NCBI GenBank assembly: GCA_003327455.1
Contig: QOQU01000001.1
Location: 258,337 to 322,336 of the forward strand
Reading direction: 5' to 3'
DNA: 64,000 bases
DNA from: Anaerolineae bacterium
GTDB taxonomy: Bacteria > Chloroflexota > Anaerolineae > Anaerolineales > UBA4823
The notes below the pieces were generated by a model that was given only the letters and a program-made list of their open reading frames with translations, ran no database searches and was not told the DNA's origin. Numbering within the stretch: position 1 is the first letter of the stretch; each line of letters begins with the position of its first letter. This document shows, piece by piece, positions 1 to 64,000 of the stretch. Both the position numbers and the translations under genes were made by a program.

Positions 1-1
1 C

Positions 2-3000
2 GTCCTGGTTTACGATGGCGCTATGGGAACCAATCTGCAGAAGATGAAATTGACCGCTGCACACTTCGGCGGAGAAAAAACGTTTGGCTGCAACGATTAT
101 CTTGTCCTCACTTATCCTGCCGCAGTCGAAGCAGTCCACCGCTCCTTCTTAGAAGTGGGGGTCGATGCGATTGAAACCAATACTTTTCGGTCAAACCGTA
201 TCACGCTGGGTGAATATGGGCTGGCAGAGCGAGTGATTGAAATCAACCGCGCCGCGGCTTCGCTGGCAAGAAGACTGGCGGATGAATACAGCACGGCTGG
301 GCAGCGCCGCTTTGTGGCTGGTTCGATTGGACCTTCGGGGAAATTGCCCTCCGCCGATGACCCCGATCTCTCGAATATCGATTTTGATGAATTGGTAGAT
401 GTTTTTCGCCAACAGGCAGTGGGCTTAATCGAAGGCGGCGTGGATGTCTTGCTGATCGAGACCTCGCAGGATATTTTAGAGGTCAAGGCAGCCATTCTGG
501 GCATTCACGAAGCCTTCCGAGAACTGGGTACACGATTACCCATCCAGGCTCAGGTCACGCTGGACACCAATGGTCGCATGCTGCTGGGCACAGACATTGG
601 GGCGGCGCTGGCGATCCTGGCCGGCATGCAGATTGATGTGATTGGTTTGAACTGCTCCACCGGGCCAGAACACATGCGCCAACCCATCGAATTTCTGGGG
701 AAACACGCGCCCTTGCCCGTGTCCTGTCTGCCCAATGCCGGTTTGCCCTTGAACGTGGACGGAGAAGCCGTTTACCCCCTCGAACCCCAACCCTTCGCGC
801 AGGAGATGCTTGGCTTTGTCGAACGAAATGGCATTCGGGTTGTCGGTGGTTGTTGTGGGACGACGCCTCAACATCTGCAACTGCTGGTGCAGGGTTTACG
901 CGAGAAAGGCTTTCTGGCGCCTCAGGCGCGGTTCTTTCAGGCAGCCACTTTCCCCCCTCATCTGGCTTCAGCGGTTCGGGCGGTTGAAATGCATCAGCAG
1001 CCGCCGCCGTTGCTGATCGGGGAGCGTTGTAACGCCCAGGGCTCACGCCAGTTCAAACGGCTCTTGCTGGAAGAAAATACCGATGCCATCCTCGACCTGG
1101 CTCGCCAGCAGGTAGAGGGCGGCGCACATGCGCTGGATATTTCGGTAGCTCTGACCGAGCGCGCTGATGAAGCCGATACGATGCGCAAAGTGGTCAAACT
1201 TCTGGCAACAGGCGTGGATGTGCCGCTGGTCATAGACACCACCGAACCAGAGGTCATGGAAGTAGCGCTGAAAACCGCTCCGGGCAGATGTTTGCTCAAT
1301 TCCACCCATCTCGAAGGCGGTGAAGCGAAAGCCCGGCGCGTTTTCCAACTGGCAAAAGACTTCAACGCGGCGGTGCTTTGCCTGACCATCGATGAACAGG
1401 GGATGGCAAAAACTGCCCAACGCAAAGTGGAGGTTGCTCGACGCCTCTATCATCTGGCAGTGGAGGAGATCGGTTTAGCCCCAGAGGCGCTGGTCTTTGA
1501 TGCGCTTACGTTTACCCTGGCTACCGGCGATGAGGAATACCGTTACTCAGCGATCGAGACTTTAGAGGGAATTCGTTTGATTAAAGAAAATCTACCCGGC
1601 GTGCTGACCTCCTTAGGTGTCAGCAACCTTTCCTTTGGCCTGGCAGCCAACGCCCGGCCGGTCTTGAACAGTGTGATGCTCTATCACGCGGTTCAGAAGG
1701 GATTGGATATGGCAATTGTCAATCCTGCCCACATCACGCCCTACGCCGAGATCCCTCTGAACGAGCGTGAGCTTGCCGAAGATTTGATCTTTGCCCGCCG
1801 CGAGGATGCCCTCAGCCGTTTGATTGAGTACTTTGCCCAGCAGGCACCAAATGCTCGAATGGGTGAAAAAGACCAGACAGCCGAATTGCTTGGCTCCATG
1901 ACGGCGCAGGAGCGCTTACACTGGAAGGTCGTTCATCGCCATAAAGAGGGGGTTGAAGCGGATATCGACGAAATGATTCAAAATGCCCTGTTGTCTTATC
2001 CCTCACCCCTAACCCCTCCCCCTAAGGGGGAGGGGAATACCCTCCCCCCCTCGCCCTTAGGGAGAGGGGCCGGGGGTGAGGGATTAGAAGGGGTTGAGGG
2101 TGACTTAAAGAAAATCCAACACCAGGCCGCCGTCCAGATCCTCAACCATGTCCTCCTGCCCGCCATGAAAGAAGTAGGAGACAAATTCGGCGCCGGTGAA
2201 CTCATCCTGCCCTTCGTCCTCCAATCCGCTGAAGTCATGAAAAAAGCCGTCAGCCACCTGGAAAACTATCTCGAAAAACAGGAAGGCACGACCAAAGGTA
2301 AGATTGTCCTTGCCACCGTTTACGGCGATGTGCACGACATCGGCAAAAATCTGGTTAAGACCATCCTCTCCAACAACGGCTACACCGTCATCGATTTGGG
2401 CAAACAAGTGCCGGCAGAAACGATCATCTCTACCGCCGTGGAGCAAAAGGCGGATGCCATTGGACTGAGCGCTTTGCTGGTCAGCACTTCCAAACAAATG
2501 CCCCTGATCGTCAACGAACTCCATCGGCGCAGTTTGAAATTCCCCGTCTTAATCGGCGGAGCTGCCATAAATCGGCGCTTTGGCTGGCGGATTTTGTTCA
2601 CCGAAGATCAGAGCGTGTACGAGCCGGGTGTGTTCTATTGCAAGGATGCTTTCGAAGGCCTGGCGGTTATGGACCAGCTCATGCAGCCTGAAAAACGACA
2701 GGCCTTGCTGGAAAAAGTCCGGCAAGACGCCCGGCGGGAGGTTGCCAGACCGCTCCAATCCGACTCAAGGCAAACAACCCAACGACGGTCTACCGTCCTT
2801 CCCAAGCCCTTGCAGCTTCCGCCAGGGGTGCGCTGGGGCAGCCGTGTGGTGCGAGAGATGCCCCTAAGAGCCGTCTTTCAATGCCTGTTCAAGAACGACC
2901 TGTTCCGCCTCTCCTGGGGCGCCAAAAACGCCCATGGGGAAGAATGGGAACGGCTGCACCGCGACTTTGAGCAGCGTCTCGACCTCATGCAACGCCAGGC

Positions 3001-3616
3001 TTTGCAACAGGGGTGGCTCCGCCCTCAAGCAGCTTATGGCTACTGGCCCTGTCAATCCGAAGAAGATGAGCTGATCCTCTACGATCCCGACACCCTGCGC
3101 GCTGAACCCGATGAGTGGGTGGAGTTGATGCGTTTTGCCTTTCCCCGGCAGGAGGACGATGAGCATCTCTGCCTGGCGGATTACTTTGCCAGCCGCGAGA
3201 GCGGTGTAATCGATGTGGTGGCTTTCCAGGTCGTCACCGTGGGGCATGAGGCCACGGAATATTTTGATCGCCTGCAAGCCGAGGGCAACTACACCGAAGC
3301 CTATTTTGTGCATGGGCTGGCGGTTCAAACCGCCGAAGCCGCAGCGGAGTATCTGCATCGCCATATCCGCCGTGAATTAGGCATCCCCGAAGGCCAGGGA
3401 AAGCGCTATTCCTGGGGGTATCCTGCCATTCCAGAATTGGAAGACCACCGCAAAGTGTTCGATCTCTTACCGGTGGAGAAGGAGTTTGGCATGAGCTTAA
3501 CCGCTGCCTTTCAACTCGTCCCGGAACAATCTACAGCGGCAATTATCGTCCATCATCCTCAGGCGAAATATTACGCAGTCGGCGGCAGCCGCGTTGAGCA
3601 GTTGATGAGAGGTTGA
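2..3616 (+). CDS. metH: Cobalamin-dependent methionine synthase, 5'-truncated by the window edge (frame is open from nt 2; the Met at 23 is internal, ..VLVYDGAMGT..)
   Basis: 1197-aa ORF with Hcy-binding (DGAMGT, GGCCGTTP), pterin-binding, B12 cap plus B12-binding (GDVHDIGKN..SALL..GGA) and C-terminal AdoMet-activation regions in canonical order. Confidence 0.95.
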   Translation, partial: VLVYDGAMGTNLQKMKLTAAHFGGEKTFGCNDYLVLTYPAAVEAVHRSFLEVGVDAIETNTFRSNRITLGEYGLAERVIEINRAAASLARRLADEYSTAGQRRFVAGSIGPSGKLPSADDPDLSNIDFDELVDVFRQQAVGLIEGGVDVLLIETSQDILEVKAAILGIHEAFRELGTRLPIQAQVTLDTNGRMLLGTDIGAALAILAGMQIDVIGLNCSTGPEHMRQPIEFLGKHAPLPVSCLPNAGLPLNVDGEAVYPLEPQPFAQEMLGFVERNGIRVVGGCCGTTPQHLQLLVQGLREKGFLAPQARFFQAATFPPHLASAVRAVEMHQQPPPLLIGERCNAQGSRQFKRLLLEENTDAILDLARQQVEGGAHALDISVALTERADEADTMRKVVKLLATGVDVPLVIDTTEPEVMEVALKTAPGRCLLNSTHLEGGEAKARRVFQLAKDFNAAVLCLTIDEQGMAKTAQRKVEVARRLYHLAVEEIGLAPEALVFDALTFTLATGDEEYRYSAIETLEGIRLIKENLPGVLTSLGVSNLSFGLAANARPVLNSVMLYHAVQKGLDMAIVNPAHITPYAEIPLNERELAEDLIFARREDALSRLIEYFAQQAPNARMGEKDQTAELLGSMTAQERLHWKVVHRHKEGVEADIDEMIQNALLSYPSPLTPPPKGEGNTLPPSPLGRGAGGEGLEGVEGDLKKIQHQAAVQILNHVLLPAMKEVGDKFGAGELILPFVLQSAEVMKKAVSHLENYLEKQEGTTKGKIVLATVYGDVHDIGKNLVKTILSNNGYTVIDLGKQVPAETIISTAVEQKADAIGLSALLVSTSKQMPLIVNELHRRSLKFPVLIGGAAINRRFGWRILFTEDQSVYEPGVFYCKDAFEGLAVMDQLMQPEKRQALLEKVRQDARREVARPLQSDSRQTTQRRSTVLPKPLQLPPGVRWGSRVVREMPLRAVFQCLFKNDLFRLSWGAKNAHGEEWERLHRDFEQRLDLMQRQALQQGWLRPQAAYGYWPCQSEEDELILYDPDTLRAEPDEWVELMRFAFPRQEDDEHLCLADYFASRESGVIDVVAFQVVTVGHEATEYFDRLQAEGNYTEAYFVHGLAVQTAEAAAEYLHRHIRRELGIPEGQGKRYSWGYPAIPELEDHRKVFDLLPVEKEFGMSLTAAFQLVPEQSTAAIIVHHPQAKYYAVGGSRVEQLMRG
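1998..2105. repeat. Copy of the dispersed G/C-rich nested-palindrome element lying in-frame inside metH
   Basis: atCCCTCACCCctaaCCCCTCCCCCtaaGGGGGAGGGG...CCCCCTCGCCCttaGGGAGAGGGGccGGGGGTGAGGG has the same architecture as the intergenic units at 6005-6322, 26432-26790, 50650-50850 and 60107-60581. It is translated as SPLTPPPKGEGNTLPPSPLGRGAGGEG. Confidence 0.8.
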
Positions 3617-3619
3617 ACC

Positions 3620-5506
3620 ATGAACTCCTCCCCGACCCTGAAAGACCTGCTGTTGAATGCCGGTGTACCCTTGCTTTCGGATGGAGCAATGGGCACGCAA
3701 CTTCATGCCCGCGGTATAACCTTCGACGAATGCTTTGATGGCTTGAACCTTACCAACCCCGATCTGGTTTTTCAGATTCACTGCGATTACCTCAAGGCCG
3801 GGAGCGATCTCCTTCAAACCAACACCTTCGGGGCAAACCGCTACAAACTTGCCTTGCATGGGTTAGAGAAGGACCTCAGGCGCATAAACCGACAGGGTGT
3901 TCAAATCGCCCGCCAGGCGGCCGGCTCAAGCTCCAGGAAAGTTTTTATTCTCGGCGATATCGGACCGCTGGGGGTTCGGCTGGCGCCTTATGGGCGTGTG
4001 CGACCAGAGCAGGCTCGCCAGGCTTTTCGTGAACAGATCGAAGCGCTGCTCGAAGCCGGGGTAGATGGTATCCTTTTGGAAACCTTTAGCGATCTCCTGG
4101 AGATCCGCGAAGCGATTGAGGCTGCCAAGGCCCTGAGCGACTTGCCGCTGATTGCTTCCATGACCTTTACCCGCGATGACGTGACCCTGTTAGGGGATAC
4201 GCCCGCTCAGGTGGCGCGACAATTGTACGAATACGGGGCAGATCTGATCGGGGTGAATTGTTCTGGCGGTCCAGCCCAGGTCTGGCGCATTCTACGCCAG
4301 ATGGGACAAACGCTGCTGGCGAGCAAGAAAACCTTACCGCCCTTCTCGGCGATGCCCAATGCCGGTTGGCCAGAGCAGGTGGGAGGACGGATCATGTACC
4401 CTGCCAACGCAGCCTATTTTGGCGAGTATGCGCTGGCTTTCTGCGAAGCCGGGGCGCGCCTGGTAGGCGGGTGTTGCGGCACGACCCCTGAGCATATCGC
4501 TGCCATGCGTGCAGCCTTAGATGGTCAAACGGGAGGATGTGCGCCCTCAGTCAGCGAACTCACCCTGCCAATCGAAATTGAGGACGCCAGAGGGGAAGTA
4601 GAAGCGCCCTCCCGCCTGGCGAAGAAACTGGCAGAAGGCAGGTTTGTGATCAGCGTGGAGATGGATCCACCGCGCGGCCTTTCCACCCATAAGCTATTAG
4701 CCGGAGCGAGCTTGCTCAGTGAAGCCGGAGCGGATGTGATTAACATCGCCGATAGCCCCATGGCGCGCATGCGCATGAGCCCCTGGGCGGTTTGTGAGCT
4801 GTTACAACGCACGTTTGACATCGAGACCACGTTGCATTTTCCGACCCGCGGACGTAATCTGCTGCGGGTACAGGGCGATTTGTTGGCTGCCCACGCCCTG
4901 GGCATCCGCAACGTCTTCGTTGTGATGGGCGACCCTACTGCCATTGGCGATTACCCCGACGCCATGGACAACTACGACCTTGTCCCCTCGGGCTTGATCA
5001 AGCTGATCAAACAAAATCTGAACGTTGGGCTCGACCAGGCGGGGGCAGAATTGGGACAGCCAACCCATTTTTTTGTCGGTTGCGCTTTGAATCTCACCCC
5101 AACGGACTTCGGTCAGGAGGCAAAAAACTTACGGCGCAAACTGGAGGCGGGAGCAGACTTTATTCTCACCCAACCCGTCTTTCAACCCCGGCGGGCTGAG
5201 GCTTTTTTACAATTTTATCAGGAGAAATATGGGGAATTGAAAACGCCGCTCTTAGCCGGCGTGTTGCCGCTCTACAGTATTCGGCATGCGCTTTTCCTGC
5301 ATAACGAAGTGCCGGGCATTCAAATCGAAGAGGAAACGCTGGAACGCATCCGCAAAGCAGGCGAAGACGCGCCAGAGGAAGGCATCCGCGTTGCGTTAGA
5401 ACTCATTGAGCAAATGCGCGGCTGGATCAGCGGCATTTACCTGATGCCCGCTTTTCACCGCTACGACATCGCATCGGAAATCATCGAAGCCTGTCGTAAA
5501 TCCTAG
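3620..5506 (+). CDS. yitJ: Bifunctional homocysteine S-methyltransferase / 5,10-methylenetetrahydrofolate reductase (YitJ-like fusion)
   Basis: N-terminal Hcy-binding domain (SDGAMGTQL, GGCCGTTPEHI) fused to an MTHFR-like C-terminal half (ISVEMDPPRG, HFPTRGRN). Start is 4 nt after the metH stop. Confidence 0.85.
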   Translation: MNSSPTLKDLLLNAGVPLLSDGAMGTQLHARGITFDECFDGLNLTNPDLVFQIHCDYLKAGSDLLQTNTFGANRYKLALHGLEKDLRRINRQGVQIARQAAGSSSRKVFILGDIGPLGVRLAPYGRVRPEQARQAFREQIEALLEAGVDGILLETFSDLLEIREAIEAAKALSDLPLIASMTFTRDDVTLLGDTPAQVARQLYEYGADLIGVNCSGGPAQVWRILRQMGQTLLASKKTLPPFSAMPNAGWPEQVGGRIMYPANAAYFGEYALAFCEAGARLVGGCCGTTPEHIAAMRAALDGQTGGCAPSVSELTLPIEIEDARGEVEAPSRLAKKLAEGRFVISVEMDPPRGLSTHKLLAGASLLSEAGADVINIADSPMARMRMSPWAVCELLQRTFDIETTLHFPTRGRNLLRVQGDLLAAHALGIRNVFVVMGDPTAIGDYPDAMDNYDLVPSGLIKLIKQNLNVGLDQAGAELGQPTHFFVGCALNLTPTDFGQEAKNLRRKLEAGADFILTQPVFQPRRAEAFLQFYQEKYGELKTPLLAGVLPLYSIRHALFLHNEVPGIQIEEETLERIRKAGEDAPEEGIRVALELIEQMRGWISGIYLMPAFHRYDIASEIIEACRKS

Positions 5507-5509
5507 CTC

Positions 5510-5788
5510 TTATCCCGGCGGTGGAAGCGGTTCGTCGCTGGATACGGGTTGCGGTTTCTTGCGCAGGGTGAAGAAGCCCACCGCAACCGGGACGACCATT
5601 AACAGCAGCCCAAGACAGAGGATGGGAATACCCGCCGAAGGGGGGATCTGCCCGCTTTGTTCGCCCAGCTCAAAGGTGCCTGCTCCAAAGGCAGAAGCCG
5701 CGCCAAAGATGCATAGAAAAATTCCCGGGCAGCCACAAAGAAAAACCGTGGCAATCGTAGCAATCAAACCAACCGTCTTTTTGTCCAT
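5510..5788 (-). CDS. Small integral membrane protein, unknown function (start moved to MDKKTVG, preceded by AGGAGG)
   Basis: Two hydrophobic helices (LIATIATVFLCGCPGIFLCIF; ILCLGLLLMVVPVAVGFF); RBS aggagg 6 nt upstream of the ATG at 5788. Confidence 0.55.
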   Translation of the reverse strand: MDKKTVGLIATIATVFLCGCPGIFLCIFGAASAFGAGTFELGEQSGQIPPSAGIPILCLGLLLMVVPVAVGFFTLRKKPQPVSSDEPLPPPG

Positions 5789-6004
5789 CAGTCCTCCTGA
5801 GGATATGGGATTTTCTGTGGTCGGGCAATTGCCGCTCAAACCGAAGACCGAGTGCTGCGTCAATCGTGTATCCTGCTCACCTCACCCCCTCTACGTCCTC
5901 TCAGATGAGATCGGCTTACAACGACTCTTGCGCCATCGGTATCTGCTGTATTATAACGCAAGCTCGCGAAAGTTTATGTGAACAGAATTGGCTCTTTTTA
6001 CCCG

Positions 6005-6322
6005 CCCTCATCCCTAACCCCTCTCCCATGGGCGAGGGGAGTTTGATTCCCCTCCCCCTTAGGGGGAGGGCCAGGGTGAGGGATAAGAGCATAAGCGTCC
6101 AGGTGCAGTGGGCGAGGGGAGTTTGCCCTCACCCCCGGCCCCTCTCCCATGGGGAAAGGGGAGTTTGATTCCCTCCTCCTTAGGGGGAGGGCCAGGGTGA
6201 GGGATAAGAGCATAGGCGTCGAGCGGCGGCAGGCAAGGGGAGTTTGCCCTCACCCACAGCCCCTCTCCCATGGGGAGAGGGGAAACCCTCACCCCCATCC
6301 CCTCCCATGGGGAGAGGGGAGA
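6005..6322. repeat. Cluster of G/C-rich nested palindromes ('GEG' element family)
   Basis: Repeated CCCCTCTCCCatggGGAGAGGGG, CCCCTCCCCCttagGGGGAGGG and GGGTGAGGG/CCCTCACCC modules. Both strands translate to PLPxGEG-type pseudo-ORFs. Confidence 0.85.
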
Positions 6323-6323
6323 A

Positions 6324-6857
6324 TTAGACCCCGGTCAATGTACCGCGCACCCAATCCCCAACCAGCCAGTAACGAAAGTCTTTACCCTGACTCACCTGAT
6401 AGGCACCATAACAGCCATAGATCAGGGTGCCAAGCGGTAAAAGCCCACAGATCAGGGTAAATACTAAGGCAAAGGGAATCAAGACAACCCCGATAATCAA
6501 AGCAGATAAGACCCCTACCATCGCCCACATGATCCCGATCAACGTTCCGCCGCCGTACCAGCCGATCAATTGGAAGATGAGCGATTGCAGAGCATGGTAA
6601 GCGATAAACCTTGAGCGGTTGCGATAGACCAGATAGATTATCAGGGCTGCGATCGGTCCTCCGAAACCGGTCACCAAATTGACCAGCACGCTCAGATGCG
6701 CCAGCATCCCCCAGGTACGTTCATCACCAGGGCTGATTTCCTGGGGGGAGAAGCTTTGGGTTGGAATAGCTTCCGAAGAGGGAAGGTTCATTCCCGCAGT
6801 CTCATTCGCCTGTGGTTCTGCTTCAGAAGAGAACGCACTTTGATCCTGTTCAGTCAT
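6324..6857 (-). CDS. DUF4870-like membrane protein
   Basis: WGMLAHLS..GPIAALIIYLVYRNRSRFIAYHALQSLIFQ pattern and 3-4 TM helices; AAGGAG RBS before the ATG. Confidence 0.6.
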   Translation of the reverse strand: MTEQDQSAFSSEAEPQANETAGMNLPSSEAIPTQSFSPQEISPGDERTWGMLAHLSVLVNLVTGFGGPIAALIIYLVYRNRSRFIAYHALQSLIFQLIGWYGGGTLIGIMWAMVGVLSALIIGVVLIPFALVFTLICGLLPLGTLIYGCYGAYQVSQGKDFRYWLVGDWVRGTLTGV

Positions 6858-7030
6858 CCATTACTCCTTGTCGACCGGATATTCACTCTATCTACGCAAG
6901 GCAAGCCGAAAAGTCTTATCCAACCGCTCGATCCGGGGAGAGAAATAAAAATTATCTTCCAAAATCTATATAAACTTATCTGGTCAAATTCTGCTCATCT
7001 TCCTATAATCCTTTCCAAATAAGATTAGCA

Positions 7031-7174
7031 ATGCCTGAATTTCGATCTCGCCCTCCTCGCCAATATCCTCCTTTTTTCGAGAAGATCATCCCGATCACGC
7101 TGGGGGTGCTGGTTTTGGTGATGTTTCTCTTATTGTTGGTTGCCATTGGTGTTTTGGTTGGGTGGATCGGATAA
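7031..7174 (+). CDS. Possible 47-aa single-pass membrane peptide (MPEFRSRPPRQYPPFFEKIIPITLGVLVLVMFLLLLVAIGVLVGWIG)
   Basis: Hand-translated ORF below the 60-aa track cutoff, with one strong TM helix. It ends 24 nt before the next gene on the same strand. Confidence 0.35.
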   Translation: MPEFRSRPPRQYPPFFEKIIPITLGVLVLVMFLLLLVAIGVLVGWIG

Positions 7175-7198
7175 AACAAAATCGAAAAGGAGATTGGT

Positions 7199-7921
7199 AT
7201 GAACGCATGGATTGGTTGGCTTCCCTTTTTAGCGTCAGGAATCAGTTTTCTCTTTGCAGGAATGGTGTTCAAGCGCTACCTTGAACGGAAAGGGACTCAT
7301 CTGCTTTTCTGGGGGATTGGTCTGATCTTCTATGGCATCGGAGGGTTTTGCGAGGGATACTACAGCGCCTGGGGCTGGAATCCGCTCATCTATCGCCTGT
7401 GGTACCTGTTTGGGGCTATTCTGGTCGCCGCCTGGTTGGGACAAGGAACGGTTTTTCTGCTGGCAAAAGCCAGATGGGCTAAGATCACTTTTATGGTATT
7501 GCTTCTTGGCTCTCTCTATGGTGCGGTGCGGGTGTTCACTGCCCAGCTCGATCCTGCTCTTCTTACGACGTCTGCACACACTGGCAGTGAGCTAAGCGGA
7601 CACGCTATCATCACACCTGGCGTCCGCATTCTCACCCCCTTCTTTAACCTCTACGGCACCCTGACGCTGGTCGGTGGAGCGATCTACTCAGCCTGGATTT
7701 TCTGGCGCAAGCGGGTTTTGCTTCACCGTACCATTGGAAATATTCTCATCGCAGTGGGAGCGATGGCGCCAGCTTTTGGAGGTACCTTCAGCCGTCTTGG
7801 CATCCCGGGCGCATTGTACATCAGCGAATTGATCGGTGTACTGCTGATGTTTGCCGGCTTCATCCGGGCTACAACCCCGATCGAAGTCCAGTCCCCGGCC
7901 GTGCAAACCTCTAAGGCATAA
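7199..7921 (+). CDS. Polytopic membrane protein, unknown function
   Basis: 240-aa ORF with about 7 hydrophobic helices; RBS aaaggag upstream. Confidence 0.6.
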   Translation: MNAWIGWLPFLASGISFLFAGMVFKRYLERKGTHLLFWGIGLIFYGIGGFCEGYYSAWGWNPLIYRLWYLFGAILVAAWLGQGTVFLLAKARWAKITFMVLLLGSLYGAVRVFTAQLDPALLTTSAHTGSELSGHAIITPGVRILTPFFNLYGTLTLVGGAIYSAWIFWRKRVLLHRTIGNILIAVGAMAPAFGGTFSRLGIPGALYISELIGVLLMFAGFIRATTPIEVQSPAVQTSKA

Positions 7922-8059
7922 GGTCGGTTCGGTCATAGAGAAATTTCCAGATTGCTCTACGAAATCAGCGTAGGGCAAATTTCAATTTGCTCAAGACTGA
8001 GTGCCGGGACGCTATCGTCCCCAATGCCCGATATAATGAATTAATTCGGCAATTTTTCT

Positions 8060-8730
8060 TCTCCGGCGGGGGGATCAATTCCCCGCCTCAATCTAGAAAA
8101 GTCGGCTGGAAGCCGACGCGTTCGCCTTCTTCAGCCCCGCAAGGGCTTCCATGAATTGAGGCAGGGTTTTAACCCTTGCCGTCTTCTGACTGACTGACCT
8201 CCATTGCGCAGCGGGATCAATCCCTCGCTCAATCCATGGAAGTCGGCTGGAAGCCGACTCTGAATCCGCTTGAGCGGATTTTCATCTCCTGAGCAGGGGC
8301 TTGAGCCCCAGCGAAGGGATACCGCTCCCTCAAGCCCGGCTTTCTGCGCGCCGCTTGAAGGATTCCACCAGGAAAAGGATGGGGGAGAAGCGATGGCGCA
8401 CAGGCTGAATGCCTGTGCTACAGGGACGGGCTGAAGGGCTGGGGCATGGTAAGCAGGGGCTTCCAGCCTGTGGGGGAGAGGAATTTGGCACAGGCTGAAT
8501 GCCTGTGGTACGGTCAGGCGGGGAGGAACCCGACCTCTGCTCGACAAATCGGAAGTTCGCACAGGCTGAATGCCTGTAGTACGGGTGGCGCAGGGATTGG
8601 GGGAGGGAGCGGGGGCAAGGCGAGGCAAAGGCGGGGCAGCAGGGACGAAATCAATTTCGCCCTAACTGGCGAGGGTTTGAGGGGTTGGGTTGCGAGGGGG
8701 GAGATAGCGCAGGAAGGGGGGGCAGGCTGA
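8060..8730. repeat. Array of short unrelated stem-loops (5-8 bp stems, 3-4 nt loops), including 3 copies of CACAGGC-tgaa-GCCTGTG and 2 copies of GTCGGCT-gga-AGCCGAC
   Basis: Read directly: GGCGGGGggatcaattCCCCGCC (8065-8089), GTCGGCTggaAGCCGAC (8101-8117, 8242-8258), AATCCGCttgaGCGGATT, GGGGCttgaGCCCC, CACAGGCtgaaTGCCTGTG at about 8399, 8489, 8560. Confidence 0.8.
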
Positions 8731-8804
8731 AGCCCACCTCCACGCTTGGTCGTTCTAACACGCTCAGATAGCAAACAAGGGACGGTGCCGTGTGGCATCG
8801 TCCG

Positions 8805-9625
8805 CGCTTTGAATGCCCTGACGGGCGGTGGAGGACTCCACTGGGTGGGAAAGATGGAGGTCTGGATTGGTCTTAATGCCCTAACGGCGGACAAGGGGGA
8901 TTCGGATTTGTTCGGTCGGGACGAGCGAAGCCCAAGGGGCATCATTCGGGCTATTGCGTGCCCCTTCTACTGGGCTAGCAGGCGTCCCGCCTGCTGTTGC
9001 GCATCTCGCACGGCCCCTTCGGTCGGGACGACCGAAGCCCAGCAAGTGCCAGCGACGGGCGGACAAGGATTCGGACCCCAGATTTTCAAGTGCGACGGGC
9101 AACTTCACATTCGTTGTCCGTCTTAATGCCCTAACGGGCGGACAAGGATTCGGACCCCAGATTTTCAAGTGCGACGGGCAACTTCACATTCGTTGTCCGT
9201 CTTAATGCCCTAACGGGCGGACGAGGATTCGGACCCCAGATTTTCAAGTGCGACGGGCAACTTCACATTCGTTGTCCGTCTTAATGCCCTAACGGGCGGA
9301 CAAGGATTCGGACCCCAGATTTTCAAGTGCGACGGGCAACTTCACATTCGTTGTCCGTCTTAATGCCCTAACGGGCGGACAAGGATTCGGACCCATAACG
9401 GCAGTCGCTTTGAGTTCCGCACTGCCGGGCATGGGTCTTAATGCCCTAACGGGCGGACAAGGATTCGGGCTAAAGGGGGGTATGCAATACGTTTTTAACA
9501 AGGGGGTTATCGTGAGTCTTAATGCCCTAACGGGCGGACAAGGATTCGGGCAAATGAAGAGGTATCTGTTCTACCATTACGGAAAATGGTCTTAATGCCC
9601 TAACGGGCGGACAAGGATTCGGGCC
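8805..9625 (-). CRISPR. Orphan CRISPR array. It has 7 intact 36-nt repeats (9120, 9199, 9278, 9357, 9435, 9516, 9590), one 5'-truncated repeat (about 9055-9076) and two degenerate repeats (about 8805-8840, 8870-8906)
   Basis: Repeat GTCTTAATGCCCTAACGGGCGGACAAGGATTCGG(A/G)C with 38-45 nt spacers. Minus-strand reading ends ..GGGCATTAAGAC (ATTGAAAC-like handle), and the degenerate repeats lie at the left end, so a minus orientation with the leader at about 9626-9760 is proposed (orientation confidence about 0.5). No cas ORF in the window. Confidence 0.9.
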
Positions 9626-10106
9626 CCGATTGCTCTCTTTTTCACAAGCCCCACTTTGCCCCTGTTTTTTGCCTTTAATCTGCTTTATCCGACCCACTAG
9701 CAGGGGGTTTTTGTCCTTCTAGGGCTTGTTTTCTCCCACTTTTTAAGGTTCGAGGTCATTTTGCGTACCCCCCTGCCAATTTGAGCCATTTTTGCCCGTT
9801 TTTTAAGGGGGGATGCGCAAATTTCAGCCAGGGGTTATTATACCCGTTTTTCTGCCATCGGCAAGGTTTTTTTTGGAGGCGTTTTTTACCAGAAATGCGG
9901 GTAGGGGTAGCGGGAGCTTCAGCCCGTGCATAACTGCGACAACCTGAAAGCTGGGTTACGGAGGGACAGCTTAAAGGCTGTGTCACGATCCAGGCTGACG
10001 ACATGAATGTCGCCCTACAAGGAGCAGCGAAGCGGGAGCGCGGTATAATGCCCATGGGGTTCATCCCCAATAAAATTAACCCTGTTGCAAAGGTTATGGT
10101 ACCGCT

Positions 10107-10664
10107 TTGATTTCCGAATCCCTGGTGATTGCTTTTGGGCTGGCAATGGATGCTTTTGCAGTATCCTTGGGAATTGGGACCAGTCAAATCTCGTATAGCA
10201 CCCGTTCCAGACTGCGCCTGGCTTTCCACTTTGGAATCTTCCAGGCCGGTATGACTCTGATTGGATGGCTGGGAGGCACGACAATCGAGTCGCTGATTCG
10301 TGATTTCGACCACTGGGTCGCTTTTGCGCTGTTGGCTTACGTGGGAGGCAAAATGATTTGGGAAAGCCTTCACGATGACCCGGAGCGGTACTCCTCCGAC
10401 CCAACACGGGGTGGCTTGATGGTCTTGCTGTCGGTGGCGACCAGCATTGACGCTCTGGCGGTGGGTTTAAGCATGGCAATTCTCGGAGCGCCGGTCTTTA
10501 TTCCGTCGTTGTTTATTGGACTGGTGGCTTTTCTACTCTCGGCTATCGGGCTTTTTTGCGGCTGCTATTTTGGCGGACGTTTCGGGAAAAGGATGGAAAC
10601 CCTGGGAGGACTTCTGCTCATCGCGATTGGCATTCGAATTCTGTTCGAACACCTTTTTGTGTGA
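10107..10664 (+). CDS. mntP: Manganese efflux pump MntP
   Basis: LVIAFGLAMDAFAVSLGIG.. and second-half SIDALAVGLS repeat typical of MntP/YebN; 6 TM. TTG start as in the ORF track, so the exact start is uncertain. Confidence 0.85.
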   Translation: MISESLVIAFGLAMDAFAVSLGIGTSQISYSTRSRLRLAFHFGIFQAGMTLIGWLGGTTIESLIRDFDHWVAFALLAYVGGKMIWESLHDDPERYSSDPTRGGLMVLLSVATSIDALAVGLSMAILGAPVFIPSLFIGLVAFLLSAIGLFCGCYFGGRFGKRMETLGGLLLIAIGIRILFEHLFV

Positions 10665-10738
10665 TCTGTAACTTTTTTGCACTTACCGCATCTAAAAAAT
10701 CGGATAATTGTTCTGATTTTCTTGTTTGGAGGTGGCTG

Positions 10739-10945
10739 ATGTCCTTTGTAAACGAGGCCGGTTGGGATCGTATTTTGCGAGTGGTGGTTGGGATTGCTCT
10801 GCTATACCTTGGGTGGAGCGGTCTTGTCGGCGGCGGCTTGGGGAGTGTTTTGAAGGTTCTGGGTTTCGTCCCCTTGTTCACCGGGCTGATCGGGTGGTGC
10901 CCCTTATATTCCCTGCTTAAAATCCGCACCAACCAATCTCAATAG
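10739..10945 (+). CDS. DUF2892 (YgaP C-terminal-like) small membrane protein (start moved to the ATG at 10739 after GGAGG)
   Basis: WDRILRVVVGIALLYLGW...FTGLIGWCPLYSLLKI signature. Confidence 0.7.
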   Translation: MSFVNEAGWDRILRVVVGIALLYLGWSGLVGGGLGSVLKVLGFVPLFTGLIGWCPLYSLLKIRTNQSQ

Positions 10946-11461
10946 ATGGACCTGCAAAGCTTTCGAGAATTCGTGCGCACGCATCCCCGCCCATTCGTCG
11001 TTGACGTTTGGGCGGGCTGGTGCATGCCCTGTCGGGCGATGGAGCCTGCCCTTAAGCGGGTCGAACAGCAGTTCGCCGGGCAGGTTGATCTGCTGCGCCT
11101 GGACGCCGACCAATCCTCAGAAGTGCTCTCGGCGTTACGCGTTTATGGGATTCCCACCCTGCTCGCCTATCACGGAGGTCAGGAGGTCGCCCGTCAAACT
11201 GGCGCCCAGAGTGAGGCCGGGATTCGCCGCCTGTTTGAAGCCGCCCTGGTCGGGCAGGTCTCAGGTCCAGCCCCCCTCAGCCCGGTCGAACGCACCGTGC
11301 GCCTGGTGGCTGGAATTGGTTTGATTGGGCTGGGGCTCACCCAGAGCAGCGGGTGGATCTGGATCGGGTTGGGTGCGCTGGTGAGCTTTACGGCTGTCTA
11401 TGATCGCTGCCCGATCTGGCGCGCCGTGACGGGCTGGCTCAAACGCCGCCTGGCGAATTGA
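10946..11461 (+). CDS. Thioredoxin-domain protein fused to a C-terminal DUF2892 membrane domain
   Basis: WAGWCMPC active-site motif plus GIPT cis-Pro loop; C-terminal RLVAGIGLIGLG..AVYDRCPIWRAV DUF2892 pattern. The ATG directly abuts the upstream stop. Confidence 0.75.
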   Translation: MDLQSFREFVRTHPRPFVVDVWAGWCMPCRAMEPALKRVEQQFAGQVDLLRLDADQSSEVLSALRVYGIPTLLAYHGGQEVARQTGAQSEAGIRRLFEAALVGQVSGPAPLSPVERTVRLVAGIGLIGLGLTQSSGWIWIGLGALVSFTAVYDRCPIWRAVTGWLKRRLAN

Positions 11462-11479
11462 CCTGCGCCGCAGTGAAAA

Positions 11480-11968
11480 TTAGAACTTATAACCGATCTT
11501 GCGCAGAAAGTCTTTGCGCCAGGCAATCTCTTCTTCGCCTTCGATGCCCTTTGGCGGGAAACCGTCGATAACGCCCAAAATGCCACGCCCCTGTTCTGTC
11601 TCCGCCACCAGCACCTCGACCGGATTGGCTGTGGCGCAGAAGATGCGACAGACCTCAGGAATCATTTTGATCGTATTCAACACATTGATTGGGAAATAGC
11701 CCTGACCGAGGAAAAGAATGAAAGAATGTCCGGCGGCGATCGCCAGGGCGTTCTTGTGTGCCAGTTCGATCATCGCTGCATCGGTGCCTGTCCAGCGCAC
11801 CAGACACTTGCCCGAAGCCTCGCAGAACGCCAATCCAAAGCGGATGCCTGGCACAGTGCTGACCAGGGCTTCGTGGATGTCTTCCACCGTTTTGATAAAA
11901 TGGCTTTGCCCCAGAATGAAATTGATCTCTTCTGGTTTTTCAATCTTCACCGTGAGAATGTTTGCCAT
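11480..11968 (-). CDS. Adenosine-specific kinase family protein (PF04008-like)
   Basis: [43 protein letters not shown] matches my recollection of this roughly 160-aa family. Confidence 0.55.
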
Positions 11969-12068
11969 CTTAAACCTCCAGTTCGCTCAAGCAAGAGATA
12001 AGCAAGCTCAGCTTTGGTTTGATTTTATCCGTTTCCACCCTGATTCTCAATAACCAATTCAACAGATT

Positions 12069-13772
12069 TCACGGCACGTAAACGGGCAAAGTCAACACCT
12101 GATAGCTTTCGCCAACGCGCCGGACGATAAAGTCAAACTGACTGAGCGGCGGAAAATCTTCGACTTCTTCTCCACAACAGGGACCTAGAACGAACAACGA
12201 CCCATCCGGGTTTTGCAGTTCGACCGTAAAACGGAACTCATCCGCCGAGATCTGCGCTGCCTGCACCCAGTTTTTCACCGTCAGGTTACAGACAAAGCCA
12301 TTCTGCTGACAGGCTCTTGTCCACAGGGTGAGCGAATCATCAGCCTTAACGTCCGGGTTCATCTCCATCAGCCATTGATAATCACCGCCGTAAAGGCTGA
12401 CCACCTGCGAATAATCCCCCTTGTTCAGGGCATCCAGATAGGCGATCAGGGTCTGTCTGGCTGCTTGGGTTGCGGCGGGGTCCTGCACCTGGCGAGCCTG
12501 GTCGGCAAGCTCTTGCACCAACTGCAGAATGCCCTCTTGTTCCTCCTGGCTGGCTGTTTGCTGCCCTATGCCATTGAAGACAAGCCGCAAGATCATGCCA
12601 TCGGCGGCGCCCGAATCACCCTGATTGATCTCAAACGGCAGGTAAGTATCCAGCCAGCGAAAGACCTCCTGCATTTGCGCGGCGGTAAGATATACCTTCT
12701 GGACGCCGAGTTGTTGCGCAGGACGGCAAGAACTGATTTCAACTCTGCCAGTTCGAGAAATCACCATGTCCTCACAAAACCCTGCCAGACCGCCCTCGCG
12801 GTGAAAGGCAAGCACGGCGGCGGGCTTCATTCCTGCTTGAGGGTCGTGCTCCATCCAGACCTGACGCGCCCATTCGGCAAGCATTCGCTGCTCGGCTGGC
12901 GTGGCGGTGACTGCACCACGCCCTTGAAAGCTAAGCCATCCGGCCGGCGTTTGTGCTTCAAACGGGGCATAGGTTTGGACGAATCTCTCGATTTCCTGGC
13001 GCACTTCTCGCCCGACCAGAGGAACTGAAATCAAAGGCTGGTCGCAGACGCCATAAGACAGGGCTTCTTCACCGAGAACGACGGTTTGACAAAGGCCTCC
13101 TTCGTCTCCCTGCCAGCGCAAGAGCGGCGCGCCGCCTTCCAGATTGGGTTGCAGGGCTAAGCGAACATCGCTGCCGCTCAGATCGGTATGGAATTCATAG
13201 CGCTTTCCCTGCGCTTCGAGCAGGACGCGAAACCCAGGGGTAATCACCTGAGCGCACATCAGCCCGGCGCTCTGGATGCCAAGACAGGCATCTGGCCACT
13301 CCACCTTTTCAACATTGAGAATGCGAACCTCTTCCGGCGAGATGCCCAGCCGGGCCGCCAGCACCTGTTGGGCAGAGAGAGCAGCACCTGGTAAGAATCG
13401 CACGATGGAGCCATCTTCGCTCACCCGAAATTCGTATTGCAGTCCCTCTCCCAGGAGAATACCCTGATAGCCCGGCACGATCAGCTCAGCACAGGCTTCG
13501 CCCTCTTGCTCTAACCCCAAACAGCTATTGGGGAACTGGCGCGCTTCTACCGAAAACACCTCCAGTTGTTCAACCGCCACACCAAGTTGTTGGGCTAAGG
13601 TTTGACGGGCAGCCTGTACAGCCGGAATTGAAACAGAGACCGTTGCCGACGGCGGTTGGGAGGGAGGTACTTCTCCCAGGTTGGGCGTCGGTGCAGCGCT
13701 GGGGGTACAGGCAACGGTGAAAGCGGTGAAAATCAGGACAATCATGAACCAAAAGGGACGCGGGCAATTCAT
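12069..13772 (-). CDS. Putative lipoprotein with two copies of a roughly 75-aa Cys-pair domain, unknown function (start moved to MNCPRPF)
   Basis: Signal/lipobox FTAFTVAC. Internal repeat ..FPNSCLGLEQEGEACAELIVPGYQ..YEFR / ..WPDACLGIQSAGLMCAQVITPGFR..YEFH. Confidence 0.6.
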   Translation of the reverse strand: MNCPRPFWFMIVLIFTAFTVACTPSAAPTPNLGEVPPSQPPSATVSVSIPAVQAARQTLAQQLGVAVEQLEVFSVEARQFPNSCLGLEQEGEACAELIVPGYQGILLGEGLQYEFRVSEDGSIVRFLPGAALSAQQVLAARLGISPEEVRILNVEKVEWPDACLGIQSAGLMCAQVITPGFRVLLEAQGKRYEFHTDLSGSDVRLALQPNLEGGAPLLRWQGDEGGLCQTVVLGEEALSYGVCDQPLISVPLVGREVRQEIERFVQTYAPFEAQTPAGWLSFQGRGAVTATPAEQRMLAEWARQVWMEHDPQAGMKPAAVLAFHREGGLAGFCEDMVISRTGRVEISSCRPAQQLGVQKVYLTAAQMQEVFRWLDTYLPFEINQGDSGAADGMILRLVFNGIGQQTASQEEQEGILQLVQELADQARQVQDPAATQAARQTLIAYLDALNKGDYSQVVSLYGGDYQWLMEMNPDVKADDSLTLWTRACQQNGFVCNLTVKNWVQAAQISADEFRFTVELQNPDGSLFVLGPCCGEEVEDFPPLSQFDFIVRRVGESYQVLTLPVYVP

Positions 13773-13973
13773 TTTCTGGCTCCTTCTGCTTTCGTTCGTA
13801 GTCTTTGGATCGAGCAACGTTGCTCTTCAAACAAAGGCTCTGGTTTGAAAACGCTTTTCGGAAGGCTTTTGTTCCGAATCCATAACCGGAGGGTAGGCGA
13901 CCTCCACCCCAATCATAACCGGTTTATGAACAATTGCCAAATTATCCGAACGATCTTTGATCCTGTATGGAAG

Positions 13974-14921
13974 TTAACTGCATTTGTCCCCAGACTCGCG
14001 GCAGACGCTGGATTTTTCGAATGCAGAGAGGCTTGCTCGCTGACGGAAGACATCGTAGTCATTGGCTTCGATCTTATCCAAAATGGCGCGATAGACATCC
14101 AGAGCCACCGCAATGGCAAAGCGCCCATCCGGGCTGAGCATACGGATGCCAGGCCAGGCTTCTGCGTACAGTTGGCGGGCGCGGTTAATTTGAAAACGCA
14201 TAAACTGCCGCCAACGCTCGGTGACCTGCCCGGCGAAAATGTGGCTCTCATCTAAGCCGAAAGAATCCAGTTCTTGCAGGGGGAGGTATATGCGCCCGTT
14301 GTGATAATCTTCCCCGACATCGCGCAAAATGTTGGTCAATTGCAGGGCAACCCCTAATTTGATGGCGTAGGGGATGGCGTCCTGACCCTGATAGCCGATG
14401 ATGTGCATGCTCATCAAGCCCACCGTAGAAGCCACCGAATAGCAGTAGGTTGCCAGTTGATCAAAGGTCTGATAGCGATGCTGTTCCATATCGCGAGCCA
14501 CACCATCGATTAACTGCAAGGCATAATGGCGCGGAATGTGATAGCGTTGTAAGGTGTCTCCCCAGGCGATAACCACCGGGTCATCTGTCTCGACGGAGGG
14601 ATGGGACACGATTTGGCGCCAGCTCTGCAGGGCGTGATGCGGATCGCAGCCATCTTTGCCCACATCAACAATATCGTCCACCGTGCGACAAAAGGCATAC
14701 AGGGCACGCACCGCCCGCCGCTTTGGCGCAGGTAAAAAGGCAGAGGCAAAATAAAAGGACTTGCTATAGCGAGCCGTGATGAGGGCAGCATGACGATAGG
14801 CTTGATGCAGTTGTTCGCTATTTTCCCCAGCCACAGCCGCAGCGGGAGGAGAAGCAGGATTGGCTTGAAAAGCCAGAGAGAGCAGTCGGTCTTCCCAGTT
14901 TGCTTCCATTATCCTTCCCAA
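13974..14921 (-). CDS. crtB: Phytoene synthase
   Basis: Squalene/phytoene synthase motifs YCYSVASTVGLMS and NILRDVGEDYHNGRIYLP; DDIVD Asp-rich motif. Confidence 0.9.
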   Translation of the reverse strand: MGRIMEANWEDRLLSLAFQANPASPPAAAVAGENSEQLHQAYRHAALITARYSKSFYFASAFLPAPKRRAVRALYAFCRTVDDIVDVGKDGCDPHHALQSWRQIVSHPSVETDDPVVIAWGDTLQRYHIPRHYALQLIDGVARDMEQHRYQTFDQLATYCYSVASTVGLMSMHIIGYQGQDAIPYAIKLGVALQLTNILRDVGEDYHNGRIYLPLQELDSFGLDESHIFAGQVTERWRQFMRFQINRARQLYAEAWPGIRMLSPDGRFAIAVALDVYRAILDKIEANDYDVFRQRASLSAFEKSSVCRESGDKCS

Positions 14922-14942
14922 AACCTTAGAGATATTACCTGT

Positions 14943-14970
14943 ATTCTACACAAATTATCTAATTTGTCAA
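14943..14970 (-). promoter_or_regulatory. crtB promoter (TTGACA-16-TAGAAT on the minus strand) containing a perfect palindrome ACAAATTA-tc-TAATTTGT (14950-14967)
   Basis: Read directly: -35 = 14965-14970, -10 = 14943-14948. The palindrome occupies the spacer and -35. Confidence 0.6.
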
Positions 14971-15000
14971 TAAAAAAACGGAAAAAATCTGGAAGAAATC

Positions 15001-15028
15001 TTGACAGTTTATAGATTTTGACTATAAT
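15001..15028 (+). promoter_or_regulatory. crtI-operon promoter (TTGACA-16-TATAAT) with a degenerate copy of the crtB-promoter palindrome in the spacer (15004-15021, ACAgtTTATagAtTTTGa)
   Basis: Read directly; 12/18 positions are identical to the 14950-14967 site. Confidence 0.55.
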
Positions 15029-15154
15029 AAGAATGGCTGGGACGTCGTGAGCATCGTTGCATCCCATCCTGCTACCCAAAAGCCATCTCGCCCCAAGACG
15101 TCCCACGCCAGATTTCTCTTTCGAGAACCCGACCGGTATGTTATAAGGAGTATT

Positions 15155-16690
15155 ATGAAGCCTACAGTATTGATCATTGGCGCAGGCATCGGTGGCATTG
15201 CAGCAGCAGCTCGCCTGGCAAAAAACGGTTTCCAGGTTACCGTAGTAGAAAAAAATGACCAGCCAGGCGGTCGGTGTGGGCAATTCAGCCGCGATGGGCA
15301 TCGCTTTGACATTGGCCCAACCCTTTTCCTGATGCCGGAAGTCTGGGATGAGACGTTTACTGCCCTCGGTGAGCGCATGAGCGATCACCTCGATTTGCGC
15401 CGCATCGATCCGACCTACAAAGTCCACTTTGAAGATGGCTTGCAGATAGCCCTCACTTCCAATCTGGGGGCGATGCAGACCCAATTAGAACGCGTCGAGA
15501 AGACCGCCTTTACCGGCTTCCTGCACTATATTGCTGAAGGCAGCAAACACTATAAAATTTCACTGGAGAGGTTTGTCGGGCGCAATTTCTACAGCCTGCT
15601 GGAGTATTTTTCACCGGCAAATCTCCCTCTGCTCTTTCAACTCAAGGCACTGGTCAAGCATTATGATAATGTCGGCAAATACTTCACCGACCCGCGTCTC
15701 AAAGCAGCCTTTACCTTTCAGAATATGTACCTGGGTTTGAGCCCCTATGATGCCCCGGCAACCTATTCCCTGCTGCAATACACCGAACTTGCCGAAGGGG
15801 TCTGGTATCCTATCGGTGGTATGTACGCCCCGATTCAGGCGCTGACCGCCATCGCAGAGAAACTGGGGGTACAGTTTGTCTATCATGCCGAAGTAACCCG
15901 CATCGAAACCTCCAATGGAAAGGTAGAGCGGGTTCACCTCAAAGATGGACGTACATTGCAGGCTGATATCTATATCGGTAACGCCGACTTGCCATATATT
16001 TATAAAGAACTCTTGCCCGATCCAGACGCGGCGCGCAGGTTCGATAAGATGCTCTACACCTGCTCGACCATCATGTTTTACTGGGGCGTGGATAAAGCCT
16101 ATCCGCAAATCGCCTTACACAACGTTTTCCTGAGCGGCGACTATAAGGCATCCTTCGATCGCATTTTCAAGGATCACACCCTGCCGGATACCCCTTCGTT
16201 CTACGTTCACGCGCCAACGCGAGTTGACCCTGCGGCTGCCCCGCCTGGTCAGGAAACGCTTTTTATCCTCGTGCCGGTTGGTCATCTCGATGAAAGTCGT
16301 CCGCAAGATTGGGAAGCGATGGTAAACCATGCTCGCCAAACCGTTTTCAACCGCCTTGCCAGAGAGATGAACGCCGCCGATTTGCCCGAACACATCAAAT
16401 TTGAAGTGGTGTACACAGCCCAGGACTGGAAGCAACGCTTCAATCTCGATAAGGGAGCAGCCTTCGGTCTCAGCCATAACTTCTGGCAGGTTGGCTATTT
16501 GCGACCCCAAAACCGGCATCGCCGTTATCGCAACCTGTACTTTGTCGGCGCTTCCACGCATCCGGGCACCGGCTTACCCATCGTCTTGCTCTCTGCCCGT
16601 CTGACTACGGAACGCATTCTGCGTGAGTGCAGCTTCTTATTCCAGACGAGGACAGACTCACAACCCCTTCAAACAGCGGTACCTTCATGA
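15155..16690 (+). CDS. crtI: Phytoene desaturase (start moved to MKPTVLIIGAG after AAGGAG)
   Basis: FAD fingerprint VLIIGAGIGGIAAAARLA; CrtI-family length; C-terminal FVGASTHPGTGLP motif. Confidence 0.9.
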   Translation: MKPTVLIIGAGIGGIAAAARLAKNGFQVTVVEKNDQPGGRCGQFSRDGHRFDIGPTLFLMPEVWDETFTALGERMSDHLDLRRIDPTYKVHFEDGLQIALTSNLGAMQTQLERVEKTAFTGFLHYIAEGSKHYKISLERFVGRNFYSLLEYFSPANLPLLFQLKALVKHYDNVGKYFTDPRLKAAFTFQNMYLGLSPYDAPATYSLLQYTELAEGVWYPIGGMYAPIQALTAIAEKLGVQFVYHAEVTRIETSNGKVERVHLKDGRTLQADIYIGNADLPYIYKELLPDPDAARRFDKMLYTCSTIMFYWGVDKAYPQIALHNVFLSGDYKASFDRIFKDHTLPDTPSFYVHAPTRVDPAAAPPGQETLFILVPVGHLDESRPQDWEAMVNHARQTVFNRLAREMNAADLPEHIKFEVVYTAQDWKQRFNLDKGAAFGLSHNFWQVGYLRPQNRHRRYRNLYFVGASTHPGTGLPIVLLSARLTTERILRECSFLFQTRTDSQPLQTAVPS

Positions 16691-17994
16691 CACCATTAAG
16701 CACAACTCCGGCGTTTAATCTCAAGGTAGTTCTCAAAGAAACCGGCATCCGCCCGGATACCCTGCGGGCATGGGAACGTCGGTATGGTTTACCCAAACCG
16801 CAGCGCTCAGCGGGAGGGCATCGTCTCTATTCTGAGCGCGACATCGAGACGATCAAGTGGTTGATGGCGCGCCAGGAGGAAGGGCTTTCCATCGCTCGCG
16901 CGGTTGACCTCTTGCGCAGTCAGATCGCCCAGGGGAACGACCCCCTCGAACACATCGAACCACCTCCATTGCAGCCCATAGCCACACCGGGTACGCTGGA
17001 AAGCATCCGTCAGGACTGGGTAGAAGCCTGCCTGGCTTTCGACGAAAAGCGGGCAGAAGGATTGCTCAATCAGGCTTTTGCTCTTTTCCCGCTCGAAACG
17101 GTCGTAACCGAGATACTCCAATATGCCATGATCCAGGTGGGGGAGCAGTGGTACCAAAACGACATTTCCGTCCAGCAGGAACATTTTGCCTCGGCGCTTG
17201 TCCAGCGGCGCTTAAATGCACTGATTGCTGCCTGTCCCCCGCCCACTCGCCCGGAAGTGATCTTAGTCGGCAATCCGCCCAGCGAGCAACATCTGATTCC
17301 GATCTTGATGTTGAATCTGTTTTTGCGTCGGCGCGGTTTTGGCGTCGTGGATATCGGCGCCAATGTGCCGGTTGCCAAATTTGATGAGACGGTGGAGCGG
17401 ATTAAGCCCCATCTGGTCGTTCTCAGCGCCCAACGTTTGAGCACGGTTGCTCCGATGATCGAGGTGATCCTCTCTCTGCATCCCCTGAAGACCCAGATTG
17501 CCTATGGAGGGCGCATTTTTAACCTTTTACCCCAATTGGTCGACCTGATACCGGCGCATTACCTGGGCAAGAGCCTGGATGAAGCAGTGCGCAACATCGA
17601 ACGCCTGCTCAGCCAGCGACCGCCTCTGCCACTTCCTTCAGCTAAGTTGCAAACGTACCAGCAGACAGCAGAGGTTTTTCGCCATCTCCGCCCACAAATC
17701 GAAGCGAAACTGTTTGAAGAGTTGAGCCCATACAACCTGCCCGAGGAATACCTCACCACTGCCATTGAAGACTTTGGCGATGTGCTTCACTCGGCTCTGG
17801 CAATTGGTGATCTGGATGCCATTCATCCAGAACTGGAGTGGCTGCGCGGCTTGCTTCATCAACATCATCTCCCCGACGGCATTCTCGCCCCGTTCTTAAT
17901 GGCATACGCACAGGCGGTGCGTTCGATGGAGGTAGCCCAACTGACGCCCCTGGTGGAGTGGTTAAAAACAACCGCTGAAAGAGTTGTGGCATAG
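16687..17994 (+). CDS. MerR-family regulator with a B12-binding domain (CarH/LitR-like) and an extra C-terminal region of about 120 aa
   Basis: MerR HTH (LKETGIRPDTLRAWERRYGLPKPQRSAGGHRLYSERDI); B12-binding fold (ILVGNPPSEQHLIPILMLNLFLRRRGFGVVDIG..VVLSAQRL..YGGRIF). The ATG overlaps the crtI stop (ATGA). Confidence 0.8.
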   Translation: MTPLSTTPAFNLKVVLKETGIRPDTLRAWERRYGLPKPQRSAGGHRLYSERDIETIKWLMARQEEGLSIARAVDLLRSQIAQGNDPLEHIEPPPLQPIATPGTLESIRQDWVEACLAFDEKRAEGLLNQAFALFPLETVVTEILQYAMIQVGEQWYQNDISVQQEHFASALVQRRLNALIAACPPPTRPEVILVGNPPSEQHLIPILMLNLFLRRRGFGVVDIGANVPVAKFDETVERIKPHLVVLSAQRLSTVAPMIEVILSLHPLKTQIAYGGRIFNLLPQLVDLIPAHYLGKSLDEAVRNIERLLSQRPPLPLPSAKLQTYQQTAEVFRHLRPQIEAKLFEELSPYNLPEEYLTTAIEDFGDVLHSALAIGDLDAIHPELEWLRGLLHQHHLPDGILAPFLMAYAQAVRSMEVAQLTPLVEWLKTTAERVVA

Positions 17995-18029
17995 GTCAGC
18001 CTGAGATTGTCTTCCAGAACGGGTAGCAC

Positions 18030-19424
18030 ATGCCGACGATTTGGTGGATTCGCCGTGACTTAAGACTGACCGACAACGGCGCGCTGCATGCTGCCCTTCA
18101 AGAGGGAGAAGTCATCCCATTATTTATTCTTGATCCACATTTGCTCGCCCATTCTGCCCCCAAACGGCTTAATTTCCTCTTTGGCGGCTTGCAGGCTCTG
18201 GATGAAAGCCTGCGCCAGCGCGGCGCGGCGCTGATCCTGCGCCGCGGTGAGCCCCTGACCGTCTTGCGCCAGATGCTGGCAGAGAGCGGCGCTGTGCACG
18301 TTTATGCCGAAGAAGACTACACGCCCTATGCGCGCCGCCGCGATGAAAAAATCCGGGCTGAAATTCCGCTGCATCTCATCGCCTGGCAAACCGTTCATCA
18401 TCCGGCAAGGGTGCGAAAGCCGGATGGAAAGCCTTACACCGTTTACACTCCCTACGCCAAAGCCTGGAAAGCAAACCTGGTTGATCTCAAACTCCTGCCA
18501 GCCCCTGAACGGATCATCCTGCCGCCCGGTCTCTCCAGTGAACCCTTGCCGCCTTTTCAACCCGAGGCACACTTTCCGCCCTCGGAACAGGAAGCGCAGT
18601 TGCGCCTTGAAGAGTTCACCCGTTCAGCCTCCGTTCCCTCTCTGCGCAGGGGATGGGGTGGCATCTTTACCTATGCCGAACAGCGCAACCGCATGGATCT
18701 GGACGGCACTTCCCAGCTTTCGCCCTATTTACGCTTTGGCATGCTTGGAATGCGGCAGGCGGTCTTTGCAGCCGTGCAAGCCATGCGCACTTCGCCACCC
18801 GGAATGAGCAAATCGGCTGAAACGTGGTTGAACGAATTGATCTGGCGCGAGTTCTACATTCAAATCCTGTATCATTTCCCTTACGTTCGGCGAGAGGCAT
18901 TCAACCGGGCTTTTGCGAACCTGCCCTGGCAGAACGATGAAGCCGCTTTTCAGAGTTGGAAAGAGGGATTGACCGGAATGCCGATCGTGGATGCCGCAAT
19001 GCGCCAGTTGCGCCAGATGGGCTGGATGCACAATCGCGCCCGCATGATTGTGGCTTCCTATCTGGTTAAGGACATGTTGATCGACTGGCGCTGGGGAGAA
19101 GCATGGTTTATGGAGAACCTGATCGATGGTGATCTGGCTGCCAACAACGGCGGCTGGCAATGGACAGCCGGCACCGGCACCGACGCTGCACCCTATTTTC
19201 GCATCTTCAATCCCGTTTTACAAAGTCGAAAATTTGATCCCTACGGAGCTTATATCCGCCGCTGGGTGCCCGAACTGCGCCACCTGGATGACGATGCCAT
19301 TCATGCACCGTGGCTCAAAGGGGTTCGGGTTGCCGGTTACCCCTCGCAGCCGGTTGTTTTACCCGATAAAGCCCGCACTTTAGCCGTCTATCGTTCAGGG
19401 CGAACTGGTCAACAGCGAAGCTGA
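18030..19424 (+). CDS. phr: Deoxyribodipyrimidine photolyase
   Basis: IWWIRRDLRLTDN N-terminus; FAD-binding C-terminal half (WREFY, GWMHNRARM, DGDLAANNGGWQW). Confidence 0.9.
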   Translation: MPTIWWIRRDLRLTDNGALHAALQEGEVIPLFILDPHLLAHSAPKRLNFLFGGLQALDESLRQRGAALILRRGEPLTVLRQMLAESGAVHVYAEEDYTPYARRRDEKIRAEIPLHLIAWQTVHHPARVRKPDGKPYTVYTPYAKAWKANLVDLKLLPAPERIILPPGLSSEPLPPFQPEAHFPPSEQEAQLRLEEFTRSASVPSLRRGWGGIFTYAEQRNRMDLDGTSQLSPYLRFGMLGMRQAVFAAVQAMRTSPPGMSKSAETWLNELIWREFYIQILYHFPYVRREAFNRAFANLPWQNDEAAFQSWKEGLTGMPIVDAAMRQLRQMGWMHNRARMIVASYLVKDMLIDWRWGEAWFMENLIDGDLAANNGGWQWTAGTGTDAAPYFRIFNPVLQSRKFDPYGAYIRRWVPELRHLDDDAIHAPWLKGVRVAGYPSQPVVLPDKARTLAVYRSGRTGQQRS

Positions 19425-20051
19425 AAACTCGCTCAAACTGCGCGCCAGCACATCCAAATCGGACTGGGCGGCGTAGGTATCCTTTTCCAAACCGCTCAGG
19501 GCTAAGTTGAGGCGGGTTTCCATTTCGACCAGAGCCGTACGCTGGCTGGGGCTGGCGCTGGTTTGCAACGCCTTGAAGATCGCTTGAGCGTTTTGCATTG
19601 CCTTCCTGGCAAGCTCCGCGTTGTTTTCATACAGGTAGATGCGCGCAGAGGCGATTTCCATTTGCAGGATAAGCACGTTATTCTGGAAATCGGCGCTCTT
19701 TAACTTTTCGAGAGATTCCTGATAGCGCTTTTCGATCTGGGCTTTTTCAGCCAGTTGCCCCTCTAAGGCTTCGATGCGACTCTGAGCGGCGCTCAATTCC
19801 GCTGCGCGAGCGTCTGCCTGGCGGCGCAGGGGCATGTAAAGCAGGAGCAAGGCAGCCACAAAGCCGATACCCAACAGGATTAAGACGCCCAGTGTCCAGC
19901 GCACCAGTTGACGCAGAAAGCGGCGCAGGCGGCTTTCTGCTTTGGGCGGTTGAGCGGGCAGCGCTGGCGGAATGGGTGTTTCAACGGACGGCTGTTCGGT
20001 TGGCTCTTCGAGCGAGCTTTCTAATTTTTCTTCGGCGTCATTTTCATTCAT
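19395..20051 (-). CDS. Membrane-anchored coiled-coil protein, unknown function (start moved to MNENDAE after AGGAAGGAG)
   Basis: One TM helix (WTLGVLILLGIGFVAALLLLY) followed by a heptad-rich region. The 3' end overlaps the phr 3' end by 30 nt (convergent). Confidence 0.55.
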   Translation of the reverse strand: MNENDAEEKLESSLEEPTEQPSVETPIPPALPAQPPKAESRLRRFLRQLVRWTLGVLILLGIGFVAALLLLYMPLRRQADARAAELSAAQSRIEALEGQLAEKAQIEKRYQESLEKLKSADFQNNVLILQMEIASARIYLYENNAELARKAMQNAQAIFKALQTSASPSQRTALVEMETRLNLALSGLEKDTYAAQSDLDVLARSLSEFSASLLTSSP

Positions 20052-20136
20052 TTGCCTTTCTCCTTCCTGCAGAAACAATTCAAGATTGATCGTAACAGCC
20101 TGTTCTGTGGCTTTTTTCGACTTTTTCGGCAGGCTT

Positions 20137-20976
20137 TCATTCGCGCTCTTTCGCTCGCGGGCGAGGCAATGGGTACGGCAGAGGGATATATTCAACTGTC
20201 GGACGCCCCATCCCGGCTTGCGGGTACATGTTCATCAATTGATAGACTTCTTTGGGGACATCCGTGGAGATGGGCAACCCCAAACCCCGCGCTTCTTCAA
20301 CGGTGATCGGGTAATCGTGCGTCCAGCGTCCGCTGGAGAGGACTTCGGCAAGCGTTTCTGCCTGTTCGGGGGTGGTATGACTCATCAGGATTTCGCGTAA
20401 GGTATCTTTGACCTGCCGCATCGCCTTGCGGGCAACATCGGCTAAGATCAACGTTTCATCGTTGATCTTTTCGAGTGGCTTTTGCTCTAAGACGGCAAGG
20501 ATAGAGGCGGCCGGTTGTTGACCGATTTGCGGATCGACCGGCCCAAGCACGGCATTCTCGTCCATCACGATTTCGTCGGCAGCCAGGGCGATCATGGTGC
20601 CGCCCGACATGGCATAGTGCGGCACAAAGACGGTCACTTTAGCGGGATGGCGACAAAGGGCTTTGGCGATCTGCTCGGCAGCCAGTACCAATCCGCCAGG
20701 CGTGTGCAGGATGATGTCAATGGGTACATTCGGATCGGTTAGCTTGATCGCCCGTAAAATCTCTTCCGAGTCATTGATGTCAATATAACGGGCAAGTGGA
20801 AAACCCAGGAAGGACAGGCGTTCCTGGCGGTGAATCAGGGCAATGGCGCGTGAGTTGCGTTTGACTTCCAACTGGCGTAACATGCGCGTCCGACTGGCTT
20901 CCAGCATGCGCTGACGGATCACCGGCTGTAAGGAGGAAATGACCAGGAAGAGAAAGAATAAAATTGTAAAGTCCAT
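20137..20976 (-). CDS. Membrane-anchored Clp-fold serine protease (SDH_sah / DUF114-like)
   Basis: N-terminal TM, then IALIHRQE..IDIILHTPGGLVLAAEQIA..YAMSGGTMIALAADEI pattern. Confidence 0.6.
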   Translation of the reverse strand: MDFTILFFLFLVISSLQPVIRQRMLEASRTRMLRQLEVKRNSRAIALIHRQERLSFLGFPLARYIDINDSEEILRAIKLTDPNVPIDIILHTPGGLVLAAEQIAKALCRHPAKVTVFVPHYAMSGGTMIALAADEIVMDENAVLGPVDPQIGQQPAASILAVLEQKPLEKINDETLILADVARKAMRQVKDTLREILMSHTTPEQAETLAEVLSSGRWTHDYPITVEEARGLGLPISTDVPKEVYQLMNMYPQAGMGRPTVEYIPLPYPLPRPRAKERE

Positions 20977-20996
20977 GTCTCACCTCGCGGAGGGGA

Positions 20997-21728
20997 TTAC
21001 CAGGGGAAGTATTCATCAGGATAGAAGCGTTCATACGGCAGCGGGCGACGCGGGGTAAAGAGCTTTACGGTGAGCAACCCAAAGACAAACCCACCGATGT
21101 GAGCAAACCAGGCTATGCCACCCATGCTCATCTGCGCCGGCGAGAGCAAAGCCGCTACGCCTGAGAAGAATTGCGATACAAACCATAAACCCAAAAAGAA
21201 GAAAGCGTTGATTTCGATAAAGTATGGGATGAAGAATAGGGGGATCAGGGTGATGACCCGGGCGTTGGGGAACAGTAAGAAGTAAGCCCCCATGACGGCC
21301 GCGATCGCGCCGCTGGCGCCGATTGCCGGCACACGGCTGGTTGGATCAACGAACGCCTGTGTGAAGGCGGCTGCCAACCCGCCGAGAATATAGAAAACCA
21401 GATAGCGGAAGGAGCCCATGCGGTCTTCGACGTTATCGCCAAAAATGAACAAAATCCACATGTTGCTCAAAAAATGTACCCAGCCGCCGTGCAGGAACAT
21501 GTGGGTAAACAGTGAAATCACCGCCAGTGGAGAAAATAAAAAGCGCCAGGGCTCAAAGAGCGGAAGGCGCGCCGGCACCATCCCAAAGATTGTAATCAGA
21601 CGCTCTAACAAACGATCGGGCATGCTGATCTCGAACAGAAAGATGGCGGTGTTCAAACCAATGATGGCATAGTTAACAATGGGGAAAGAACGAGAATGAA
21701 TGGTATCACGAATCGGAAGCATCTTCAA
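20997..21728 (-). CDS. Rhomboid-family intramembrane serine protease
   Basis: HMFLHGGWVHFLSNM, GASGAIAAVMGAY (catalytic Ser) and AHIGGFVFG (catalytic His) motifs. Confidence 0.9.
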   Translation of the reverse strand: MKMLPIRDTIHSRSFPIVNYAIIGLNTAIFLFEISMPDRLLERLITIFGMVPARLPLFEPWRFLFSPLAVISLFTHMFLHGGWVHFLSNMWILFIFGDNVEDRMGSFRYLVFYILGGLAAAFTQAFVDPTSRVPAIGASGAIAAVMGAYFLLFPNARVITLIPLFFIPYFIEINAFFFLGLWFVSQFFSGVAALLSPAQMSMGGIAWFAHIGGFVFGLLTVKLFTPRRPLPYERFYPDEYFPW

Positions 21729-21850
21729 CCTCGGTTCAGGAGCGAAAATCGCTCAAGCCTGCTCCTGAGAAGAGTCTGTTAAGCGTATTATACTTCACAC
21801 CCTTTTATGATATTGAATGAAAGCAAGCGCAACCTTCGAAAATGTGTCAA

Positions 21851-22579
21851 TCAACAGCCAGCTTTTTCAGCCACAATGATCACATTCGGCGAAAAGCGTT
21901 CGAGGGGTTTCTGATCAAAGCTGCCGAAGGTCGCTTGAATGCGAAAGCCAGCGTGCTCGAATTCGCCGAGCAGGAGGCTTACATCCTCCAGCGCATACTT
22001 CTGGCGATAGACGAAGCGCTGCACTTCGCCGTTGGGAAATAGTTGATCGTATCTCCACTCCACCTCGAGCCAGCCTGACTGGCGCTGCCAGGTGGTCAGG
22101 ACCTGGACCGGGTTATCGGACTGCGGATGGAGAAAAATCTCTTCCAGTTCGGCTTCCACCTTCGGTGGCAGAGTCTGGAGCAGGGCAGGGTTTGGGAAGC
22201 TCACCCCGAAGGCGCCTCCGATTTGCAAGCTCTGCCAGACATTGCTCAAAATTGCCCGGCGTTGTGGAGCGTCAAAGGTGGAATAGGTATTACAGGGCAA
22301 CAGCGCGAGCCGAAAGCCAGAAGCAAGCCCCAGGTGTCTCATATCGGCACAAAAAACATTTGCCGCCCCGCGCTGCTGCAGATAGCGCAGCATACTCAAA
22401 TCCAGATCGAAGCCAAATACCCGCAAGCCGCTATTCTGTAACGCATGATAGACTCGCCCGGTGCCGCAACCCATCTCCAGGACAGGTTCACCATAACGGC
22501 GAGCCAGTTCGAGGAAAAAGGGTATATCCTCGCTATAGCTGGCGTGATGGGCATGAAATAAGGGTGGAAAGCGATTCAC
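21851..22579 (-). CDS. Class I SAM-dependent methyltransferase
   Basis: Motif I VLEMGCGTGRV, motif II VFGFDLD. Confidence 0.8.
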   Translation of the reverse strand: MNRFPPLFHAHHASYSEDIPFFLELARRYGEPVLEMGCGTGRVYHALQNSGLRVFGFDLDLSMLRYLQQRGAANVFCADMRHLGLASGFRLALLPCNTYSTFDAPQRRAILSNVWQSLQIGGAFGVSFPNPALLQTLPPKVEAELEEIFLHPQSDNPVQVLTTWQRQSGWLEVEWRYDQLFPNGEVQRFVYRQKYALEDVSLLLGEFEHAGFRIQATFGSFDQKPLERFSPNVIIVAEKAGC

Positions 22580-22637
22580 CTTTCAAAAATCCTTGACGAT
22601 CAGGCGGTAACCGCATTATACTCGTCCCTGAACGGAT

Positions 22638-22714
22638 CGGGGTGTGGCGCAGTACGGTAGCGCACCGCGTTTGGGACGCGGGGGTCGGCGGTTCAAGTCC
22701 GCCCGCCCCGACCT
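22638..22714 (+). tRNA. tRNA-Pro (anticodon TGG)
   Basis: Hand-folded cloverleaf: acceptor CGGGGTG/CGCCCCG, D stem GCGC/GCGC, anticodon stem CCGCG/CGCGG with loop TTTGGGA, T stem GGCGG/CCGCC. Confidence 0.9.
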
Positions 22715-23050
22715 TCGCAGTGGATTAACTAACTTGATAAGGTCGTTACTCGCTTATATTGTCACGCAAGCAACCCGAAAAAGCCGAAAGCAAGCGGAGC
22801 GGAACGCAGTGGAGCGGAGCGCAGCTTTCGGCTCAGGGTTGCTTGCGTAGGTTCGGGTGGGTGGGGGTTTGGGATGGTTTCAATCCGCGCGGGAGGCACT
22901 TCTTACCTGACACGCTCCTAACCTATCACCTGGAGAAGCGCGGTCGCGTTTTGCCAATTTTCCCCCCAGGAAAATTGAGCAAAACGGTTCATTGAATCTA
23001 TTCGACATTCTTCAACCGGATGAAAGCAATTCATCCTATACACTCTTTCT

Positions 23051-23222
23051 CTCCACAACCAGGCTAAGGCTTTCTCTCTCTGCCGGCGTTCCATCTCTGA
23101 CCTGGTTATAGCTTTCTCTCTATGCCGGCAATTCATCCACAACCTGGCCAAGTATTTCTTTCTACAACCTGGCTAAGGCTTTCTTTCTACAACCTGGCTC
23201 TGGCTTTCTTTCTCTGCCGGCG
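23051..23222. repeat. About 5 imperfect tandem repeats, core ACAACCTGGCTAAGGCTTTCT(C/T)TCT(CTGCCGGCG)
   Basis: Read directly. A related CTGCCGGCG(a/t)TCCATCTCTGACCTGG(c/t)TAT(a)GCTTC block recurs at 24894-24930 on the other side of the gene module. Confidence 0.75.
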
Positions 23223-23337
23223 GTATATCTCTCTCAGTTGTATAAGCGGTACGGGTTTATAAGGGGAAGGTTGGTTTGATGAGTAGATGAGATCGGGGTA
23301 TTGGTTGGCGGTTCGATGCGCAGACGTTCCACAGTTG

Positions 23338-23511
23338 TTAGCTGTCCGAATCCTGGTTGTTTTGGTTTTCTTCTGATTCTTTGTCTAAATCAATTCGAAA
23401 CAAAGGATAATGATTCTCTGGATAGGGATTAGCAAGGGAGATTAGGGCAAGGATGAATAGAAGGATGATGAAAGTTTTCAGGAAGCAGGTTAATTCAAGG
23501 ATATCTAGCAT
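23338..23511 (-). CDS. 57-aa small membrane protein (hand-called; MLDILELTCFLKTFIILLFILALISLANPY...)
   Basis: The ATG overlaps the upstream stop (AAATGCTAG); one TM helix. Last gene of the island module. Confidence 0.45.
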   Translation of the reverse strand: MLDILELTCFLKTFIILLFILALISLANPYPENHYPLFRIDLDKESEENQNNQDSDS

Positions 23512-23711
23512 TTGGGTTTCCTGATGGGGTTTTTCGATGGTTGAAGTTGGTTCAGGATTTCTTTGATTTGCTCCAGGCGTTCGGTGATTTTATTCAGGGC
23601 TTCAAGGTGCTTTTCGTCTTTGATTTCCTGGCGTTTCATGAGTTCGAGGGTGTACCAGATGAAGATGGCCAGGAGGGGGAATTGGATGAAGACAGGTAAA
23701 AGGTCTTGCAT
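23505..23711 (-). CDS. 68-aa N-terminal TM plus coiled-coil protein
   Basis: LPVFIQFPLLAIFIWYTL TM followed by a charged helix. Tightly packed in the module. Confidence 0.5.
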   Translation of the reverse strand: MQDLLPVFIQFPLLAIFIWYTLELMKRQEIKDEKHLEALNKITERLEQIKEILNQLQPSKNPIRKPKC

Positions 23712-23715
23712 GGGT

Positions 23716-24093
23716 TTATTCCTGGTCGGTAAGGGTTGATGCGTTTTGGGTTAGTTCATGGGTGAGTTCTTTCAGGATGTTGGTGAGGGGGTTTTGTTCT
23801 TCTCGCCGGCGAGTTTCGATGATGGATTGGGTGTTGTAGATGCGGGCGATCGAAAGGGTTATTTTCAGCATGGTGTCGATGTAGGTTAAAAGGGTTTCCT
23901 GGCTGATATTGGATGATTTCAGTTCTGCCATGATTCTTCTCCCGATTACTCTAAGGGCGTTTATTTCGGATTTTAGGGTTTCATCCAGGTTGTCAAGGTC
24001 GGCTCTTTCCAGTTGTCTAAATGCGCGGGCATAATAGCCATGTTTGAGGGCATTTAAGTTTCCTCTCGGCGCGCCTCTGTGTTTGTGATCCAT
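23716..24093 (-). CDS. 125-aa protein with an N-terminal GAPRGNLNALKHGYY motif, unknown function
   Basis: I associate the GAPxGNxNAxKHG motif with small phage/plasmid-borne proteins. This rests on memory only, with no homology search. Confidence 0.45.
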   Translation of the reverse strand: MDHKHRGAPRGNLNALKHGYYARAFRQLERADLDNLDETLKSEINALRVIGRRIMAELKSSNISQETLLTYIDTMLKITLSIARIYNTQSIIETRRREEQNPLTNILKELTHELTQNASTLTDQE

Positions 24094-24290
24094 AGGATTC
24101 TGGCTTTTTGATTGATATTGCGAAGGTGCAGGCGAACGGTTTGGGGTGATAGGTTTAGTTCTTGGGATATTTCTTTTTTCGATTTGCCGGCATTGCGCAG
24201 GTCGTTGATGATGCGTTCGGTATGGGTGAGGATGGGGATATTGTTACCGGTGAGATAATACCTGGTTTGATTGGTGATGATGATCCGCAT
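24054..24290 (-). CDS. 78-aa LuxR/sigma70-region-4-type HTH protein
   Basis: SKKEISQELNLSPQTVRLHLRNINQK helix-turn-helix. Confidence 0.55.
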   Translation of the reverse strand: MRIIITNQTRYYLTGNNIPILTHTERIINDLRNAGKSKKEISQELNLSPQTVRLHLRNINQKARILWITNTEARREET

Positions 24291-24474
24291 GGCTTGTTTT
24301 GGTTGATTGAAGTTTTTCCAGAATGGGGCGGGGGATAGGTTGATTGTTGAGCAGGCATTTGAGAAATAGACGGTATTCTTTATCGTTCAGGTTTTCGATG
24401 GCGGAGGTTGAGAAGGTGTAATGGGTTCCGTCCTGGTAGATGGTGCAGGTCATATGGGGGATGGTGGTTGTCAT
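24244..24474 (-). CDS. 76-aa hypothetical protein (start moved to MTTTIPH, 2 nt after the upstream stop)
   Basis: ORF packed as TAAGCATG after the Zn-ribbon gene; no recognisable motif. Confidence 0.4.
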   Translation of the reverse strand: MTTTIPHMTCTIYQDGTHYTFSTSAIENLNDKEYRLFLKCLLNNQPIPRPILEKLQSTKTSHADHHHQSNQVLSHR

Positions 24475-24476
24475 GC

Positions 24477-24734
24477 TTAGATTCCGAGTTTGTAGTTCAG
24501 TTCTTCTTGGAAGCAATCGTGGCAAAGGGGGAGTTCGACTTTGTAGGCGCCATCTTCACCGACGCTGGTTTCGAGGATGATAACGGCTTTGTTTCCGCAT
24601 TGGCAGTTTAGTTGTCTTCTTTTATAGGCGGGGTCGTTGCGGTGGCAGGGCAGGCATACGCCTAAGCCGTTGCCTTCTCCCAGGTAGGGAAGGTTGCAGA
24701 TTTTACAATTTGGTTTGATGCGGATGTTGGGCAT
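24477..24734 (-). CDS. 85-aa Cys-rich zinc-ribbon protein (island copy); paralog of 41206-41505
   Basis: CKIC..CLPC..CQC..CHDC; alignable with CRSC..CLAC..CAC..CEQC of the 41206 gene, including shared LPYL and VE(L/I)PLC blocks. Confidence 0.65.
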   Translation of the reverse strand: MPNIRIKPNCKICNLPYLGEGNGLGVCLPCHRNDPAYKRRQLNCQCGNKAVIILETSVGEDGAYKVELPLCHDCFQEELNYKLGI

Positions 24735-24747
24735 GTTTCCTCTCCAA

Positions 24748-24796
24748 ATAGAACGTTTGTTCTATTTATTTTAGAGAAGTTTTACTTAAATGTCAA
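24748..24796 (-). promoter_or_regulatory. Island module promoter (TTGACA 24791-24796, 17-nt spacer, TAAAAT 24768-24773) with a Cheo-type LexA box ATAGAACGTTTGTTCTAT (24748-24765) over the predicted start site
   Basis: Read directly; perfect GAAC-N4-GTTC core. Confidence 0.65.
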
Positions 24797-24947
24797 TCGG
24801 GGAATTGGCTTGCGAATGGGGCGAATTCATGCTAAGATAAGGTATCTTTCCCTCCCAAGCCTCTGATGGTTGTAAGCCATCAGGGGCTTATGTTTGCCGG
24901 CGATCCATCTCTGACCTGGCTATGGCTTCAGGTTATTAATTGAGGTG

Positions 24948-24956
24948 TGTTATAAT
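24948..24956 (+). promoter_or_regulatory. Extended -10 promoter candidate (TGTTATAAT) firing rightward into the 35-bp repeat array
   Basis: TGnTATAAT read directly; no good -35. Confidence 0.35.
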
Positions 24957-25000
24957 ACAGGTGGCTTCTCTCTATGCCCTTGATGGTTGCCATCCCATCG

Positions 25001-25187
25001 GGGGCATTTTCAATCTAACGACAATTTACCCACCGTGGGCATTTTCAATCTAACGACAATTTACCCAGCTGGGGCATTTTCAATCTAACGACAATTTACC
25101 CAGCTGGGGCATTTTCAATCTAACGACAATTTACCCACCGGTGGCATTTTCAATCTAACGACAATTTTCCCACAGGGAAAATTGTCG
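25001..25187. repeat. Five exact-period 35-bp tandem repeats (GGCATTTTCAATCTAACGACAATTTACCCA + 5 variable nt) ending in a 13-bp perfect hairpin CGACAATTTTCCC-aca-GGGAAAATTGTCG
   Basis: Unit starts at 25004, 25039, 25074, 25109 and 25144. Hairpin 25159-25187 followed by GTTCATTTTA. Confidence 0.9.
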
Positions 25188-25708
25188 GTTCATTTTAGAT
25201 AAAAACGCCCCAACCTTGCCCAAGCCGAACACGAAGTCGGATAAAGAGGTTATTTTAGCTTTTCTTATCTGAGTGGTTTTTTCAACCTTGCCCAAGCTAC
25301 GGCTGGGCAAGGCGTAAGTTTTGCCCCTAATCCCCCTATCCCGCCCCCCCATGTTAGACTTTCCTTGCTGGGGTGTGGGGGTTGGGTGGGGGGGCTTGGG
25401 GGGGCGGGAGGGGGAGGGGCAAAATTGGGGCGTGGTTCATTCTTCCAGGGGGTTTGTCAGGTGGGAAGGGGCTAGTTTTCCAGGTGAGGGCGGTCGTTCG
25501 GTTCGCATGGCTGAGCAAACGGACTATAACCCGGTCGTGTCAGGCGTTTTTGTTCAAGGGGCTATTGCATGACCTGATAACCTTTGCATTAAGTGCCTCT
25601 GTGTTTGCGCCAGCAGGTTTTGCCTGGGCATTTTCAGGCGTGGGCTGGGCGGCGCGGTTTCTTTTCCTTGTTTCTACGCCGGCGGTTGTTGAAAACGATT
25701 ATCATTAT

Positions 25709-25993
25709 CAGGAAGAGAAAGAATAAAATTGTAAAGTCCATGTCGCACGTCATGAAAACGAATTTCATTATCAATATCTTTATTCGGAGACAAGCTTCAT
25801 TTAACTTGTTTCTGCTCGAAGCCAAATACGCGCAAGCCGCTATTCTGTAACGCATGATAGACTCGCCCGGTGCCGCAACCCATCTCCGAACGTTTTTTCC
25901 GTCATTGTTCGCTTCATTTAACTTGTTTTCATCCCGGCTTTAGGACGCGGGGGTCGGCGGTTCAAGTCCGCCCGCAACTCACGCAAGCAACCC
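25709..25993. other. Collinear micro-copy of the upstream chromosome: four short blocks identical to 20944-20979, 22407-22478, 22674-22706 and 22762-22776
   Basis: Blocks at 25709-25744 (36/36), 25816-25887 (71/72), 25943-25975 (33/33) and 25979-25993 (15/15), same order and orientation. The linkers contain GCTTCATTTAACTTGTTT twice. Confidence 0.85.
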
Positions 25994-26100
25994 TGTTTTC
26001 GCTTGCTTTCCCTGGCCCTCTGGGGGTGGGTGGGTGGGGGGTGGTGGCGGTGCTTTGCTCGATGCCGGCGTTCTCGCATGTTCGCTTCTTTCTGCTGGCT

Positions 26101-26220
26101 TTGCTTGCTCAATGTCTGGCTACGATTCGGTCCGCGGTGAATGCTTGCTCAATGTCGATCTACGATTCGGTTCTCGGTGAATGCTTGCTCGGTGTCGATC
26201 TACGATTCGGTTCTCGGTGG
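26101..26220. repeat. 3 x 40-bp tandem repeat (TGCTTGCTCAATGTCGATCTACGATTCGGTTCTCGGTGAA)
   Basis: Copies start at 26101, 26141 and 26181. Confidence 0.85.
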
Positions 26221-26431
26221 TTGTTTAATTGGTGTGGCTTAACAAGAATAAAAGCGAATCCGGGTTTGGGTTAGTGGGGGAATGGCGGTTCAAGTCCGCC
26301 CGCCCCGACCTTCTGGGGGCATAAAACGATCGGTTGCGAAAGTGCGACTCCCATTTATTGTGTTTTTACTGCAAAAGCCTTAAATGGGCTGCTCCCCTTG
26401 CCCACCGAAACACCCAAACGCCTATGTCCTT

Positions 26432-26790
26432 ATCCCTCACCCTGACCCTCTCCCTGAGGGAGAGGGAACCTGACTCCCCTCGCCCATTGGGAGAGGGGTT
26501 GGAGGTGAGGGCATTCTCCAATCCCTCACCCTGGCCTTCTCCCTGAGGGATAGAGAACTTGACTCCCCTCGCCCATTGGGAGAGGGGTTGGAGGTGAGGG
26601 CATTTTCCAATCCCTCACCCTGGCCTTCTCCCTGAGGGAGAGAGAACTCAACTCCCCTCGCCCATTGGGAGAGGGGTTGGAGGTGAGGGCATTTTCCAAT
26701 CCCTCACCCTGGCCCTCTCCCTGAGGAATAGAGAACTTGACTCCCCTCGCCCATTGGGAGAGGGGTTGGAGGTGAGGGGGATAAGCCCTT
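26432..26790. repeat. 4 x 89-bp tandem array of the complete 'GEG' nested-palindrome unit
   Basis: Unit atCCCTCACCCtggCCCTCTCCCtgaGGGAGAGGGaac..CTCCCCTCGCCCattGGGAGAGGGGttGGAGGTGAGGGcatt. Copies start at 26432, 26521, 26610 and 26699. Confidence 0.9.
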
Positions 26791-26849
26791 GAATCACATT
26801 CCCGACCAGAATCTGCTGTGGGCTAATGCTCTCCAGTAGTCTGTATTTC

Positions 26850-28034
26850 CTAGATGACCAGCATTTTAACTGCCGCTGCAACATACAGGCGGGCAGCAAT
26901 CTCCATGGCTTGAATCTCAATAAACTCATTGGGTTGGTGCGCCAGAGCAGGATCGCCTGGCCCGAGTATCAAGGTAGGAACCTTCAAAGCTGGCACAAAG
27001 ACGGCTGCCTCGGTGGCAAAGGGCACTTTGACGATCGGAATGTCAAGCCCAGCGAATTCTCGGGCAGCCGCTAAAAAAGTTTGCACGGCTGGCGAGTCGG
27101 CGGCTGTCTCGGCGGGTGGCAGTTCATAGGTCAGGCGGATCGAGGCTTTCAAACCCGGAATTTCAGCTTCCAACCGGGCAAGAAACGCTTCTAACTGATG
27201 CAACAATTGACGGTGGTCTTGACCCGGCAAGGTGCGCATATCGACCATCACCGAGCACTGATCGGGTACCACGTTGACCTTCACCCCTCCTTGAATCGTG
27301 TTGACACTGCGCGTGAAATTTCCTAAAACGGGATGAGGTTGAAAGGGAATTTCCAGCTTTTCCAATTCACTCAACACTTTCACCATCATCATCACTGCAT
27401 TGATACCTAACTCAGGCGTTGAGCCGTGGGCAGTTTTGCCATAGGTGGTGATTTCAGGCCAGAAGACACCCCTTTCGGCCAACCCGAGTTGATTGGAAGT
27501 TGGCTCTGATATGATCACAGCTTGCCAGTTCCTGGCTTCGGGTAATGCAGCCAGGGAATGCGCCCCCATCATATTTACTTCCTCACCGGCGGTGGCAGTG
27601 AGAATCAGATCGCCGCGAAGGTTGAGATCCGCCTGGGCAATTGCTTTGGCTGCTGCCAGCATGGCAGCCACCCCTCCCTTCATATCCGCCGAGCCACGTC
27701 CCCAGACTTTGCCCTGCTCGATACTGCCTTCAAACGGAGGATATTCCCAATTGCCTGCCCCAACGGGCACCACGTCTACATGTCCATTGAAGACCACCGC
27801 TCCGCACTTGCCTGTCCCTTTCAGGCGAGCCAGCAGGGTAGCCCGATTCGCTTCGTGTTCGATCAGGTGACACTCATAACCAAAGGGTTTGAGATATTCA
27901 GCGATATATTCAACCGCCGAACGTTCGTTGCCCGGCGGATTTGTTGTGTCAAAACGCACCAGGTCGGAGGTCAAACGAGCGATCTCATCAGCTGAGATTT
28001 TGGAGAAAATCCCTTGAATGTCCATGCTTTGCAT
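26850..28034 (-). CDS. M20-family metallopeptidase (ArgE/DapE-like deacylase); start uncertain (28052 TTG, 28034 ATG or 28025 ATG)
   Basis: NGHVDVVP, GRGSADMKGG, ATAGEE metal-ligand motifs. Confidence 0.8.
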   Translation of the reverse strand: MQSMDIQGIFSKISADEIARLTSDLVRFDTTNPPGNERSAVEYIAEYLKPFGYECHLIEHEANRATLLARLKGTGKCGAVVFNGHVDVVPVGAGNWEYPPFEGSIEQGKVWGRGSADMKGGVAAMLAAAKAIAQADLNLRGDLILTATAGEEVNMMGAHSLAALPEARNWQAVIISEPTSNQLGLAERGVFWPEITTYGKTAHGSTPELGINAVMMMVKVLSELEKLEIPFQPHPVLGNFTRSVNTIQGGVKVNVVPDQCSVMVDMRTLPGQDHRQLLHQLEAFLARLEAEIPGLKASIRLTYELPPAETAADSPAVQTFLAAAREFAGLDIPIVKVPFATEAAVFVPALKVPTLILGPGDPALAHQPNEFIEIQAMEIAARLYVAAAVKMLVI

Positions 28035-28130
28035 TTCCTCTCGAAAAGACAAAAACCTTGTCCAACGTTAAAGTCCAAATCGGAAGGGGGAGGTGGGAAA
28101 AAACCACCTCCCCCACTGAAATCAATCGAT

Positions 28131-28517
28131 TTACGCCTTAATTTTGAAATAGCGCAACATTGCCCAACCGGCAATCATCGTGCCGAGGACGCAGATGATG
28201 ATATTCCATGCTGCAGGAACCTTGAGCGCCATGGGGATATAAGCCAACAGGACGACAATCGGAAGATATTTCCAGCCGCGCAAAATGGATTGTCCCCATA
28301 CGGCTCCAAACACCGCACGCAAGAGGAATTTATTGAAAGCATTTAACAGCCAGGCTGGAAAATATTGCTGGATGTAATTGATAAACAGCGCTCCAATTAA
28401 GATCGCCGGGATGTTGATCAGAACAGAAGTTACCACTCCAATTGCAGCCACCAGTTCCCCTTCGCGCGTGCCTTCTTTAGCCCCTGCTACCTCCTGGGCG
28501 ACAGCGGCACAAGGCAC
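28131..28517 (-). CDS. Membrane protein of unknown family. The frame stays open and protein-like upstream to 28616 without an in-frame start (possible frameshift just after the ATG at 28622)
   Basis: 3-4 TM helices. The upstream in-frame extension reads GFYISEPIAYFPTPGNAGWYLAGTDGNGSNLH. AAGGAG plus ATG lies at 28622 in a different frame. Confidence 0.5.
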   Translation of the reverse strand: MPCAAVAQEVAGAKEGTREGELVAAIGVVTSVLINIPAILIGALFINYIQQYFPAWLLNAFNKFLLRAVFGAVWGQSILRGWKYLPIVVLLAYIPMALKVPAAWNIIICVLGTMIAGWAMLRYFKIKA

Positions 28518-28818
28518 GTGCAGGTTCGAGCCATTGCCGTCGGTTCCAGCCAGATACCAGCCAGCGTTGCCAGGGGTGGGAAAATAAGCAATCGGCTCAC
28601 TGATGTAGAAACCATCAGAGTCTCCTTAGAATGGGATTTTCGATGTGATACACATCTATATTTCATTCTATAAGTCATCGAAAAAAAGTCAAGCCGAAAA
28701 TAAAACACTCCCATCCGACCATTCGTTTATAATAAAAAAGCCCCTCAAAAACTTTTTCCCCGTTCGTCAAAAGAGTTTAGAGAGGTCGTTGATTCCTGAT
28801 TCTCCAAAGGAGATATCC

Positions 28819-31155
28819 ATGAATGTGGTGTTCAAATCCTTTCTGCGGCCTCTCGGATCATTGCTCATCCTGGCAAGCCTACCCTTCAATTTTCTCTCTT
28901 CCCAAACTCTTAACCGGGACAACCTCATCTCTCCGTCACCTGCAAAGATAGATTTCGAACCTCCGGCAAAAGCAGAGAGGCAGCCTAATTTGTCCACACA
29001 TCTTAACCCATCCGCTGAAACCGATGTCCACTTTGTGGGTGTTCTCATCGACGTACAGGGGTCGTCTACACCAGGGGCAGTGACAACTAGAACCATTCGA
29101 GTCCAGGAGATCCTGGACGGACCAACTTTGAGCGGTACTGTTCTGGTAAAGTGGCAGGCTTTGCTCTATTGTTGGGAATCCTATATCGAAAGTGGCTTGA
29201 AGATCGGCGATGTCGTCGAAGTCAAAGGCAATTTAGGTTTTGCAGGCAATCCCGATGTCTGGCTGTGCGGACCAGGAGAGGAAACAGGCTCTTCTTACTT
29301 TATCCGCCGTGCCGTAAGACCGGAACCAATTAACGATCTTACGGCAATCACCGGTACCTATCCAGGAGAAATCATCCTCCGCTGGACAGCACCCTCGCTG
29401 GACGGTGGCACCACAAAGGTCGATTCATACACCCTCAGGTACTGGCCCTGGGAAATCAGTGAGCAAGAATGGAAATACGCCACCGACCTGGAGTCCGAAC
29501 CTATCCCTACCCTGCCGGGGACAGTCCAAACGATGACGGTTAATCTCAAACCGGGCAGCGAGTACTTTTTCGCCATCAAGGCGGTCGGTCCGACAGGGTT
29601 ATCTGCTCCAATCTCTAATTCTCCGTCCGCGCGCGCGGCTGGATATTTAGTCAGTGATATTAATTCTGATCTGACTTATACCCCGCAGGACATCCTCGGC
29701 TATCACGATGTGACCATTGTGGCAACCGCTGCTCGTACCGATGATTGGACGTTCAGATTGGGGGATATTGTGGAGGTGATTAAGTCCATCTCACAATTCA
29801 AAGACCTGAAGGAGGTCGCCTTTACCCTGGTTGATAAAGGCGGCTGGGCAGCCCTGGCTACTTATGCCAAAGCAGTCTGTGTCGGCCTGGCAGCGGACAT
29901 CGCTTTGAATTTGCGCTCTCAAGCTCTCTGGGGCTTACACCCGCTGGAAGACGGGGATTTCAGTCTGCTCTTATTAGACCCTAATGCGCCGCTTCTCCAA
30001 CCAGGGGTACCCTACCTCATCAAAGGAGTCTTACGGGAGAAAAAGCTCAAACCTCCGTTCGAACCTTTCTATTACCTGGAAGTTGACGATGCCAGCAAAA
30101 TCGTAGAACTTTTACCCTCCCCAACAGAACCTCACTTTACCATCCCAAACGGCTACACCTTTCGTTATTGGGTGAATATAAAACTCAATGAGGTCACACC
30201 CCTGGGAGACAACGTTTGCACGATCGGCATGGTAAGTGAACGATATGTGTTCAATCAATCGAAATATATTCGGCTTCGATTGATGGAAGGGAACGAAAGC
30301 GGCTTGATCGTTCGCGTTCAAGCCGAATCAGCCGCTCCTACCCTGGGATCTCTCGTGCTTGCCTGTGGTACCAAACGTTCTGAACACGATGTTTACGACG
30401 GCTGGCAATGGATCAGCAACTACCTGAACACCACAGAAGGCAATGGAAAGGTCTCGCTCTTGCGCGGTAAGACCTCCTCAATTGCCGGGCATGAGTATCT
30501 CAATACCACCAAACTGGTGGTAACGACAGGTAGCCCGGTGGATTTGCACGTCTGGGATGACCAGCAAAATCACATAGGGGCAATCTATGACTTACAGGGT
30601 CAACCAATCGGTTATCAAAATCAACTCCCGGATGCTGACTATATCCCAGGCACAGACCAAAACAGCGAAGCAGTCATCGTCGGCAATCCCACGTCATCGA
30701 TCTATTACCTGAACGTGCAGGGAAAGAATAGCGGGGTTTATACCGAAACGATTCGCATCTTTGACCCTTCAGGGGAACAGACGTATTTTTATAGCCTCCC
30801 AAACCAGCCTACTTTCAATGGTAAATATGACCAGATCGATTTTGCCGAACTTCCTGCCCCTCCGCGTGGTTTGACTTTTGATGTTACTGTGACAGGTACG
30901 GTCCTGGATTGGCTGGACAACTCCGAAAACGATCTGTTGGGATATAACATCTATCGCAGTCAACAGCGCGATGGCGCATACCAGAAGCTGAATGCCCTCC
31001 CCTGGAGTGTCAGTACCTTCATCGACAATGAGACATCCACAACCCAGGCTTATTATTACTATGTGACCGCTGTGGACCAGAGCTACAACGAAAGCGGACA
31101 TTTGACACCGCTAGCAAACCAATCTATACTTTACCTGCCAATTCTGATTCGCTAA
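28819..31155 (+). CDS. Secreted/surface protein with fibronectin type III-like domains (start moved to MNVVFKSF after AAGGAG)
   Basis: Signal peptide LGSLLILASLPF. FN3-like segments (LRWTAPSLDGGTTKVDSYTLRYW..YFFAIKAV; LDWLDNSENDLLGYNIYRS..YYYYVTAVDQSYNES). Confidence 0.6.
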   Translation: MNVVFKSFLRPLGSLLILASLPFNFLSSQTLNRDNLISPSPAKIDFEPPAKAERQPNLSTHLNPSAETDVHFVGVLIDVQGSSTPGAVTTRTIRVQEILDGPTLSGTVLVKWQALLYCWESYIESGLKIGDVVEVKGNLGFAGNPDVWLCGPGEETGSSYFIRRAVRPEPINDLTAITGTYPGEIILRWTAPSLDGGTTKVDSYTLRYWPWEISEQEWKYATDLESEPIPTLPGTVQTMTVNLKPGSEYFFAIKAVGPTGLSAPISNSPSARAAGYLVSDINSDLTYTPQDILGYHDVTIVATAARTDDWTFRLGDIVEVIKSISQFKDLKEVAFTLVDKGGWAALATYAKAVCVGLAADIALNLRSQALWGLHPLEDGDFSLLLLDPNAPLLQPGVPYLIKGVLREKKLKPPFEPFYYLEVDDASKIVELLPSPTEPHFTIPNGYTFRYWVNIKLNEVTPLGDNVCTIGMVSERYVFNQSKYIRLRLMEGNESGLIVRVQAESAAPTLGSLVLACGTKRSEHDVYDGWQWISNYLNTTEGNGKVSLLRGKTSSIAGHEYLNTTKLVVTTGSPVDLHVWDDQQNHIGAIYDLQGQPIGYQNQLPDADYIPGTDQNSEAVIVGNPTSSIYYLNVQGKNSGVYTETIRIFDPSGEQTYFYSLPNQPTFNGKYDQIDFAELPAPPRGLTFDVTVTGTVLDWLDNSENDLLGYNIYRSQQRDGAYQKLNALPWSVSTFIDNETSTTQAYYYYVTAVDQSYNESGHLTPLANQSILYLPILIR

Positions 31156-31163
31156 GGAGGCCC

Positions 31164-32390
31164 ATGGAAGCTACAATCCCTTCTTCTGTCAGGCGCTGGT
31201 TGGAGCATGTGCGGGTGCTGGCTGTGGACATCGGGCCGCGCGGGCCCACCCGCGAAGGAGAGCGAAAGGGAGCCCTGTACGCTAAGGAACAATTCGAAAA
31301 GATGGGCTTACAGCCCCGTTGGGAGACTTTTCGCAGCGCTCGCTCGATCTTCCACCCCCATCTTCTGGGCGCAATTTTGATGCTGGTGGCTTTTCTCCTT
31401 TATCCTCTCGGTGGACGCTGGACTGCGGCATTCGCCGCTTTGCTTTCTATTTTTGTCCTGATCAACGAAGTGCTGGAACTCAGCTTTCGGGAGAATTTCT
31501 TTCGCTGGGTGGTGCCCAAAGGAGAAAGCCAGAACGTTTATGCGCTCCTGAACCCTCAAGGGGAGCATCGTTTTGATCTGATCCTGGTTGGCCATGTGGA
31601 CAGCCAGCGTACACCGCTGATCTTCAAGAACCGCGCCTGGGTGAAAATCTATGATCGGTTCACGTTTATCGCTTTTGCCAGTTTTCTCTTGCAGGCAATT
31701 CTCTACAGCCTGGGAGCAATTTTTGGCTGGAACTGGGTTTGGCCGCCGACTGTCGTCAGCGCAATCTGCGCCGTGTTGCTGGCAGCCATGTGCATTCAGG
31801 CTGATCTGACTCCCTTCACGGCTGGCGCCAATGACAATGCCACCGCCGTGGGGATGGTACTTGCCCTGGCGGAGGAATTGCGCAATCAGCCCTTAGAGCA
31901 CGCCCGCGTCTGGGCGGTGATTACCGGCTGTGAAGAAGTGCAGCATTACGGCATGATCGATTTTTACCGCCGTCATCTCAACGAGTTTGAATCCCCCCAC
32001 GCAGTGGTCTTCGAGATGCTCGGCTGCGCCGGGCCGGCCTGGGTGACGCGGGAAGGTATTGTCGTGCCTTTTCACAGTGACTCCAGGCTGGTTGCCCTTG
32101 CCGAGCGATTGAGCGCCGAAAATCCGCACTGGCAGGCTTACCCGGCAAAGATCAGCGGCGGCAACTCGGAGCTTTCGGATGCGGTGCGCTTTGGAGTGCC
32201 GGCGATCACCTTCTTTGGTCTCACCCCGGATGGCGAAGCCCCTTACTGGCATCAGCGTGAGGATACCTATGACAAGATGAATCCAGACGTGATGGCAAGA
32301 ACCTGGCAAATGGTTACCGCTTTTATCCGCCATCTGGATCGGGAAGGCGTTTCGGGAGCATCTTCAGGCGAACAAAGGCTGCCCGCATAA
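31164..32390 (+). CDS. Membrane-embedded M28-family metallopeptidase
   Basis: GHVDSQ, GANDNATAVGMVLALAEEL, GCEEVQHYG motifs interrupted by about 4 TM helices. Confidence 0.65.
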   Translation: MEATIPSSVRRWLEHVRVLAVDIGPRGPTREGERKGALYAKEQFEKMGLQPRWETFRSARSIFHPHLLGAILMLVAFLLYPLGGRWTAAFAALLSIFVLINEVLELSFRENFFRWVVPKGESQNVYALLNPQGEHRFDLILVGHVDSQRTPLIFKNRAWVKIYDRFTFIAFASFLLQAILYSLGAIFGWNWVWPPTVVSAICAVLLAAMCIQADLTPFTAGANDNATAVGMVLALAEELRNQPLEHARVWAVITGCEEVQHYGMIDFYRRHLNEFESPHAVVFEMLGCAGPAWVTREGIVVPFHSDSRLVALAERLSAENPHWQAYPAKISGGNSELSDAVRFGVPAITFFGLTPDGEAPYWHQREDTYDKMNPDVMARTWQMVTAFIRHLDREGVSGASSGEQRLPA

Positions 32391-32418
32391 CATCCAACCC
32401 GGTGTTGAAGGCTTGAGC

Positions 32419-32805
32419 GTACCTGGGCCTGCGGACGCCCCGTCTGAGCAATCACTCTAGCACACAACCCCCCTGGGCCTGCGGACGTCTCGTCCGCTAG
32501 CAATGCATCCGAGACGGATGCGGCCCAGCGGATAGCGGATGAGGGGGATAATGGCATGTACCTGGGCCTGCGGACGCCCCGTCCGCTCTTAACGGTGCAT
32601 CCGAGATGCGGGCCCAGCGGATAGCGGATGAGGGGGATAATGGCACGTACTGGGCCTGCGGACGCCCCGTCCGCTCTTAACGATGCATCCGAGACGGATG
32701 CGGCCCAGCGGATAGCGGATGAGGGGGATAATGGCACGTACTGGGCTTGCGGACGTCCCGTCCGCTCTTAACGATGCATCCGAGACGGATGCGGACCCAG
32801 TGGGT
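32419..32805. repeat. About 4.5 tandem copies of a roughly 90-bp unit carrying two hairpins (GCGGACG-ccc-CGTCCGC and GCATCCG-aga-CGGATGC); REP/BIME-like
   Basis: Unit starts at 32419 (partial), about 32471, 32558, 32647 and 32738. It ends 10 nt from the RAYT fragment. Confidence 0.85.
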
Positions 32806-32815
32806 GAGTCTTCAG

Positions 32816-33075
32816 CTATGCGTTCCTGGCAGTCTCAGCAGCGCTTGACCAGGGCCAGTCCTGCGCAGCAGCAACCAGCCCGGCTTTGACTGGATTCTGG
32901 TGGATGTATTCCACAACGGCTTTAAAGTGCTTTTGGTCGCGAATAAATCGATCGAAATAATCGGGCATCCAAAAGTCGCCTGTTCGATCAAGCAGCTTGT
33001 TGGCTTCGTGGGCAATGTAAGATTTCCAACTGTGGATCACTTTCGAGAGGGAATGGCCTAAGGGGGCTTTGCCGT
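32816..33075 (-). pseudogene. 5'-truncated REP-associated tyrosine transposase (RAYT, IS200/IS605 Y1 family) fragment
   Basis: FWMPDYFDRFIRDQKHFKAVVEYIHQNPVKAGLVAAAQDWPWSS matches the conserved RAYT C-terminus (WQPRFWEHxIR...YIxxNPVKxGxV..DWPxS). The N-terminal HUH half is absent because the neighbouring gene ends at 33079. Confidence 0.75.
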
Positions 33076-33078
33076 TCC

Positions 33079-34248
33079 CTATTCTTCGGTAATGATCTCC
33101 ACTTCGGCGCTCATCCCCCAGCGCAAGCCCGGCAGTTGCTCATCCAGGGCGATGACGACCGTATAGACCACATCGCCGCCCAATAAATCCGCCTGCGGTG
33201 AGATGGCAATCACCTGACCGTCCACTTCCTCGCCCAGCGCATCGATCCACACCTTGGCGCGCTTCCCAACCTCCACCTGAGCGACATCCCGTTCACTGAG
33301 ATCCGAGGTCTCGACCACAAACTGGCTCAAATTGCCGAGCACCGCCACCACGCTGCCCGCCAACACCGTCTCGCCGGGGCTGGCTTTAAGGGCGGTAATC
33401 GTGCCATCGAATGGAGCTTTCAACGAAGCCTGTTCAAGGGCAGCGCGCGCCTTCGCCAGTTGCGCCTGGGCGTTTTTCAGGCGTGCCTGGGCTAATTCCA
33501 CAGCATCCGGGTCGGGGCCCTCTTTGACCTTTTCGTATTCCGTTTTCGCCTTCTCCAGGTTTGCCCAGGCAATCAGGCGCCGGCTTTCCAGTTCCAGCCG
33601 CCGCAGGGCGTTCTGATGATTGCTCTCGGCGGCGTCCAGTCGCTCCTTCAGCGCGCGGCGAGTGGGGTCAGACTCGGATTTATAGCGCACGGCTTCAAAC
33701 GCCTGGCGGGCTTTCTCCAGTTCGGTCTGGGCGTTTTGCATGGCTTGAATCGAATCCGTACCGCTGAGGTTGGTCGAAGCCAGAAAGTAATACAGTTGAT
33801 ATTCGGCCTCGCGCAATTCGGCAAACGCGGCGGCAATGGCCGCAAATGCCTGGGCCTTCGCCAGAGGAGCGCTGGCATAGAGATCATCCAATGCCTGTTG
33901 GGCAGATAGCATTTCCAGTTCGGCTGCGCTGACCGCAGCCTGCAAAGCTTCTTTGCCAGCCAGTTCGGCGATCACCTGACCGGCGGTCACCGCATCGCCG
34001 CTTTCGACCAGGATGGTTTGAATCTGCCCTCCTTGCGTAAAGCTCAGGTTGGCTTTCTGGCGCGGCACAACCACCGCCGAAGCGCGGATGCCCTGGCTGG
34101 TCAGGACAATAGCGGGCGAAGGGGTAGCCGATAAGACCAGGGCGGTCGGGAGAGGTGTGGATTTTGGGGAACAGGCGCCCAGCATGACCAGCGCCAGCAA
34201 CACACCCAAGCCTGGAAATAGAGCGCGGAGCAAGGAAAATCGCTGCAT
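33079..34248 (-). CDS. HlyD/MacA-type periplasmic adaptor lipoprotein (start moved to MQRFSLL)
   Basis: Lipobox VMLGAC, long coiled-coil hairpin, LKAPFDGTITAL beta-barrel motif. Confidence 0.8.
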   Translation of the reverse strand: MQRFSLLRALFPGLGVLLALVMLGACSPKSTPLPTALVLSATPSPAIVLTSQGIRASAVVVPRQKANLSFTQGGQIQTILVESGDAVTAGQVIAELAGKEALQAAVSAAELEMLSAQQALDDLYASAPLAKAQAFAAIAAAFAELREAEYQLYYFLASTNLSGTDSIQAMQNAQTELEKARQAFEAVRYKSESDPTRRALKERLDAAESNHQNALRRLELESRRLIAWANLEKAKTEYEKVKEGPDPDAVELAQARLKNAQAQLAKARAALEQASLKAPFDGTITALKASPGETVLAGSVVAVLGNLSQFVVETSDLSERDVAQVEVGKRAKVWIDALGEEVDGQVIAISPQADLLGGDVVYTVVIALDEQLPGLRWGMSAEVEIITEE

Positions 34249-34258
34249 GGCGGGCCTC

Positions 34259-34951
34259 TCAGGAGCGGGATTCATGGGAATTTTCCACCACTTTGCCATC
34301 GCGCAAGACAATCGTGCGCCGTGCGTACCCAAACAGGCGCGGGTCGTGCGTGGCAAAGATGAAGGTGGTGCCGGTTTCCTGATTCAGGCGCTGCATAATT
34401 TCCATCACCTGTTTGCCGTTTTCGGTGTCCAGGTTGGCGGTTGGCTCATCAGCCAGAATCATCAAAGGGCGCGGCGCCAGTGCCCTGGCAACGGCAACGC
34501 GCTGTTGCTCTCCGCCGCTCAACTGATTGGGACGGTGATGCGCTCGGTCACTCATCCCGACTGCTGCCAGCAGTTCCAGGACGCGCTGGCGGCGCTCCGC
34601 TGCTCCCATGCCGTTCAGCAGCAACGGCATTTCAACATTCTCATACGCCGTGAGCGTGGGAATCAGCGCAAAGAACTGGAAAATAAAGCCGATGCTACCG
34701 CGGCGCAGGTCAGCCCGCTGATTGCGATTCAGGCGACTGACTTCCTTCCCGTCAATCCATACCCTCCCTTGAGTGGGCTGGTCCAGGCAACCTAAAATTT
34801 GCAGCAGTGTGGTTTTGCCTGAACCTGAGGGTCCGACCAGGGCCGTGAATTCGCCGCGTTCGATGGTCAGGCTGACCTCTCGCAACGCATAAGTCTCCAC
34901 TTCTCCGACGCGGTAAACGCGAGATACGTTCTCAACTTTGATTAATTCCAT
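34259..34951 (-). CDS. ABC transporter ATP-binding protein (MacB/LolD type) (start moved to MELIKVE)
   Basis: Walker [10 protein letters not shown], signature LSGGEQQR, Walker B ILADEPT. Confidence 0.9.
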
Positions 34952-34961
34952 AGTACGCTCC

Positions 34962-36185
34962 TTAGGCATGTTTACCACCCCGCAGGGCATCCACCGGTTC
35001 CAGACGAGCAGCCAGGACGGCTGGATATAGACCTGCCAGCAAGGTGATGACGATCGTAACACTCATCAAGCGCAATGTGTCTGAGAGCGTTAATTTGGCG
35101 TAGATGGTATCGCTGATCAGAAAGCCGCTCATTTCCATCCCGCCGATGTAAAATCCCTCGGTGGCGAGGTAGCTCACCGCTGCCAGCCCCAGCAAGAGGC
35201 CGATCAGAATCCCCCCCACCGTCAACAAACCTGTTTCATAGAGGAATAATCGCAGAATCTCGCCGCTGCGCCAGCCAATGGCAGAAAGGATACCGATCTC
35301 ACGCGTGCGCTCAAAAACGGCCATGATCAACGTATTGGTAATCACCGAAGCCGTGATTGCCAGGACAATCAAATAAAACAGGGACATATAGGCATTTGCC
35401 ATATCTTCGAACTGAAGTATCAGTTCATTCATTTCTTTCCAGTCCAGAATGGCATAAGGGAGATGAGCGAGCTTTGCCCGCACGGCTGCCGTTTGATCGG
35501 AGTCGGTGAGCAGGATAAAGATCAAACTGGCGTAATTCTCGGTACGGGTGATCGTCTGCGCTTTTGAGAGGGGGATGAGCAGGGTGGCGTTATCGAAGGC
35601 ATAGGTCTGGGTGGAGTAGATGCCGCGCACGACAAAACGCTGTTCATCAATATCGCCGTTAGAGGTGTTTACCGAAAGCGAGAAGCGATCCCCTACGGCA
35701 AGGTTGAGCTTTTCTGCCAGGGGCTTGCCGATCAGGACTCCTTCGCGATCGTCGGCGCTGAAATAGCTGCCCTGCAAGAGACCCTGGCGGTAGGGCTCGC
35801 TGGCGGGTGCTTCGGGATCGATCCCCATCAGGCGCACATTGGCAGAGCGATTGCGGACGACCACGATGCCCCCGGCGATCAGTCGCGGCGTCGCATCCTT
35901 AACACCGGGTATCGCCTTGATCTGGGCGGTCAGGGAAAAGGGGTCCTGGATGAGGTCTTCCCACTTCAAACTGCTTTTATCTTCATCGTACGAAGTAGCC
36001 CGAATTTGCAAATGACCGCTTTGCAGACGAATGGTTGCGTCTAAAGCTCCCTCCATCTCGCCGCGGATGAAGGAAGCCATCACCAGCAATAAGGCGAAAC
36101 CCAGAGCCAGCGCAAAAGCCGAAAAGAACGAACGGCGGCGGTTACGTCCCAGGTTGCGCAAAGCGATTTTCAACAAAGGTTTCAT
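34962..36185 (-). CDS. ABC transporter permease, FtsX/MacB-type
   Basis: N-terminal TM, large periplasmic domain, C-terminal FtsX-like 3-TM bundle ([11 protein letters not shown]). Confidence 0.8.
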
Positions 36186-36193
36186 GCATCACC

Positions 36194-37423
36194 TCAATCT
36201 GTATGCAGAGCTGTGGCCGGTTCGCGTTGAGCGGCCTCGTGGGCGGGGTAGAAAGCAGCCAGGGTGGCGATGATGGCGACCGTCAGAGCGCGAGGGGCAA
36301 ATTTATCCAGTCCCCAGGCAGGATAGATGCGTCCACCGACCAGGGCCATATATTCGGTGATATTGGCAAACTGGCTGTAATCCAATCCCACCTGACGAAG
36401 CACGCCGTTGATGATCAAACCCAGAACAACTCCCACTGCAATCCCGACCAGGCCGTATAATGTCCCTTCCAGAACGAACAACAGGGAAATCTGCGCCGGG
36501 CGGAAACCGAGCGAGGCCAGAATGCCGATCTCCCGGCGGCGCTCATAGACAGCCATCAGGAGCAGATTCAGAACGCCAATGGCTGCAATCAAGAGAATCA
36601 CCACACTGAAGACATTCATTACGGCGTTCTTTGTGCCTAGCGTGGATTCAAGTTCGGGGAAATAGGTATGCCAGGAATCGATCTCCAGGTGGGGGAACTC
36701 TGCCGTCAGGTCGGTCATCACCAACTCTTCCTCACCCAATTGCTTGAGAAAGATGGCGACTTCGGTGACCTGTTCGCGCAAATCGTAGAGCGTTTGGGCT
36801 TCGCGCAGAGGCAGATACACGGTGCGTTTTTCGACTTCTGGCAAACCCAGGCTATACACGCCGATCACGGTCATCGTGCGGCGGCGCATCTGGTCGTGGG
36901 GGGCACGTCCAACCAGCGTGATGCGGTCGCCAGCTTTGACACCCATCACCTCTGCCAGGCCCTTACCGATCAAAACCGCGTCCTGATCCTCTTCGTGAAG
37001 GGGGCGACCCTCGACCACATTTTGCAGAGCCAGATTGACATTCATCTCCACCTGGGGCTCGATTCCCAAAATGTTCACCGCAAAAGCCCCCTCACGATTG
37101 CTTGCCAGCCCGGCGGTGATCAGGCGGCGCAGGGCTGCCTGGACACGAGGATGGGCGCGGGCTCGCTCAACGACGCGCAGATCATCGGGCAACGGCAGTA
37201 ACGGCACCTGATCGGCGCTTGCCCGATACCCCTGGGCATGAACCTGAACATTGCCCCCCAACACTTTGATGGCATTGCCGTAGATCGCCTGATCAAAGCC
37301 CGCCACCAGACCATCATAGAACATCATCAGAGCCAGCCCCAATCCCATGGCAAAGACGATGATCAGGGTTCGGCGCCGATGTCGCCAGACATTCCTCCAG
37401 GCAAGACGAAGGTAAAGTCTCAT
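36194..37423 (-). CDS. ABC transporter permease, FtsX/MacB-type (paralog)
   Basis: Same architecture (REIGILASLGF). Confidence 0.8.
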   Translation of the reverse strand: MRLYLRLAWRNVWRHRRRTLIIVFAMGLGLALMMFYDGLVAGFDQAIYGNAIKVLGGNVQVHAQGYRASADQVPLLPLPDDLRVVERARAHPRVQAALRRLITAGLASNREGAFAVNILGIEPQVEMNVNLALQNVVEGRPLHEEDQDAVLIGKGLAEVMGVKAGDRITLVGRAPHDQMRRRTMTVIGVYSLGLPEVEKRTVYLPLREAQTLYDLREQVTEVAIFLKQLGEEELVMTDLTAEFPHLEIDSWHTYFPELESTLGTKNAVMNVFSVVILLIAAIGVLNLLLMAVYERRREIGILASLGFRPAQISLLFVLEGTLYGLVGIAVGVVLGLIINGVLRQVGLDYSQFANITEYMALVGGRIYPAWGLDKFAPRALTVAIIATLAAFYPAHEAAQREPATALHTD

Positions 37424-38187
37424 GCAGCGTACTCCTTTCCGGGTAAGGTAGAGGTTTGCAGGCGGCTGTTTTGGGAGGCCGGAGATTCAGCCGTCTGGTT
37501 TGAGGCAGGTAGGAACCACAAGGCAAGGGCATCGGGATCGAGCAACGTCAGGCAGCCGGGCTGCATACCGAGCAATCGCTCCATTGCTTCGGTATATGCC
37601 CGCAGCGTATCCTCCAGCCAGAGGCGATCAAGGGTTGGCGCGGGCGCTAATAACTGCTGAGCCAGGGTATCGCTCAGCCCCTGCAACAAATAAATGCTCA
37701 TGCGGGCAACAGCCGCTGCTTGGGAGACCTTCCAGCAACCCTCTTGATTGCCTTGTTCGATTAACTGGGTCAGAATCGGGGTAAGCTGCTCGACCCCTTT
37801 GGCAAAGACTTTCTGGCGCACAACCGCATTCTCATCGAGATGCCAGGCGCGCAGGATGGCAATCAGGAACTCGCGCCGCTCGGTCTTCCAGCGCAAGGCA
37901 GCCTGAAAATATTTCTCCAACTTCTGCTGGGCGTTGAGCGTTGCGTCGGCAACGATTGCGTTTAAGTGATTGAGGATTTCAGCGGTCATCTGGTCAATGA
38001 TGGCTTCCAGGAGATCGCTTTTGGAAGAGAAATAATGGAAAAACGCTCCTTTAGAGATGCCCAGCTCTTTAATCAATTCCTGAATGGTCAGGCGGTCAAA
38101 ACCTTTGGTGTAAATGAAGCGTTGTGCTGCCGCCAGAATTTTCTGGCGTTTTGCGGCGTGTTCCTGTTCGTTCAAGGGGCGAGCCAT
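37420..38187 (-). CDS. TetR/AcrR-family regulator, first gene of the efflux operon (start moved to MARPLNE)
   Basis: HTH FDRLTIQELIKELGISKGAFFHYFSSK. The stop overlaps the permease start. Confidence 0.85.
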   Translation of the reverse strand: MARPLNEQEHAAKRQKILAAAQRFIYTKGFDRLTIQELIKELGISKGAFFHYFSSKSDLLEAIIDQMTAEILNHLNAIVADATLNAQQKLEKYFQAALRWKTERREFLIAILRAWHLDENAVVRQKVFAKGVEQLTPILTQLIEQGNQEGCWKVSQAAAVARMSIYLLQGLSDTLAQQLLAPAPTLDRLWLEDTLRAYTEAMERLLGMQPGCLTLLDPDALALWFLPASNQTAESPASQNSRLQTSTLPGKEYAA

Positions 38188-38202
38188 CTTTGACCTCAAT
38201 AA

Positions 38203-38255
38203 TAAACCGACCGTTGGTTTAATAATATTATACGGCTCAAAGGGCAGGACGTCAA
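38203..38255 (-). promoter_or_regulatory. Efflux-operon promoter (TTGACG 38250-38255, 17-nt spacer, TATAAT 38227-38232) followed by the inverted repeat TAAACC-N7-GGTTTA (38203-38221)
   Basis: Read directly. The palindrome lies over the predicted start site, which fits TetR autoregulation. Confidence 0.5.
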
Positions 38256-38496
38256 GGAGGAAATGAGGAACGTTTTCCACCATAGCGTGCTTGGATAGGT
38301 GCCATCAATCCTCTCATGAATTTGCATGATAACAAAATCTTGGAAAATTATGGACGTCTAAGCCATCATTTCCTCACTTCTATCTTTTGCCTTCCTTACT
38401 ATCCCACCTCACCCTAAAAAAACAACCCACTAAATCTTTCAAAGGCGGGTTGGTTTTTATGCTATGATGAAAGCGTATGGTTGAGGAGGTTTGAGT

Positions 38497-41181
38497 ATGG
38501 AGATTGGTTTGGTCCGTCAGGTGGATATCGACCGCGAAATGCAGCAGGCGTATCTGGATTATGCCATGAGTGTGATCGTGGCGCGTGCTTTGCCCGACGC
38601 CCGCGATGGTTTGAAACCCGTCCAACGGCGTATTTTATACGCCATGCTGGAATTGGGCTTGCGGCCCGACAGCGCCTACAAGAAATCGGCGCGCATTGTC
38701 GGAGAGGTGCTGGGAAAATTCCATCCGCACGGCGATATGGCTGTTTATGAAGCCATGGCTCGCCTGGCGCAACCCTTTACGATGCGCGTTCCGCTGGTAG
38801 ATGGGCAGGGCAATTTTGGCAGTGTGGATGGCGATCCGCCAGCAGCCATGCGCTACACCGAGGCGCGGCTCACTGCCGCCGCCATGCAACTGCTTGCCGA
38901 CATTGACAAGGACACGGTCGATTTTGCGCCGAACTTTGACGATACCCTGCGTGAACCGACCGTTTTGCCGGCCGCTTTCCCCAATCTGCTGGTCAACGGG
39001 GCAACCGGGATCGCCGTAGGGATGTCCACCAGCATCCCACCTCACAACCTGGCAGAAGTAATCGACGCACTGCGCCATCTGCTGCTGAATTGGGAAAAGA
39101 TGGACGACATCACCATCGAGGACTTAATGCGGTTCATTCAAGGGCCTGATTTCCCCACCGGTGGCATCCTGCTGACCGCTGAGGGAGAGCACTCGCTTGC
39201 CAGCGCTTATGGGAGTGGACGCGGGCAGGTTGTCGTCCGCGCCCGGGCTCACCTGGAAGAAATGGAACGCGGTCGCAGCCGTATTATTGTCACAGAGTTA
39301 CCTTATACCGTCAACAAAGCAGCTCTGATCGAACGCATCGCCGAGCTGGTGCGCGAGGAAAAGCTGAGCGGCATCACGGATCTACGCGATGAATCCGACC
39401 AGCGCGGCATGCGCATTGTGATTGAGGTGGGCAAAAACGCTGACCCCGAACAGGTTTTGGGAGAGTTATATCGCCATACGCCCATGCAGTCAACCTTTAG
39501 CATGATCTTGCTGGCACTGGTGGACGGCGAACCCCGTTTGATGAGCCTCAAGCAAGTTTTGCGGGTTTACCTCGACCATCGCCTGACCGTCATCCGCAGG
39601 CGCAGCGAATATGAATTGCGGCGCGCCCGTGAGCGCGCTCATATCCTCGAAGGGTTGCGCGTGGCGTTAAAAAACCTGGATGAAGTCATTGAACTCATTC
39701 GCAAATCACCCGATGCAGAGACTGCTCGCGGGCGCTTGATGCGTCGGTTCAAATTGAGCGAACTGCAGGCGCAAGCGATTCTGGATATGCCCCTGCGCCG
39801 CCTGGCAGCCTTAGAGCGTAAAAAAATCGAACTGGAATATCAAGAATTGCTCAAGCGGATCAAAGAACTGGAAAGCCTGTTGAAATCGCCGCCCAAATTG
39901 CGCGCCCTGGCAGCTGAGGAACTGGCAGCCGTTAAAGACGCTTTTGCCGAGCGACGCCGCACCCAAATCGCCGCCAGCGCTACCCGGGGTGGCCCGCTTG
40001 CTCTGACAGTGACCGATCTTACCCCCCAGGAGGAAACCTGGATCAGCATCACCGCCCAGGGGTTGATCGCCCGCAGCGAATCCGGCAAACCGCCCCGCCT
40101 GAGCGGCAACGAAGCGCCAGCCTGGTTGCTTAAAGCTTCCAGTCGCGATACGATCTATCTGGTAGCGGAGAACGGCGAATGCGCTGCCATTGCCCTGCAC
40201 AGTCTGCCACCATGCACTCGCCCCGGCGAAGGTTTGCCTCTGGGAGATGTTTCTCCCTTGAAAGACCCGAACACTCTGGCCTGTCTGTTCGCCCTGCCAC
40301 CCAAAGGCGAACGCCCTGAAGGAGCTTATCTCCTGACCGTAACTCGGCAGGGCTACGTCAAGAAATCTGCTCTGGATGAAGTGATAGGACCAGCCGCCCA
40401 TCTCTTTCAACTGGCAAAAGTCAACCCAGGCGATCGCCTGGGTTGGGTTCACCTGACGCGTGGGGATCAGGAAATCCTGCTGGCGACGGCGCAGGGAATG
40501 GCAATCCGCTTTTCCGAGCAGAGCGTACGCCCGATGGGATTGGTGGCTGCTGGCGTGCTGGGGATTAAGTTGAGCGAGGCGGATGAAGTGATTGGCGCTG
40601 CAATCCTGCCCAAAGCTGGCGATGTCCTCCTGGTCGCCTCAGATGGGCGTGCGAAGCGTCTGGCAGTTGAGCAATTCCCCCTCCAGGGACGCTATGGGCA
40701 GGGGGTTCAGGCGTGGAAATTAAGCCCGACTTCCCGATTGGTCGGTATGGCGGTTGGCAAAGCCACCGCCCAAGCCACGCTTTTTTTGGAGAAACTTGCC
40801 CCGAAGAGCATCCGCTTTGACGAAGCCCCCCTGCAGACGCGCGCCGGGCGAGGCAAGGCAGTGCAGGAACTGAAACCCGGCGATCGGATTGTGCGCCTGG
40901 TGGTGGCATGGGAGAGCGGAGAGATGAAATCTGAACCGACCTCGGCGCGCACTAGCCGCGGCAGGGCGAAAAAAGCGTCCGGTCAACCACAGCAAGCCTC
41001 ACTTCCTGGGAAGAAAAGCCTGCCCCAGGAAGAACAGACCGATGCATCAACGATTGGGACAACACCCACTCGCCGAACGCGGCGTACAACCACGGATGCC
41101 GAGACGCCACCTCAATCATCTACCCCTGCCAGCCAGGCAAGGCGCACCCGCAAGAAGCCTTCACCCCCTGCCCAGGGTTGA
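38497..41181 (+). CDS. gyrA: DNA gyrase subunit A with a basic low-complexity C-terminal tail of about 90 aa
   Basis: [30 protein letters not shown], catalytic-Tyr region AAMRYTE, GyrA-box-containing CTD repeats. ATG at 38497 after GAGGAGG. Confidence 0.95.
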
Positions 41182-41205
41182 TCGCCGGACGGCAAAATCC
41201 AGGCT

Positions 41206-41505
41206 TCAAAAGTGGGAAGCTAATTTCTCAGCCCTCCGTTCCTCCTCAATAGCGGAGGAGCGAACTGATTGGCACTCCCAACTCTCCAATTCCAGCGCCA
41301 GGCATTGCTCACAAAGGGGAATTTCTACGGCGTATTCCCCGTTTAAACCGACCCGATCGAGCAAGACGGTTACGGCAATCTCGCCACAGGCACAACGTAG
41401 CCCAACCGGACTGCTACCTCGTAAGCAAGCCAGACAAAGACCATCTTTCCCGTTCAGGTAGGGCAGGTGACAGGAACGACAAGGGGCTTTAAGAGAAGCA
41501 GGCAT
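41206..41505 (-). CDS. 99-aa Cys-rich zinc-ribbon protein (chromosomal paralog of 24477-24734)
   Basis: CRSC..CLAC..CAC..CEQC; convergent with gyrA, 24 nt apart. Confidence 0.65.
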   Translation of the reverse strand: MPASLKAPCRSCHLPYLNGKDGLCLACLRGSSPVGLRCACGEIAVTVLLDRVGLNGEYAVEIPLCEQCLALELESWECQSVRSSAIEEERRAEKLASHF

Positions 41506-41541
41506 TTTTCCCTTCCTTTGGATGATTGCCCTTATCTTAGC

Positions 41542-41581
41542 AGAACATACGTTCTATAAATAAGCGATTAAACAGGGTGAA
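41542..41581 (-). promoter_or_regulatory. Promoter (TTCACC 41576-41581, 17-nt spacer, TATAGA 41553-41558) overlapped by the Cheo-type LexA box AGAACATACGTTCT (41542-41555)
   Basis: Read directly; perfect GAAC-N4-GTTC core. Confidence 0.6.
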
Positions 41582-41595
41582 TTTTTGGCGAGTCT

Positions 41596-42750
41596 CTAGC
41601 CCGGAGGGGCAGGAAGCGGCGGCGGAGGTGGGAAAAGCCAGGCAAGCAACCTCCCCAAAGACCAGACCAGTGGAGGAAACCAGCCCTGCCCTGCCAGCCG
41701 ATAACAGACCTCGGCAGTGAACCAGCGTGTCATCAGATAACGTCCCAAATAGGATTTTCTCAACCGCCTGCGATAAGTGGAGAATGAGAAATCCTGACGT
41801 TCGAAGGCATCGATGATCGCCTGCGCCGCCAGTTGTCCATACGCCAGCGAGGGGGCAATGCCTTCGCCAAACAGGGGATCGACTCCAGCAACCTCGCCCA
41901 CCAGCAGCAGGCGCGGGTACGCAAAGCGATTGCGCGGACTAAACCAATGGATGGGGTGACTCTGCCATGCATCTCGCAGAGAGCCATACGCCTGAGAAAA
42001 CGCAGTTTCAAGAAACACCGGTAAGGGCGCAGGTGGCTTGCGCTGGTCCAGACGGGCATCGTAGAGACCACGGTTGAAGGCGGCTGTGCCGTTTTGGAAA
42101 AAGGGAAAATCCCATACGTAGCCCTGCAACCCCTCTTTGAGTAAACTGAAATCAAACAGGGTGGCGGCGCTCTGAAAGAGTTCTGCCGATGGACGAGCGG
42201 GTTGGACGACCTCCAGGGTGCGGGCAAGGCGGGCTTTGGCAGTACGGCGGCGCGTCCAGCGGCGGGTAATTCCGTTGGCACCGTCCGCTCCCACCACCAC
42301 TGTAGCAGAATATTCTCTCTCTGGAGTGCGTAAGACCACCGTCTCGGGCAGAAAGATGATCTCTTTCACCTCCTTACCCTCTTCAATTTGGATTCCTCTG
42401 GCTCTGGTTTGTTGTGCAAGATAGGCATCCAGCTCTGCGCGGTTAAAAATCACCAGTTGGGGTTCTCCACATAGGGTGACCACCTGGCGCTGATACCTGA
42501 ACCGAACTTCTTTGACGGCAAATTGGGGTAAGGGCAAGGGGTAAGGAAAATCCAGTTCCTGTAAGATGCGAAATCCCAGGCGGGTCACCGCGCCGCCGCA
42601 TAATTTGAAGCGCGGATAACACTCTTTTTCCAGCACCAGCACTCGTTTGCTCCACTGCGGCGAATAGCGCAGCAAATGTAAGGCGGTCGAAAGCCCACCT
42701 GGTCCGCCGCCGATAATGATCACATCATAATGCGCCTGGGCGCTCATCAT
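41596..42750 (-). CDS. FAD-dependent oxidoreductase, geranylgeranyl-reductase-like
   Basis: YDVIIIGGGPGGLSTA dinucleotide fingerprint, GADGANG motif, length about 380 aa. Confidence 0.6.
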   Translation of the reverse strand: MMSAQAHYDVIIIGGGPGGLSTALHLLRYSPQWSKRVLVLEKECYPRFKLCGGAVTRLGFRILQELDFPYPLPLPQFAVKEVRFRYQRQVVTLCGEPQLVIFNRAELDAYLAQQTRARGIQIEEGKEVKEIIFLPETVVLRTPEREYSATVVVGADGANGITRRWTRRRTAKARLARTLEVVQPARPSAELFQSAATLFDFSLLKEGLQGYVWDFPFFQNGTAAFNRGLYDARLDQRKPPAPLPVFLETAFSQAYGSLRDAWQSHPIHWFSPRNRFAYPRLLLVGEVAGVDPLFGEGIAPSLAYGQLAAQAIIDAFERQDFSFSTYRRRLRKSYLGRYLMTRWFTAEVCYRLAGQGWFPPLVWSLGRLLAWLFPPPPPLPAPPG

Positions 42751-42804
42751 GCATCACAACCGCAGCGAAAATAAAAAGGAGCGGTTGACACCCGCTCCCC
42801 ACCA

Positions 42805-42881
42805 TGGCGCCCCCGGCGCGATTCGAACACGCGACCCCTTGCTCCGCAAGCAAGTGCTCTAATCCACTGAGCTACGAGGGC
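42805..42881 (-). tRNA. tRNA-Arg with genomically encoded anticodon GCG; CCA encoded
   Basis: Hand-folded: acceptor GCCCTCG/CGGGGGC, D stem GCTC/GAGC, anticodon stem CTTGC/GCAAG with loop TTGCGGA, T stem GCGTG/CGCGC. Confidence 0.8.
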
Positions 42882-42958
42882 GAGAAAACCCTCCAGGGGT
42901 TCTCTTCAGAGATGTTTTTATTGTATCGCGATTTGGGATTAAGGTCAAGAAAAAGGAG

Positions 42959-44074
42959 TCAAAAATCGCTCTGTATCCTGTCAATTAAGTAGATCAATTG
43001 CATCATCCCCTGACGTAGCGGCGGGGTATAGATGCTCTCATGGATTGTATGGGCGCCCTCTCCGTAGGTCAAACCAATTCCTACCGCTGGATAGCCAAGG
43101 CTGAGGGGGATATTGGCATCGGTGGAACCAATGTTTGGGATGGCTTTTACCCCAACTTGCTCAAGGCATTCAATGGCAAGTCTGACCAGAGGATGATTTT
43201 CTGCAAGGTTGCCAGCCGGGCGTTCCCCAATTAACTCGGCGCTGAAATGGACTCCCTCTTGTTGGCTTTGCTGCACAAGCTGCAGGATTTGTTGCGCGAG
43301 CTGGACGAGGCAGGTTGTATCTTCCGAACGCAAGTCCAGTTCGGCCGTGGCGAGTGGGGCAATGGTATTTACTGAAATTCCACCCGAGATGACACCCACA
43401 TTCAAGCTGGTGCGCGGCGAGGTTGGAATCGGGATGGAATCGAGGGCTGCAATCAATCTGGCTAAGTGATGGATGGCGGATGGGCGGCCAAAATTCACCC
43501 AGGAATGCCCACCCGCCGTCTCGACTTTCAGGCGATAGCGCCGCACCCCCAAAGCACGATGGTACACATGACCTAAAGCCATCCCCTCCAGCACCAGATA
43601 GGCTTTGACGCGCCTGCCAAACCGTTCGACTACGGCGCGCATACCGCGTAAATTACCCAGCCCCTCTTCGCAAACCGTCGCCACCAGCCAGAGGTCGGTT
43701 GCGGACGATAGGGAGACTTCTTCCAGAGCCCACAGTACCCCAAAGAGAGCGGCAATGCCTAAAGCGTTATCACCGATTCCAGGCCCATAAATGCGGTTTC
43801 CCTTCCATACCGCTGCTTGATTGTGTTCCGCCTGAAAGACCGTATCCAGATGGGCGGTGATGACCAGGGGTAATCCCTTGTCTTGACCCGGGCGGCAGGC
43901 ATACACATTGCCAACTGCATCGGTAAAAACGGCTTCAACTCTCTCATCGCGAAAACGTTCCAGAACAAAACGTGCCCGCTGCTCCTCATAGAAAGTGGGC
44001 GCCGCAATGCGTTGAATTTGTATCGCAAAGTTCAAGATCCGTTCCAGCAGATGAGGGGAGGGAGTCCAGTTCAT
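42959..44074 (-). CDS. M20-family metallopeptidase
   Basis: ITAHLDTV, GIGDNALG, CEEG metal-ligand pattern. Confidence 0.7.
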   Translation of the reverse strand: MNWTPSPHLLERILNFAIQIQRIAAPTFYEEQRARFVLERFRDERVEAVFTDAVGNVYACRPGQDKGLPLVITAHLDTVFQAEHNQAAVWKGNRIYGPGIGDNALGIAALFGVLWALEEVSLSSATDLWLVATVCEEGLGNLRGMRAVVERFGRRVKAYLVLEGMALGHVYHRALGVRRYRLKVETAGGHSWVNFGRPSAIHHLARLIAALDSIPIPTSPRTSLNVGVISGGISVNTIAPLATAELDLRSEDTTCLVQLAQQILQLVQQSQQEGVHFSAELIGERPAGNLAENHPLVRLAIECLEQVGVKAIPNIGSTDANIPLSLGYPAVGIGLTYGEGAHTIHESIYTPPLRQGMMQLIYLIDRIQSDF

Positions 44075-45087
44075 ATTTTTCGCACTGCCTGGCGCAGAGA
44101 CTCGAGGCGGGCGCGCGGTAAGCGCGGCTCACAATCCAGGGCGTAAAATGGGCCTATGCCCTCCGATGCAATCGAGGCGGCGATATTGCCATACAGGGCT
44201 GCTTCGAGAGGATCATAGGTTTCGCAAAAACCGGCCAAAAAACCGCCGCAGAAAACATCCCCCACCCCGTGCAGGCTGATCGTGCGCGCCGGGTATGGCG
44301 GAATAAACCAGCGGTTTTGGCTGCGCGCGTCATACAGCCACTGGCTCTGATCACTTTTGCGCACAACCACGATCTCCACAAACTCCCCCAGAGCTTCCAT
44401 CATCTCCCAGATATCTCGGGTCCGTTCTTTGAAAAGATTCCGCAAATCGTCTTCGGTGGGCATAAAAGCGGTAAGTCCGCGCAGGATTTGAGGCAGGTCA
44501 GTCCAAAAGGTCGGCAGCATGTAACCAGGCGAAGGGGCAAGGGTGATCTTGGTGACCAGTCCCTGGCGCAGCAACGAGGGCAGTAAGTTATGGGTGAGAT
44601 AGTCAACCGGTGCAAGATGGGCGGCTGTGGCATCCAGGTAGAGTTTCGGCAGATCGGTCGAGCGCAAAGAAATTGGCTGGCTCTGGGTGCGGCTATCCGG
44701 ATAGGGCGGCGGTGGCTGGTAACCGATCAGCGCTTTGGGAAAGGGGAGATGATGACGGGCGTAGTGCAGGACGACCTCTTCGCGGCTGAAGGTTTGCAGA
44801 TCCTGATAGGCGTAAAAAGCGCGCCCATCAAGAGGCCGTTTTTCGACCCGGATACCCTGGATATCGATACCCTTTTGCTCGAGTTCTTCCAGCCATTGGG
44901 AGGGATAATCCTCGCCTACTCTGGCGACGATGCCGGCGACCTGATCGGGTTGCCAGAGGCGCCAACCGATCGCCGCATACAGTGCATTCCCACCGATCAG
45001 ATCCTCGAACGAACGCCCATCCGGCAGGAGGATGAAATCGCGTTGTAATAGGCCAATGAAAACTGCCCGAGGAGGAGAAGCAATCAT
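44071..45087 (-). CDS. PfkB-family carbohydrate/nucleoside kinase
   Basis: GGNALYAAIG N-terminal motif and GVGDVFCGGFLAG C-terminal motif. The stop overlaps the next start. Confidence 0.75.
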   Translation of the reverse strand: MIASPPRAVFIGLLQRDFILLPDGRSFEDLIGGNALYAAIGWRLWQPDQVAGIVARVGEDYPSQWLEELEQKGIDIQGIRVEKRPLDGRAFYAYQDLQTFSREEVVLHYARHHLPFPKALIGYQPPPPYPDSRTQSQPISLRSTDLPKLYLDATAAHLAPVDYLTHNLLPSLLRQGLVTKITLAPSPGYMLPTFWTDLPQILRGLTAFMPTEDDLRNLFKERTRDIWEMMEALGEFVEIVVVRKSDQSQWLYDARSQNRWFIPPYPARTISLHGVGDVFCGGFLAGFCETYDPLEAALYGNIAASIASEGIGPFYALDCEPRLPRARLESLRQAVRKI

Positions 45088-45352
45088 GAGGTAAGTGAGG
45101 GAAAGGTGGTACGCATGGAAGGATGCCAGTTTTTCTTAATAATTGCTGTTATTTGAATTATAGCAAACTTGAGTCCAATGCAAGCGCAAACCACGGAGTA
45201 TAATTAGCGAAGAAATACCTGCTCAGGAGGGTGGGGTTAGTAGCTGTGTTGACCTGATTGCCGTCTTGAGCGATTAAAGGACATCCTCACCGAAAGTTCT
45301 CTTCACTTATAAAACCCTGTCACTGCTGAGCAAATTACGAAAAGGAGTGTAT

Positions 45353-46729
45353 ATGTCTGGAAATCGCAATGCAGCCCTTGCTTATGCCCAAAACAATCAA
45401 GCCCGCTTCCTGGAAGAATTAAAGACATTGATCAAGATCCCTTCCGTATCCACCGAGGCGCAGTATGAGGCGCAGATCAAAACCGCGGCTGGCTGGGTAG
45501 CAGATCATCTGCGGGATTTAGGGATACATCAGGTGGCCATTTGCCCTACCGAGCGCCATCCGGTCGTTTGGGGTGAATACCGCTGCCCGGACCCTCACGC
45601 ACCAACCCTGCTCGTCTATGGGCATTATGATGTTCAGCCGCCGGATCCACTGGAACTCTGGCAAAGCCCGCCTTTCGAACCCACTGTGAGCGGCGATTAT
45701 TTATATGGTCGTGGTGCATCTGACATGAAAGGACAGTTGCTGGCGGGCTTAAAGGCGATCGAATCCGTGCTCAGAACAGACCAGCTCCGTGTCAATCTGC
45801 GCTTTCTGATAGAAGGCGAAGAGGAGATCGGATCACCCAGCCTGGAGAAATTCATCTCCGAAAACAAGGACCGTTTGCAGGCAGATGTGGCGCTCAACCT
45901 CGATTCGGGTATCCTTGCTCCGGATTTCCCGACCATTACCATTTCCCTGAGGGGCTTGGCTTATTTTGAATTGCGGGTTTATGGTGCAGCCAGCGACTTA
46001 CACTCGGGTATTTTTGGCGGTGTCGTGCACAACCCGGCTCAGGTGCTGTGTGAACTGATTGCCGGGATGCATGATGGGCAAGGGCGGGTGACCCTGCCGG
46101 GCTTTTACGAGCGGGTGCGCCCGCTCAGCGAGGCAGAGCGGGCAGAGATGGCTCGCCTGCCTTTGGATGAGGCGTATTACTTAAAGCTAACCGGGGCACC
46201 GGCTCTGTACGGTGAAGAAGGATACACGCCTGCCGAACGCGTTGGGGCACGCCCAACTCTGGAAGTGAATGGACTGTATTCCGGCTATATCGGTGAAGGC
46301 TCAAAAACCGTTTTGCCAGCTTATGCCATGGCGAAAATTTCCTGCCGCCTGGTTCCCGATCAAGACCCTGCTGAGGTCTATCAGCAGCTTTTAGCCTACC
46401 TGCAAACGCATGCCCCGCGCACGGTGCGCTGGGAAGTGATTCAACACGCCGGTTCCCCGGCCGGTATGATCGAGCCCAACCGCCCGGACGTCACTGCTCT
46501 GAGCCGGGCGATGGAGCAGGTTTGGGGGAAAAAGCCAGCCTTCAAGCGCGAAGGTGGCAGCATCCCAATTGTCGCTCAGTTACAACAAATCCTGGGCATG
46601 CCGACCATCTTAAGTGGCTTCGGTTTGCCGGATGACAACCTTCACGCCCCCAACGAACGTTTACACCTGCCTACCTGGCAGCGAGGCATAGAAACCCTGA
46701 TCCATTTCTTCTACAACCTGGCCGGTTAG
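45353..46729 (+). CDS. M20-family dipeptidase
   Basis: YGHYDVQP, YGRGASDMKGQ, IEGEEEIGS motifs; ATG after AAAGGAG. Confidence 0.8.
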   Translation: MSGNRNAALAYAQNNQARFLEELKTLIKIPSVSTEAQYEAQIKTAAGWVADHLRDLGIHQVAICPTERHPVVWGEYRCPDPHAPTLLVYGHYDVQPPDPLELWQSPPFEPTVSGDYLYGRGASDMKGQLLAGLKAIESVLRTDQLRVNLRFLIEGEEEIGSPSLEKFISENKDRLQADVALNLDSGILAPDFPTITISLRGLAYFELRVYGAASDLHSGIFGGVVHNPAQVLCELIAGMHDGQGRVTLPGFYERVRPLSEAERAEMARLPLDEAYYLKLTGAPALYGEEGYTPAERVGARPTLEVNGLYSGYIGEGSKTVLPAYAMAKISCRLVPDQDPAEVYQQLLAYLQTHAPRTVRWEVIQHAGSPAGMIEPNRPDVTALSRAMEQVWGKKPAFKREGGSIPIVAQLQQILGMPTILSGFGLPDDNLHAPNERLHLPTWQRGIETLIHFFYNLAG

Positions 46730-46830
46730 CTCCCTCTCTAAGCCTTTGCTTTGGTGGCTTGATTCTACGCTTTATAGCCAGCCGATGTTCTGGTACAATC
46801 AAGCAGAGTTTTATCGGTAGAGGTTAACCT

Positions 46831-47715
46831 ATGGAAAAATCGAAAATGCCCACCTACGGTGGTCAGGCAGTGATTGAAGGGGTGATGATGCGCGGGCGCA
46901 ACGCAGTTGCCATCGCCCTGCGGGCGCCTGATCAGCAAATCATCATCCACACCGAGCCCCTCAGCCCGATCTACCGCAGTCAATGGATGAAAATCCCCTT
47001 TTTGCGTGGCGTGGTCTCCCTATGGGATGCCCTGAGCCTGGGAATGCGGGCGCTCACCCTTTCAGCCAACACCCAGAGCGGCGAAGATGAGAAGCTCGAG
47101 GGCGCCTCACTTTATTTGACGCTGGGCATTTCGCTGGCAATTGCAATTGGTTTATTTTTCCTTACGCCGGCTCTTATCGGCCAGTTAGGCGAGCACTTCC
47201 TGAAGATGAGTGCCTGGCAGAGCAACCTGCTCGAAGGGTTGCTGCGCCTTGCCTTACTGGTGGGTTATATTGTCGCGGTTGGCAAAATCCCCGACATTGC
47301 ACGGGTCTTTGCCTATCACGGAGCGGAACATAAAACGATCAATGCCTTTGAAGCCGGTGCCGAACTGACCCCCCAGGAAGTAGCCCGCTTTCCGCTGGAG
47401 CACCCTCGCTGCGGCACTTCTTTCCTGCTCACCCTGGTGGTCCTCTCGGTCTTGATCTTTTCTCTGCTTGGACCGTTAGATTTGCCTGTCCGTTTGCTTA
47501 CCCGCATTTTGTTGATTCCTGTGCTGGCGGGGGTAGCTTATGAGTACATCCGTTGGACAGCCAATCACCTCGATCGCTTTTGGGTGCGCTGGATGATTGC
47601 CCCCAACCTGGCATTGCAGCGCCTGACAACTCGCGAGCCAAGCCTCGATATGCTCGAGGTGGCGATTGCAGCCTTCTGCACCATGCGCGCAAAGGAAACA
47701 GAGGTCGTCGTGTAG
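46831..47715 (+). CDS. DUF1385-family membrane protein
   Basis: YGGQAVIEGVMMRG N-terminus and YHGAEHKTI motif. Confidence 0.8.
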   Translation: MEKSKMPTYGGQAVIEGVMMRGRNAVAIALRAPDQQIIIHTEPLSPIYRSQWMKIPFLRGVVSLWDALSLGMRALTLSANTQSGEDEKLEGASLYLTLGISLAIAIGLFFLTPALIGQLGEHFLKMSAWQSNLLEGLLRLALLVGYIVAVGKIPDIARVFAYHGAEHKTINAFEAGAELTPQEVARFPLEHPRCGTSFLLTLVVLSVLIFSLLGPLDLPVRLLTRILLIPVLAGVAYEYIRWTANHLDRFWVRWMIAPNLALQRLTTREPSLDMLEVAIAAFCTMRAKETEVVV

Positions 47716-47739
47716 TTCAACCCTGCCGGTTAAAAGCGC

Positions 47740-48159
47740 TCACTCGCCGATCATTTGCACCACTAACTCGCGGCGGCGGGCATGGACGTCAAAATCAATG
47801 AAAATAATTTGCTGCCACGTGCCAAGGGTCAGACGTTGATTGACAAAAGGTACCGTTAGAGAAGGACCCAATAAAGCTGCCCGAACGTGGCTATGACCGT
47901 TGCCATCCCCCCAACGGTTGTTGTGGGCATACGGCTGGCGTGGATCGACAATCTGATCAAACAGACGGCGTAGATCGCTCAGACAGCCGCTCTCAAACTC
48001 AATGGTGGTCACCGCGCTGGTCGAGGAGGGGCAAAAGATGGTGGCGATCCCATTCGACAGTCCGCTTTGCAAGACGAGATTTTGCACCGCTTCGGTTAAA
48101 TCGTGAATATCGGCATTGCCGCGCGTGCTGAGATTCAGAGCCATCGTTTTGACCGTCAT
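47740..48159 (-). CDS. yjbQ: YjbQ/UPF0047 family protein (secondary thiamine-phosphate synthase) (start moved to MTVKTMA)
   Basis: NGHSHVRAALLGPSLTVPF..LTLGTWQQIIFIDFD signature. Confidence 0.85.
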   Translation of the reverse strand: MTVKTMALNLSTRGNADIHDLTEAVQNLVLQSGLSNGIATIFCPSSTSAVTTIEFESGCLSDLRRLFDQIVDPRQPYAHNNRWGDGNGHSHVRAALLGPSLTVPFVNQRLTLGTWQQIIFIDFDVHARRRELVVQMIGE

Positions 48160-48202
48160 GGCAGCCTCCTTTTTGGTTTGATTATAATCTACCGTTTGCC
48201 AA

Positions 48203-49435
48203 TCAAGTTTGCTTCCGGCGCTGCGACAGACGCCGCTGCAAGAATTTAATGGCTTTCTTTGACCCTTTGACAAAAGGATGCATGGCGCGGGATGGCGGAG
48301 GTCGCTGAACGTTTGGCCAGGGTTCCAGGTCGAGCATCTTGCGCACCACATAGCTGCCGATCAGCTTCAGGGTAGCCACCACGGGAGCAGCTAAAATCAG
48401 GCCAATCAAACCGATCAGGTTGGCAAAGATAATTGCCGCCACCAACACAGCGGCCGGATGCACGCCCAACGTTTCCCCCATGAAGCGCGGTGAGACAATG
48501 TTATCGAAAACCTGGTCAGTGAGAAAAGCCAGGATCAAAACCAGAATGGAATACTGCAAGGGTTGCAAGCCAAAGTAGTTACCGGATTGGAAATAGGTGA
48601 CCAAAAAGGTAGTGATCCAAAGCGCCCAGGGGCCAATGTAAGGCACCAACCGCCCCACGCCTGCCAGAACAGCAATGCCGATGGCATAGCGCACCCCCAG
48701 AATTGTAAGTAAAACGAAGTAGGCTAAAATGGCAAACGAGATCACAATCAATTGACCGCGGAAAAAATCATTCCAGATGCGGCGCATCTCTGCCCCAAAG
48801 CGCTCTAAATCGGCCTGATAGCCCGGAATCTCGATATGCACGAATTCATGCCGCACCCGCTTGCCGGCATCCGCAAGCAAGAAATAAGACACGATTAAGA
48901 CGAACAACCCCCATAAGAAGGTCGTCGCTGCCGAAGCGGCAATGCTGCTGATCAGGCTGCCGGCCCGTCCGAGGAGAGGTTGCACGATCGACAACGCCTG
49001 ATTGGCAAGCGCGGGTAAATCATACTGGGCAAGACTGAATTGGAAGGGTCCGAAGACAAAGCTTTGTTGTGAAAGTTGTTCCAGAAACTGCGGAAAGTCC
49101 TTCAGGCTGTTTTGGAGAAAACTGAAGAGACTCTGGAGTTGTTGAACCACGGCTAAGCCGGATAAAGTAACCAGACCCACCACGAGCAGAAATAAGAAAA
49201 TGTAAATGAGGGCAACCGCCGTTTGCCAGGGCATCTTAGTGGCTTTGGTCAGCCAACTGGCAACCGGGTAGAGCAGGTAAGACAGCATAAACGCCAGGAT
49301 CAATGGCCCGACCAGGTGTCGGAACTGGATGACCAGCAAAGCCAGGATCGCTGCGAAAGATAACCCGACAATTAGCTTGGTCGTTGAGCCCCATTTTGGT
49401 GAGCCAGAGGGCTCGGAGTTCGGCAATTCGCTCAT
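48203..49435 (-). CDS. AI-2E family transporter (PerM/UPF0118)
   Basis: 8-TM architecture; LVPYIGPW and AVLVAAIIFANLIGLIGLILAAPV motifs. Confidence 0.8.
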   Translation of the reverse strand: MSELPNSEPSGSPKWGSTTKLIVGLSFAAILALLVIQFRHLVGPLILAFMLSYLLYPVASWLTKATKMPWQTAVALIYIFLFLLVVGLVTLSGLAVVQQLQSLFSFLQNSLKDFPQFLEQLSQQSFVFGPFQFSLAQYDLPALANQALSIVQPLLGRAGSLISSIAASAATTFLWGLFVLIVSYFLLADAGKRVRHEFVHIEIPGYQADLERFGAEMRRIWNDFFRGQLIVISFAILAYFVLLTILGVRYAIGIAVLAGVGRLVPYIGPWALWITTFLVTYFQSGNYFGLQPLQYSILVLILAFLTDQVFDNIVSPRFMGETLGVHPAAVLVAAIIFANLIGLIGLILAAPVVATLKLIGSYVVRKMLDLEPWPNVQRPPPSRAMHPFVKGSKKAIKFLQRRLSQRRKQT

Positions 49436-50619
49436 GGCAACTCTCCTCTTTTAGATGAGTCAGATGATTGAGGTTGCTCTTTCCCCGTTTGCCACCAGCG
49501 CGGGTTGGGCGGCGGCAAAGGGGAGCTGCTGGCTATTGGGAAGGGGTCTAAATCAAACAGGTTGGCGTAAATATAGCGTCCCAGCACCCGTAGACTGGCA
49601 ATGGTGGGAGCCGCCAGAAAGATACCCAACACTCCCGCCAACAATGCACCGCTCACAATTCCCAAAATGACCACGACCGGCGGCAGGTGCACGCTACGCC
49701 CAATGATACGGGGAATGAGGTAATTCAGATCAAACTGCTCGAAGATCAGATGCAAACCAATCACCAAAAGCATAAAGATCCAGTTTGGCAGCGGCAACCA
49801 GGTCGAGCCGACAAAGAAGGCTAACAGAGAAGCCACAAACAACCAGATGCCATGGCCCAGGCTGGGCAAAAATTCCATCAAGCCGGCGAAAATTGCCATC
49901 GCCAGAGGAAACGGCAACCCTAACCCAAAGCTGACAACGGCAAAGATCAGAGCAACCACGCCTGCCAGTGCCAACTGCCCACGAAAAAAAGCTCCCCAGA
50001 TGGTGTTGATTTCTTCTTTCAGGAACTGAAAGTCTGATCGATAGATGGGCGGCACCAGGCTTTCCAACCAACAAGCAAATTTCTGGCTGTCTTTGATGAG
50101 GTAAAACGCCACCACAGCAATAAAGATCACCCATACAAACGAAGACAGGATTCCTGCCAGGAAGTTGACGGTATTTGCCATGACCTGTTCAACCAGGGCT
50201 TGCAATGCCTGGCGGAGTGGTTCAATCAGGGTTTCTGGTCTGATCTGCCAGCCACCGATAACCAGGCGGCGGCTGAGAACAGTTTCTATGTTGAGCGCCA
50301 TTCGTTGGATGTCCCCTCCTAATCCACTCAATTGTTCGATAAAAGGAGGGATAATCAGCCAACCCAGCACAGCCAGAGCTGCCAACACAAGCAGATAAGC
50401 GCTCAAGACGGCAACGCCGCGCGGCAGATGCAAGGCTGCCTGCAGGCGATTAACCAGCGGCGAGAGGATATAAGCCAGAATCACCGCCAGGATGAGTGGC
50501 GGAAGGACAGCGCTAAAGCGAAACAGCAGGTAAACCCCCAATACCAGAACCACCAAACTGACGGTAAACTTGGTTGGGGTAGACCAGCGTGGTCGGGATG
50601 CGATGTTTCTCTCCTCCAT
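49432..50619 (-). CDS. AI-2E family transporter (tandem paralog; stop overlaps the next start)
   Basis: Same family pattern (MEFLPSLGHG; VVVILGIVSGALLAGVLGIFLAAP). Confidence 0.8.
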   Translation of the reverse strand: MEERNIASRPRWSTPTKFTVSLVVLVLGVYLLFRFSAVLPPLILAVILAYILSPLVNRLQAALHLPRGVAVLSAYLLVLAALAVLGWLIIPPFIEQLSGLGGDIQRMALNIETVLSRRLVIGGWQIRPETLIEPLRQALQALVEQVMANTVNFLAGILSSFVWVIFIAVVAFYLIKDSQKFACWLESLVPPIYRSDFQFLKEEINTIWGAFFRGQLALAGVVALIFAVVSFGLGLPFPLAMAIFAGLMEFLPSLGHGIWLFVASLLAFFVGSTWLPLPNWIFMLLVIGLHLIFEQFDLNYLIPRIIGRSVHLPPVVVILGIVSGALLAGVLGIFLAAPTIASLRVLGRYIYANLFDLDPFPIASSSPLPPPNPRWWQTGKEQPQSSDSSKRGELP

Positions 50620-50649
50620 AACGGGAGTCAGGGGAGCGAACAGGCTTCA

Positions 50650-50850
50650 ACCCCCAGCCTCTCTCTCAGCGGGCGAGGGGAATTTGCTCCCTTCTCCCTT
50701 AGGGAGAAGGGCTGGGGATGAGGGATAAGGGCACAGGCGTCCAGGGGCCTGGGCGGGCGATAGAGGAAGCCCTCACTTTCAACCCCTCTCCCATGGGGAG
50801 AGGGGAGATGGATTCCCTCTCCCTTAGGGAGAGGGCCAGGGTGAGGGATA
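50650..50850. repeat. 'GEG' nested-palindrome elements (about 2 units)
   Basis: CCCCTCTCCCatggGGAGAGGGG, CCCTCTCCCttaGGGAGAGGG, GGGTGAGGG modules. Confidence 0.85.
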
Positions 50851-50884
50851 AAGCTCAAGACCTCTCGGATAATATTCGATTCCC

Positions 50885-51115
50885 CTACTTCAGAAAGAAA
50901 GACAAAATGATCATAATGGCGAAAAACGTCCCCGCCAGCGTGCCAATGCGCTTCAGGTCTTTGATCACATCCGAATAATCGGGGTTAAAGGCTTTCTCAC
51001 TGCTGCGGGCACTGACCGACATACTCGGCGAGGTCTGACCGCCGCTCACCGAAGTGATCACTTCGCCTGGGCGAGTAGCAGAACTTCGAGATGAACGTTT
51101 GACTTTCTTACTCAT
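50885..51115 (-). CDS. 76-aa Ser/Arg-rich protein with a C-terminal TM anchor, directly downstream of the sortase gene
   Basis: ORF with C-terminal GTLAGTFFAIMIILSFFLK. Confidence 0.45.
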   Translation of the reverse strand: MSKKVKRSSRSSATRPGEVITSVSGGQTSPSMSVSARSSEKAFNPDYSDVIKDLKRIGTLAGTFFAIMIILSFFLK

Positions 51116-51139
51116 TCTAAACTCCTGTTTAAGATCGCT

Positions 51140-52054
51140 TCAGCCGCCGTTTTGCAAACGCGCCACGACGACGATGCGTTGATTATCCACCATATAAGGA
51201 TAACATGAGATCAGCGTGACAATGGGTTCACTGGTTTGAGCCATCACTTCGACGGCTGTTGGCTCAACGATGCGGGTCGATTCGACCACATAGACAAAAG
51301 CGCGCTGGCTGGTATATAGGATCACCTGGTCACCCTTTTGTAAGCGATCGAGGTCCCGAAAGATCTCGCCGAAAATATCATTGTGCGCGGAGAGGACGAT
51401 ATTTCCCTTTTCACCGGGGTTAGGCGTGCCGAGGCTCTGCCCGACGCCTTTCTTGAGCTGTTCCCAACCATCGCCCTGTACCACCGGCGCATCAACCCGT
51501 ATCGCCGGAATTTGAATGCGGATCGCCTGTTGGGGGCTGGGGGTCGGGAGCGGTAAACTGGCAAGCGATTGCACAATCGGGCGCAAATGCTCGGGAATTT
51601 CAGCATCATTGGGGCGAGCGCCGCCCAGCGAATTGGGCGGAGTGTGTCCGGAAGGCAAGACAACCGCCATCAGCAAGGGGGTCGGGGTTAAAGTGGGTTG
51701 TTCCAGGGCTGCCGCCACTTCCTGATTCAGTTCCCGGATCAGACTTAAACCGTTAAAAACCACAAATAAAAATCCCGCCACGGCGACAATCTCGATCAAC
51801 AGCAGAAAAGCGTCCAGGGCTTTCCGTCGGCGGCGAGTGGGGTTCACCCCATCTTCCTCATCGAGGCTGATCTCCTCCACACTGGAGCGAAGGGGTTGCA
51901 GGGTTAAAGCGCTTTCATCCGGCAGAATCGAAAGCGTCCGCCCTGTGCGCCGGTAGTGCTGCAGGCGCGTTATCCTGGCGGCGCGGCGCTTTTCAACCAG
52001 CAACCAGCGCAGTTCTTCTTCGGTTAGATCCTCGGGATTTTTCTTGCGCACCAC
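51140..52054 (-). CDS. Sortase-family transpeptidase with an N-terminal membrane anchor
   Basis: NIVLSAHND (His) and VTLISCYP (TLxTC-type Cys) motifs. Confidence 0.75.
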   Translation of the reverse strand: MVRKKNPEDLTEEELRWLLVEKRRAARITRLQHYRRTGRTLSILPDESALTLQPLRSSVEEISLDEEDGVNPTRRRRKALDAFLLLIEIVAVAGFLFVVFNGLSLIRELNQEVAAALEQPTLTPTPLLMAVVLPSGHTPPNSLGGARPNDAEIPEHLRPIVQSLASLPLPTPSPQQAIRIQIPAIRVDAPVVQGDGWEQLKKGVGQSLGTPNPGEKGNIVLSAHNDIFGEIFRDLDRLQKGDQVILYTSQRAFVYVVESTRIVEPTAVEVMAQTSEPIVTLISCYPYMVDNQRIVVVARLQNGG

Positions 52055-52092
52055 AGTTGCAGATTATACCAGACAGCAGCATTGCGTTGTTC

Positions 52093-53547
52093 TCATCCTG
52101 CACCTCCACCTCCCTCAAAGATGCCGCCCTCACTCATCCGCCACAGGTCCTTCAGGGCGGCTTCAATTTCTTCTTCGCTCAACGGTTTACCGCTCTCGCG
52201 CTGCAGCAGTTCGCCCTGACGGGCTTTCATCAAGGCTAACTCACGCACCGAGAGATCGTTTGCCATCGCCTCTTTGGCGAGAGTTGCTGCCGCAGCGTAA
52301 CCGATGAGTGGATTCAGGGCAGTGACCAGAATGGCGTTCTTTTCCAGCCAGGTCGCCGCTTTGGCACGGTTGGCTTGAATGCCCCGCACGCATTTTTCCG
52401 TAAAAGCGCCCAGAGAAGTGATGAGCAGGTGCATCATCTCGAACAAACAATGCGCGATGATTGGCATCATCACGTTGAGTTCCAACTGCCCGGCTTGAGC
52501 TGCCAGCGCCACGGTGTGATCCAATCCCTGCACATAGTACATCACCATATTGAGCATTTCTGCCATAACCGGATTGACTTTGCCGGGCATAATACTGGAA
52601 CCCGGTTGCACAGGTGGCAGACGAATCTCGTCCAGTCCGGTCGCCGGTCCCGATGCCAGCAAGCGCAGGTCATTGGCGATGCGCGTTAACGTGATGGCAA
52701 GGGTGCGCAGGGCAGCCGAAAACTCGGCAAAATCAGCCATAGATTGCATCGACTCGAAGAGATTATCGGAAGCGGTCAAACTCCAACCTGTCCGCTGGCT
52801 CAGGCATTCCACCATGCGAAAACGGTAGGTTGGATGGGCGTTCAAGCCGCTGCCTACCGCCGTTCCGCCGATGCCGAGGCGGTAAAGCCCCTGGGCGGCG
52901 CGCCGGATGCGCTCTCCGTCGCGCTCAACGGCGCGGGCATACGCCCCAAATTCCTGCCCCAGGCGAATGGGTACGGCATCCTGAAGGTGGGTGCGACCGG
53001 ATTTCAAGACATCATCGAATTCCTGCGCTTTGTCTTGCAACGCCGTGGCGAGTGATGTGACGGCTTGCAGGAGTTCTGCCAGTCGCCACAGACAACCCAG
53101 ACGGATTGCTGTAGGAATGGTGTCGTTGGTCGACTGCGCCATGTTTACGTGATCGTTGGGGTGAACGAGATATTCTCCCGGTTGTCCACCGAGAAGCTGG
53201 GTAGCGCGGTTAGCGATTACCTCGTTGACGTTCATATTGTGGCTGGTGCCTGCGCCAGCCTGAAAGGGGTCAACCACAAAATGTTCGTCCCACATGCCAT
53301 CCATCACTTCCTGGGCAGCCTGTTGGATGACAAGGGCGCGCCTTTCGTCCAGCAAGCCCAGGGTGTGATTCACCTGTGCGGCGCAGGCTTTGATGATTGC
53401 CATTGACCAGATGAATGCCCGCCAGGGGCGGCGACCGCTGATGGGAAAGTTCAACACTGCCCGTCGGGTTTGAATCCCATACAGGGCTTGAGCCGGCACC
53501 TCTAATTCACCGAGTGAATCGCGCTCCAATCGGACGTTTTCCTCCAT
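52093..53547 (-). CDS. aspA: Aspartate ammonia-lyase (class II fumarase/aspartase family)
   Basis: GSSIMPGKVNPV signature; the N-terminal RDSLGELEVP..YGIQTRRAVLNFPISG resembles aspartases more than fumarases. Confidence 0.8.
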   Translation of the reverse strand: MEENVRLERDSLGELEVPAQALYGIQTRRAVLNFPISGRRPWRAFIWSMAIIKACAAQVNHTLGLLDERRALVIQQAAQEVMDGMWDEHFVVDPFQAGAGTSHNMNVNEVIANRATQLLGGQPGEYLVHPNDHVNMAQSTNDTIPTAIRLGCLWRLAELLQAVTSLATALQDKAQEFDDVLKSGRTHLQDAVPIRLGQEFGAYARAVERDGERIRRAAQGLYRLGIGGTAVGSGLNAHPTYRFRMVECLSQRTGWSLTASDNLFESMQSMADFAEFSAALRTLAITLTRIANDLRLLASGPATGLDEIRLPPVQPGSSIMPGKVNPVMAEMLNMVMYYVQGLDHTVALAAQAGQLELNVMMPIIAHCLFEMMHLLITSLGAFTEKCVRGIQANRAKAATWLEKNAILVTALNPLIGYAAAATLAKEAMANDLSVRELALMKARQGELLQRESGKPLSEEEIEAALKDLWRMSEGGIFEGGGGAG

Positions 53548-53699
53548 GCTTCACCTCGAATCCAGACATATCCGCTAACCATTCAAAGTCAGATGCACCT
53601 TTTTGGGTTATCTGATTTTCTCAAGGGTTGCCCTTTTGTGCAGGGCAAATTTGTTCTCGATTATATCTTAGCCTTTCGTCCAGCCTGGTCGATCGAGTT

Positions 53700-54140
53700 G
53701 TGAGCCAGCAACCCGCGCTTCGCGGTTGAACGTCAAGGAGGGCCGTTCCGGCTAAAAACCGAGCGCGAGACGCCCTTCACTCAGAACTCAGAGGGAAACT
53801 CTGGAGTATCGCCCGGCATACCTGTTCTGTCGTATCGCCAGGCTTGCCTGGTATTGCGTACCGCCAGGCCTGCCTGGTATTGCGTATCGCCAGGCTGTGC
53901 CTGGTCTTCGTCTTAGAGTATTACCGACGAAAGTCAGCGGTACGCTCGAAAGTACCGCCAGGCTTGCCTGGTATGTATCTTGACCGACCGCAGGTCGGTG
54001 ATACTTTGCCCGACTGACCGCCTCCGGGTCAGCAATATGGCCAAAAGTACCGCCAGGCTTGCCTGGTCAACGATTCCGTATATGCCCCAGGCTTGCCTGG
54101 TATGTATCTTGACCGACCGCGGGTCGGCGATACTTCACCC
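53700..54140. repeat. Array of stem-loops dominated by 6 copies of (G)TA(T/C)CGCCAGG-cttg-CCTGGTA and 2 copies of a composite ..CCTGGTATGTATCTTGACCGACC-gc(a/g)-GGTCGG..
   Basis: Read directly at about 53832, 53866, 53883, 53951, 54046 and 54081. Confidence 0.8.
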
Positions 54141-54208
54141 GGCTGTATCCGGTAAGGGTTGGCAAGTGGCGGTGGAGAACGAGGATCCCGCTGTGAGGAA
54201 TGAGCCCT

Positions 54209-55177
54209 CTACGGGCTGGGTGGACATTGGGGAGGCTCTCCGTTGAGATCGGGTGGATCCAGGCTAAGCAAGCAATTTTTCAGGGTCACATCCCCTTCCT
54301 GAGTCATCGAGAAAAGATACCAGAGTTGTCCTTCCCCTGCGGGAGCAGCGTAACAATTTGCTGAAGATTGTTCTTTGAAGTAAACACACACGGTTGCCTT
54401 TAATTCTGCCAGGGAGGGGATTTGCCCGGCGGAGTAGGTAAAGTTTGCATTGTGAACGGCATAGTGATATTCGGTGGGTGGTTCTCCGCTTTCCAGGGCG
54501 GTGATATCAATGGTTTCCGGACCAGCCCCTTCCCGATAATCGTAGAGCAAGAGTGCATGCGGAAAATCGGTTGCGTTACCGCGATTATCATAATAAAGCA
54601 TCAGATTGCCTGTTTGATGTTTAATGAAAAGATAGGCATCCAGGTCATTGTCTATCGGATTTGGAAAATTGGGCAGGGTAAAAGAACGCGTTGCGTCCCA
54701 GGTTAACACTACGCGGCTGACCACATCCTGCAATGGCGGGGAGAGAACAAAATTCAAAGTGACGGTTTGATTGGCAATAGGATAAACGGATTGAGTGAGG
54801 GAAATATAACCTTCTTTCTCAGCCGTAACCTGCCGCTCAGCAATGAAATCCAGGCTGATCGTGTAGCTGCCGTCAGAGGCGGTGGTGGCACATTCCTGAT
54901 ATTGGGTACATACCTTCACTCCTCCAAGTGGGTCTGGCAGGCCATTATTATCCTGGTCACGGGCGTCGACGACTTTGCCTTCAATCCAGGCGCCCAGCCA
55001 GCGAAATTCTTTCATCACCAGGGGAAGATAGAGTTTCTGATTGAGTTCTTGTTGTAAGATATGACCTTTTGCAGGGGTGGGAGCGTTGATCGTCATCAAG
55101 GCGATCAACGTTCCCACGACCAGCAATTTCAGGATCGGCGTTGCTTGCTTCTTCGCCAACCTCCCGCGCAATTGCAT
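54209..55177 (-). CDS. Secreted protein, unknown function (possible carboxypeptidase-regulatory-like beta-sandwich near the N-terminus)
   Basis: Signal peptide; GGVKVCTQ..TTASDGSYTISL segment. Confidence 0.45.
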   Translation of the reverse strand: MQLRGRLAKKQATPILKLLVVGTLIALMTINAPTPAKGHILQQELNQKLYLPLVMKEFRWLGAWIEGKVVDARDQDNNGLPDPLGGVKVCTQYQECATTASDGSYTISLDFIAERQVTAEKEGYISLTQSVYPIANQTVTLNFVLSPPLQDVVSRVVLTWDATRSFTLPNFPNPIDNDLDAYLFIKHQTGNLMLYYDNRGNATDFPHALLLYDYREGAGPETIDITALESGEPPTEYHYAVHNANFTYSAGQIPSLAELKATVCVYFKEQSSANCYAAPAGEGQLWYLFSMTQEGDVTLKNCLLSLDPPDLNGEPPQCPPSP

Positions 55178-55183
55178 CCTGAT

Positions 55184-57382
55184 TTATCCTCCTCCGCCGG
55201 TGGTTGGGCGTGGGGTGCGCGTCGGGGTTGGAGTGGGCGTGCGAGTCGCCTGGGGCGGCGGCTGTGTCCAGGTCGCCGTGGGGGTATTGGTGATCAGCGG
55301 TGTTTCGGTCGGGGTTGGCGTGCGGGTGGGCGTGCGCGTTGGGGTAGTGGTGCGCGTGGGTGTGTTGGTTGGGGTGGGAGTCAGTGAGGGTTTGGGTGTC
55401 ACGGTCGGGGTGAGCGTGATGGTGGGGGTGAGCGTCACGGTGGGTGTCCGCGTCGGAGTCAAAGTAATGGTCGGCGTAGAGGTGCGGGTCGGCGTGCGCG
55501 TAATCGTGGGAGTCAGGGTGATCGTTGAGGTGGGCGTGATCGTTGGCGTACGGGTCGACGTGCGCGTGATGGTTGGGGTGAGCGTGCGGGTCGGTGTGGG
55601 CGTGATGGTCGGGGTGAAGGTAATGGTCGGGGTGCGCGTGATGGTGGGGGTGAGCGTGATGGTTGGCGTGCGCGTAATGGTCGGGGTAGGGGTGATGGTG
55701 CGGGTGGGAGTGCGGGTAGGTGTCAAAATGTACACATTAAAGATGCGCACCACGCGAGTGTAATGGTAGAGAGGATTGCCATCCCGATCGAGAGCCTGGA
55801 TGCTGATCGAATACGTTCCATTTTGAATTGTTTGCGTACTGTTCGGCCAGCGATCGCCCAGTGTGCGAGTCGTGCAATTCGCTCCCGATTGTCCAAAGAG
55901 GCAATACGGGGCAGCGGTATCCGTCTGGTACCCCACCACACTGCCCAGTTGATTGCGCACCACGAAGTACACCTGTTCAATTTGTCCATCGGGGTCAACG
56001 GCTGAGGCCGAAATCGAAAATGGCCCGCTGATCGGATTGGCGGGCAGGGTGGGCTGCACCACCGGCCCGTAGCGACCGATCAGGTTAACCGGTGGGCAGT
56101 CAATGCGCACCTGCTCATCCGGCGAGACCATCTGGTAGTTCAATGTGGTGGTGAAATCGCGCCCGTGATAATAGCTGTAATCGAAGGTTTGCGAAAAATT
56201 CAAACCAAACCAGGTGGTCACGTTGGGCAACAACGTCCAGACATCGCCGCTGAAGCCGCTGTGAGCGACGTTAAAGCCGGGCAGCAGGGGGACATCTGGG
56301 CGGTCATCGATCAGCGCAGATTCACGCGTATAACCCTGGAAGACTTTTGCAGGCGGCGTGGGGGTCAATTCATCGTGCCAGCCGCCGCTCCAGCTCGAGT
56401 TCATCCCGCTCAGGGCAGCGCTGTAATAGGGGTCATTGTTGCGGATATCAAAGGCGACGTCGAAATGATCCAGTCCGTAATTCCAGACTTCAACCTGATT
56501 ACAATCTGCGGTAGGCGTCGGACTGGGGGTAAAGGTAGAGGTAGGCGTAGGTGAGGGGGTAGGGGTGTTGGTTGGGCTGGGTGAGGGCGTCGGACTTTGG
56601 GTTGGGGTTGGACTCTCGGTTGGAGTAGGCGTCTCGCTGGGGGTAGGGGTATTGGTTGGGGTGCGGGTGAAATAGATCGAGATGTCCGGAGGTAATCCCA
56701 GCACGCGGGCGACACGGAACTGTTCCAGAATGCCCGAGCGTTCTGCTCGCAGACGTAAGCTGGGCCAGAGATTGCTCAGGAACGGCAGGATTAAGGGATG
56801 TTGAAAGGTCACCGAAACGATCACCCGCGTTTGACCCTCTTCGGGGTTGCCTGGATCGTCTTCGAACGCGTCGCTGACGATATTGCGACAACGACCATTG
56901 GGACGATCAAAGGCGTAACCGCTGCGCGTGCTGCACACCGAGACCAGCAGATAGCCGGGGGTTTGTTCCCCTTCGGGGGGCGTGCCCATCAAGAAGCCAC
57001 GCACAATATCCTCGTAATAAGCCACCGGGATGGAGCCGGTCTGGTTGAGGACTTCATCATAAATCGAGAGCAGGCGGGCATGGTCTTCTTCGGCGATCCT
57101 GGCTGCCCCGGCACAGGGGCCATCCACCCCCTGGGCGTCCGGACCATCATCGGTGTCCTCACAGTATTCGGGTTTGTATTCGCCGGTCACCGCATAACGC
57201 ACCCCAAAGCGGGCCGCATTGCTGATCACCAGGTAGGACTGATAGACGCGCGCAAACTCGATAATGCCAAAGATCGTCAATAACAGGATCGGCAGCACCA
57301 GGGCAAACTCGGTGATTGCCTGACCGCGTCGCCGCTGTCGCCTGTGGGTTGAAAAGAAGAGAGAAGCGTTTTGTCTATCCAT
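55184..57382 (-). CDS. Giant TadE-like pseudopilin: N-terminal TadE motif, about 350-aa globular region and two Thr/Pro-rich repeat tracts
   Basis: [29 protein letters not shown] (G/XXXXEF prepilin-type site); C-terminal about 190 aa of [12 protein letters not shown] hexapeptide repeats. Confidence 0.7.
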
Positions 57383-57400
57383 CCTGCACCGCCTTCCCGA

Positions 57401-59290
57401 TTAATGCACCAGACGGGTAAAGATGCGCGAGGCAATGTCTTCAAAGATGCGGGTTAGCTGGCTACCGGTGGGCGAGAAGTAATAATTGCCGCACCATTGC
57501 TTGTATTCATTAACGCTGTCATAGTAATCTTTACAGGGGTCGTTTTTCAAGCGCGGGTCACCGGCATAGCCAACGCGGGCAATATAGCGCAAGAGATCAG
57601 CGCCATAGGGTCGGCCCTCGACCTCATTAATGGTATTAATGACCTCATCACCCAAGCCGATGGCAAAGATTACGGCACCTTGACCGCGATAGGCGCTGCC
57701 GTCCAACTGACGGCAGGGGTTACACCTGCCCGAGTCCAGGCAGGCATGATCTTCCGTGCCAGGTGGGATGATATGCCCGGGCTCGGCGTCACCCAGAGCC
57801 AGACAGCCGACGAAGTCCGCCATATCGCGGGCATAGTCATCGGCATCGTAGTTGGGTCCACTGCGATGACGGGTAGTGACATCCTGATCCTGACACAAGG
57901 GTAAATCGTCCAATTCCATAGACGATTGAGGACAGAAGCCAACCGGGTAGGTATTGTAGTCGTTGATGTTATCATCTTCCTGGCGGTCGGTGGCATTTGC
58001 CATGCCATCGGTTAGCAGGACAACTACCCAAAGGGCGTCTTCGCGCGGGTTCAGGGCAAACATATTGCCGGCCAGCTTCAGCCCCCCGCCAATGTTGGTG
58101 GTGGCTTGATAAGACCAGTCGCCGGTCTCCCAGCAAGAGTTGCAATCAAAAAAGCCGGAATAGAAAGCGTCTTCTGGAGCGATATAGCCTGGGTCAGAAG
58201 TATTGGTCGGGGGATAGGCGAAACTTTCCGGCGCATAGTACAGGCAGGGACCCTTCTCAATCAGCATGGTGCCACCAGGATTGTTGCGGGGGTCAAAGCA
58301 ATAGCCAGGCTGACCAGGATTATTGGGATTGCGCAGGTCAGAGGCTTTCAAGCCGCGAATCAGGTCCTCGGCTTCGGCACGGTTTTTAATCCAACCGTTG
58401 GTGCGCACAAAGGTACCCAGGTCCTGCCAGTTCTGGCGGTAATGAGCGCCGCCCGGCTGATTCGTCACCCATCCATTGGCAAAGGTGACGATCGCCAGGC
58501 GGTCTTCCTCTAAGGCTTCCGGCTTATCCAGAATGCGCCCGACGAAGGTCAGGGCTGCCCGTTTGACTTCCTCGAACGGATGACACTCGCCGGGATAGCC
58601 GTCGCTTCCGCTCGGGTCGAGGTAATTGCACACCGACGGGTCGCGCAGGCAAAAGAAATGCGGGTCACCGGGTCCGGGAATCGGCAATTCCCCGTTGATC
58701 AGGCGCTCACAGAGCCTGGGGTCATCCACCCCCGGTCTGAATATGGGGGCGTCGAAGGTCATCGAGTCGGAAATATCGATCACCAGCACCACGTCCACCG
58801 AGGCAGCTTCGGCGATCGAGTTGGCACTTACCCGTAAGGTCTCCACTCCCACCAGATGGAGAAAGATGGTGGGCACATCCAGGTAGGTTGTCACGCGGGC
58901 AAGTTTTCGTCGCGGCGTGGTGCAGAGTTGCGGGTCGCTACCGGCACCTCCACCGCCTGTGCTGGTGCAGTCGCCCCAAAAGACACCGTGGGCATAATTG
59001 CATTCTGCCTCACAGGTCTGGACGGTGACGGTGTACATGTCGGTGGCAATGCCGTTTAATTCGATTGCCTCGGCAGCCGCGGCAGTCAGGTCTTGCAGGT
59101 TGCGCATCTCACGGAATTGTCCCGAAGCTGCCAGCGAAGCCGCATCCACTGCCTGACGCAGATGACCGTAGTAAATGAAAAGCTGACCAACATCGGTGGT
59201 CAAACCGACGATCGCCAGCAGCACCAGAAAAGCCACTCCGACCAGGATCAGTGCCTGACCGGCTTCGCTCTGCCGTCCACGGCGCAGCAT
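57401..59290 (-). CDS. TadG-like protein with a von Willebrand factor A domain (start moved to MLRRGRQ)
   Basis: Tad_N-like GQALILVGVAFLVLLAIVGLTTDVG; MIDAS VDVVLVIDISDSMT. Confidence 0.7.
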   Translation of the reverse strand: MLRRGRQSEAGQALILVGVAFLVLLAIVGLTTDVGQLFIYYGHLRQAVDAASLAASGQFREMRNLQDLTAAAAEAIELNGIATDMYTVTVQTCEAECNYAHGVFWGDCTSTGGGGAGSDPQLCTTPRRKLARVTTYLDVPTIFLHLVGVETLRVSANSIAEAASVDVVLVIDISDSMTFDAPIFRPGVDDPRLCERLINGELPIPGPGDPHFFCLRDPSVCNYLDPSGSDGYPGECHPFEEVKRAALTFVGRILDKPEALEEDRLAIVTFANGWVTNQPGGAHYRQNWQDLGTFVRTNGWIKNRAEAEDLIRGLKASDLRNPNNPGQPGYCFDPRNNPGGTMLIEKGPCLYYAPESFAYPPTNTSDPGYIAPEDAFYSGFFDCNSCWETGDWSYQATTNIGGGLKLAGNMFALNPREDALWVVVLLTDGMANATDRQEDDNINDYNTYPVGFCPQSSMELDDLPLCQDQDVTTRHRSGPNYDADDYARDMADFVGCLALGDAEPGHIIPPGTEDHACLDSGRCNPCRQLDGSAYRGQGAVIFAIGLGDEVINTINEVEGRPYGADLLRYIARVGYAGDPRLKNDPCKDYYDSVNEYKQWCGNYYFSPTGSQLTRIFEDIASRIFTRLVH

Positions 59291-59295
59291 TGACC

Positions 59296-59961
59296 TCAGG
59301 GTTCGGGGGTGGGGGTCGGCTCGGCAGAGCTGTTGGGCATCACTGCAAACGGGCGCAGCAGAATCGGATCGGGTACGAATGCGGTTATCCATGGCAACTT
59401 CAACTTTTGATCATACGAATAATAGAGTTCAACCAGAACGTAGCCGGTGTTGGGGGCAAAACCGCCCAGTCTGGCTTGCATTGCGGCGGTGGAAAAGCTC
59501 GACGACTGGTTGCGCGTGCCGGTGAAATCCTCCGCCATTGACCAGCCTGCCTCACCGACATCGGCGGGAAAGCGAGCTGTAATGGTGCCCCGCGGACCGT
59601 CCACGCTGAAGACGGAAATGATGACATCATCCCTGCCATTGGCGAGATTCAGGCCGACAAACGGGGCCTCGCGGCTCAGTTCGCGGTTGACCAGGCAGGC
59701 GGTTTGGCGATAAAAATCTTTGGTGCTGTTGCAGTCCACGATCATGTCGCGCGAACTGTAATCCGAGTCAGCCGCATAACGGGCAGCGTTGCGCACGGCG
59801 TCTTGAATGGTCATGTATTCATTCAGCAGAAAGCCGAATTCCAGCAAGCCCGAAAGCACAATCAAGAGCACCGGCAAGAGAATGGCTGTTTCCACCAACC
59901 CCTGCCCTTTGGCGAGTCGGCTGTTAAACACAAATCCTCGGCGGAATTTAGACGCCTTCAT
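59296..59961 (-). CDS. TadE-like pseudopilin
   Basis: KGQGLVETAILLPVLLIVLSGLLEFG N-terminus. Confidence 0.7.
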   Translation of the reverse strand: MKASKFRRGFVFNSRLAKGQGLVETAILLPVLLIVLSGLLEFGFLLNEYMTIQDAVRNAARYAADSDYSSRDMIVDCNSTKDFYRQTACLVNRELSREAPFVGLNLANGRDDVIISVFSVDGPRGTITARFPADVGEAGWSMAEDFTGTRNQSSSFSTAAMQARLGGFAPNTGYVLVELYYSYDQKLKLPWITAFVPDPILLRPFAVMPNSSAEPTPTPEP

Positions 59962-60106
59962 GTTTTGATTATAGGAAACTTCTCGTTAAAAAACAAGGAT
60001 TTTGCCTAACAAATTTGAAAAGAATACGTAACAATGTTATTATAGTTGCGTTAAGTATACCCTGAATCGTTTTTGACCGTATCGTTTCCTGTCTGCTAGC
60101 ACTTTC

Positions 60107-60283
60107 GGAGAGGGAATCAAACTCCCCTCGTCCAACGGGAGAGGGGCTGGGGGTGAGGGCATTCTCCCCTCGCCTCGTGGGAGAGGGGTTGGGGGTGAGG
60201 GCACTATCCCCTCGCCCAGCAGGAGAGGGGTCGGGGGTGAGGGTTTCCCCTCGCTCAACGGGCGAGGGGGCGGGGGTAAGGGC
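60107..60283. repeat. 'GEG' elements: about 4 tandem half-units CCCCTCGCCCnnnnGGGAGAGGGGnnGGGGGTGAGGG
   Basis: Read directly, period about 46 bp. Confidence 0.85.
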
Positions 60284-60378
60284 TGCTCCCCCAGGTTAGC
60301 CTGCAAGGCTTTCACGGATTCAGGCAGGGCTTCAGCCCACCGAAAAGGTCACCCATCGCACCTGGACGCCTGGGTTCT

Positions 60379-60581
60379 TATCCCTCACCCTAACCCTCTC
60401 CCTAATGGAGAGGGAATCCATCTCCCCTCGCCCTGTGGGAGAGGGGGCGGGGGTGAGGGTCTCTTCCCTCGCCCTATGGGAGAGAAGACGGGGGTGAGGG
60501 TTTCCCCTCGCCCCATGGGAGAGGGGCCGGGGGTGAGGGCACTTTCCCCTCGCCCAACGGGCGAGGGGAGGGGGGTGAGGG
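60379..60581. repeat. 'GEG' elements: one full unit plus about 3 half-units
   Basis: atCCCTCACCCtaaCCCTCTCCCtaatGGAGAGGG... followed by repeated CCCTCGCCCnnnGGGAGAGnnnnGGGGGTGAGGG. Confidence 0.85.
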
Positions 60582-60753
60582 CTTCGTCGCGTGGCAGAGG
60601 GGTAAATTCGGGGGTAAGTGCTTCCTCAGGCGAGGAGGAGTGACGGCGATCTGAATGCGGGCGCAAACCCGCAAGGGTTGGGGCGGGCAGAGGCAGGGCT
60701 CTAGCCCGCCGTGAGAGTCAAGGAGATGTCTCGCACCAGGCAGTTGCGATCGC

Positions 60754-62055
60754 TTACCGATTCAGGCTCAGAGAGGGCGATTTCCAGAAGATTTCATTCT
60801 CGTTATAGGTCACTTTAAGGCTTCCGTTGCCTGCGTTCACCACAGATTTGGCGATGATCTGCCCGACCACCTGGGTTTCATCGGGATTTTCACCACCTCC
60901 CTTTGCTCGGATCGTGGCATTCAAACCATAGATCAAGCCATGCACAGCATCGCCACCATTGCCGCGCACATCGATTGTAGAAGTGTTATTGCGGGCAACA
61001 AAAATGACGATTCCAACGTACGTACAGCTTGCCGTACGCTCGCCTGCAGTCCCCAGGCAGTTTGAAGTATTCGGGGCAGTCAGGCGCATCCCTCCATTGC
61101 CCGTGATTTGCATACCCCCATTGATAAAATACAACACTACTCCATCCCCCTCGATTGTGTCACTTCCTGCAAGTTTTAGGTCGCCGCTGATGCAATAGAT
61201 GCCCGGCTGGTATAGCCCTGGACCTAGATCTTTGCCGTCAAAACTGCCTGGCGAGTAAACCGGCACAGGGCCGCTGTTGTCCTTAGAACCACTTGTTGCA
61301 CATTGTGGTTCGGGTAAGTCGGCTAAGGGGTCTGAAATCGGCTCACCCCAGTTCAATCCCGTTTCGATCGGGTTGGGGCTGACTTTTGGATTGCCGCTAT
61401 AATCCACCGAACCCACGCTGGCGATTTTTGCTCCGTCATGAGCCACGATCCCCACCGATCCCACTGAGGTGGGGGGGCTCAAAGGGCACTTATTGGAGGA
61501 TGTGGGTGAGTTCACGAACATCCCCCCCTGCCAGGTCTCCACGCCTCCATCCACGCCTCCACCTTCCACTCCGATTAACGGGCTACCGCTGCAATCTGGA
61601 TTCATGGCCACAATGGCATAGCCCGGCAGAGCCGGTTGACTCTGATACGCCTTCGCAACGGCCTGCACCTGGATTTGTAAGGGGCCCTGGTATACGAAGT
61701 GCGCGAATGTGCTTTCAAGGGTAGAAGTAATCGTGGCTGTCACCAGATAATACTTACCAAAGAGGTCAGTAAAGGGCCCACCAATCGCTCCGCTGACTTG
61801 CGCACCGCTATAGCCATTGCTCGCCGCGCTGGCAAGCACGGCCTGGAGGACCACCGAATCGGCTTGTTTATTCGCCTTTTGCAAAGCGCCAGCCAGCGAA
61901 GCTGCATCGGCTGAATTTTGAGCGTGACGGCGTTCGCTATATAAACGACCACCATCGATCGCCAGGGCTGCAAACCCCAGCAGCGCGACCATTGCCAGCA
62001 CCAACAGGACAATGGCTTGACCGCTTTCGTGGGAATGAAAACGCCGGTTCTTCAT
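60754..62055 (-). CDS. TadG-like (Tad_N) secreted/pilus-associated protein
   Basis: SGQAIVLLVLAMVALLGFAALAIDGGRLYSERRHAQNSADAASLAGA N-terminus. Confidence 0.65.
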   Translation of the reverse strand: MKNRRFHSHESGQAIVLLVLAMVALLGFAALAIDGGRLYSERRHAQNSADAASLAGALQKANKQADSVVLQAVLASAASNGYSGAQVSGAIGGPFTDLFGKYYLVTATITSTLESTFAHFVYQGPLQIQVQAVAKAYQSQPALPGYAIVAMNPDCSGSPLIGVEGGGVDGGVETWQGGMFVNSPTSSNKCPLSPPTSVGSVGIVAHDGAKIASVGSVDYSGNPKVSPNPIETGLNWGEPISDPLADLPEPQCATSGSKDNSGPVPVYSPGSFDGKDLGPGLYQPGIYCISGDLKLAGSDTIEGDGVVLYFINGGMQITGNGGMRLTAPNTSNCLGTAGERTASCTYVGIVIFVARNNTSTIDVRGNGGDAVHGLIYGLNATIRAKGGGENPDETQVVGQIIAKSVVNAGNGSLKVTYNENEIFWKSPSLSLNR

Positions 62056-62092
62056 CTTTCGCTCTCCTTGTCTTCCCAGTTATCCAATCCTC

Positions 62093-62572
62093 TCAAGGAC
62101 AGGCTTTGTTGCGCAAAATTGTGTCCGTCACTTCAGCCCGCAAGGTGATGGTCTGGGTACCCAGAAAGGTGCCCATAAAGGGCATGGTGATCACAAAATT
62201 GCGGTAGATCGCCCGCACCCGAATGCCGTTGCCTGGCGCAGGAACTGTTCCGCCACAGGGGGTTTCCCCACTCTCGGTGAGGTAATGACATTCCACCTCA
62301 ATATTGGGGTCGTTTTGCAAATCCAGCGGCGCATTGGAACTGCTCCGCAAACGCGCTTCGATGGCAGCCGCATCTTGAGGACAGATTGAGCCATAAACCG
62401 CTGCCTCCTGGGCGGCATCCCGTAGGGCGATATAAGAAAAAAACGCCCGCCCCAGGTCAACGATCCCAACTAACAGAATCAACAAAATCACTCCCCCCAC
62501 GGAAAATTCCGTCAAACTCTGTCCGCGCTCGCTTTTTTTGTATTTCATCGCATCTCTCCTTTCTGCGCTCAC
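62093..62572 (-). CDS. TadE-like pseudopilin
   Basis: RGQSLTEFSVGGVILLILLVGIVDLGRAF N-terminus (G/XXXXEF). Confidence 0.7.
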   Translation of the reverse strand: MSAERRDAMKYKKSERGQSLTEFSVGGVILLILLVGIVDLGRAFFSYIALRDAAQEAAVYGSICPQDAAAIEARLRSSSNAPLDLQNDPNIEVECHYLTESGETPCGGTVPAPGNGIRVRAIYRNFVITMPFMGTFLGTQTITLRAEVTDTILRNKACP

Positions 62573-64000
62573 TGACGGAGGATCAAGGGTAGATAGAGGG
62601 GTGCAGGGGGAAACGGCGCATTGCCCTGTCCGCAGGCGCTGATGAGCACTTTTGGGAACAGCCCCGCCCCAGCATAAAAGATCATTGGTGAAGTCAGCAC
62701 CTCTAATCCTCCTTCGCCTTGCGCAGCGACGGTTAGAAAGGCATAATAGAGGTAATCGTCCTCTTCGGCGTCTTTCCAGGTCACAACCACGGAATCAGAG
62801 GAGACAGCCGTGATCGAGACGTTTTCGGTCTTGCGCAGTTCGTAGGGAACACGGAGTTCCAGCGCTGCCTCGCCTATCGGTGTAAAGGAGGGGCTTTGCA
62901 AGCGGCGCACGTTCGTTTGCCCGCGCGTGTCATCTGTCCAGGCCACAATCACATCTCCATTCTCTAACCGAACGCCATCTGCCCGCCAGCCTTGTCCGAT
63001 GGCAAAGGAAGGGCCGGAAAGCGCGCCATCTTGCTGCAGAAGCACTCCCTTAAGAGTATTGCTGCTGCCCGCCTGTTCGGTGTAGAGCAGCAGCGCCTGC
63101 TGCCCTTCCAGGCAGACCAGGGCGGGTTGGGAATAGCTCGTTTGAGCATCGGCGAGCAAAGTTTGTACTGTGCCTGCATTTCCCGCTGCATCGATCACGA
63201 CGGACTGGATCTCGCGCCTGCCGCTTGCCGCAGGCGTTTTTTCCCAAACCAGAAGCCAGGCTTCAGGATTTTGTAAGCCACACAAATGGGGAGAAGAATA
63301 CCTGTCCAAATTGGAGATGGGTTGACCACTTTGTTTTGTGATATTTTGCGGACTTCCGATAGAGTTGCCCTGCTGATCAAACTGTAAAAAGTAGATATTG
63401 GCGGTAAATTCTTCCTCCGTAACGAATGACTGATTGCGAACCCAAACCATTCCGACCCGCCCAGCCTCGGATTGAGCGACGCTGGGTTCGCGATCAAAAA
63501 TAAAGGAGTTTTCTGCATGAGTGGTAACCATGCGGGGTTGGGCAAAAAGCTTCTTTCCCTCTACAGAAAACACCTGATAGGCGAGGGCAGCATATCCTGT
63601 GCCATTCACTTCCCAGACAAGCGGATAAAAGCCGCCCTTTCCCTCGCCCATCGCCATGGCGCTGCCGGTGAAATCGGCTTCCACCTGCGACTCTGAAAGG
63701 GTGTTCTCAGCAATCCAATGCAGGTATAGACCGCGCGCGTCATCGGCAAAGAACTGAACAAAACGGGGAGGAACAGCTGCCTGCAGCATTGCCTGGGCGC
63801 GGCCGTTGAGGTCATTCGTAGATTCGACCGTCAAATCGATCTGGGTGTAATTGCCTGGCGGCGCACTGGGGGCGAGGGCGCGAATGGTGATCTCTTCCGT
63901 TGCCCCTGGAGCAACGCCGATTTCAGGCTTGCCATCGTGATCCTCATCGGGTAACAAAGTCTCTCCTGCTAAAAACTGTACTTGCCAGCCTGGAGCTCTC
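62569..64000 (-). CDS. Large hypothetical protein, 5'-truncated by the window edge (frame open to nt 63999)
   Basis: Uninterrupted frame; no motif recognised. The stop overlaps the start of the downstream TadE-like gene. Confidence 0.5.
   Translation of the reverse strand, partial: RAPGWQVQFLAGETLLPDEDHDGKPEIGVAPGATEEITIRALAPSAPPGNYTQIDLTVESTNDLNGRAQAMLQAAVPPRFVQFFADDARGLYLHWIAENTLSESQVEADFTGSAMAMGEGKGGFYPLVWEVNGTGYAALAYQVFSVEGKKLFAQPRMVTTHAENSFIFDREPSVAQSEAGRVGMVWVRNQSFVTEEEFTANIYFLQFDQQGNSIGSPQNITKQSGQPISNLDRYSSPHLCGLQNPEAWLLVWEKTPAASGRREIQSVVIDAAGNAGTVQTLLADAQTSYSQPALVCLEGQQALLLYTEQAGSSNTLKGVLLQQDGALSGPSFAIGQGWRADGVRLENGDVIVAWTDDTRGQTNVRRLQSPSFTPIGEAALELRVPYELRKTENVSITAVSSDSVVVTWKDAEEDDYLYYAFLTVAAQGEGGLEVLTSPMIFYAGAGLFPKVLISACGQGNAPFPPAPLYLPLILRQ

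Follow-up and report, generated by a model that had tools for sequence, protein, structure and literature searches.

A four-copy run of the oldest repeat-spacer unit at the trailer end of a CRISPR array in a Bellilinea-like (Anaerolineae) chromosome

The 64-kb stretch of DNA analysed here (the window) is ordinary chromosome, carrying metH, an MTHFR fusion, mntP, thioredoxin, a CarH-like regulator, photolyase, gyrA, peptidases, and transporters. Between a 240-aa ORF and mntP lies a genuine CRISPR array, which belongs to a Bellilinea-like (Anaerolineae) chromosome and is transcribed on the minus strand. Seven full 36-nt repeats (GTCTTAATGCCCTAACGGGCGGACAAGGATTCGGAC), starting at positions 9120, 9199, 9278, 9357, 9435, 9516, and 9589, show at most one mismatch and are separated by spacers of 37-45 nt. 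Arrays found in other assemblies, some at this site and some at a second locus, hold 8-19 repeats. The minus-strand sequence of the repeat is GTCCGAATCCTTGTCCGCCCGTTAGGGCATTAAGAC, 36 nt with a short GCCC/GGGC hairpin and the 8-nt end ATTAAGAC.

We read the array on the minus strand because a conserved leader and a promoter-like site lie to its right and decayed repeats to its left. The leader (9625 to about 9900, minus strand), delimited by a promoter scan and a leader alignment, is T-rich on the plus strand. A near-identical leader stands at a second array with the same repeat (L007-L010, metagenomes; seen in L010), which has 15-17 repeats and a different trailer, and the leader is partly conserved beside the related-repeat array of Bellilinea sp. 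W58_124 (L012). It holds a conserved inverted motif, TTTTGCGTACCCCCC...GGGGGGrTGCGCAAA, which is its best-conserved part. The promoter-like sequence TTGCCG-16-TATAAT, on the minus strand at 9864..9837, matches at 10 of 12 positions and is the only one in the region; one such site per region is expected by chance, and it has supportive weight only. With the array on the minus strand, the copy that comes first on the plus strand occupies the last and oldest array position.

Four identical 79-nt units make up that old end of the array (9077..9392, minus strand; found by Tandem Repeats Finder and sequence matching), each consisting of one 43-nt spacer, here called S (CCCAGATTTTCAAGTGCGACGGGCAACTTCACATTCGTTGTCC), and a 36-nt repeat of the ...GGAC variant. 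The four exact copies of S lie at 9077-9119, 9156-9198, 9235-9277, and 9314-9356, all in the same orientation and with a period of exactly 79 bp, the sum of the 36-nt repeat and the 43-nt spacer. Both the positions and the period had been given by an earlier reading of the sequence alone and were confirmed here; Tandem Repeats Finder called 9055-9394 with a period of 79, 4.3 copies, and 99% matches. The repeats inside the block are at 9120-9155, 9199-9234, 9278-9313, and 9357-9392 (minus strand). An A>G change in the second of them is the sole difference among the four units and stands at 9223, where the sequence-only reading had placed it at about 9222. The count of four is that of a single assembly, across 316 bp of perfect 79-bp units.

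S had no match elsewhere in the 64-kb window with up to three mismatches permitted, and so no self-target there; a shuffled sequence control likewise gave 0 matches. We also considered S as a repeat-derived sequence and rejected this: beyond a shared ACGGGC, its similarity to the repeat is no better than that of shuffled sequence or of other spacers.

Leader-ward of the block, again on the minus strand, the array continues with three unique spacers, each followed by a ...GGGC repeat. Spacer 3 (42 nt, 9393..9434), which is not in the arrays of the relatives L003, L014, and L015 described below, is followed by a repeat at 9435..9470 with A>G at 9469; spacer 2 (45 nt, 9471..9515) by a repeat at 9516..9551; and spacer 1, the newest (37 nt, 9552..9588), by the leader-proximal repeat at 9589..9624. 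Repeat variants in the window are thus divided between ...GGAC in the amplified units and ...GGGC in the three leader-side repeats. The leader-proximal repeat is of the ...GGGC type in the window, L003, and L017 and of the ...GGAC type in L014, L015, L016, and L018. The three ...GGGC repeats of the window fit two integrations since the mutation; in L003 the variant is confined to the first repeat.

Two of the leader-ward spacers resemble other sequences. Spacer 2 (9471-9515) contains AGGGGGGTATGCAATACGTTTT, which is like the inverted motif TTTTGCGTACCCCCC...GGGGGGGTGCGCAAA of the leader (window 9745-9830), a motif conserved beside Bellilinea arrays. It matches the L012 leader at 19 of 22 positions (minus-strand offsets 128-150 of the leader, within 621-896), and may have been acquired from a foreign array's leader. 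The newest spacer (9552-9588), AAATGAAGAGGTATCTGTTCTACCATTACGGAAAATG, and a spacer of the second array, AATGAAGAGGTACATTTACTATCGCTATGGGACTTATTAC, have AATGAAGAGGTA in common and then diverge. The latter is the eighth spacer of that array (L007-L010; start 10527, minus strand of L010). The likeness looks as if two strains had sampled one gene of related mobile elements.

Loci of relatives at the same chromosomal site were recovered by exact-protein look-ups of two flanking genes, giving the comparison among strains and metagenomes that the sequence-only reading had proposed. L003 (GCA_034435935.1, a MAG) has flanks 99.0-99.4% identical to the window and the same trailer, truncated repeat, and leader; its array begins with one S copy, carrying a T>C allele, and goes on with seven different spacers. 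L004 (GCA_020725715.1) is 99.99% identical over 9054 nt, and its contig ends inside the truncated repeat, a break that is expected of a repeat that short reads fail to resolve. L015 (ERZ511475) starts inside S and continues with a full repeat, S, a repeat, and 17 other spacers. Because an S-repeat-S junction is impossible in a one-copy genome, this independent metagenome assembly has at least two S copies. L014 (ERZ511474) carries the same 17 spacers as L015 and starts exactly at ACGGGC, which is where the trailer path diverges from the full-repeat path into S; such a start is what a graph bifurcation would give. The copy number of S is therefore one in L003, at least two in L015, and four, as assembled, in the window, with flanks 98.6-99.4% identical.

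These arrays also confirm polarised turnover. The window, L003, and L014/L015 have only S in common, at the trailer end, and their leader-ward spacers all differ (three in the window, seven in L003, and 17 in L014/L015). S is the oldest, trailer-end anchor spacer and is common to every strain variant recovered. Exact-protein look-ups of the ORFs overlapping the four-copy block found no other contig with the block.

The trailer beyond the block holds decayed array material, likewise on the minus strand. One decayed CRISPR repeat, GCTTTGAATGCCCTGACGGGCGGTGGAGGACTCCAC (8806..8841), is identical in L003 and L004, and another with indels, GTCTTAATGCCCTAACGG-CGGACAAGGGGGATTCGGAT (8871..8908), is also found in both. 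Directly next to the block is a truncated terminal repeat (9055..9076), with the same junction in L003. It had been described as 5'-truncated, which is right on the plus strand, where it corresponds to repeat positions 15-36. In the transcription sense, however, it is a 3'-truncated terminal repeat, made up of the first 22 nt and missing the hairpin and the 8-nt ATTAAGAC end.

The bases that precede the truncated repeat on the plus strand had been said to resemble the interior of the spacer, and tested in place this resemblance is real. The motif ACGGGC is found both in S (nt 19-24) and in the repeat (nt 15-20). With the alignment anchored there, CCCAGCAAGTGCCAGCG (9039..9054, minus strand; in L003 and L004) appears as a putative remnant of an older S copy, facing S nt 1-18 (CCCAGATTTTCAAGTGCG); of 20000 random genomic 26-mers, no more than 4 reach its score against those 18 nt. 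An unanchored local alignment of the pre-junction bases to S, in contrast, is not significant. On the simplest reading, the pre-junction bases would be homologous to S, as an older, decayed extra copy of it. That copy would have lost 33 nt (S nt 25-43 and repeat nt 1-14) between the two ACGGGC motifs and would then have decayed. The junction of the truncated repeat is identical in one-copy L003 and in L004; it is thus older than the present amplification and unconnected with it, not its source, contrary to the suggestion that the amplified unit itself arose at this junction.

Several other short elements recur in the trailer. Within 8040-8600, an element of about 50 nt ending in the hairpin GTCGGCTGGAAGCCGAC is present in two copies, at 8066-8117 and 8208-8258; the former resembles a terminator when read on the minus strand and could terminate the pre-crRNA. 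Three copies of the palindromic GCACAGGCTGAATGCCTGTGSTAC (8398, 8488, 8559) and two copies, 107 nt apart, of the 24-nt hairpin-forming TTCGGTCGGGACGA(G/C)CGAAGCCCA (8911-8934, 9018-9041) were found in the trailer and none elsewhere in the window. CCCA-type bases, similar to those at the start of S, follow each of the latter two, which could derive from units older still.

We looked for cas genes in the 64-kb window, in the 10 kb beside the second array (L010), and in the 8 kb beside the L012 array and found none. The repeat matched none of the Rfam CRISPR-DR families, even at E <=10, and a 29-mer of it had no match among one-genome-per-species GTDB contigs. A 20-mer covering the hairpin and 3' end of the repeat did match Bellilinea MAGs (one related-repeat array beside dnaN and one single match), as well as giving one single match in an unrelated genome. 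The genome records that contain the 3' part of the repeat are labelled Bellilinea sp., class Anaerolineae. Type III systems and certain type I systems, such as those of Thermus thermophilus and Synechocystis arrays, use 36-nt repeats of the Cas6 type that end in ATTGAAAC or ATTGCGAC. We take the ATTAAGAC end of the window repeat to resemble these ATTGAAAC and ATTGCGAC ends of Cas6-processed repeats. The 36-nt repeat length, the GCCC/GGGC hairpin, the ATTAAGAC end, and spacers of 34-46 nt are alike in the two, whereas the window array is unlike them in being without nearby cas genes and without an Rfam CRISPR-DR match. Both the activity and the type of the array's system are what we infer.

Searches for the target of S gave no convincing match. 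BLAST against 50,697 phage and 72,556 plasmid records, another check proposed by the sequence-only reading, returned chance-level partial matches (E >=2), and neither half of S had an exact match in IMG/VR. Pattern scans of IMG/VR with three other spacers were likewise empty, including a degenerate pattern for a target common to AAATGAAGAGGTATCTGTTCTACCATTACGGAAAATG and AATGAAGAGGTACATTTACTATCGCTATGGGACTTATTAC of the two arrays. Given the missing protospacers, the databases may simply lack the viruses of this lineage.

The array is otherwise normal, and tandem duplication of a repeat-spacer unit is an ordinary event that the literature documents. Here the oldest unit was very probably copied head-to-tail by replication slippage or by unequal homologous recombination between neighbouring repeats, and on this point we agree with the sequence-only reading, which had preferred recombination or slippage to adaptation. 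A period equal to repeat plus spacer, identical co-oriented copies, and a position at the old end of the array together form the signature of slippage or recombination, and a copy-number difference between strains with the same flanks fits either process. New integrations copy the leader-proximal repeat. As the amplified units end in ...GGAC and the leader-side repeats in ...GGGC, the amplified units are copies of an old unit and not recent acquisitions.

The course of events can be proposed from the structure of the array and from published experiments. Misalignment between two repeats spaced 79 bp from each other would first have produced two S copies. The resulting 79-115 bp of perfect homology would then have made further expansion or contraction easy, leading to the four copies of the window, and the A>G at 9223 would have arisen in one copy after amplification. 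The sequence would fit slippage and RecA-dependent unequal crossing-over alike, and similarly the single copy in L003 could reflect either a deletion from a multi-copy ancestor or an expansion in the window lineage. All four S copies would yield one and the same crRNA, and the amplification is presumably neutral.

Comparable events have been described in other arrays. In the SpacerPlacer catalogue, about 3% of CRISPRCasdb spacers are duplication candidates, and 86% of those events are simple duplications, linked to replication misalignment (PMC11472070). As in our case, duplications there are tied to misalignment of repeats, and they are the commonest non-canonical event, at 86% of complex events; by the authors' further argument, the homology that duplicated spacers add should speed their loss (PMC11472070). 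Our four-copy run lies towards the unusual end of these events, yet is the same kind of event. Repeat-spacer duplications also arise in Streptococcus thermophilus strains in which cas1 or cas2 has been deleted and are thus independent of adaptation (PMC8860593). In those type III-A and II-A arrays, an existing spacer and its repeat are duplicated together, co-oriented and with no need of Cas1 or Cas2, which the authors ascribe to homologous recombination or template slippage (PMC8860593). The S. thermophilus events were leader-adjacent and seen by deep sequencing of cultures, whereas the run in the window is fixed in an assembled genome and lies at the trailer end.

A further parallel is the DR/CRISPR locus of Mycobacterium tuberculosis, where single-unit tandem duplications occurred 11 independent times among 198 genomes (PMC7708916). 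The DVR duplications of this locus resemble ours in that a single unit is repeated head-to-tail with a lineage-variable copy number, and also in that they form bifurcations in de Bruijn graphs and break contigs (PMC7708916). The examples considered here from that study have one extra copy (PMC7708916), in contrast to the four consecutive copies of the window, and come from an array in which spacer acquisition has ended, whereas at our site the leader end is wholly different between strains that are about 99% identical.

The behaviour of such repeats in assembly graphs bears on the count itself. Perfect 79-bp tandem units are precisely what assemblers miscount, four of them (316 bp) exceed the typical short-read length, and the near-identical L004 assembly (99.99% over 9054 nt) stops in the truncated repeat, so that the assembler could have unrolled a graph cycle to four when the copy number was lower or different. 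We consider such an artefact unlikely, since L015, assembled independently from a different sample, has a genuine S-repeat-S junction, and L014 terminates at precisely the branch point that the presence of both junctions predicts. Moreover, a simple loop round an identical cycle would not yield the private SNP at 9223. These three observations indicate that the duplication is real in the population, although the exact number could be off. That Cas1-Cas2 integrated the same protospacer four times running is extremely improbable. A re-acquired prespacer would also give identical spacer boundaries, and reacquisitions do exist, if rarely, at about 1% of duplication candidates (PMC11472070). However, the S copies occupy the trailer end, below every strain-specific spacer, one-copy L003 has the same trailer junction, the amplified units are of the old repeat variant where recent integrations copy the ...GGGC leader-proximal repeat, and experiments yield such duplications without Cas1 or Cas2 (PMC8860593).

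Selection is the other explanation to be weighed. Extra S copies could raise the crRNA dose, or only the duplicated copies, being flanked by two intact repeats, could be processed normally; the single S of L003 adjoins a repeat that has lost its hairpin and 8-nt end. S alone is common to all strain variants recovered, is duplicated in at least two strain backgrounds with different younger spacers, and has a probable older decayed copy. We nevertheless find selected amplification quite unlikely. The last spacer is deleted less often if the last repeat is mutated (PMC11472070), so that a damaged last repeat would by itself lead one to expect conserved trailer spacers and reduced last-spacer loss without selection, and searches of the window, phages, plasmids, and IMG/VR yielded no target of S. 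Very unlikely, too, is the idea that S is a domesticated spacer whose crRNA has a standing role, directed at a persistent mobile element or a host target, and which has been repeatedly duplicated, with only the duplicated copies normally processed. Its basis would be that S is kept in every strain while the other spacers turn over, and occurs as one decayed copy, as at least two copies, and as four.

Slippage or unequal recombination between neighbouring repeats, which we prefer, has little significance beyond this genome and makes the locus a clean natural example of repeat-spacer copy-number instability. The case unites a relative with a single copy, an independent relative with more than one, and what was probably an older copy, since destroyed by microhomology deletion. 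Its main use is as a caution for the assembly and typing of arrays and as a marker with which to follow Bellilinea strains. Interest would rise only if the conserved and repeatedly duplicated anchor spacer had a selected function.

Repeats of other kinds were observed elsewhere in the window. The 3' 42 nt of a tRNA gene at 22638-22711 recur at 25934-25975 (93% identical) and at 26262-26303 (67%), and these copies of the tRNA end bracket about 3.3 kb of low GC (0.48-0.50) and few ORFs (window 22638-26303). Tandem arrays within the bracketed stretch include a 35-nt unit repeated 5.3 times (24994-25177), a 40-nt unit repeated three times (26102-26219), and 25/42-nt units (23052-23213). The stretch has the appearance of one or two small elements integrated at a tRNA gene, or of their remnants, with iteron-like repeats. 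In addition, REP-like palindromic tandem clusters (CCCTCACCC...CCCCTCTCCC...GGGAGAGGGG...GGGTGAGGG) with periods of 37-121 nt occupy the intergenic stretches 6004-6320, 26432-26778, and 60122-60585.

Follow-up and report, generated by a model that had tools for sequence, protein, structure and literature searches.

Does this locus, in which a phytoene synthase gene diverges from a phytoene desaturase–regulator–photolyase operon, carry a further example of B12-based photoregulation of carotenogenesis, which is textbook knowledge in Myxococcus, Thermus, Streptomyces, and Bacillus, or a regulator of another type? A plain CarH reading would add a new phylum and no new principle. The novelty lies in the architecture of the regulator, a MerR-fused photoglobin form that has so far appeared only in a domain survey. 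The features identified in the window, i.e. the whole 64-kb stretch of DNA that was analysed, are listed in Table 1.

Table 1. Features of the crtB–crtI–regulator–phr locus (positions in the window)
Feature	Position	Strand	Description or basis
crtB, phytoene-synthase-family	13974–14909	−	311 aa; Pfam SQS_PSY, E 1e-83
PcrtB promoter	14943–14970	−	−35 TTGACA 14970–14965, 16-nt spacer, −10 TAGAAT 14948–14943; score 11/12
Perfect 8+2+8 palindrome (site 1 of the sequence-only reading)	14950–14967		ACAAATTA-tc-TAATTTGT; exact
Candidate PcrtI operator (five units spaced 11 bp)	14979–15028	+	CGGAAA 14979, TGGAAG 14990, TTGACA 15001 (−35), TAGATT 15012, TATAAT 15023 (−10)
PcrtI promoter	15001–15028	+	−35 TTGACA 15001–15006, 16-nt spacer, −10 TATAAT 15023–15028; score 12/12
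Conserved 5′-UTR stem of crtI transcript	15036–15108	+	15036–15046 pairs with 15097–15108; ~50-nt loop
crtI, phytoene desaturase family	15155–16690	+	511 aa; NCBIfam crtI_fam TIGR02734, Pfam Amino_oxidase
Regulator, MerR HTH + B12 + photoglobin-like	16687–17994	+	435 aa; Pfam, PDB sequence matches, AF2, Foldseek
MerR-type winged-helix DNA-binding domain, residues 12–81	16720–16929	+	Pfam MerR_1 and MerR; TtCarH alignment
AdoCbl-type light-sensing module	16996–17616	+	Four-helix bundle 104–181, Rossmann fold 191–310; aligned to TtCarH cobalamin-binding domain
Five-helix photoglobin-like domain, residues 319–434 (~125 aa)	17641–17988	+	AF2 + Foldseek
phr, class-I-type CPD photolyase	18030–19424	+	464 aa; Pfam DNA_photolyase + FAD_binding_7; NCBIfam photolyase models

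Gene organization and its conservation

The top NCBIfam model for the crtB product is 15-cis-phytoene synthase CrtB, with a score below the equivalog cut-offs, and the gene starts at an ATG (14909) with a GGAAGGA ribosome-binding site. The crtI product scores 489 bits against TIGR02734 (cut-off 238). Its start was assigned to the ATG at 15155, which is preceded by AAGGAG, and a GTG at 15047 was rejected in favour of this codon; the AAGGAG and ATG are kept in 11 of the 12 relatives (CAGGAG in L086). The crtI and regulator genes overlap by an ATGA (16687–16690), i.e. they are translationally coupled, and phr starts 35 nt past the regulator stop, a gap in which the scan of the window sequence listed no terminator-like site. 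The divergent arrangement, the overlap, and the 35-nt distance had all been described in an earlier, sequence-only reading of this DNA and are borne out, but the control region, given there as 230 bp, measures 245 bp between crtB and crtI.

This organization is conserved across Anaerolineales: crtI lies directly 5′ of the regulator gene in 57 of 67 loci, of 50 related loci, 49 have crtB diverging from crtI, and among the 11 close relatives for which downstream DNA was recovered, 8 have phr next to the regulator gene. The conserved predicted regulon comprises crtB, crtI, and the regulator gene itself, often together with phr, DUF1295, and MFS genes. The synteny supports the earlier proposal of a CarH/LitR-type crtB <> crtI–regulator–phr unit that is probably light-derepressed and autoregulatory. 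Members of the regulator family number in the thousands in Anaerolineales, and DUF1295-type genes are found as companions in the operons of the sister clade.

The regulator and its photoglobin-like domain

The recognition helix and wing of the regulator are near-identical to those of TtCarH (LRxWERRYGxPKPxRxxGGHRLYS). Its B12 module contains W155-x9-E165-H166 in the four-helix bundle, and E200-x-H202 and G224xxxP228 in the Rossmann fold; all 84 family members share W155, E165, H166, and H202 without exception. The Wx9EH motif and the His ligand are published discriminators of light-responsive cobalamin domains, and, of the four light-signature motifs given in the literature, GxxH reads SxxH in the window protein. 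Among PDB sequences, the regulator aligns best with TtCarH (3WHP and 5C8D), at an E-value of the order of 1e-30 (3e-30; 1e-37 with the family profile).

The earlier assignment to the CarH/LitR type thus stands as far as the MerR HTH and the AdoCbl signature are concerned, but the protein is not a plain CarH. The score against the NCBIfam CarH equivalog NF052513 is 152 bits (residues 14–293), below the cut-off of 400, and the chain does not end after the Rossmann domain as in class I CarH but continues into a folded domain at residues 319–434, which has no matching Pfam family. In the AF2 model (pLDDT 91.6), this domain consists of five helices (319–349, 353–373, 376–392, 397–412, and 417–434). 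Foldseek matched the model to both CarH and photocobilins, the latter (8J2Y/8J2W/8J2X) with E about 1e-16 over 341 columns, target-normalized TM of 0.81–0.83, and rmsd of 3.5–3.7. Judged from the model, the regulator is better described as a photocobilin-type protein with a MerR HTH than as a standard CarH.

In photocobilins, the photoglobin domain holds biliverdin and widens sensitivity to red light, and the bilin-pocket residues include Asp270 and Trp296 of SasPcob and Trp289 of AbPcob. In the profile alignment to 8J2Y, the invariant W385 of the regulator falls on AbPcob Trp289. By profile alignment and manual index mapping only, D362 aligns with the AbPcob His that corresponds to SasPcob Asp270; this Asp is present in 12 of 12 proteins of the window's clade and is replaced by Q, F, S, or H in the sister clade. 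The regulator may bind a bilin. A Pfam scan of the 20 larger ORFs of the window outside the locus identified no heme oxygenase.

Non-photic roles of B12-binding domains exist, the organism encodes a B12-dependent MetH, and one light-signature motif is altered to SxxH. These points would fit a regulator that senses B12 or bilin supply or redox state instead of light, or one that works as a MerR-style activator. We regard this as unlikely, since the Wx9EH motif and the His ligand are invariant and the targets (carotenoid pathway and photolyase) are light-related; the promoter geometry described below speaks against the activator version.

Promoters, candidate operator, and leader RNA

A promoter scan confirmed the earlier view that both divergent promoters are near-consensus. 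The comparison covered more than 50 orthologous Anaerolineales intergenic regions; footprints were read in 12 close relatives and in 46 sister-clade loci. The spacer is 16 bp in nearly all of 52 regions (17 in two or three per direction). MerR-type activators require a dyad operator within an over-long spacer of 19–20 bp. This layout was not found here: the 16-bp spacers with consensus hexamers fit repression, and the dyad is not conserved.

The published operators of CarH proteins are tandem 11-bp nnnnTnnACAn repeats, in one of which the −35 is embedded (PMC9304148). At the homologous positions of the sister clade, TTGACA and TAGACA lie exactly 11 bp apart in PcrtI (46 loci), with the consensus TTGACA-N5-T(A/T/G/C)GACA in at least 35 of the 46, and PcrtB has TnnRCA at −11, TTGACA at 0, and GACA within the spacer, where GACAA stands at the same spacer position as the footprinted bases of the window. 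In the window's clade, G/A positions are invariant every 11 bp (12 relatives), giving a TnGA pattern repeated four to five times; the resulting proposed PcrtI operator (Table 1) spans the second site of the sequence-only reading (15004–15021). On the minus strand, the footprinted positions of PcrtB follow TTGACAAnnnnGAnnAnnnnTGTAnAAT, and TATTnTACA, T14955, TC14958-9, and TTGTCA are invariant in the 12 close relatives. Compared with tandem nnnnTnnACAn, only the −35 hexamers of the window are canonical, and the flanking TAGATT, TGGAAG, and GATA are degenerate but invariant in close relatives. Binding by the regulator would therefore have to tolerate pseudo-repeats. Such tolerance is documented for some CarH proteins. 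These alignments point to CarH-type 11-bp repeats, which in both promoters overlap the −35 and the spacer, as the conserved candidate control element.

On both strands of 922 kb from related loci, there are 50 copies of the strict motif TTGACA-N5-TnKACA, 41 of them upstream of crtI. Among the other nine, five precede the regulator gene by ~100 nt (L012, L019, L065, L070, and L075), one is the crtB promoter (L074), one precedes a crtI paralogue by ~150 nt (L073), and two, the L059 copy and the L070 copy at 11907, are without an assigned gene.

The sequence-only reading had instead proposed an inverted repeat shared by both promoters, i.e. the 18-bp palindrome and a degenerate copy at 15004–15021 as operators of symmetric MerR-type dimers, and dyads are indeed classical MerR-family targets. 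The palindrome, ACAAATTAtcTAATTTGT, is exact, lies between −35 and −10, and is the sole copy in the window (chance expectation 0.12 with up to three mismatches); its outer arms, ACAAAT/ATTTGT, recur in five regions (the window, L001, L004, L090, and L094). However, when its conservation was checked in the 12 close orthologous regions, it was perfect in only two (the window and L094); L001 and L090 each depart from it at a single position and L093 at two, and the rest have degenerate forms. The left arm varies freely among relatives (ACGAATAG, ACGATTCG, and ATGATTTG), whereas non-symmetric positions are invariant. The second site agrees with the palindrome at 11 of 16 specified positions; when the 51-nt promoter region is shuffled, a match of this grade arises in 13% of cases (P about 0.13). 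The promoter-anchored spacer identity is 9/16 (P about 0.06). In addition, the sister clade has clear direct repeats and no dyad at the palindrome position, and characterized CarH proteins bind direct repeats. What remains of the shared site is a conserved operator-like sequence between −35 and −10 of both promoters; its palindromic 'second copy' is at chance level, and the footprinting favours 11-bp-periodic direct repeats. An inverted-repeat operator is accordingly improbable, and the palindrome itself, on sequence grounds, is apparently a lineage-specific by-product of a GACA to GATA change.

A further reading of the predicted operator is that conservation of the spacers and of the stretches before them reflects the promoters as such (UP elements, spacer shape) or the sites of another factor, with the regulator acting mainly elsewhere. 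The A-rich conserved block 14979–15000 spans −38 to −59, the usual place of an UP element, and may be one instead of being part of the operator. We regard this reading as very unlikely, since the repeat-pair motif is near-exclusive to the promoters of crtI, the regulator gene, and crt paralogues (80 loci), agrees with the CarH half-site and periodicity, and, in its window-clade form, has no further copy in the 64-kb window.

A conserved stem was also predicted in the leader of the crtI transcript, by RNAalifold on 6 and on 11 sequences. In the alignment, 91.6% of cells are paired (31–43% in slid controls), and seven pairs show compensatory changes, whereas shuffled alignments give 1.5 and none of 500 attains seven. 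The sole match of the leader to Rfam covariance models was at chance level (E = 9.7).

Proposed mechanism and comparison with known systems

We consider it probable that the locus serves photoprotection in Anaerolineales and is derepressed by light, with two sigma-70-type promoters controlled by a CarH-like repressor with a photoglobin-type domain that acts on tandem 11-bp repeats. The cofactor binding, light response, oligomeric state, and contacted bases that we infer for it are as follows. The back-to-back promoters would drive crtB in one direction and the crtI–regulator–photolyase operon in the other. In the dark, the regulator would bind adenosylcobalamin and form head-to-tail dimers (or a dimer of dimers), the winged-helix domains of which would sit on the repeats at the −35 and the 16-bp spacer of both promoters; since the occupied repeats coincide with the −35 hexamer and spacer, RNA polymerase would be excluded. 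In light, the Co–C bond would be broken, the oligomer would dissociate, and both promoters would fire. Autoregulation and resetting would follow from the location of the regulator gene within the operon. In the model, the photoglobin-type domain packs on the four-helix bundle and the Rossmann domain, as in photocobilins.

A more far-reaching version, which we put forward only tentatively, is that the regulator is a natural transcription-factor photocobilin, i.e. an AdoCbl- and biliverdin-containing repressor, in which D362 is the bilin Asp retained in the window's clade, the R22-P23 DNA-binding domain has co-evolved with the TnGA operator, and the crtI leader stem provides a second, post-transcriptional layer of control. 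If so, carotenoid synthesis and photorepair would be switched on in red/far-red as well as in UV to green light. Coupling of B12 and bilin photochemistry in photocobilins was shown in 2024 (PMC10979010), and no physiological target is known for them; the conserved regulon and recognizable operator described here make the output of a natural photocobilin directly testable. The regulator and operator may also offer a compact, possibly red-responsive, light-controlled pair for optogenetics. The distribution of the family suggests light sensing in many 'non-phototrophic' Anaerolineae.

The regulator shares with class I CarH/LitR proteins (Thermus thermophilus TtCarH/LitR, Bacillus megaterium CarH/LitR, and Myxococcus xanthus CarH) the MerR winged HTH, the four-helix bundle with Wx9EH, and the Rossmann domain in which a His is the lower ligand. 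Also common to them are the control of carotenoid genes, predicted here, and an 11-bp tandem-repeat operator that includes the −35, clear in the sister clade and predicted in the window, as is the location of the regulator gene within or beside the regulated unit; a crtI–carH pair with a divergent crt gene is likewise present in Sorangiineae (PMC9304148). It differs from class I in the extra 125-aa photoglobin-like domain and the sub-cut-off CarH score, and the repeats of the window's clade are degenerate, with TnGA instead of TnnACA.

The photocobilins SasPcob and AbDPcob (8J2W/8J2X/8J2Y; Zhang et al. 2024, PMC10979010) have the same B12 pair followed by a five-helix globin-like domain on the corrin edge, and the Wx9EH/ExH signature and the pocket Trp are common to them and the window regulator, whereas the key bilin Asp is found, by alignment only, in the window's clade alone. 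The survey of the photoglobin family (Schneider et al. 2022, PMC8717448) includes the MerR-HTH + B12 + photoglobin architecture. Characterized photocobilins are stand-alone or fused to a diguanylate cyclase, and no transcription factor with known targets is among them; the window regulator, in contrast, has a DNA-binding domain as its output, for which a regulon and an operator can be inferred.

The proposal of a minimal 'sunscreen plus repair' regulon holds in that crtB, crtI, the regulator gene, and phr form one unit, but the principle is already known from Thermus and Pseudomonas. In Thermus, crt and phrB are activated by LdrP, itself under the control of LitR (PMC5401885), and in Pseudomonas, class II LitR controls phrB, ufaM, folE, and others (PMC9758184); photolyase is thus coupled to other photoprotective genes by a LitR-family regulator in these systems as well. 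Thermus reaches photolyase via the second regulator LdrP, and class II LitR is without the Rossmann B12 domain and needs a LOV partner, whereas in the window the photolyase gene is directly in the operon and its proposed control is direct.

Gene organization of the locus and its relatives

The sequence-only reading had described a phytoene synthase gene divergent from a desaturase gene, which is translationally coupled to the regulator gene and followed by a photolyase gene (phr), and the ORF map and domain scans bore out this layout, including the ATGA overlap and the 35-nt gap. A GTG codon at 15047 was rejected as the start of crtI, because AAGGAG and ATG 15155 are conserved, whereas indels in the alignment of the sequence further upstream do not come in triplets.

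Features of the crtB–crtI–regulator–phr locus (window positions)
Feature	Position	Strand	Remarks
crtB (phytoene-synthase family)	13974–14909	minus	start ATG 14909 behind GGAAGGA; ORF map and domain scans
PcrtB	14970–14943	minus	TTGACA-16-TAGAAT; 11/12 in promoter scan
11-bp-register unit CGGAAA	14979		crtI side
11-bp-register unit TGGAAG	14990		crtI side
11-bp-register unit TTGACA	15001		crtI side
11-bp-register unit TAGATT	15012		crtI side
11-bp-register unit TATAAT	15023		crtI side
PcrtI	15001–15028	plus	TTGACA-16-TATAAT; 12/12 in promoter scan
Leader stem	15036–15046 with 15097–15108		crtI 5'UTR; GGCUGGGACGUC / GACGUCCCAnGCC
crtI (crtI-family desaturase)	start ATG 15155	plus	behind conserved AAGGAG
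Regulator (435 aa, MerR/B12-binding)	16687–17994	plus	ATG overlaps crtI stop (ATGA 16687–16690)
phr (class-I-type photolyase)	begins 35 nt past regulator stop	plus	

A genome scan yielded 80 related loci, and eight loci of the window's clade (L086–L091, L093, and L094) were added by exact-protein look-ups; a metagenome contig scan queried with a single protein brought up just 5 loci, all distant, and none from close relatives. Proteins of ~430 aa from metagenome-assembled genomes of Anaerolineales/Chloroflexota make up a very large family, of which the regulator is a member. Its gene lies directly downstream of crtI in 57 of the 67 informative loci, and crtB and crtI are divergent in 49 of 50. 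The phr gene is immediately 3' of the regulator gene in only 8 of the 66 scanned loci; in 33 of them, it is found no farther than 7 kb away in the same orientation; in the window's clade, the two genes adjoin in 8 of the 11 relatives with downstream DNA recovered. Co-regulation of the photolyase with the crtI–regulator unit is a plausible prediction, because the 35-nt gap contains no terminator-like site.

In the sister clade, the interval between the regulator gene and phr contains genes for an MFS transporter, DUF1295, a DICT sensory-domain protein, DUF4345, DUF1475, DUF3159, and an unassigned 223-aa protein (L018, 1600–2981; L074, 3340–5400; and L047, 8375–10602), and this set looks like an extended photoprotection operon. 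In one relative (L088), a 770-nt insertion with many short repeats (tgtcgca/ctgtcat units) separates the regulator gene from phr (4850–5620), and phr has its own promoter, TTGACAAAcagCACAA...TATACA (~5533–5561), similar to the crtB-type operator, although this is one isolated case.

A convergent ORF (19395–20195, 266 aa) shares 30 nt (19395–19424) with the 3' end of phr, and the same overlap recurs in L086, L089, L093, and L094. Downstream of crtB is an ORF of 582 aa (12069–13817, minus strand) with an internal duplication of a ~70-aa module containing paired cysteines (…PNSCLGL…GEACAELIVPGYQ… / …PDACLGI…GLMCAQVITPGFR…). Neither ORF matched any Pfam or NCBIfam family. Use of cobalamin by the organism is evident from MetH, the B12-dependent methionine synthase (23–3616). 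A gene of the geranylgeranyl-reductase family (41596–42750) is located 22 kb from the crt genes, and the Pfam scan of the window detected no heme oxygenase among the 20 larger ORFs outside the locus.

Domain architecture of the regulator

Among solved structures, Thermus CarH is the closest to the regulator by sequence search (E ~1e-30), and photocobilins were also matched in structure-sequence searches, across a longer span than CarH. The photoreceptor signature is complete (G152xxW155, E165-H166, E200xH202, and G224xxxP228) apart from GxxH, which the window protein has as SxxH; its W, E, H, and H do not vary among the relatives (84 of 84). No Pfam family matched residues 319–434, and when only the C-terminal 187 aa were used as a single-sequence query against the PDB, nothing was returned; the photoglobin link was obtained via the family profile and the predicted fold.

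In the AlphaFold model (pLDDT 91.6), residues 319–434 form five helices. Foldseek matched the model to full-length Thermus thermophilus CarH (TtCarH) over the N-terminus and the cobalamin-binding domain (E ~1e-16) and equally well to the photocobilin structures 8J2Y, 8J2W, and 8J2X (341 columns, target-normalised TM 0.81–0.83, rmsd 3.5–3.7 Å), the latter match spanning the B12 domain pair and the C-terminal globin-like domain. In a tentative mapping based on profile alignment and manual indexing, the invariant W385 is aligned to the bilin-pocket Trp of the photocobilin AbPcob, and D362, present in all 12 proteins of the window's clade, is placed at the key Asp of the photocobilin SasPcob; sister-clade proteins have Q, F, S, or H at this position. 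Since the regulator reached only 152 bits with the NCBIfam CarH equivalog model, whose cut-off is 400, it was filed not as a CarH orthologue but as a CarH-like MerR-HTH photocobilin-type protein.

Promoters, putative operator repeats, and the crtI leader

The promoter scan recovered exactly the two divergent near-consensus promoters of the earlier description, which had also proposed two shared operator-like sites in their spacers: an 18-bp palindrome (ACAAATTAtcTAATTTGT, 14950–14967) and a related site at 15004–15021. Both lie on conserved operator-like sequence, but the likeness of the second site to the palindrome is no better than chance (11 of 16 positions; P ~0.13 with freedom of position allowed), and the promoter-anchored identity of the two spacers is 9 of 16 (P ~0.06). 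The palindrome is exact and occurs once in the window, with no further copy at up to three mismatches across the 64 kb. The suggested check on its conservation in orthologous intergenic regions had a negative outcome: among the 12 sequences of the window's clade, only the window and L094 carry the perfect form; L001 and L090 deviate from it at one position and L093 at two, and in the other relatives it is degenerate, the left arm being freely variable. A GACA to GATA change occurred in the window, L001, L094, and L090, and the same change is found in L093; the dyad symmetry appears to be a lineage-specific accident of this change.

Across 52 orthologous crtB–crtI intergenic regions (L001–L079), anchored on the -35 hexamers, near-consensus promoters are present in both directions in every region, and the spacer is almost always 16 bp, so that positions 1 (the -35), 12 (the spacer repeat), and 23 (the -10) fall into a single 11-bp register. 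The crtI promoter of the sister clade (46 loci) reads (A)ACC-TTGACA-AAT(A/T)nTAGACAAnnnG-TATAAT, with a second TnnACA exactly 11 bp past the -35 (TAGACA in 24 loci, TTGACA in 5, TGGACA in 3, and TCGACA in 2). The crtB promoter, TTTGCAAAACC-TTGACA-AAnnnGACAAAAcCTG-TAcAAT, contains TnnRCA at -11, TTGACA at 0, GACA within the spacer, and TGTA directly next to the -10; these repeats, at offsets -11, 0, +9, and +20, form two pairs and no single regular array. The experimentally established CarH operator consists of tandem 11-bp nnnnTnnACAn repeats, one of which holds the -35, and tolerates degenerate pseudo-repeats (PMC9304148); judged by sequence, the sister-clade arrangement matches this design.

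Within 922 kb of related DNA, both strands counted, the strict pair TTGACA-N5-TnKACA has 50 occurrences, 41 of which precede crtI. Of the remaining nine, five lie ~100 nt ahead of the regulator gene, either in loci without crtI (L065, L070, and L075) or at the 3' end of crtI (L012 and L019). Another is the crtB promoter of L074, one precedes a crtI paralogue by ~150 nt (L073), and two have no assigned target (L059, and L070 at 11907). Because of this locus specificity, which is the strongest evidence available, the pair is regarded as the candidate operator of the regulator.

The repeats of the window's clade (12 sequences, regulator identity 71–99%) are degenerate. On the crtB side, TATTnTACA, T14955, TC14958-9, and TTGTCA are invariant; on the crtB sense strand these positions read TTGACAAnnnnGAnnAnnnnTGTAnAAT, and their counterparts in the GACAA of the sister clade are its G, A, and A. 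A strict nAnnTnnACAn register did not fit this spacer in the window on either strand. On the crtI side, a TnGA core is invariant at 11-bp steps, and the A-rich block at 14979–15000 could be a UP element, not an operator. Across the 64 kb, the operator patterns of this clade matched only the known sites, and no wider regulon was visible there. The recognition helix starts with R22-P23 (16750–16755) in all 12 regulators of the window's clade versus Ala-Ala in 63–68 of 72 sister-clade proteins, and the same split divides the spacer repeat, TAGATT (15012–15017) versus TAGACA. The residue difference may co-vary with the TAGACA to TAGATT change.

In the window's clade, crtI has a leader of ~120 nt, which starts with a conserved long-range stem at the 5' end of the predicted transcript. 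In this stem, 91.6% of cells are paired (31–43% in slid controls), and 7 of 13 pairs show compensatory changes among 11 relatives (1.5 in shuffles, with 0 of 500 shuffles reaching 7). With their shorter leaders, most loci of the sister clade lack the stem, and an Rfam search of the crtB–crtI intergenic region gave no match. The stem could function in mRNA stabilisation or factor binding.

Predicted regulation and comparison with known systems

All functional statements on the locus are predictions, and the best-supported is dark-state repression of both promoters that is relieved by light. In the dark, the AdoCbl-bound regulator would occupy the 11-bp repeats as head-to-tail dimers or a dimer of dimers; the occupied repeats overlap the -35 and the spacer, and both promoters would be repressed until illumination. 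Through its translational coupling to crtI, the regulator would also control its own synthesis. The repeat pairs of the sister clade (two repeats at PcrtI and two plus two at PcrtB) would suit dimeric units, and such binding would resemble that of the dimeric Cystobacter CarH (PMC9304148) and the dimeric dark state of photocobilins (PMC10979010). MerR-style activation by the regulator is unlikely given the short, 16-bp spacers and consensus hexamers.

Light-induced carotenogenesis via CarH/LitR is well established, and an arrangement of crtI-carH with a divergent crt gene also occurs in Sorangiineae (PMC9304148). Coupling to photolyase is known in Thermus, where the LitR regulon is linked to it indirectly through LdrP (PMC5401885), and in Pseudomonas through class II LitR (PMC9758184). 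In photocobilins, biliverdin is bound in the globin-like domain and broadens the B12 photochemistry to include red light (PMC10979010). The MerR-HTH, B12, and photoglobin architecture was already included in a 2022 photoglobin survey, which does not mention carotenoid or photolyase genes and describes the loci as being without experimental study (PMC8717448); our literature search found no report linking photoglobin/photocobilin MerR proteins to carotenoid genes or Anaerolineae. What appears to be new here is the association of a photoglobin-bearing regulator with a defined, conserved regulon and a putative operator across Anaerolineales.

Follow-up and report, generated by a model that had tools for sequence, protein, structure and literature searches.

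How does a segment of DNA bounded by attachment-site repeats move when no recombinase gene can be recognised in it? The question is raised by a 3.6-kb island beside tRNA-Pro(TGG) in an Anaerolineae bacterium from a hot spring, within the window analysed here (the whole 64,000-nucleotide stretch of contig QOQU01000001.1). We favor, with a probability of about 0.6, the reading that it is a minimal, integrase-less, helper-dependent hitch-hiker of the phage-satellite type that borrows an integrase in trans.

Insertion at tRNA-Pro and joined ends

Recombination inside a 30-bp core at the tRNA-Pro 3' end inserts the element and restores an intact tRNA. The terminal core copies agree at 30 of 30 positions (22687-22716 and 26284-26313; E 2e-10 in the repeat comparison), and contigs from four JGI metagenome samples (L056, L057, L059, L060) join 22716 directly to 26314 through a single copy. 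The flanks of these contigs are 98.8-100% identical to the window and they are taken as the same species; one further conspecific contig (L058) has the site occupied. The tRNA-Pro(TGG) remains whole after integration, with the same sequence as in the empty-site contigs (L056 sequence). The initial annotation had proposed looking for an empty site, and the four contigs show the locus to be polymorphic within the species. It had also drawn the island from 22687 to 26313: a discrete insertion with attL and attR stands, but the exact insertion begins at 22717 (Table 1). As it had noted, the interior is richer in A+T: GC content is 54.6% across 10 kb on either side, 48.5% across the island and 46.2% across the gene module.

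DNA molecules also exist in which the ends of the element are joined via one core, as a circle or a head-to-tail multimer. In contig L011 (run DRR318519), 26033-26313 continues through one core into 22717-25031, which is the attP junction that had been suggested as a check, and a contig of another lineage (L063) holds the equivalent junction and no intact tRNA. Both are compatible with a free circle or with a chromosomal tandem array or head-to-tail multimer. Since the junction cores are short (30 and 35 bp), assemblers would likely have needed spanning reads; positions 25031-26033 come solely from the window's own assembly. Because the junction contig joins the outer ends, the whole 3.6 kb acts as one unit. 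The terminal copies and a 33-bp partial copy inside the island, all found again as exact repeats, had been ascribed to two tandem integrations. This is not supported, given the outer junction and an internal copy that stops 10 nt short of the core's 3' end and recurs in two other lineages.

Table 1. Features of the element and its target, in order of position (coordinates of the window).
Feature	Position	Strand	Basis or remark
tRNA-Pro(TGG), host target gene	22638..22713	+	ARAGORN; Rfam tRNA 63 bits
attL copy, 30-bp core GGCGGTTCAAGTCCGCCCGCCCCGACCTTC	22687..22716	+	Spans tRNA T-arm through 3' end, with 3 nt beyond
Mobile element	22717..26313	.	3,597 bp including one core copy; 39% coding; GC 48.5%
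Left-end long hairpin, stem CACGCAAGCAACCC / GGGTTGCTTGCGT, GGAGC-repeat loop	22762..22848	+	RNAalifold, alignment
Nearly invariant block AGGTTCGGGTGGGTGGGGGTTTGGGATGGTTTCAATCC..GGCACTTCT.ACCT	22849..22910	+	G-quadruplex-type motif 22855-22873 (G4 scan)
25/42-bp tandem and dispersed repeats, CTGCCGGCG...ACCTGGCT units	23045..23232	+	Tandem units 23052-23213; left of module
p6, 57 aa, predicted membrane protein (doubtful gene)	23338..23511	-	ORF list
p5, 68 aa, N-terminal transmembrane helix (FIWYxLExxKR motif) and coiled coil	23505..23711	-	dN/dS 0.07
p4, 125 aa, small-terminase-like, motif GAPRGNLNALKHGYY then two-helix hairpin	23716..24093	-	phrog_1889; dN/dS 0.15
p3, 78 aa, GerE/LuxR-type helix-turn-helix DNA-binding protein	24054..24290	-	Pfam PF00196, E 5.5e-10
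p2, 76 aa	24244..24474	-	No recognisable family; dN/dS 0.38
p1, 85 aa, eight invariant cysteines	24477..24734	-	Alignment; dN/dS 0.09; AF2 pLDDT 78
Promoter-like site, then palindromic candidate operator TAGAACAAACGTTCTA	24749..24796	-	TTGACA, 17 nt, TAAAAT; 11/12 matches (promoter scan)
Five 35-bp tandem repeats, iteron-like, 13-bp-stem hairpin at end	24994..25187	+	TRF score 305
C-run / G-run imperfect palindrome CCCCTAATCCCCCT..CCCCCCCATGTTAGA..GGGGGGGCGGGAGGGGGAGGGG	25316..25427	+	Alignment, DNA fold
Two captured host-gene fragments	25709..25887	+	Matches to the window's own flanking genes
Internal pseudo-attL	25943..26051	+	Partial tRNA-Pro copy, left-hairpin arm copy, G-run
Three 40-bp tandem repeats with CGATTCGGTYCTCGGTG	26102..26235	+	TRF, 40 bp x 3 at 26102-26219
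attR copy, 30-bp core	26284..26313	+	Exact repeat; in L011, 22717 onward directly after

A conserved module with a small-terminase-like gene

The six minus-strand ORFs described initially are present where they had been placed, and five of them are conserved module genes. The exception is p6, whose place is taken by an unrelated ORF in L001 and by none in L063, and it is doubtful that p6 is a real gene. Family searches with the six module proteins and the 10 other longest ORFs of the island gave no match to a recombinase, replicase, relaxase or capsid family, as the initial reading had it, and no structural or defence gene was found in the same searches.

The module is present in three further lineages (L001-L010, L063 and L096). 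In L001-L010 the gene set and its convergent orientation are unchanged, and the module adjoins tRNA-Pro(CGG) with different host genes alongside; two of the three lineages are seen beside the tRNA-Pro(CGG) core, with a common non-coding architecture. Identity between the relatives' proteins and the window's is only 21-60%; the cis-elements are nearly invariant. Judged by such comparisons, the five conserved small genes evolve under constraint (dN/dS of p1, p2, p4 and p5 between L001 and L063, Table 1). The element's genes have no close relatives in IMG/VR or in the phage GenBank set. A 24-mer of the left-arm block matched only small elements in the JGI metagenomes and a 32-mer of that block had no match in IMG/VR; with no large parent sharing the arm in these searches, the element does not look like a rare deletion derivative.

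In p1, the most constrained gene after p5, the eight invariant cysteines imply two zinc sites. A fold search with its AF2 model against PDB and BFVD gave no significant match, and the more distant p1 relatives stand alone in chromosomes, outside any att context. p2 had no match in family and profile searches; its positional counterparts in the relatives are 69-74 aa long. The LuxR-type helix-turn-helix first noted in p3 was confirmed by Pfam, and a GerE gene occupies the same position in L007-L010, L063 and L096. p3 overlaps p4 by 40 nt in a different frame.

The GAPxGNxNAxKHG motif is indeed carried by p4, which matches the terminase small subunit family phrog_1889 (E 3.7e-6) and is modelled by AF2 as a helical hairpin (pLDDT 71); a fold search gave no informative match. 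In L047, a p4 homologue is followed directly by TerL (phrog_5909, E 2.7e-8), then portal (E 6e-28) and protease/capsid genes, and homologues in L013 and L014 likewise precede TerL and portal. On sequence and gene order, p4 belongs to a small Chloroflexota family found at the small-terminase position of phage head modules. It appears to be TerS-like, by its short N-terminal motif and the synteny of distant homologues. Chloroflexota chromosomes also contain many orphan p4-like genes. A p5 homologue (37% over 46 aa, pairwise E 2e-12) is found in the viral contig L078, where an HNH gene, an ORF of 152 aa in the small-terminase position and TerL lie directly downstream.

Non-coding arms and copies of host DNA

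Non-coding DNA makes up 61% of the element, and the 35-bp (5.3 copies), 40-bp (three copies) and 42/25-bp repeat units reported in it were all found again. In the 12-pair stem of the left-end hairpin, the letters differ among relatives while pairing is kept by compensatory changes, five pairs being changed on both sides (RNAalifold, three lineages). The adjacent block, about 60 nt that are almost identical in the window, L001 and L063, is presumed to be a binding site for a trans-acting (helper) protein. The 25/42-bp repeats vary in copy number between contigs (L094 lacks 23099-23178), with a further copy at 24895-24928 on the opposite side of the gene module. The candidate operator (24749-24764) lies just ahead of the p1 ribosome-binding site, and its GAAC-N4-GTTC pattern occurs in every element copy (L001-L011, L063). 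The palindrome follows the -10 element in the window, but precedes the -35 element in L001 and L063.

In the right half, the 35-bp repeat spans 24994-25177 (TRF). The C/G palindrome is about 90% conserved over four lineages (94% identical in L063, 91% in L096), and with a DNA fold of -34.6 kcal/mol (z = -4.1) it is a candidate packaging site or origin. The 40-bp repeats, 50-180 bp from the core and with the same motif upstream of the L063 core (by eye), are candidate arm-type recombinase sites.

Between the palindrome and these repeats lie two copies of host sequence that the initial annotation had missed: 25709-25744 equals 20944-20979, the start of an SDH-type protease gene, and 25816-25887 matches 22407-22478 of a methyltransferase gene at 71/72 positions. 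They sit in A+T-rich filler with short direct repeats and a conserved motif, GCTTCATTTAACTTGTT, and the L001 and L063 elements carry analogous pieces of their own hosts' genes. In the adjoining pseudo-attL, the partial tRNA copy (25943-25975) equals 22674-22706 at 33/33 positions and extends to 42 nt at 93%, followed at 25976-25995 by a second version of the left-end hairpin arm and at 26022-26051 by a G-run. The same arrangement with the same neighbours is seen in L001 and L063; by this comparison, the partial tRNA copy is a conserved internal feature adjoining the host-gene fragments. The 89-bp repeats to the right of the island (26432-26778) are dispersed repeats of the host, outside the element.

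A proposed borrowed integrase and its alternatives

How would such an element be mobilised? In IMG/VR viral contigs, 26 stretches hold a partial tRNA-Pro 3' half with this core (A variant), which marks the site as one that phages commonly target. A tyrosine integrase from a co-resident or infecting phage that uses this site would integrate and excise the element in trans. The G-rich block of the left arm, the CGATTCGG repeats of the right arm and the C/G palindrome may be sites for the integrase, replication initiator and terminase of the helper. p3 and p4 could mark the element DNA for the helper's large terminase, and element multimers would then be packaged by headful. The module promoter may be controlled via the AGAAC-N4-GTTCT palindrome, by LexA (SOS response) or by p3. 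We infer both the helper dependence and the packaging; no helper phage or integrase was identified within the 64-kb window, which was the genome coverage.

In SaPI and other PICI satellites with a small terminase of their own, this TerS redirects the helper's large terminase to satellite DNA, integration is at specific att sites and induction is tied to the helper or SOS cycle. PICIs measure 10-15 kb and have an integrase, a master repressor, a primase or replication initiator with an origin and often capsid-size redirection genes. The element shares the TerS-like gene and att integration with them, but the protein searches found none of the other PICI functions in it. RS1 and TLC-phi of Vibrio cholerae (IMEX) are small satellites too, at about 3-5 kb; having no recombinase gene, they use a borrowed one, and a helper phage provides their particles. 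They recombine through host XerCD at the chromosomal dif site and derive from single-stranded filamentous phages, with Rep genes of the rolling-circle type, whereas the Anaerolineae element targets a tRNA 3' end and has content of tailed-phage type (TerS). PICMI (PMC10803314) and marine VEIMEs (PMC9618062) are also small, site-specifically integrated, without capsid genes and helper-phage dependent, and are packaged as concatemers filling a normal capsid. Some VEIMEs carry small-terminase homologues closest to those of local phages (PMC9618062), to which p4 may be likened. In contrast, VEIMEs have tyrosine or serine recombinases and PICMI targets the fis locus, while the 3.6-kb, 61% non-coding element uses a tRNA gene and is devoid of integrase, excisionase and primase. 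Under the definition that PMC10803314 gives, satellites known so far all encode their own integrase and excision functions, both of which the element lacks.

Alternatively, the island may be a CIME-type hitch-hiker rather than a phage satellite, a remnant that keeps attL and attR and can be mobilised in cis or in trans. It would move only if an ICE, IME or prophage with an integrase were to integrate adjacent to it or act on its att sites; the TerS-like gene would be a leftover with no packaging role. CIMEs at Firmicutes ICE/IME sites retain attL and attR without integration or transfer genes, use a foreign recombinase and often accrete in tandem (PMC5704250). That definition fits the element, the internal partial att copy looks like an accretion scar and no helper phage was found. 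However, CIMEs are by definition decay products of ICEs or IMEs and move by conjugation (PMC5704250), and decay gives no reason for three lineages to keep five genes under purifying selection together with cis-blocks. The element, moreover, was observed standing alone with an attP junction of its own, has no tandem partner at the site, shows no oriT or relaxase signal, and has phage-derived content (p4 at the TerS position, p5 beside terminase genes in L078) and cis-sites conserved in several lineages. We regard this alternative as unlikely.

Could the element be self-sufficient, with a small protein such as p1 or p2 acting in place of a classical integrase, or else a recombinase of the host directed by the pseudo-attL region? 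Neither protein has a recognisable family or fold match, p1 is strongly constrained, and in each of the three lineages compared the internal region sets a copy of the target beside one of the element's left end. A core at a tRNA 3' end is, though, classic for tyrosine integrases, and we know of no recombinase as small as 76-85 aa. Together with the many phages that use tRNA-Pro and the p1 relatives outside any att context, this makes self-sufficiency very improbable. Between the decayed prophage or ICE and the helper-reliant satellite offered initially, empty sites, attP contigs, conservation and selection favor the satellite, as an active element: an inert prophage end persisting beside the tRNA would be small, mostly non-coding, integrase-free and dotted with phage-like gene remnants, but this reading is largely refuted already and hardly tenable in view of precise presence and absence among 99%-identical genomes, attP junctions in two lineages, identical architecture beside the tRNA-Pro(CGG) core in relatives and dN/dS well below 1.

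Insertion and excision at tRNA-Pro

The methyltransferase protein of the left flank is found at 100% identity on seven metagenome contigs, four of which, from four different JGI samples, are empty at the insertion site (L056, on a 682-kb contig, L057, L059 and L060). In these, TGGGGGCATAAAACG comes straight after the tRNA, with window position 22716 abutting 26314; the flanks match the window at 98.8-100% identity. The precise join therefore fixes the length of the element at exactly 3,597 bp, one core copy counted. Contig L058 is occupied, with the left end of the island after the tRNA at 99.97% identity. Presence of the element varies among near-identical genomes: the initial annotation had proposed a search for an empty tRNA-Pro site in relatives, and four conspecific contigs provide it, so that the insertion is polymorphic and not a fixed part of the chromosome. 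The boundaries that it had drawn at the tRNA-Pro repeats hold as well, given the exact 30-bp direct repeats, the empty sites and a contig carrying the attP junction (26313 to 22717), and the interior is indeed richer in A+T, at 48.5% GC (46.2% in the gene module, which has a strong strand skew) versus 54.6% in the 10-kb flanks on each side.

The core spans the T-arm to the 3' end of the tRNA, a position typical of tyrosine-integrase targets, and occupied and empty sites have the same tRNA sequence; since the core is identical to the tRNA 3' end, integration restores the tRNA gene. The flanking genes are of a housekeeping kind (SDH-type protease, rhomboid and methyltransferase on the left, M20 peptidase and fn3 protein on the right). 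Neither the element nor the tested flanking genes (18030-22579 and 26850-32390) include an integrase next to the att site, and no tandem partner element is seen at the tRNA-Pro site. Judging from their identifiers, the samples behind the source DNA appear to be hot-spring metagenomes.

The joined ends of the element are found on two contigs. L011 (run DRR318519) carries window 26033-26313, a single 30-bp core and then 22717-25031, at 98.6-99.5% identity, which is the attP arrangement; its assembly stops where it does because both contig ends fall in repeats. L063, from a diverged lineage in a JGI sample, has the equivalent junction, with right-arm repeats, a 35-nt core, the left end and the genes, and holds no intact tRNA. 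Such joined ends would come from a free circle or a head-to-tail array, either of which an active element yields. Together with the empty sites, these contigs demonstrate that recombination takes place inside the 30-bp core, that the tRNA is rebuilt and that the element is present in some genomes and absent from others; an active integrative element with no integrase of its own is in our view highly probable.

Another join, of 24928 to 23081-23165 via a 34-bp repeat found on either side of the module, occurs in two contigs from different samples (L094 and L095), and L094 is without 23099-23178. Either assembly collapse or recombination between the flanking repeats, with variation in repeat copy number, could account for it; as evidence for a sub-circle (24928 to 23115) it was set aside, given the possible collapse across the 34-bp repeat.

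The hairpin-forming, REP-like 89-bp repeat that adjoins the island (core GGGAGAGGGG..GGGGGTGAGGG) is dispersed and supplies most of the G-quadruplex-type motifs of the window. It was rejected as a part of the island, being found also elsewhere in the window and in the empty-site contigs, and is therefore host sequence. An array of an approximately 91-bp tandem repeat gives staggered self-matches in the alignment of L056 with the window. The photolyase is a single ORF in the window and two genes in L056; a frameshift or a sequencing error in either of these two near-identical sequences may explain the difference.

Coordinates of the element, its internal features and the repeats and genes around it
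Feature	Sequence	Position	Remarks
tRNA-Pro(TGG)	window	22638-22713	ARAGORN
attL and attR (core)	window	22687-22716; 26284-26313	exact 30-nt repeat; last 27 nt of the tRNA and 3 nt past the gene
Element	window	22717-26313
Gene module (p1-p6)	window	23338-24734	minus strand
Partial tRNA-Pro copy	window	25943-25975	33 nt, exact copy of 22674-22706
Captured host piece	window	25709-25744	36 bp, start of protease gene
Captured host piece	window	25816-25887	72 bp of methyltransferase gene (71/72, one private change)
Captured host piece	L001	419-450	32 bp of its host's Ino1 gene, inverted
Captured host pieces	L063	217-300; 343-382	similar to YebC and Ino1, which flank the L001-type tRNA-Pro(CGG) site
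89-bp repeat, adjoining island	window	26432-26778	3.9 tandem copies
89-bp repeat, other copies	window	~2000-2082; 6005-6306; 50702-50851; 60107-60581
~91-bp tandem repeat array	window	32472-32803	in or adjoining M28-peptidase region
Photolyase	window	18030-19424	single 464-aa ORF
Photolyase	L056	13162-14550	two genes, 146 and 287 aa

A gene family with conserved cis-sites

Relatives of p4 number only 11 among 5.8 billion protein clusters. One of them, P0004, is 63% identical to p4 and sits in a module of the same make-up, with a zinc protein, a small ORF, a GerE helix-turn-helix protein, a p4-like protein and a transmembrane/coiled-coil protein. That module faces another tRNA gene, tRNA-Pro(CGG), in convergent orientation, has inositol-1-phosphate synthase, YebC and RuvCA as neighbours, and is present on many independent contigs (L001-L010); L063 and L096 represent a third and a fourth lineage. 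Between L001 and L063, dN/dS is 0.09 for p1, 0.38 for p2, 0.15 for p4 and 0.07 for p5. Conservation and selection are thus demonstrated, and the comparison argues for a conserved family, not a random remnant. All six minus-strand ORFs lie where the initial annotation had placed them, and its module stands for five genes; p6 has no counterpart in the relatives and is doubtful as a gene.

Neither IMG/VR nor the GenBank phages contain close relatives of the element genes; p4 has no tblastn match in the phage GenBank set, and a p4-profile scan of GTDB genomes (a set without the source genome) yields distant p4-like genes only and no full-module copy. Look-ups by exact protein sequence give no match for p4 or for the M20 peptidase taken from its TTG start. 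On its right side the L001-type element runs up against the 3' end of an IS630-like transposase gene (L001 1-173), and the contigs stop at that point.

The non-coding architecture is better conserved than the proteins. GCAGTGGATT, directly after the core, the CGATTCGGTYCTCGGTG repeats near the core and a repeat family on either side of the gene module are all conserved, and a G-rich block of about 60 nt (GGGTGGGTGGGGGTTTGGGATGGTTTCAATCC...GGCACTTCT) is almost invariant. A palindrome of a C-run and a G-run (fold z = -4.1) is approximately 90% identical in four lineages. In the long left-end hairpin the stem differs between lineages with its pairing kept, 5 of 12 pairs having changed on both sides. 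A 24-mer of the left-arm block retrieves only three small contigs from JGI metagenomes, and IMG/VR scans for the 27-nt core of the window and for a left-arm 32-mer give zero matches.

The promoter contains a conserved palindrome, AGAACAAACGTTCT, of the GAAC-N4-GTTC pattern; as TAGAACAAACGTTCTA it follows the -10 element, ahead of the ribosome-binding site, and it is kept in all copies; the window has three matches to GAAC-N4-GTTC versus 0.84 expected by chance. This motif is the LexA box of Gram-positive-type bacteria (PMC3323433). The palindrome could be a LexA box or, because the position of the box relative to the promoter differs between lineages, equally an operator of p3. The same LexA motif applies to Dehalococcoides. 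For comparison, the window offers neither a lexA nor a recA promoter.

Probable packaging-type genes and comparison with known elements

p3 carries a helix-turn-helix of GerE/LuxR type (Pfam E 5.5e-10). p4 matches a PHROG family of terminase small subunits (phrog_1889, E 3.7e-6) through its GAPRGNLNALKHGYY motif, over residues 4-66 only, and Pfam Terminase_4 at E 0.065, short of the family cut-off; a profile search of the PDB gives no sequence match. The AF2 monomer of p4 is a two-helix hairpin (pLDDT 71), which fits a TerS core but is generic, and Foldseek returns only generic helical-hairpin or coiled-coil matches. The helix-turn-helix domain is encoded apart from p4, by the overlapping gene p3. 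A reading of both as one frameshifted TerS was rejected as unnecessary: they overlap in the window and in L063, and are separate, non-overlapping genes in L096. p1 has eight invariant cysteines, and its AF2 model (pLDDT 78, acceptable) has no Foldseek match below E 0.05 in PDB and BFVD; p2 matches nothing.

Distant homologues of p4 are concentrated in Chloroflexota and, where their context is phage-like, these homologues (not p4 itself) occupy the small-terminase position. In the IMG/VR contig L047 the order is transmembrane protein, p4-like protein (aligned with p4 over 97 residues), 94-aa ORF, TerL (phrog_5909, E 2.7e-8), portal (E 6e-28) and protease/capsid; L013 and L014 have the same order with an inserted GH25 lysozyme. 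In the viral contig L078, a p5 homologue comes just upstream of a run of HNH gene, 152-aa ORF (in the small-terminase position) and TerL. The gene content would thus be the packaging end of a phage, pared down to one DNA-binding protein, one TerS-like protein and three further small proteins.

Related genes also occur by themselves. Distant members of the two-zinc-site family of p1 are stand-alone chromosomal genes in other Chloroflexota (L064 8001-9088; L067 8001-9318) and repeatedly adjoin a 170-aa ORF and a Flp/Fap pilin gene. Stand-alone p4-like genes of Chloroflexota chromosomes (L017 4131-4623; L021 9723-10330) have GAAC-N4-GTTC boxes 90-170 bp upstream and the GAPxGNxNAxKHGYY motif, some with a Cys-rich N-terminal extension; there are hints here that the p4-like family may have a wider role, possibly SOS-linked.

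The initial annotation had found no recombinase, replicase, relaxase or capsid gene, and profile searches of 16 ORFs (the six module proteins and the ten other longest) agree. Among these ORFs no recombinase or excisionase family, no replicase, relaxase, structural or defence family, no primase, helicase or Rep, and no capsid, portal or tail protein is matched; iteron-like repeats and a palindrome are present without an initiator gene. Conjugation genes and oriT are absent from the element, PADLOC reports no defence genes (p3 is matched solely by a generic helix-turn-helix domain), and the sole Rfam match above threshold is the tRNA, those to microRNAs and CRISPR repeats being sub-threshold hairpin noise.

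How, then, does the element move? The recombinase would be supplied from elsewhere, as a borrowed integrase. In IMG/VR viral contigs, 26 stretches contain partial tRNA-Pro halves bearing this core, which indicates that the site is in common use among phages. The cis-blocks are extremely conserved when set against the proteins, as would fit sites obliged to match trans-acting helper proteins, and p3 and p4 may direct the large terminase of the helper to element DNA. Since 3.6 kb is far below capsid capacity, the element would be packaged as multimers, as is documented for PICMIs and VEIMEs (PMC10803314, PMC9618062). On balance, a helper-phage satellite with a TerS-type adaptor is the likely identity.

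Phage satellites (PICI, PICMI, P4, PLE) resemble the element in their att-flanked, site-specific and excisable chromosomal integration, and in combining a lack of virion structural genes with a packaging-interface gene (here p4, TerS-like by profile and by the synteny of its homologues). However, the defining features of described satellites include their own integrase and excision factor and their own replication functions (PMC10803314), that is, an initiator or primase with an origin, and the element has neither. It works most like a phage satellite, with those two defining features lacking. Integrase-less satellites of filamentous phages, RS1 and TLC-phi, use XerCD at dif; among satellites of tailed phages we know of none. 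We put at about 0.5 the probability that this is the first tailed-phage satellite family without integrase, excisionase and replication genes, made up of 3-3.6 kb of cis-sites and a packaging adaptor. If so, the minimal gene set for hijacking a tailed phage shrinks further: an att site, cis-sites and a small-terminase-type adaptor would suffice, and integrase, replication and capsid would be borrowed functions. The element would also represent the first mobile-element family of such a kind described for Anaerolineae (Chloroflexota), a phylum with, to our knowledge, almost no characterised phage-host biology. Integrase-anchored searches probably miss such elements, which may therefore be systematically overlooked.

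Alternatively, the element could be classed as a CIME, defined by att sites without integration or transfer genes (PMC5704250), and formally it has that structure, with attL and attR retained. A CIME, however, is a decayed ICE or IME that becomes mobile through accretion with an integrase-bearing element in tandem and travels by conjugation. The element fits neither this origin nor this movement, because there is no tandem partner, its phage-like content is under purifying selection and the same genes recur in three to four lineages. Tyrosine-integrase elements that target tRNA genes share the core at the tRNA 3' end, but their att-adjacent integrase gene is absent here.

As for the helper, an HK97-like phage of the L078 type is a lead only. 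L078 (IMGVR_UViG_2829439060_000001; region of interest 404-4098) is a 35.8-kb HK97-like viral contig with a partial tRNA-Pro core 850 bp from its p5-like locus; the core is followed by a LuxR-type helix-turn-helix protein, a multi-transmembrane protein, the p5-like protein, HNH, the 152-aa ORF, TerL, portal, protease and capsid. Only p5 is common to both, p3 is unlike the helix-turn-helix protein of L078, and the L078 TerL is nearest to those of actinophages (46%), and as the helper this phage was not retained.

The internal tRNA copy and captured host fragments

The initial annotation had read the partial tRNA-Pro copy as the trace of two tandem integrations. This reading is not supported: the copy stops 10 nt short of the end of the core, it is at the outer cores that the junction contig is joined, and the internal arrangement is common to the window, L001 and L063. 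In all three the order is the motif GCTTCATT(T/C)AACTTGTT, the partial tRNA, the lineage's own copy of the hairpin arm and a G-run. Beside this pseudo-attL (25943-26051 in the window), three of three lineages examined carry short (32-84 bp) copies of host genes neighbouring the target tRNA (Table); the part that holds those of the window (25031-26033) is read from the window's own assembly alone.

The partial tRNA-Pro directly beside a left-end copy, near freshly captured host-gene pieces, is the basis for a reading in which no classical integrase is needed and this region, with the unclassifiable zinc protein p1 or with p2, would constitute a new kind of integration specification and catalysis. 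We consider this very improbable, and the satellite without an integrase much more likely. The captured pieces may be templated insertions, made when replication switches template at obstacles posed by the G-run and hairpins; they may also stem from aberrant excision with subsequent deletion, or from secondary-site recombination. Such fragments beside a pseudo-att may record the recombination or replication of these elements in situ.

Follow-up and report, generated by a model that had tools for sequence, protein, structure and literature searches.

A predicted LexA operator at the promoter of a small tRNA-Pro island and at a chromosomal zinc-ribbon gene of Anaerolineae

The DNA analysed here, referred to throughout as the window, is a single stretch of 64 kb. 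It contains an island of approximately 2.7-3.2 kb, spanning positions ~22714-25933, that is bounded by tRNA-Pro repeats. The GC content falls to 0.45-0.47 over 23-25 kb. A forward-strand tRNA-Pro(TGG) gene at 22638-22713 is the putative integration site, and its 3' part (22665-22706) forms an attL-like direct repeat. A degenerate (93%), attR-like copy of this 3' part is located at 25934-25975, also on the forward strand (repeat family D6), and a further tRNA-Pro remnant is found at 26262-26303. Within the island are five tandem repeats of 35 nt (24994-25177) and a conserved hairpin. These could be cis sites. When the island was scanned with Rfam, tRNA was the sole match besides spurious hits of miRNA models to a GC-rich hairpin. 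Among the ORFs and domains between 22714 and 25933, we recognised no genes for an integrase, replication, structural proteins or lysis. The window also encodes metH, a metF fusion, crtI, gyrA and a geranylgeranyl-reductase-like gene.

Six minus-strand ORFs, which overlap or lie 2-4 nt apart, run from 24734 to 23338. The interior of this module contains no terminator-like hairpin and no promoter-like site scoring above 9/12. The first gene (24477-24734) encodes an 85-amino acid protein with eight cysteine residues, the family of which is in no curated library. The ATG of the second gene (24244-24474) is 2 nt after the stop codon of the first, and its 76-amino acid product has no family assignment. 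The third gene (24054-24290) specifies a 78-amino acid protein with a LuxR/GerE-type helix-turn-helix (HTH; Pfam GerE, E = 5.5e-10). This protein is a candidate island-encoded regulator. The 125-amino acid product of the fourth gene (23716-24093) has a GAPxGNxNAxKHG motif and is TerS-like (phrog_1889, 3.7e-6). The fifth gene (23505-23711) encodes 68 amino acids, with a hydrophobic N-terminal segment and a charged, helix-like tail, for which Pfam gave weak hints. The sixth ORF (23338-23511) would encode a hydrophobic protein of 57 amino acids.

There are three further copies of the island: L142 and L143, from a metagenome scan, and L149, which encodes P0012. L142 and L143 share a five-gene module with the window, and at least three different metagenomes preserve this module together with its flanks. 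Two of the module genes were aligned, and their proteins are 47-60% identical across the relatives; the other three were compared by position alone. In L142 and L143, counterparts of the second gene at the equivalent position encode 74-83 amino acids, the third position is occupied by 84-amino acid ORFs and the fifth gene has a counterpart of 76 amino acids. The sixth ORF has no counterpart in L142 or L143, and its status as a gene is therefore doubtful. All three TerS-like orthologues (3/3) match phrog_1889, the best at 6.2e-8, over ~60 residues of the 276-position profile. No match to the TerS-like protein was found in the PDB or in phage records. The TerS assignment of the fourth gene, made by profile comparison, is moderately supported. 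In L143, a tRNA-Pro(CGG) gene is found at the equivalent place beside the module and an att-like copy is present at the far end. ARAGORN predicted no tRNA in L142, where tRNA-like 3' remnants are present. Blocks proximal to the att-like sequences are conserved in both L142 and L143. Taken together, the GC dip, the tRNA-Pro repeats and the layout of L143 define an element of ~2.7-3.2 kb that is tRNA-Pro-associated and recurrent.

The best promoter-like site between positions 23000 and 25300 is a σ70-type promoter on the minus strand (24768-24796), with matches at 11/12 positions. It consists of a −35 element, TTGACA (24796-24791), a 17-nt spacer and a −10 element, TAAAAT (24773-24768). Four nucleotides past the −10 element (the intervening bases are AAAT) begins a predicted LexA operator, or SOS box, of the Cheo type (24750-24763). 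The box reads AGAACAAACGTTCT on the gene strand and AGAACGTTTGTTCT on the forward strand, and is the core of a perfect 18-nt palindrome at 24748-24765. Downstream, the minus strand continues with ATTT, GGAGAGG, AAAC and the ATG at 24734. The GGAGAGG sequence (24739-24745) is Shine-Dalgarno-like and, as read from the sequence, is 4 nt (24735-24738) from the ATG. The distance between the palindrome and the ATG of the 85-amino acid gene is 13 nt. The first-pass annotation had placed a perfect GAAC-N4-GTTC palindrome here, directly 3' of a TTGACA-17-TAAAAT promoter and 13 nt from the first ATG, and we confirmed both the palindrome and its setting. Because the box begins 4 nt after the −10 element, it covers the expected transcription start.

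The window contains three GAAC-N4-GTTC cores, compared with an expectation of 0.84; a count of three was reached in 3 of 100 shuffles. The count of the bare 8-base core is weakly surprising. One occurrence, CGAACAGCAGTTCG at 11063-11074, falls within a thioredoxin ORF. It had been overlooked in the first-pass annotation, according to which there was one other site in the 64 kb; that site, at 41542-41555, does precede a Zn-ribbon paralogue of the first island gene. The extended 14-mer AGAAC-N4-GTTCT was observed twice, with 0.00 expected from 100 shuffles, and each copy precedes one of two paralogous Zn-ribbon genes. The core is exact in both (24751-24762 and 41543-41554). A weight matrix was built from 12 Anaerolineae-class lexA operators, for which the training sites score 18.5-26.1 bits. 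With this matrix, the two window sites score 25.6 and 23.5 bits and the next site in the window scores 7.1. The second predicted LexA operator (41542-41555, minus strand) reads AGAACATACGTTCT on the forward strand and ATAGAACGTATGTTCTGC on the gene strand. It precedes the start codon of the chromosomal paralogue by 36 nt and is directly followed by a −10-like TAAGAT (41539-41534). Both boxes overlap the core promoter or start: the island box is at the 11/12 promoter, and the chromosomal box abuts the −10-like hexamer. The 16 nt ATAGAACGTATGTTCT at the chromosomal gene match, letter for letter, the commonest Anaerolineae lexA operator among the matches listed.

The chromosomal paralogue (41206-41505, minus strand) is monocistronic and encodes 99 amino acids, with 43% identity to the 85-amino acid island protein (E = 3e-16). 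Eight cysteines are invariant in the family. They are arranged as CxxC...CxxC plus CxC...CxxC, from which two zinc sites are predicted. The family comprises 35 clusters among 1.84 billion representative proteins, and searches of curated family libraries, including Pfam and NCBIfam, returned generic zinc-ribbon noise alone. The AlphaFold (AF2) model of the protein is confident (pLDDT 86); a fold search with this model gave no significant match in the PDB or BFVD. A search of viral contigs gave no relatives of the Zn-ribbon protein. Orthologues of the chromosomal paralogue occur only in metagenome-assembled genomes and metagenomes of Anaerolineae/Anaerolineales. In related Anaerolineae the gene is always 3' of a geranylgeranyl-reductase-like FAD gene, and it has no HTH partner. 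The downstream neighbour is gyrA in the window (38491-41181), and we considered a YacG-type gyrase inhibitor. The protein has no Pfam or NCBIfam match of this kind. Across lineages, the downstream neighbour may be gyrA, a Mg-chelatase-like gene, a type I restriction subunit or a Bmp-family gene. The gyrase inhibitor reading was rejected because this neighbour is not conserved.

A perfect box was found in 10 of the 13 lineages of the Zn-ribbon family. All four island copies (window, L142, L143 and L149) keep it; in the latter three, AGAACAA[A/C]CGTTCT is upstream of the Zn-ribbon gene. In blastn comparisons of the window island with L142 and L143, the 23-24-nt block bearing the box is 92-96% identical and the neighbouring Zn-ribbon coding sequence is 65-67% identical. 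This block is the sole promoter-proximal noncoding block that they have in common. Among chromosomal orthologues, the box is present in five lineages. The arms are invariant in these, the N4 spacer varies (GTAT, ATTT, ATAA, ATAT, ATTC or AAAT), and the box is always followed by an extended −10 element, TG-N-TAnnAT. Three lineages are without an intact box. The DDG59 genome (P0004) has lost the left arm and retains a half-site, and P0011 and P0017 have no box, P0011 being a chromosomal orthologue. P0017 is a distant member of the family. At another distant member, P0016 (39% identical, with other neighbours), a perfect box is located within an 18-nt promoter spacer. The proposal that the box is a regulatory site is thus backed by a phylogenetic footprint at both chromosomal and island Zn-ribbon genes.

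The LexA protein of Dehalococcoides reportedly binds GAAC-N4-GTTC. The same sequence is the LexA motif of Bacillus subtilis and Gram-positive bacteria (PMC3323433). No SOS genes were found among the annotated ORFs of the 64-kb window. Species-representative genomes were scanned for AGAAC-N4-GTTCT boxes lying 71-131 nt ahead of codons that specify the LexA sequence PP[ST]xREI. The scan is conditioned on the box, so the fraction of lexA genes bearing a box is not derivable from it. Among the matches listed, LexA is encoded at 117 of 120 loci (tblastn) and 97 of 120 have Chloroflexota names. The Chloroflexota groups among these matches are Limnocylindria, Chloroflexia, Ktedonobacterales, Dehalococcoidia, Anaerolineae/Anaerolineales and Thermoflexales. 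All of the Anaerolineae-class lexA loci among the matches listed (10/10) have the arrangement cTTGACA-[T/C]-AGAAC-N4-GTTCT-NN-TATAAT. The promoter at these ten loci is of consensus type, with its 17-nt spacer occupied by the box. Among the same listed matches, ATAGAAC-N4-GTTCT is inside the promoter spacer of lexA in Anaerolineae, Anaerolineales and Thermoflexales.

Two lexA genes (P0283 and P0271) were sampled blind; they were taken from a LexA profile search and their promoters were not consulted beforehand. Both promoters (2/2) contain TTGACATAGAACGT[A/G]TGTTCGTGTATAAT. When the ten listed and two blind promoters are considered together, the final base of the box is T or G, giving GTTC(T/G). 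A protein search with B. subtilis LexA returned Bacillus proteins only, and no Anaerolineae lexA. In four genomes (L016, L018, L049 and L077) recA adjoins lexA and has its own AGAAC-N4-GTTCT, the presence of which was no requirement of the scan. The identity of recA at these loci was established by comparison of the N-terminus with TIGR02012 (8e-25). The recA box is 12 nt after the sequence TTGACG-17-TATGAT; this placement of a box after the −10 element is the geometry of the island promoter. The first-pass annotation had asked if lexA and recA promoters share the island motif. At the level of the class, in other Anaerolineae-class genomes, they do. No overlap was found between the samples that supplied the lexA loci and the assemblies with Zn-ribbon orthologues.

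In light of these comparisons, the palindrome at the island promoter very probably serves as an operator of LexA, the SOS repressor of the host. The link to LexA rests on lexA and recA of other Anaerolineae-class genomes, with two lexA genes sampled blind. A regulator belonging to the element or to the gene family might instead use the site, through autorepression by the Zn-ribbon protein or binding of the island LuxR-type HTH protein. Autorepression would explain the site at both paralogues. Indeed, the 14-mer is found in the window only before these two genes, the family and the box are strongly associated (10/13 lineages), and a GerE-type HTH protein is encoded in the island. However, the same 14-16-mer, often letter for letter, is found at many Anaerolineae-class lexA and recA promoters, and those loci have no Zn-ribbon gene. 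The family is tiny, with its 35 clusters among 1.84 billion proteins, in contrast to the wide occurrence of the motif at lexA across Chloroflexota. Furthermore, the chromosomal paralogue has no HTH partner. An operator for such a regulator is hence very unlikely.

We also considered that the site plays no regulatory role today, having arisen by chance as a palindrome in AT-rich promoter DNA or having been carried along with the gene as a dead relic. The bare-core count, matched in 3/100 shuffles, would permit this, as would the one site that is plainly coding, in the thioredoxin ORF. That sites can be lost is shown by the DDG59 lineage, from which one half-site is gone. Conversely, AGAAC-N4-GTTCT was seen twice against 0.00 expected, and both 14-mers are at promoters of paralogues. 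Orthologues agree throughout the arms and differ in the spacer. In the island copies, the box block is 92-96% identical, compared with ~66% for coding DNA, and the other promoter DNA is unalignable. A chance or relic origin is extremely improbable given these patterns.

We favour a model in which host LexA would bind the island box, an operator of the GAAC-N4-GTTC (Cheo) type common to Chloroflexota and Gram-positive bacteria. Since the box is 4 nt after the −10 element, a LexA dimer sitting there would lie over the transcription start and keep RNA polymerase out. DNA damage would lead RecA to stimulate the self-cleavage of LexA, and the promoter would be released. The operon would then be turned on, with production of the 8-Cys double Zn-ribbon protein, the 76-amino acid protein, the LuxR-type HTH protein, the TerS-like protein and one or two small hydrophobic proteins. 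The operon would be the cargo of a ~3.2-kb integrase-less island inserted at tRNA-Pro. The chromosomal Zn-ribbon paralogue would be controlled by the same operator, and the island would carry one copy of the gene plus its switch. The same operator at the chromosomal paralogue suggests that the Zn-ribbon family is a member of the SOS regulon in these Anaerolineae. LexA binding and repression at the box are predicted from sequence, and SOS induction of the entire operon can be soundly inferred. The island may, in addition, be mobile or have a satellite role.

The island copies differ in their promoters. As read from the sequence, L149 has the TTGACA-17-TAAAAT-box layout of the window copy. L142 and L143 have an insertion of 35-46 nt between the box and the ATG, missing from the window copy and L149, that carries a strong promoter. 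This is TTGACA-17-TATACT (11/12) in L142 and TTGACA-17-TAAACT (10/12) in L143, and is the best promoter of each. The box is positioned upstream of the −35 element of the inserted promoter. The spacer of the inserted promoter is a different palindrome, TTGAAAA-N3-TTTTCAA, and the −10 element ends 9 nt before the ATG. As the best promoter of L142 and L143 is downstream of the box, LexA may control the upstream promoter, and so part of transcription only, in these copies. The second promoter may be under another regulator, possibly the island HTH protein. Given that the island has an HTH gene of its own, LexA is not necessarily the sole regulator. It had been claimed that the element has no need for a repressor of its own. 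This is not established: among the operon products is a LuxR/GerE-type HTH protein, and L142 and L143 have a second promoter and palindrome. We also considered the word TTTTCAAT as a link between the 35-nt repeats and the downstream promoter of L142 and L143. The overlap is 8-9 nt, L149 is without it, and the link is an unproven lead.

Satellite or prophage status for the island is a conjecture because there is no integrase and there are no structural genes. The LexA operator could be real and the island a decayed remnant, mobilisable in cis only, or else a fixed, SOS-induced stress, lysis or toxin cassette, with the TerS match reflecting a shared DNA-binding motif. We regard this as possible, if somewhat doubtful. 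It would account for the failure to recognise integrase, replication, structural or lysis genes within the island, and for the lack of relatives in viral contigs (Zn-ribbon protein) or phage records (TerS-like protein). The TerS match spans ~60 residues of a 276-position profile, and the operon ends in two small hydrophobic proteins. Conversely, the five-gene module and flanks are found in at least three metagenomes, and the module is beside tRNA-Pro genes with differing anticodons, TGG in the window and CGG in L143. This conservation, together with the differing anticodons, points to a functioning, moving element and not debris. In addition, TerS families are matched by 3/3 orthologues, and LexA-controlled terS operons are a known trait of satellites (PMC3152322).

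Our fullest proposal is that the ~3-kb integrase-less tRNA-Pro islands of thermophilic Anaerolineae are a minimal phage satellite with a captured Zn-ribbon gene and LexA operator. Host LexA would switch the TerS operon, and the Zn-ribbon protein would be an SOS effector, perhaps acting at a checkpoint or in regulation, that has gone unrecognised in Chloroflexota. We put this forward tentatively and, taken as a whole, consider it rather unlikely. To our knowledge, LexA-sensing mobile elements have not yet been described in this bacterial group, and we know of no satellite-like elements from Chloroflexota. Likewise, for division control, regulation and similar SOS functions, we are aware of no player in this phylum. 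If the interpretation is correct, the LexA motif of Chloroflexota, known experimentally from Dehalococcoides, extends to Anaerolineae, with a clear architecture at the lexA and recA promoters. A very rare 8-Cys family would join the SOS regulon as a candidate for division control or regulation. An unusually small island with a LexA-switched TerS-like operon would offer a possible first glimpse of satellite-like elements in Chloroflexota.

The sites described here can be compared with the Cheo box of B. subtilis and Gram-positive bacteria. Core and spacing are the same, as is the overlap with the core promoter, and the motif is likewise present at lexA and recA of the Anaerolineae class. The flanks differ, being A/T here (ATAGAAC...GTTCT) and CGAAC...GTTCG in the Cheo consensus. 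The targets here, which belong to an 8-Cys Zn-ribbon family, do not figure among known SOS genes. A small, Cys-rich, Zn-binding protein at a regulatory position of a phage or satellite also recalls Ogr and Delta, the zinc-finger late-gene activators of P2 and P4, which have four cysteines. However, the Zn-ribbon family has eight, no sequence or fold similarity to Ogr/Delta was detected, and its monocistronic chromosomal paralogue is conserved in the host lineage.

SaPIs greatly exceed 3.2 kb in size; they carry an integrase, the master repressor Stl, a module for replication and genes for capsid remodelling. The island described here, by contrast, is without an integrase, an Stl-type repressor, replication genes or capsid genes, has a different first gene and is from a different phylum. 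When the features of PICIs were sought, att-like tRNA-Pro repeats were found, with no integrase between 22714 and 25933; for a master repressor and replication module, we found the GerE-type HTH protein only, and no rep or primase gene. The resemblance is to operon I of SaPIs, a chromosomal-island operon of ~6 genes that is directly repressed by host LexA and has a terS homologue (PMC3152322). The six-ORF island operon similarly combines a predicted LexA box with a TerS-like gene. By analogy, the island would work like SaPI operon I, but it cannot be filed as a PICI.

Several temperate phages and related elements use host LexA directly. Examples are tum of coliphage 186, rstA of CTXphi, Bacillus phage GIL01 and the Gifsy antirepressors. 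In several such phages, LexA controls an antirepressor or acts with a phage protein. As would be the case for the island, a LexA operator at a promoter of the element couples expression to DNA damage. The phages, however, are complete, with structural genes, whereas the island is without an identified partner protein. The principle that mobile elements borrow host LexA is already established. What the sequence comparisons support as fresh is a predicted 8-Cys SOS gene family in Anaerolineae, together with a very small island that would carry both a copy of the gene and its switch.

Predicted LexA operators (AGAAC-N4-GTTCT) recur beyond the island promoter. In Anaerolineae-class genomes, recA adjoins lexA and each gene has its own box (loci L016, L018, L049 and L077). 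In several of the loci compared, which also included L126 and L132-L141, lexA is followed by an FtsK/SpoIIIE-like gene. That of L126 has two boxes (3900-3960), one in the promoter spacer and the other after the -10 element, an arrangement that suggests SOS regulation. For the window, the first-pass annotation had counted only one GAAC-N4-GTTC site besides that of the island. This overlooked a third, CGAACAGCAGTTCG (11063-11074), located within a thioredoxin ORF (10946-11461). The site is absent from the 12 best window sites according to a weight matrix built from 12 Anaerolineae-class lexA operators.

The chromosomal Zn-ribbon gene has a constant upstream partner. In loci with a Pfam-annotated upstream ORF, it always follows, on the same strand, a geranylgeranyl-reductase-like FAD gene. 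The comparison took in the window, where the two genes lie at 41596-42750 and 41206-41505, as well as L001-L008 and L145-L147. The downstream neighbour varies among loci. At L001 and L002 (GCA_003130835.1), upstream of family member P0004, the left arm of the box is gone (GACATCGAGGTTCTG) and the -10 region is kept. This lineage offers a natural operator-loss variant.

In the related islands L142 and L143, a second strong promoter follows the LexA box and precedes the ATG (561-589 and 1351-1379 respectively). Both promoters have the palindrome TTGAAAA-N3-TTTTCAA as their spacer, and their -10 element ends 9 nt before the ATG, a leaderless-like configuration. Sequences similar to this palindrome are found in the window, TTGAAAACGATTATCAT and ATGAAAACGAATTTCAT, at 25689-25705 and 25752-25768. 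These copies are near the far end of the island and not at the promoter. Separately, the word TTTTCAA occurs with a 79-nt period at 9083, 9162, 9241 and 9320; given this periodicity, the region (9083-9320) may hold a further array of tandem repeats that has no relation to the island.

All three islands share a hairpin of ~110 nt, with one C-rich and one G-rich arm (window 25316-25427, L143 1050-1146 and L142 about 240-340). The predicted folding energy is -76 kcal/mol (z -4.1). Identity across the three islands is about 80%, above that of the coding genes. Comparison with Rfam gave only spurious matches to miRNA models. The hairpin may act in cis, as an ori, pac or att-related site; alternatively, it may be a structured RNA or a tract prone to G-quadruplex formation.

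Further repeats lie in and around the island. A 72-nt direct repeat (99% identity) has one copy upstream of tRNA-Pro, in the 5' end of a methyltransferase-like ORF (22407-22478), and another just inside the far boundary (25816-25887). This repeat cannot be put down to a tRNA 3'-end duplication of the integrase type, and suggests a more complex rearrangement or a history of tandem integration. Degenerate 25/42-nt repeats lie between the tRNA and the operon end (23045-23232). A 34-nt copy (91%) recurs ~100 nt upstream of the island promoter (24895-24928). Hence, related repeats bracket the operon. Just outside the island are tandem arrays of 3 x 40 nt (26102-26219) and 3.9 x 89 nt (26432-26778, 94% matches); the 89-nt unit contains inverted repeats, CCCTCTCCCTGAGGGAGAGGG.

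A further array is positioned ~200 nt upstream of the island promoter (24994-25177). Here, a 35-nt unit, CCCAnnnnGGGCATTTTCAATCTAACGACAATTTA, occurs five times head to tail with 92% matches, and the array is terminated by an inverted copy (25152-25194). It resembles a series of iterons or operators. The L142 and L143 islands also have upstream tandem arrays, although their sequence is unlike the 35-nt unit of the window.
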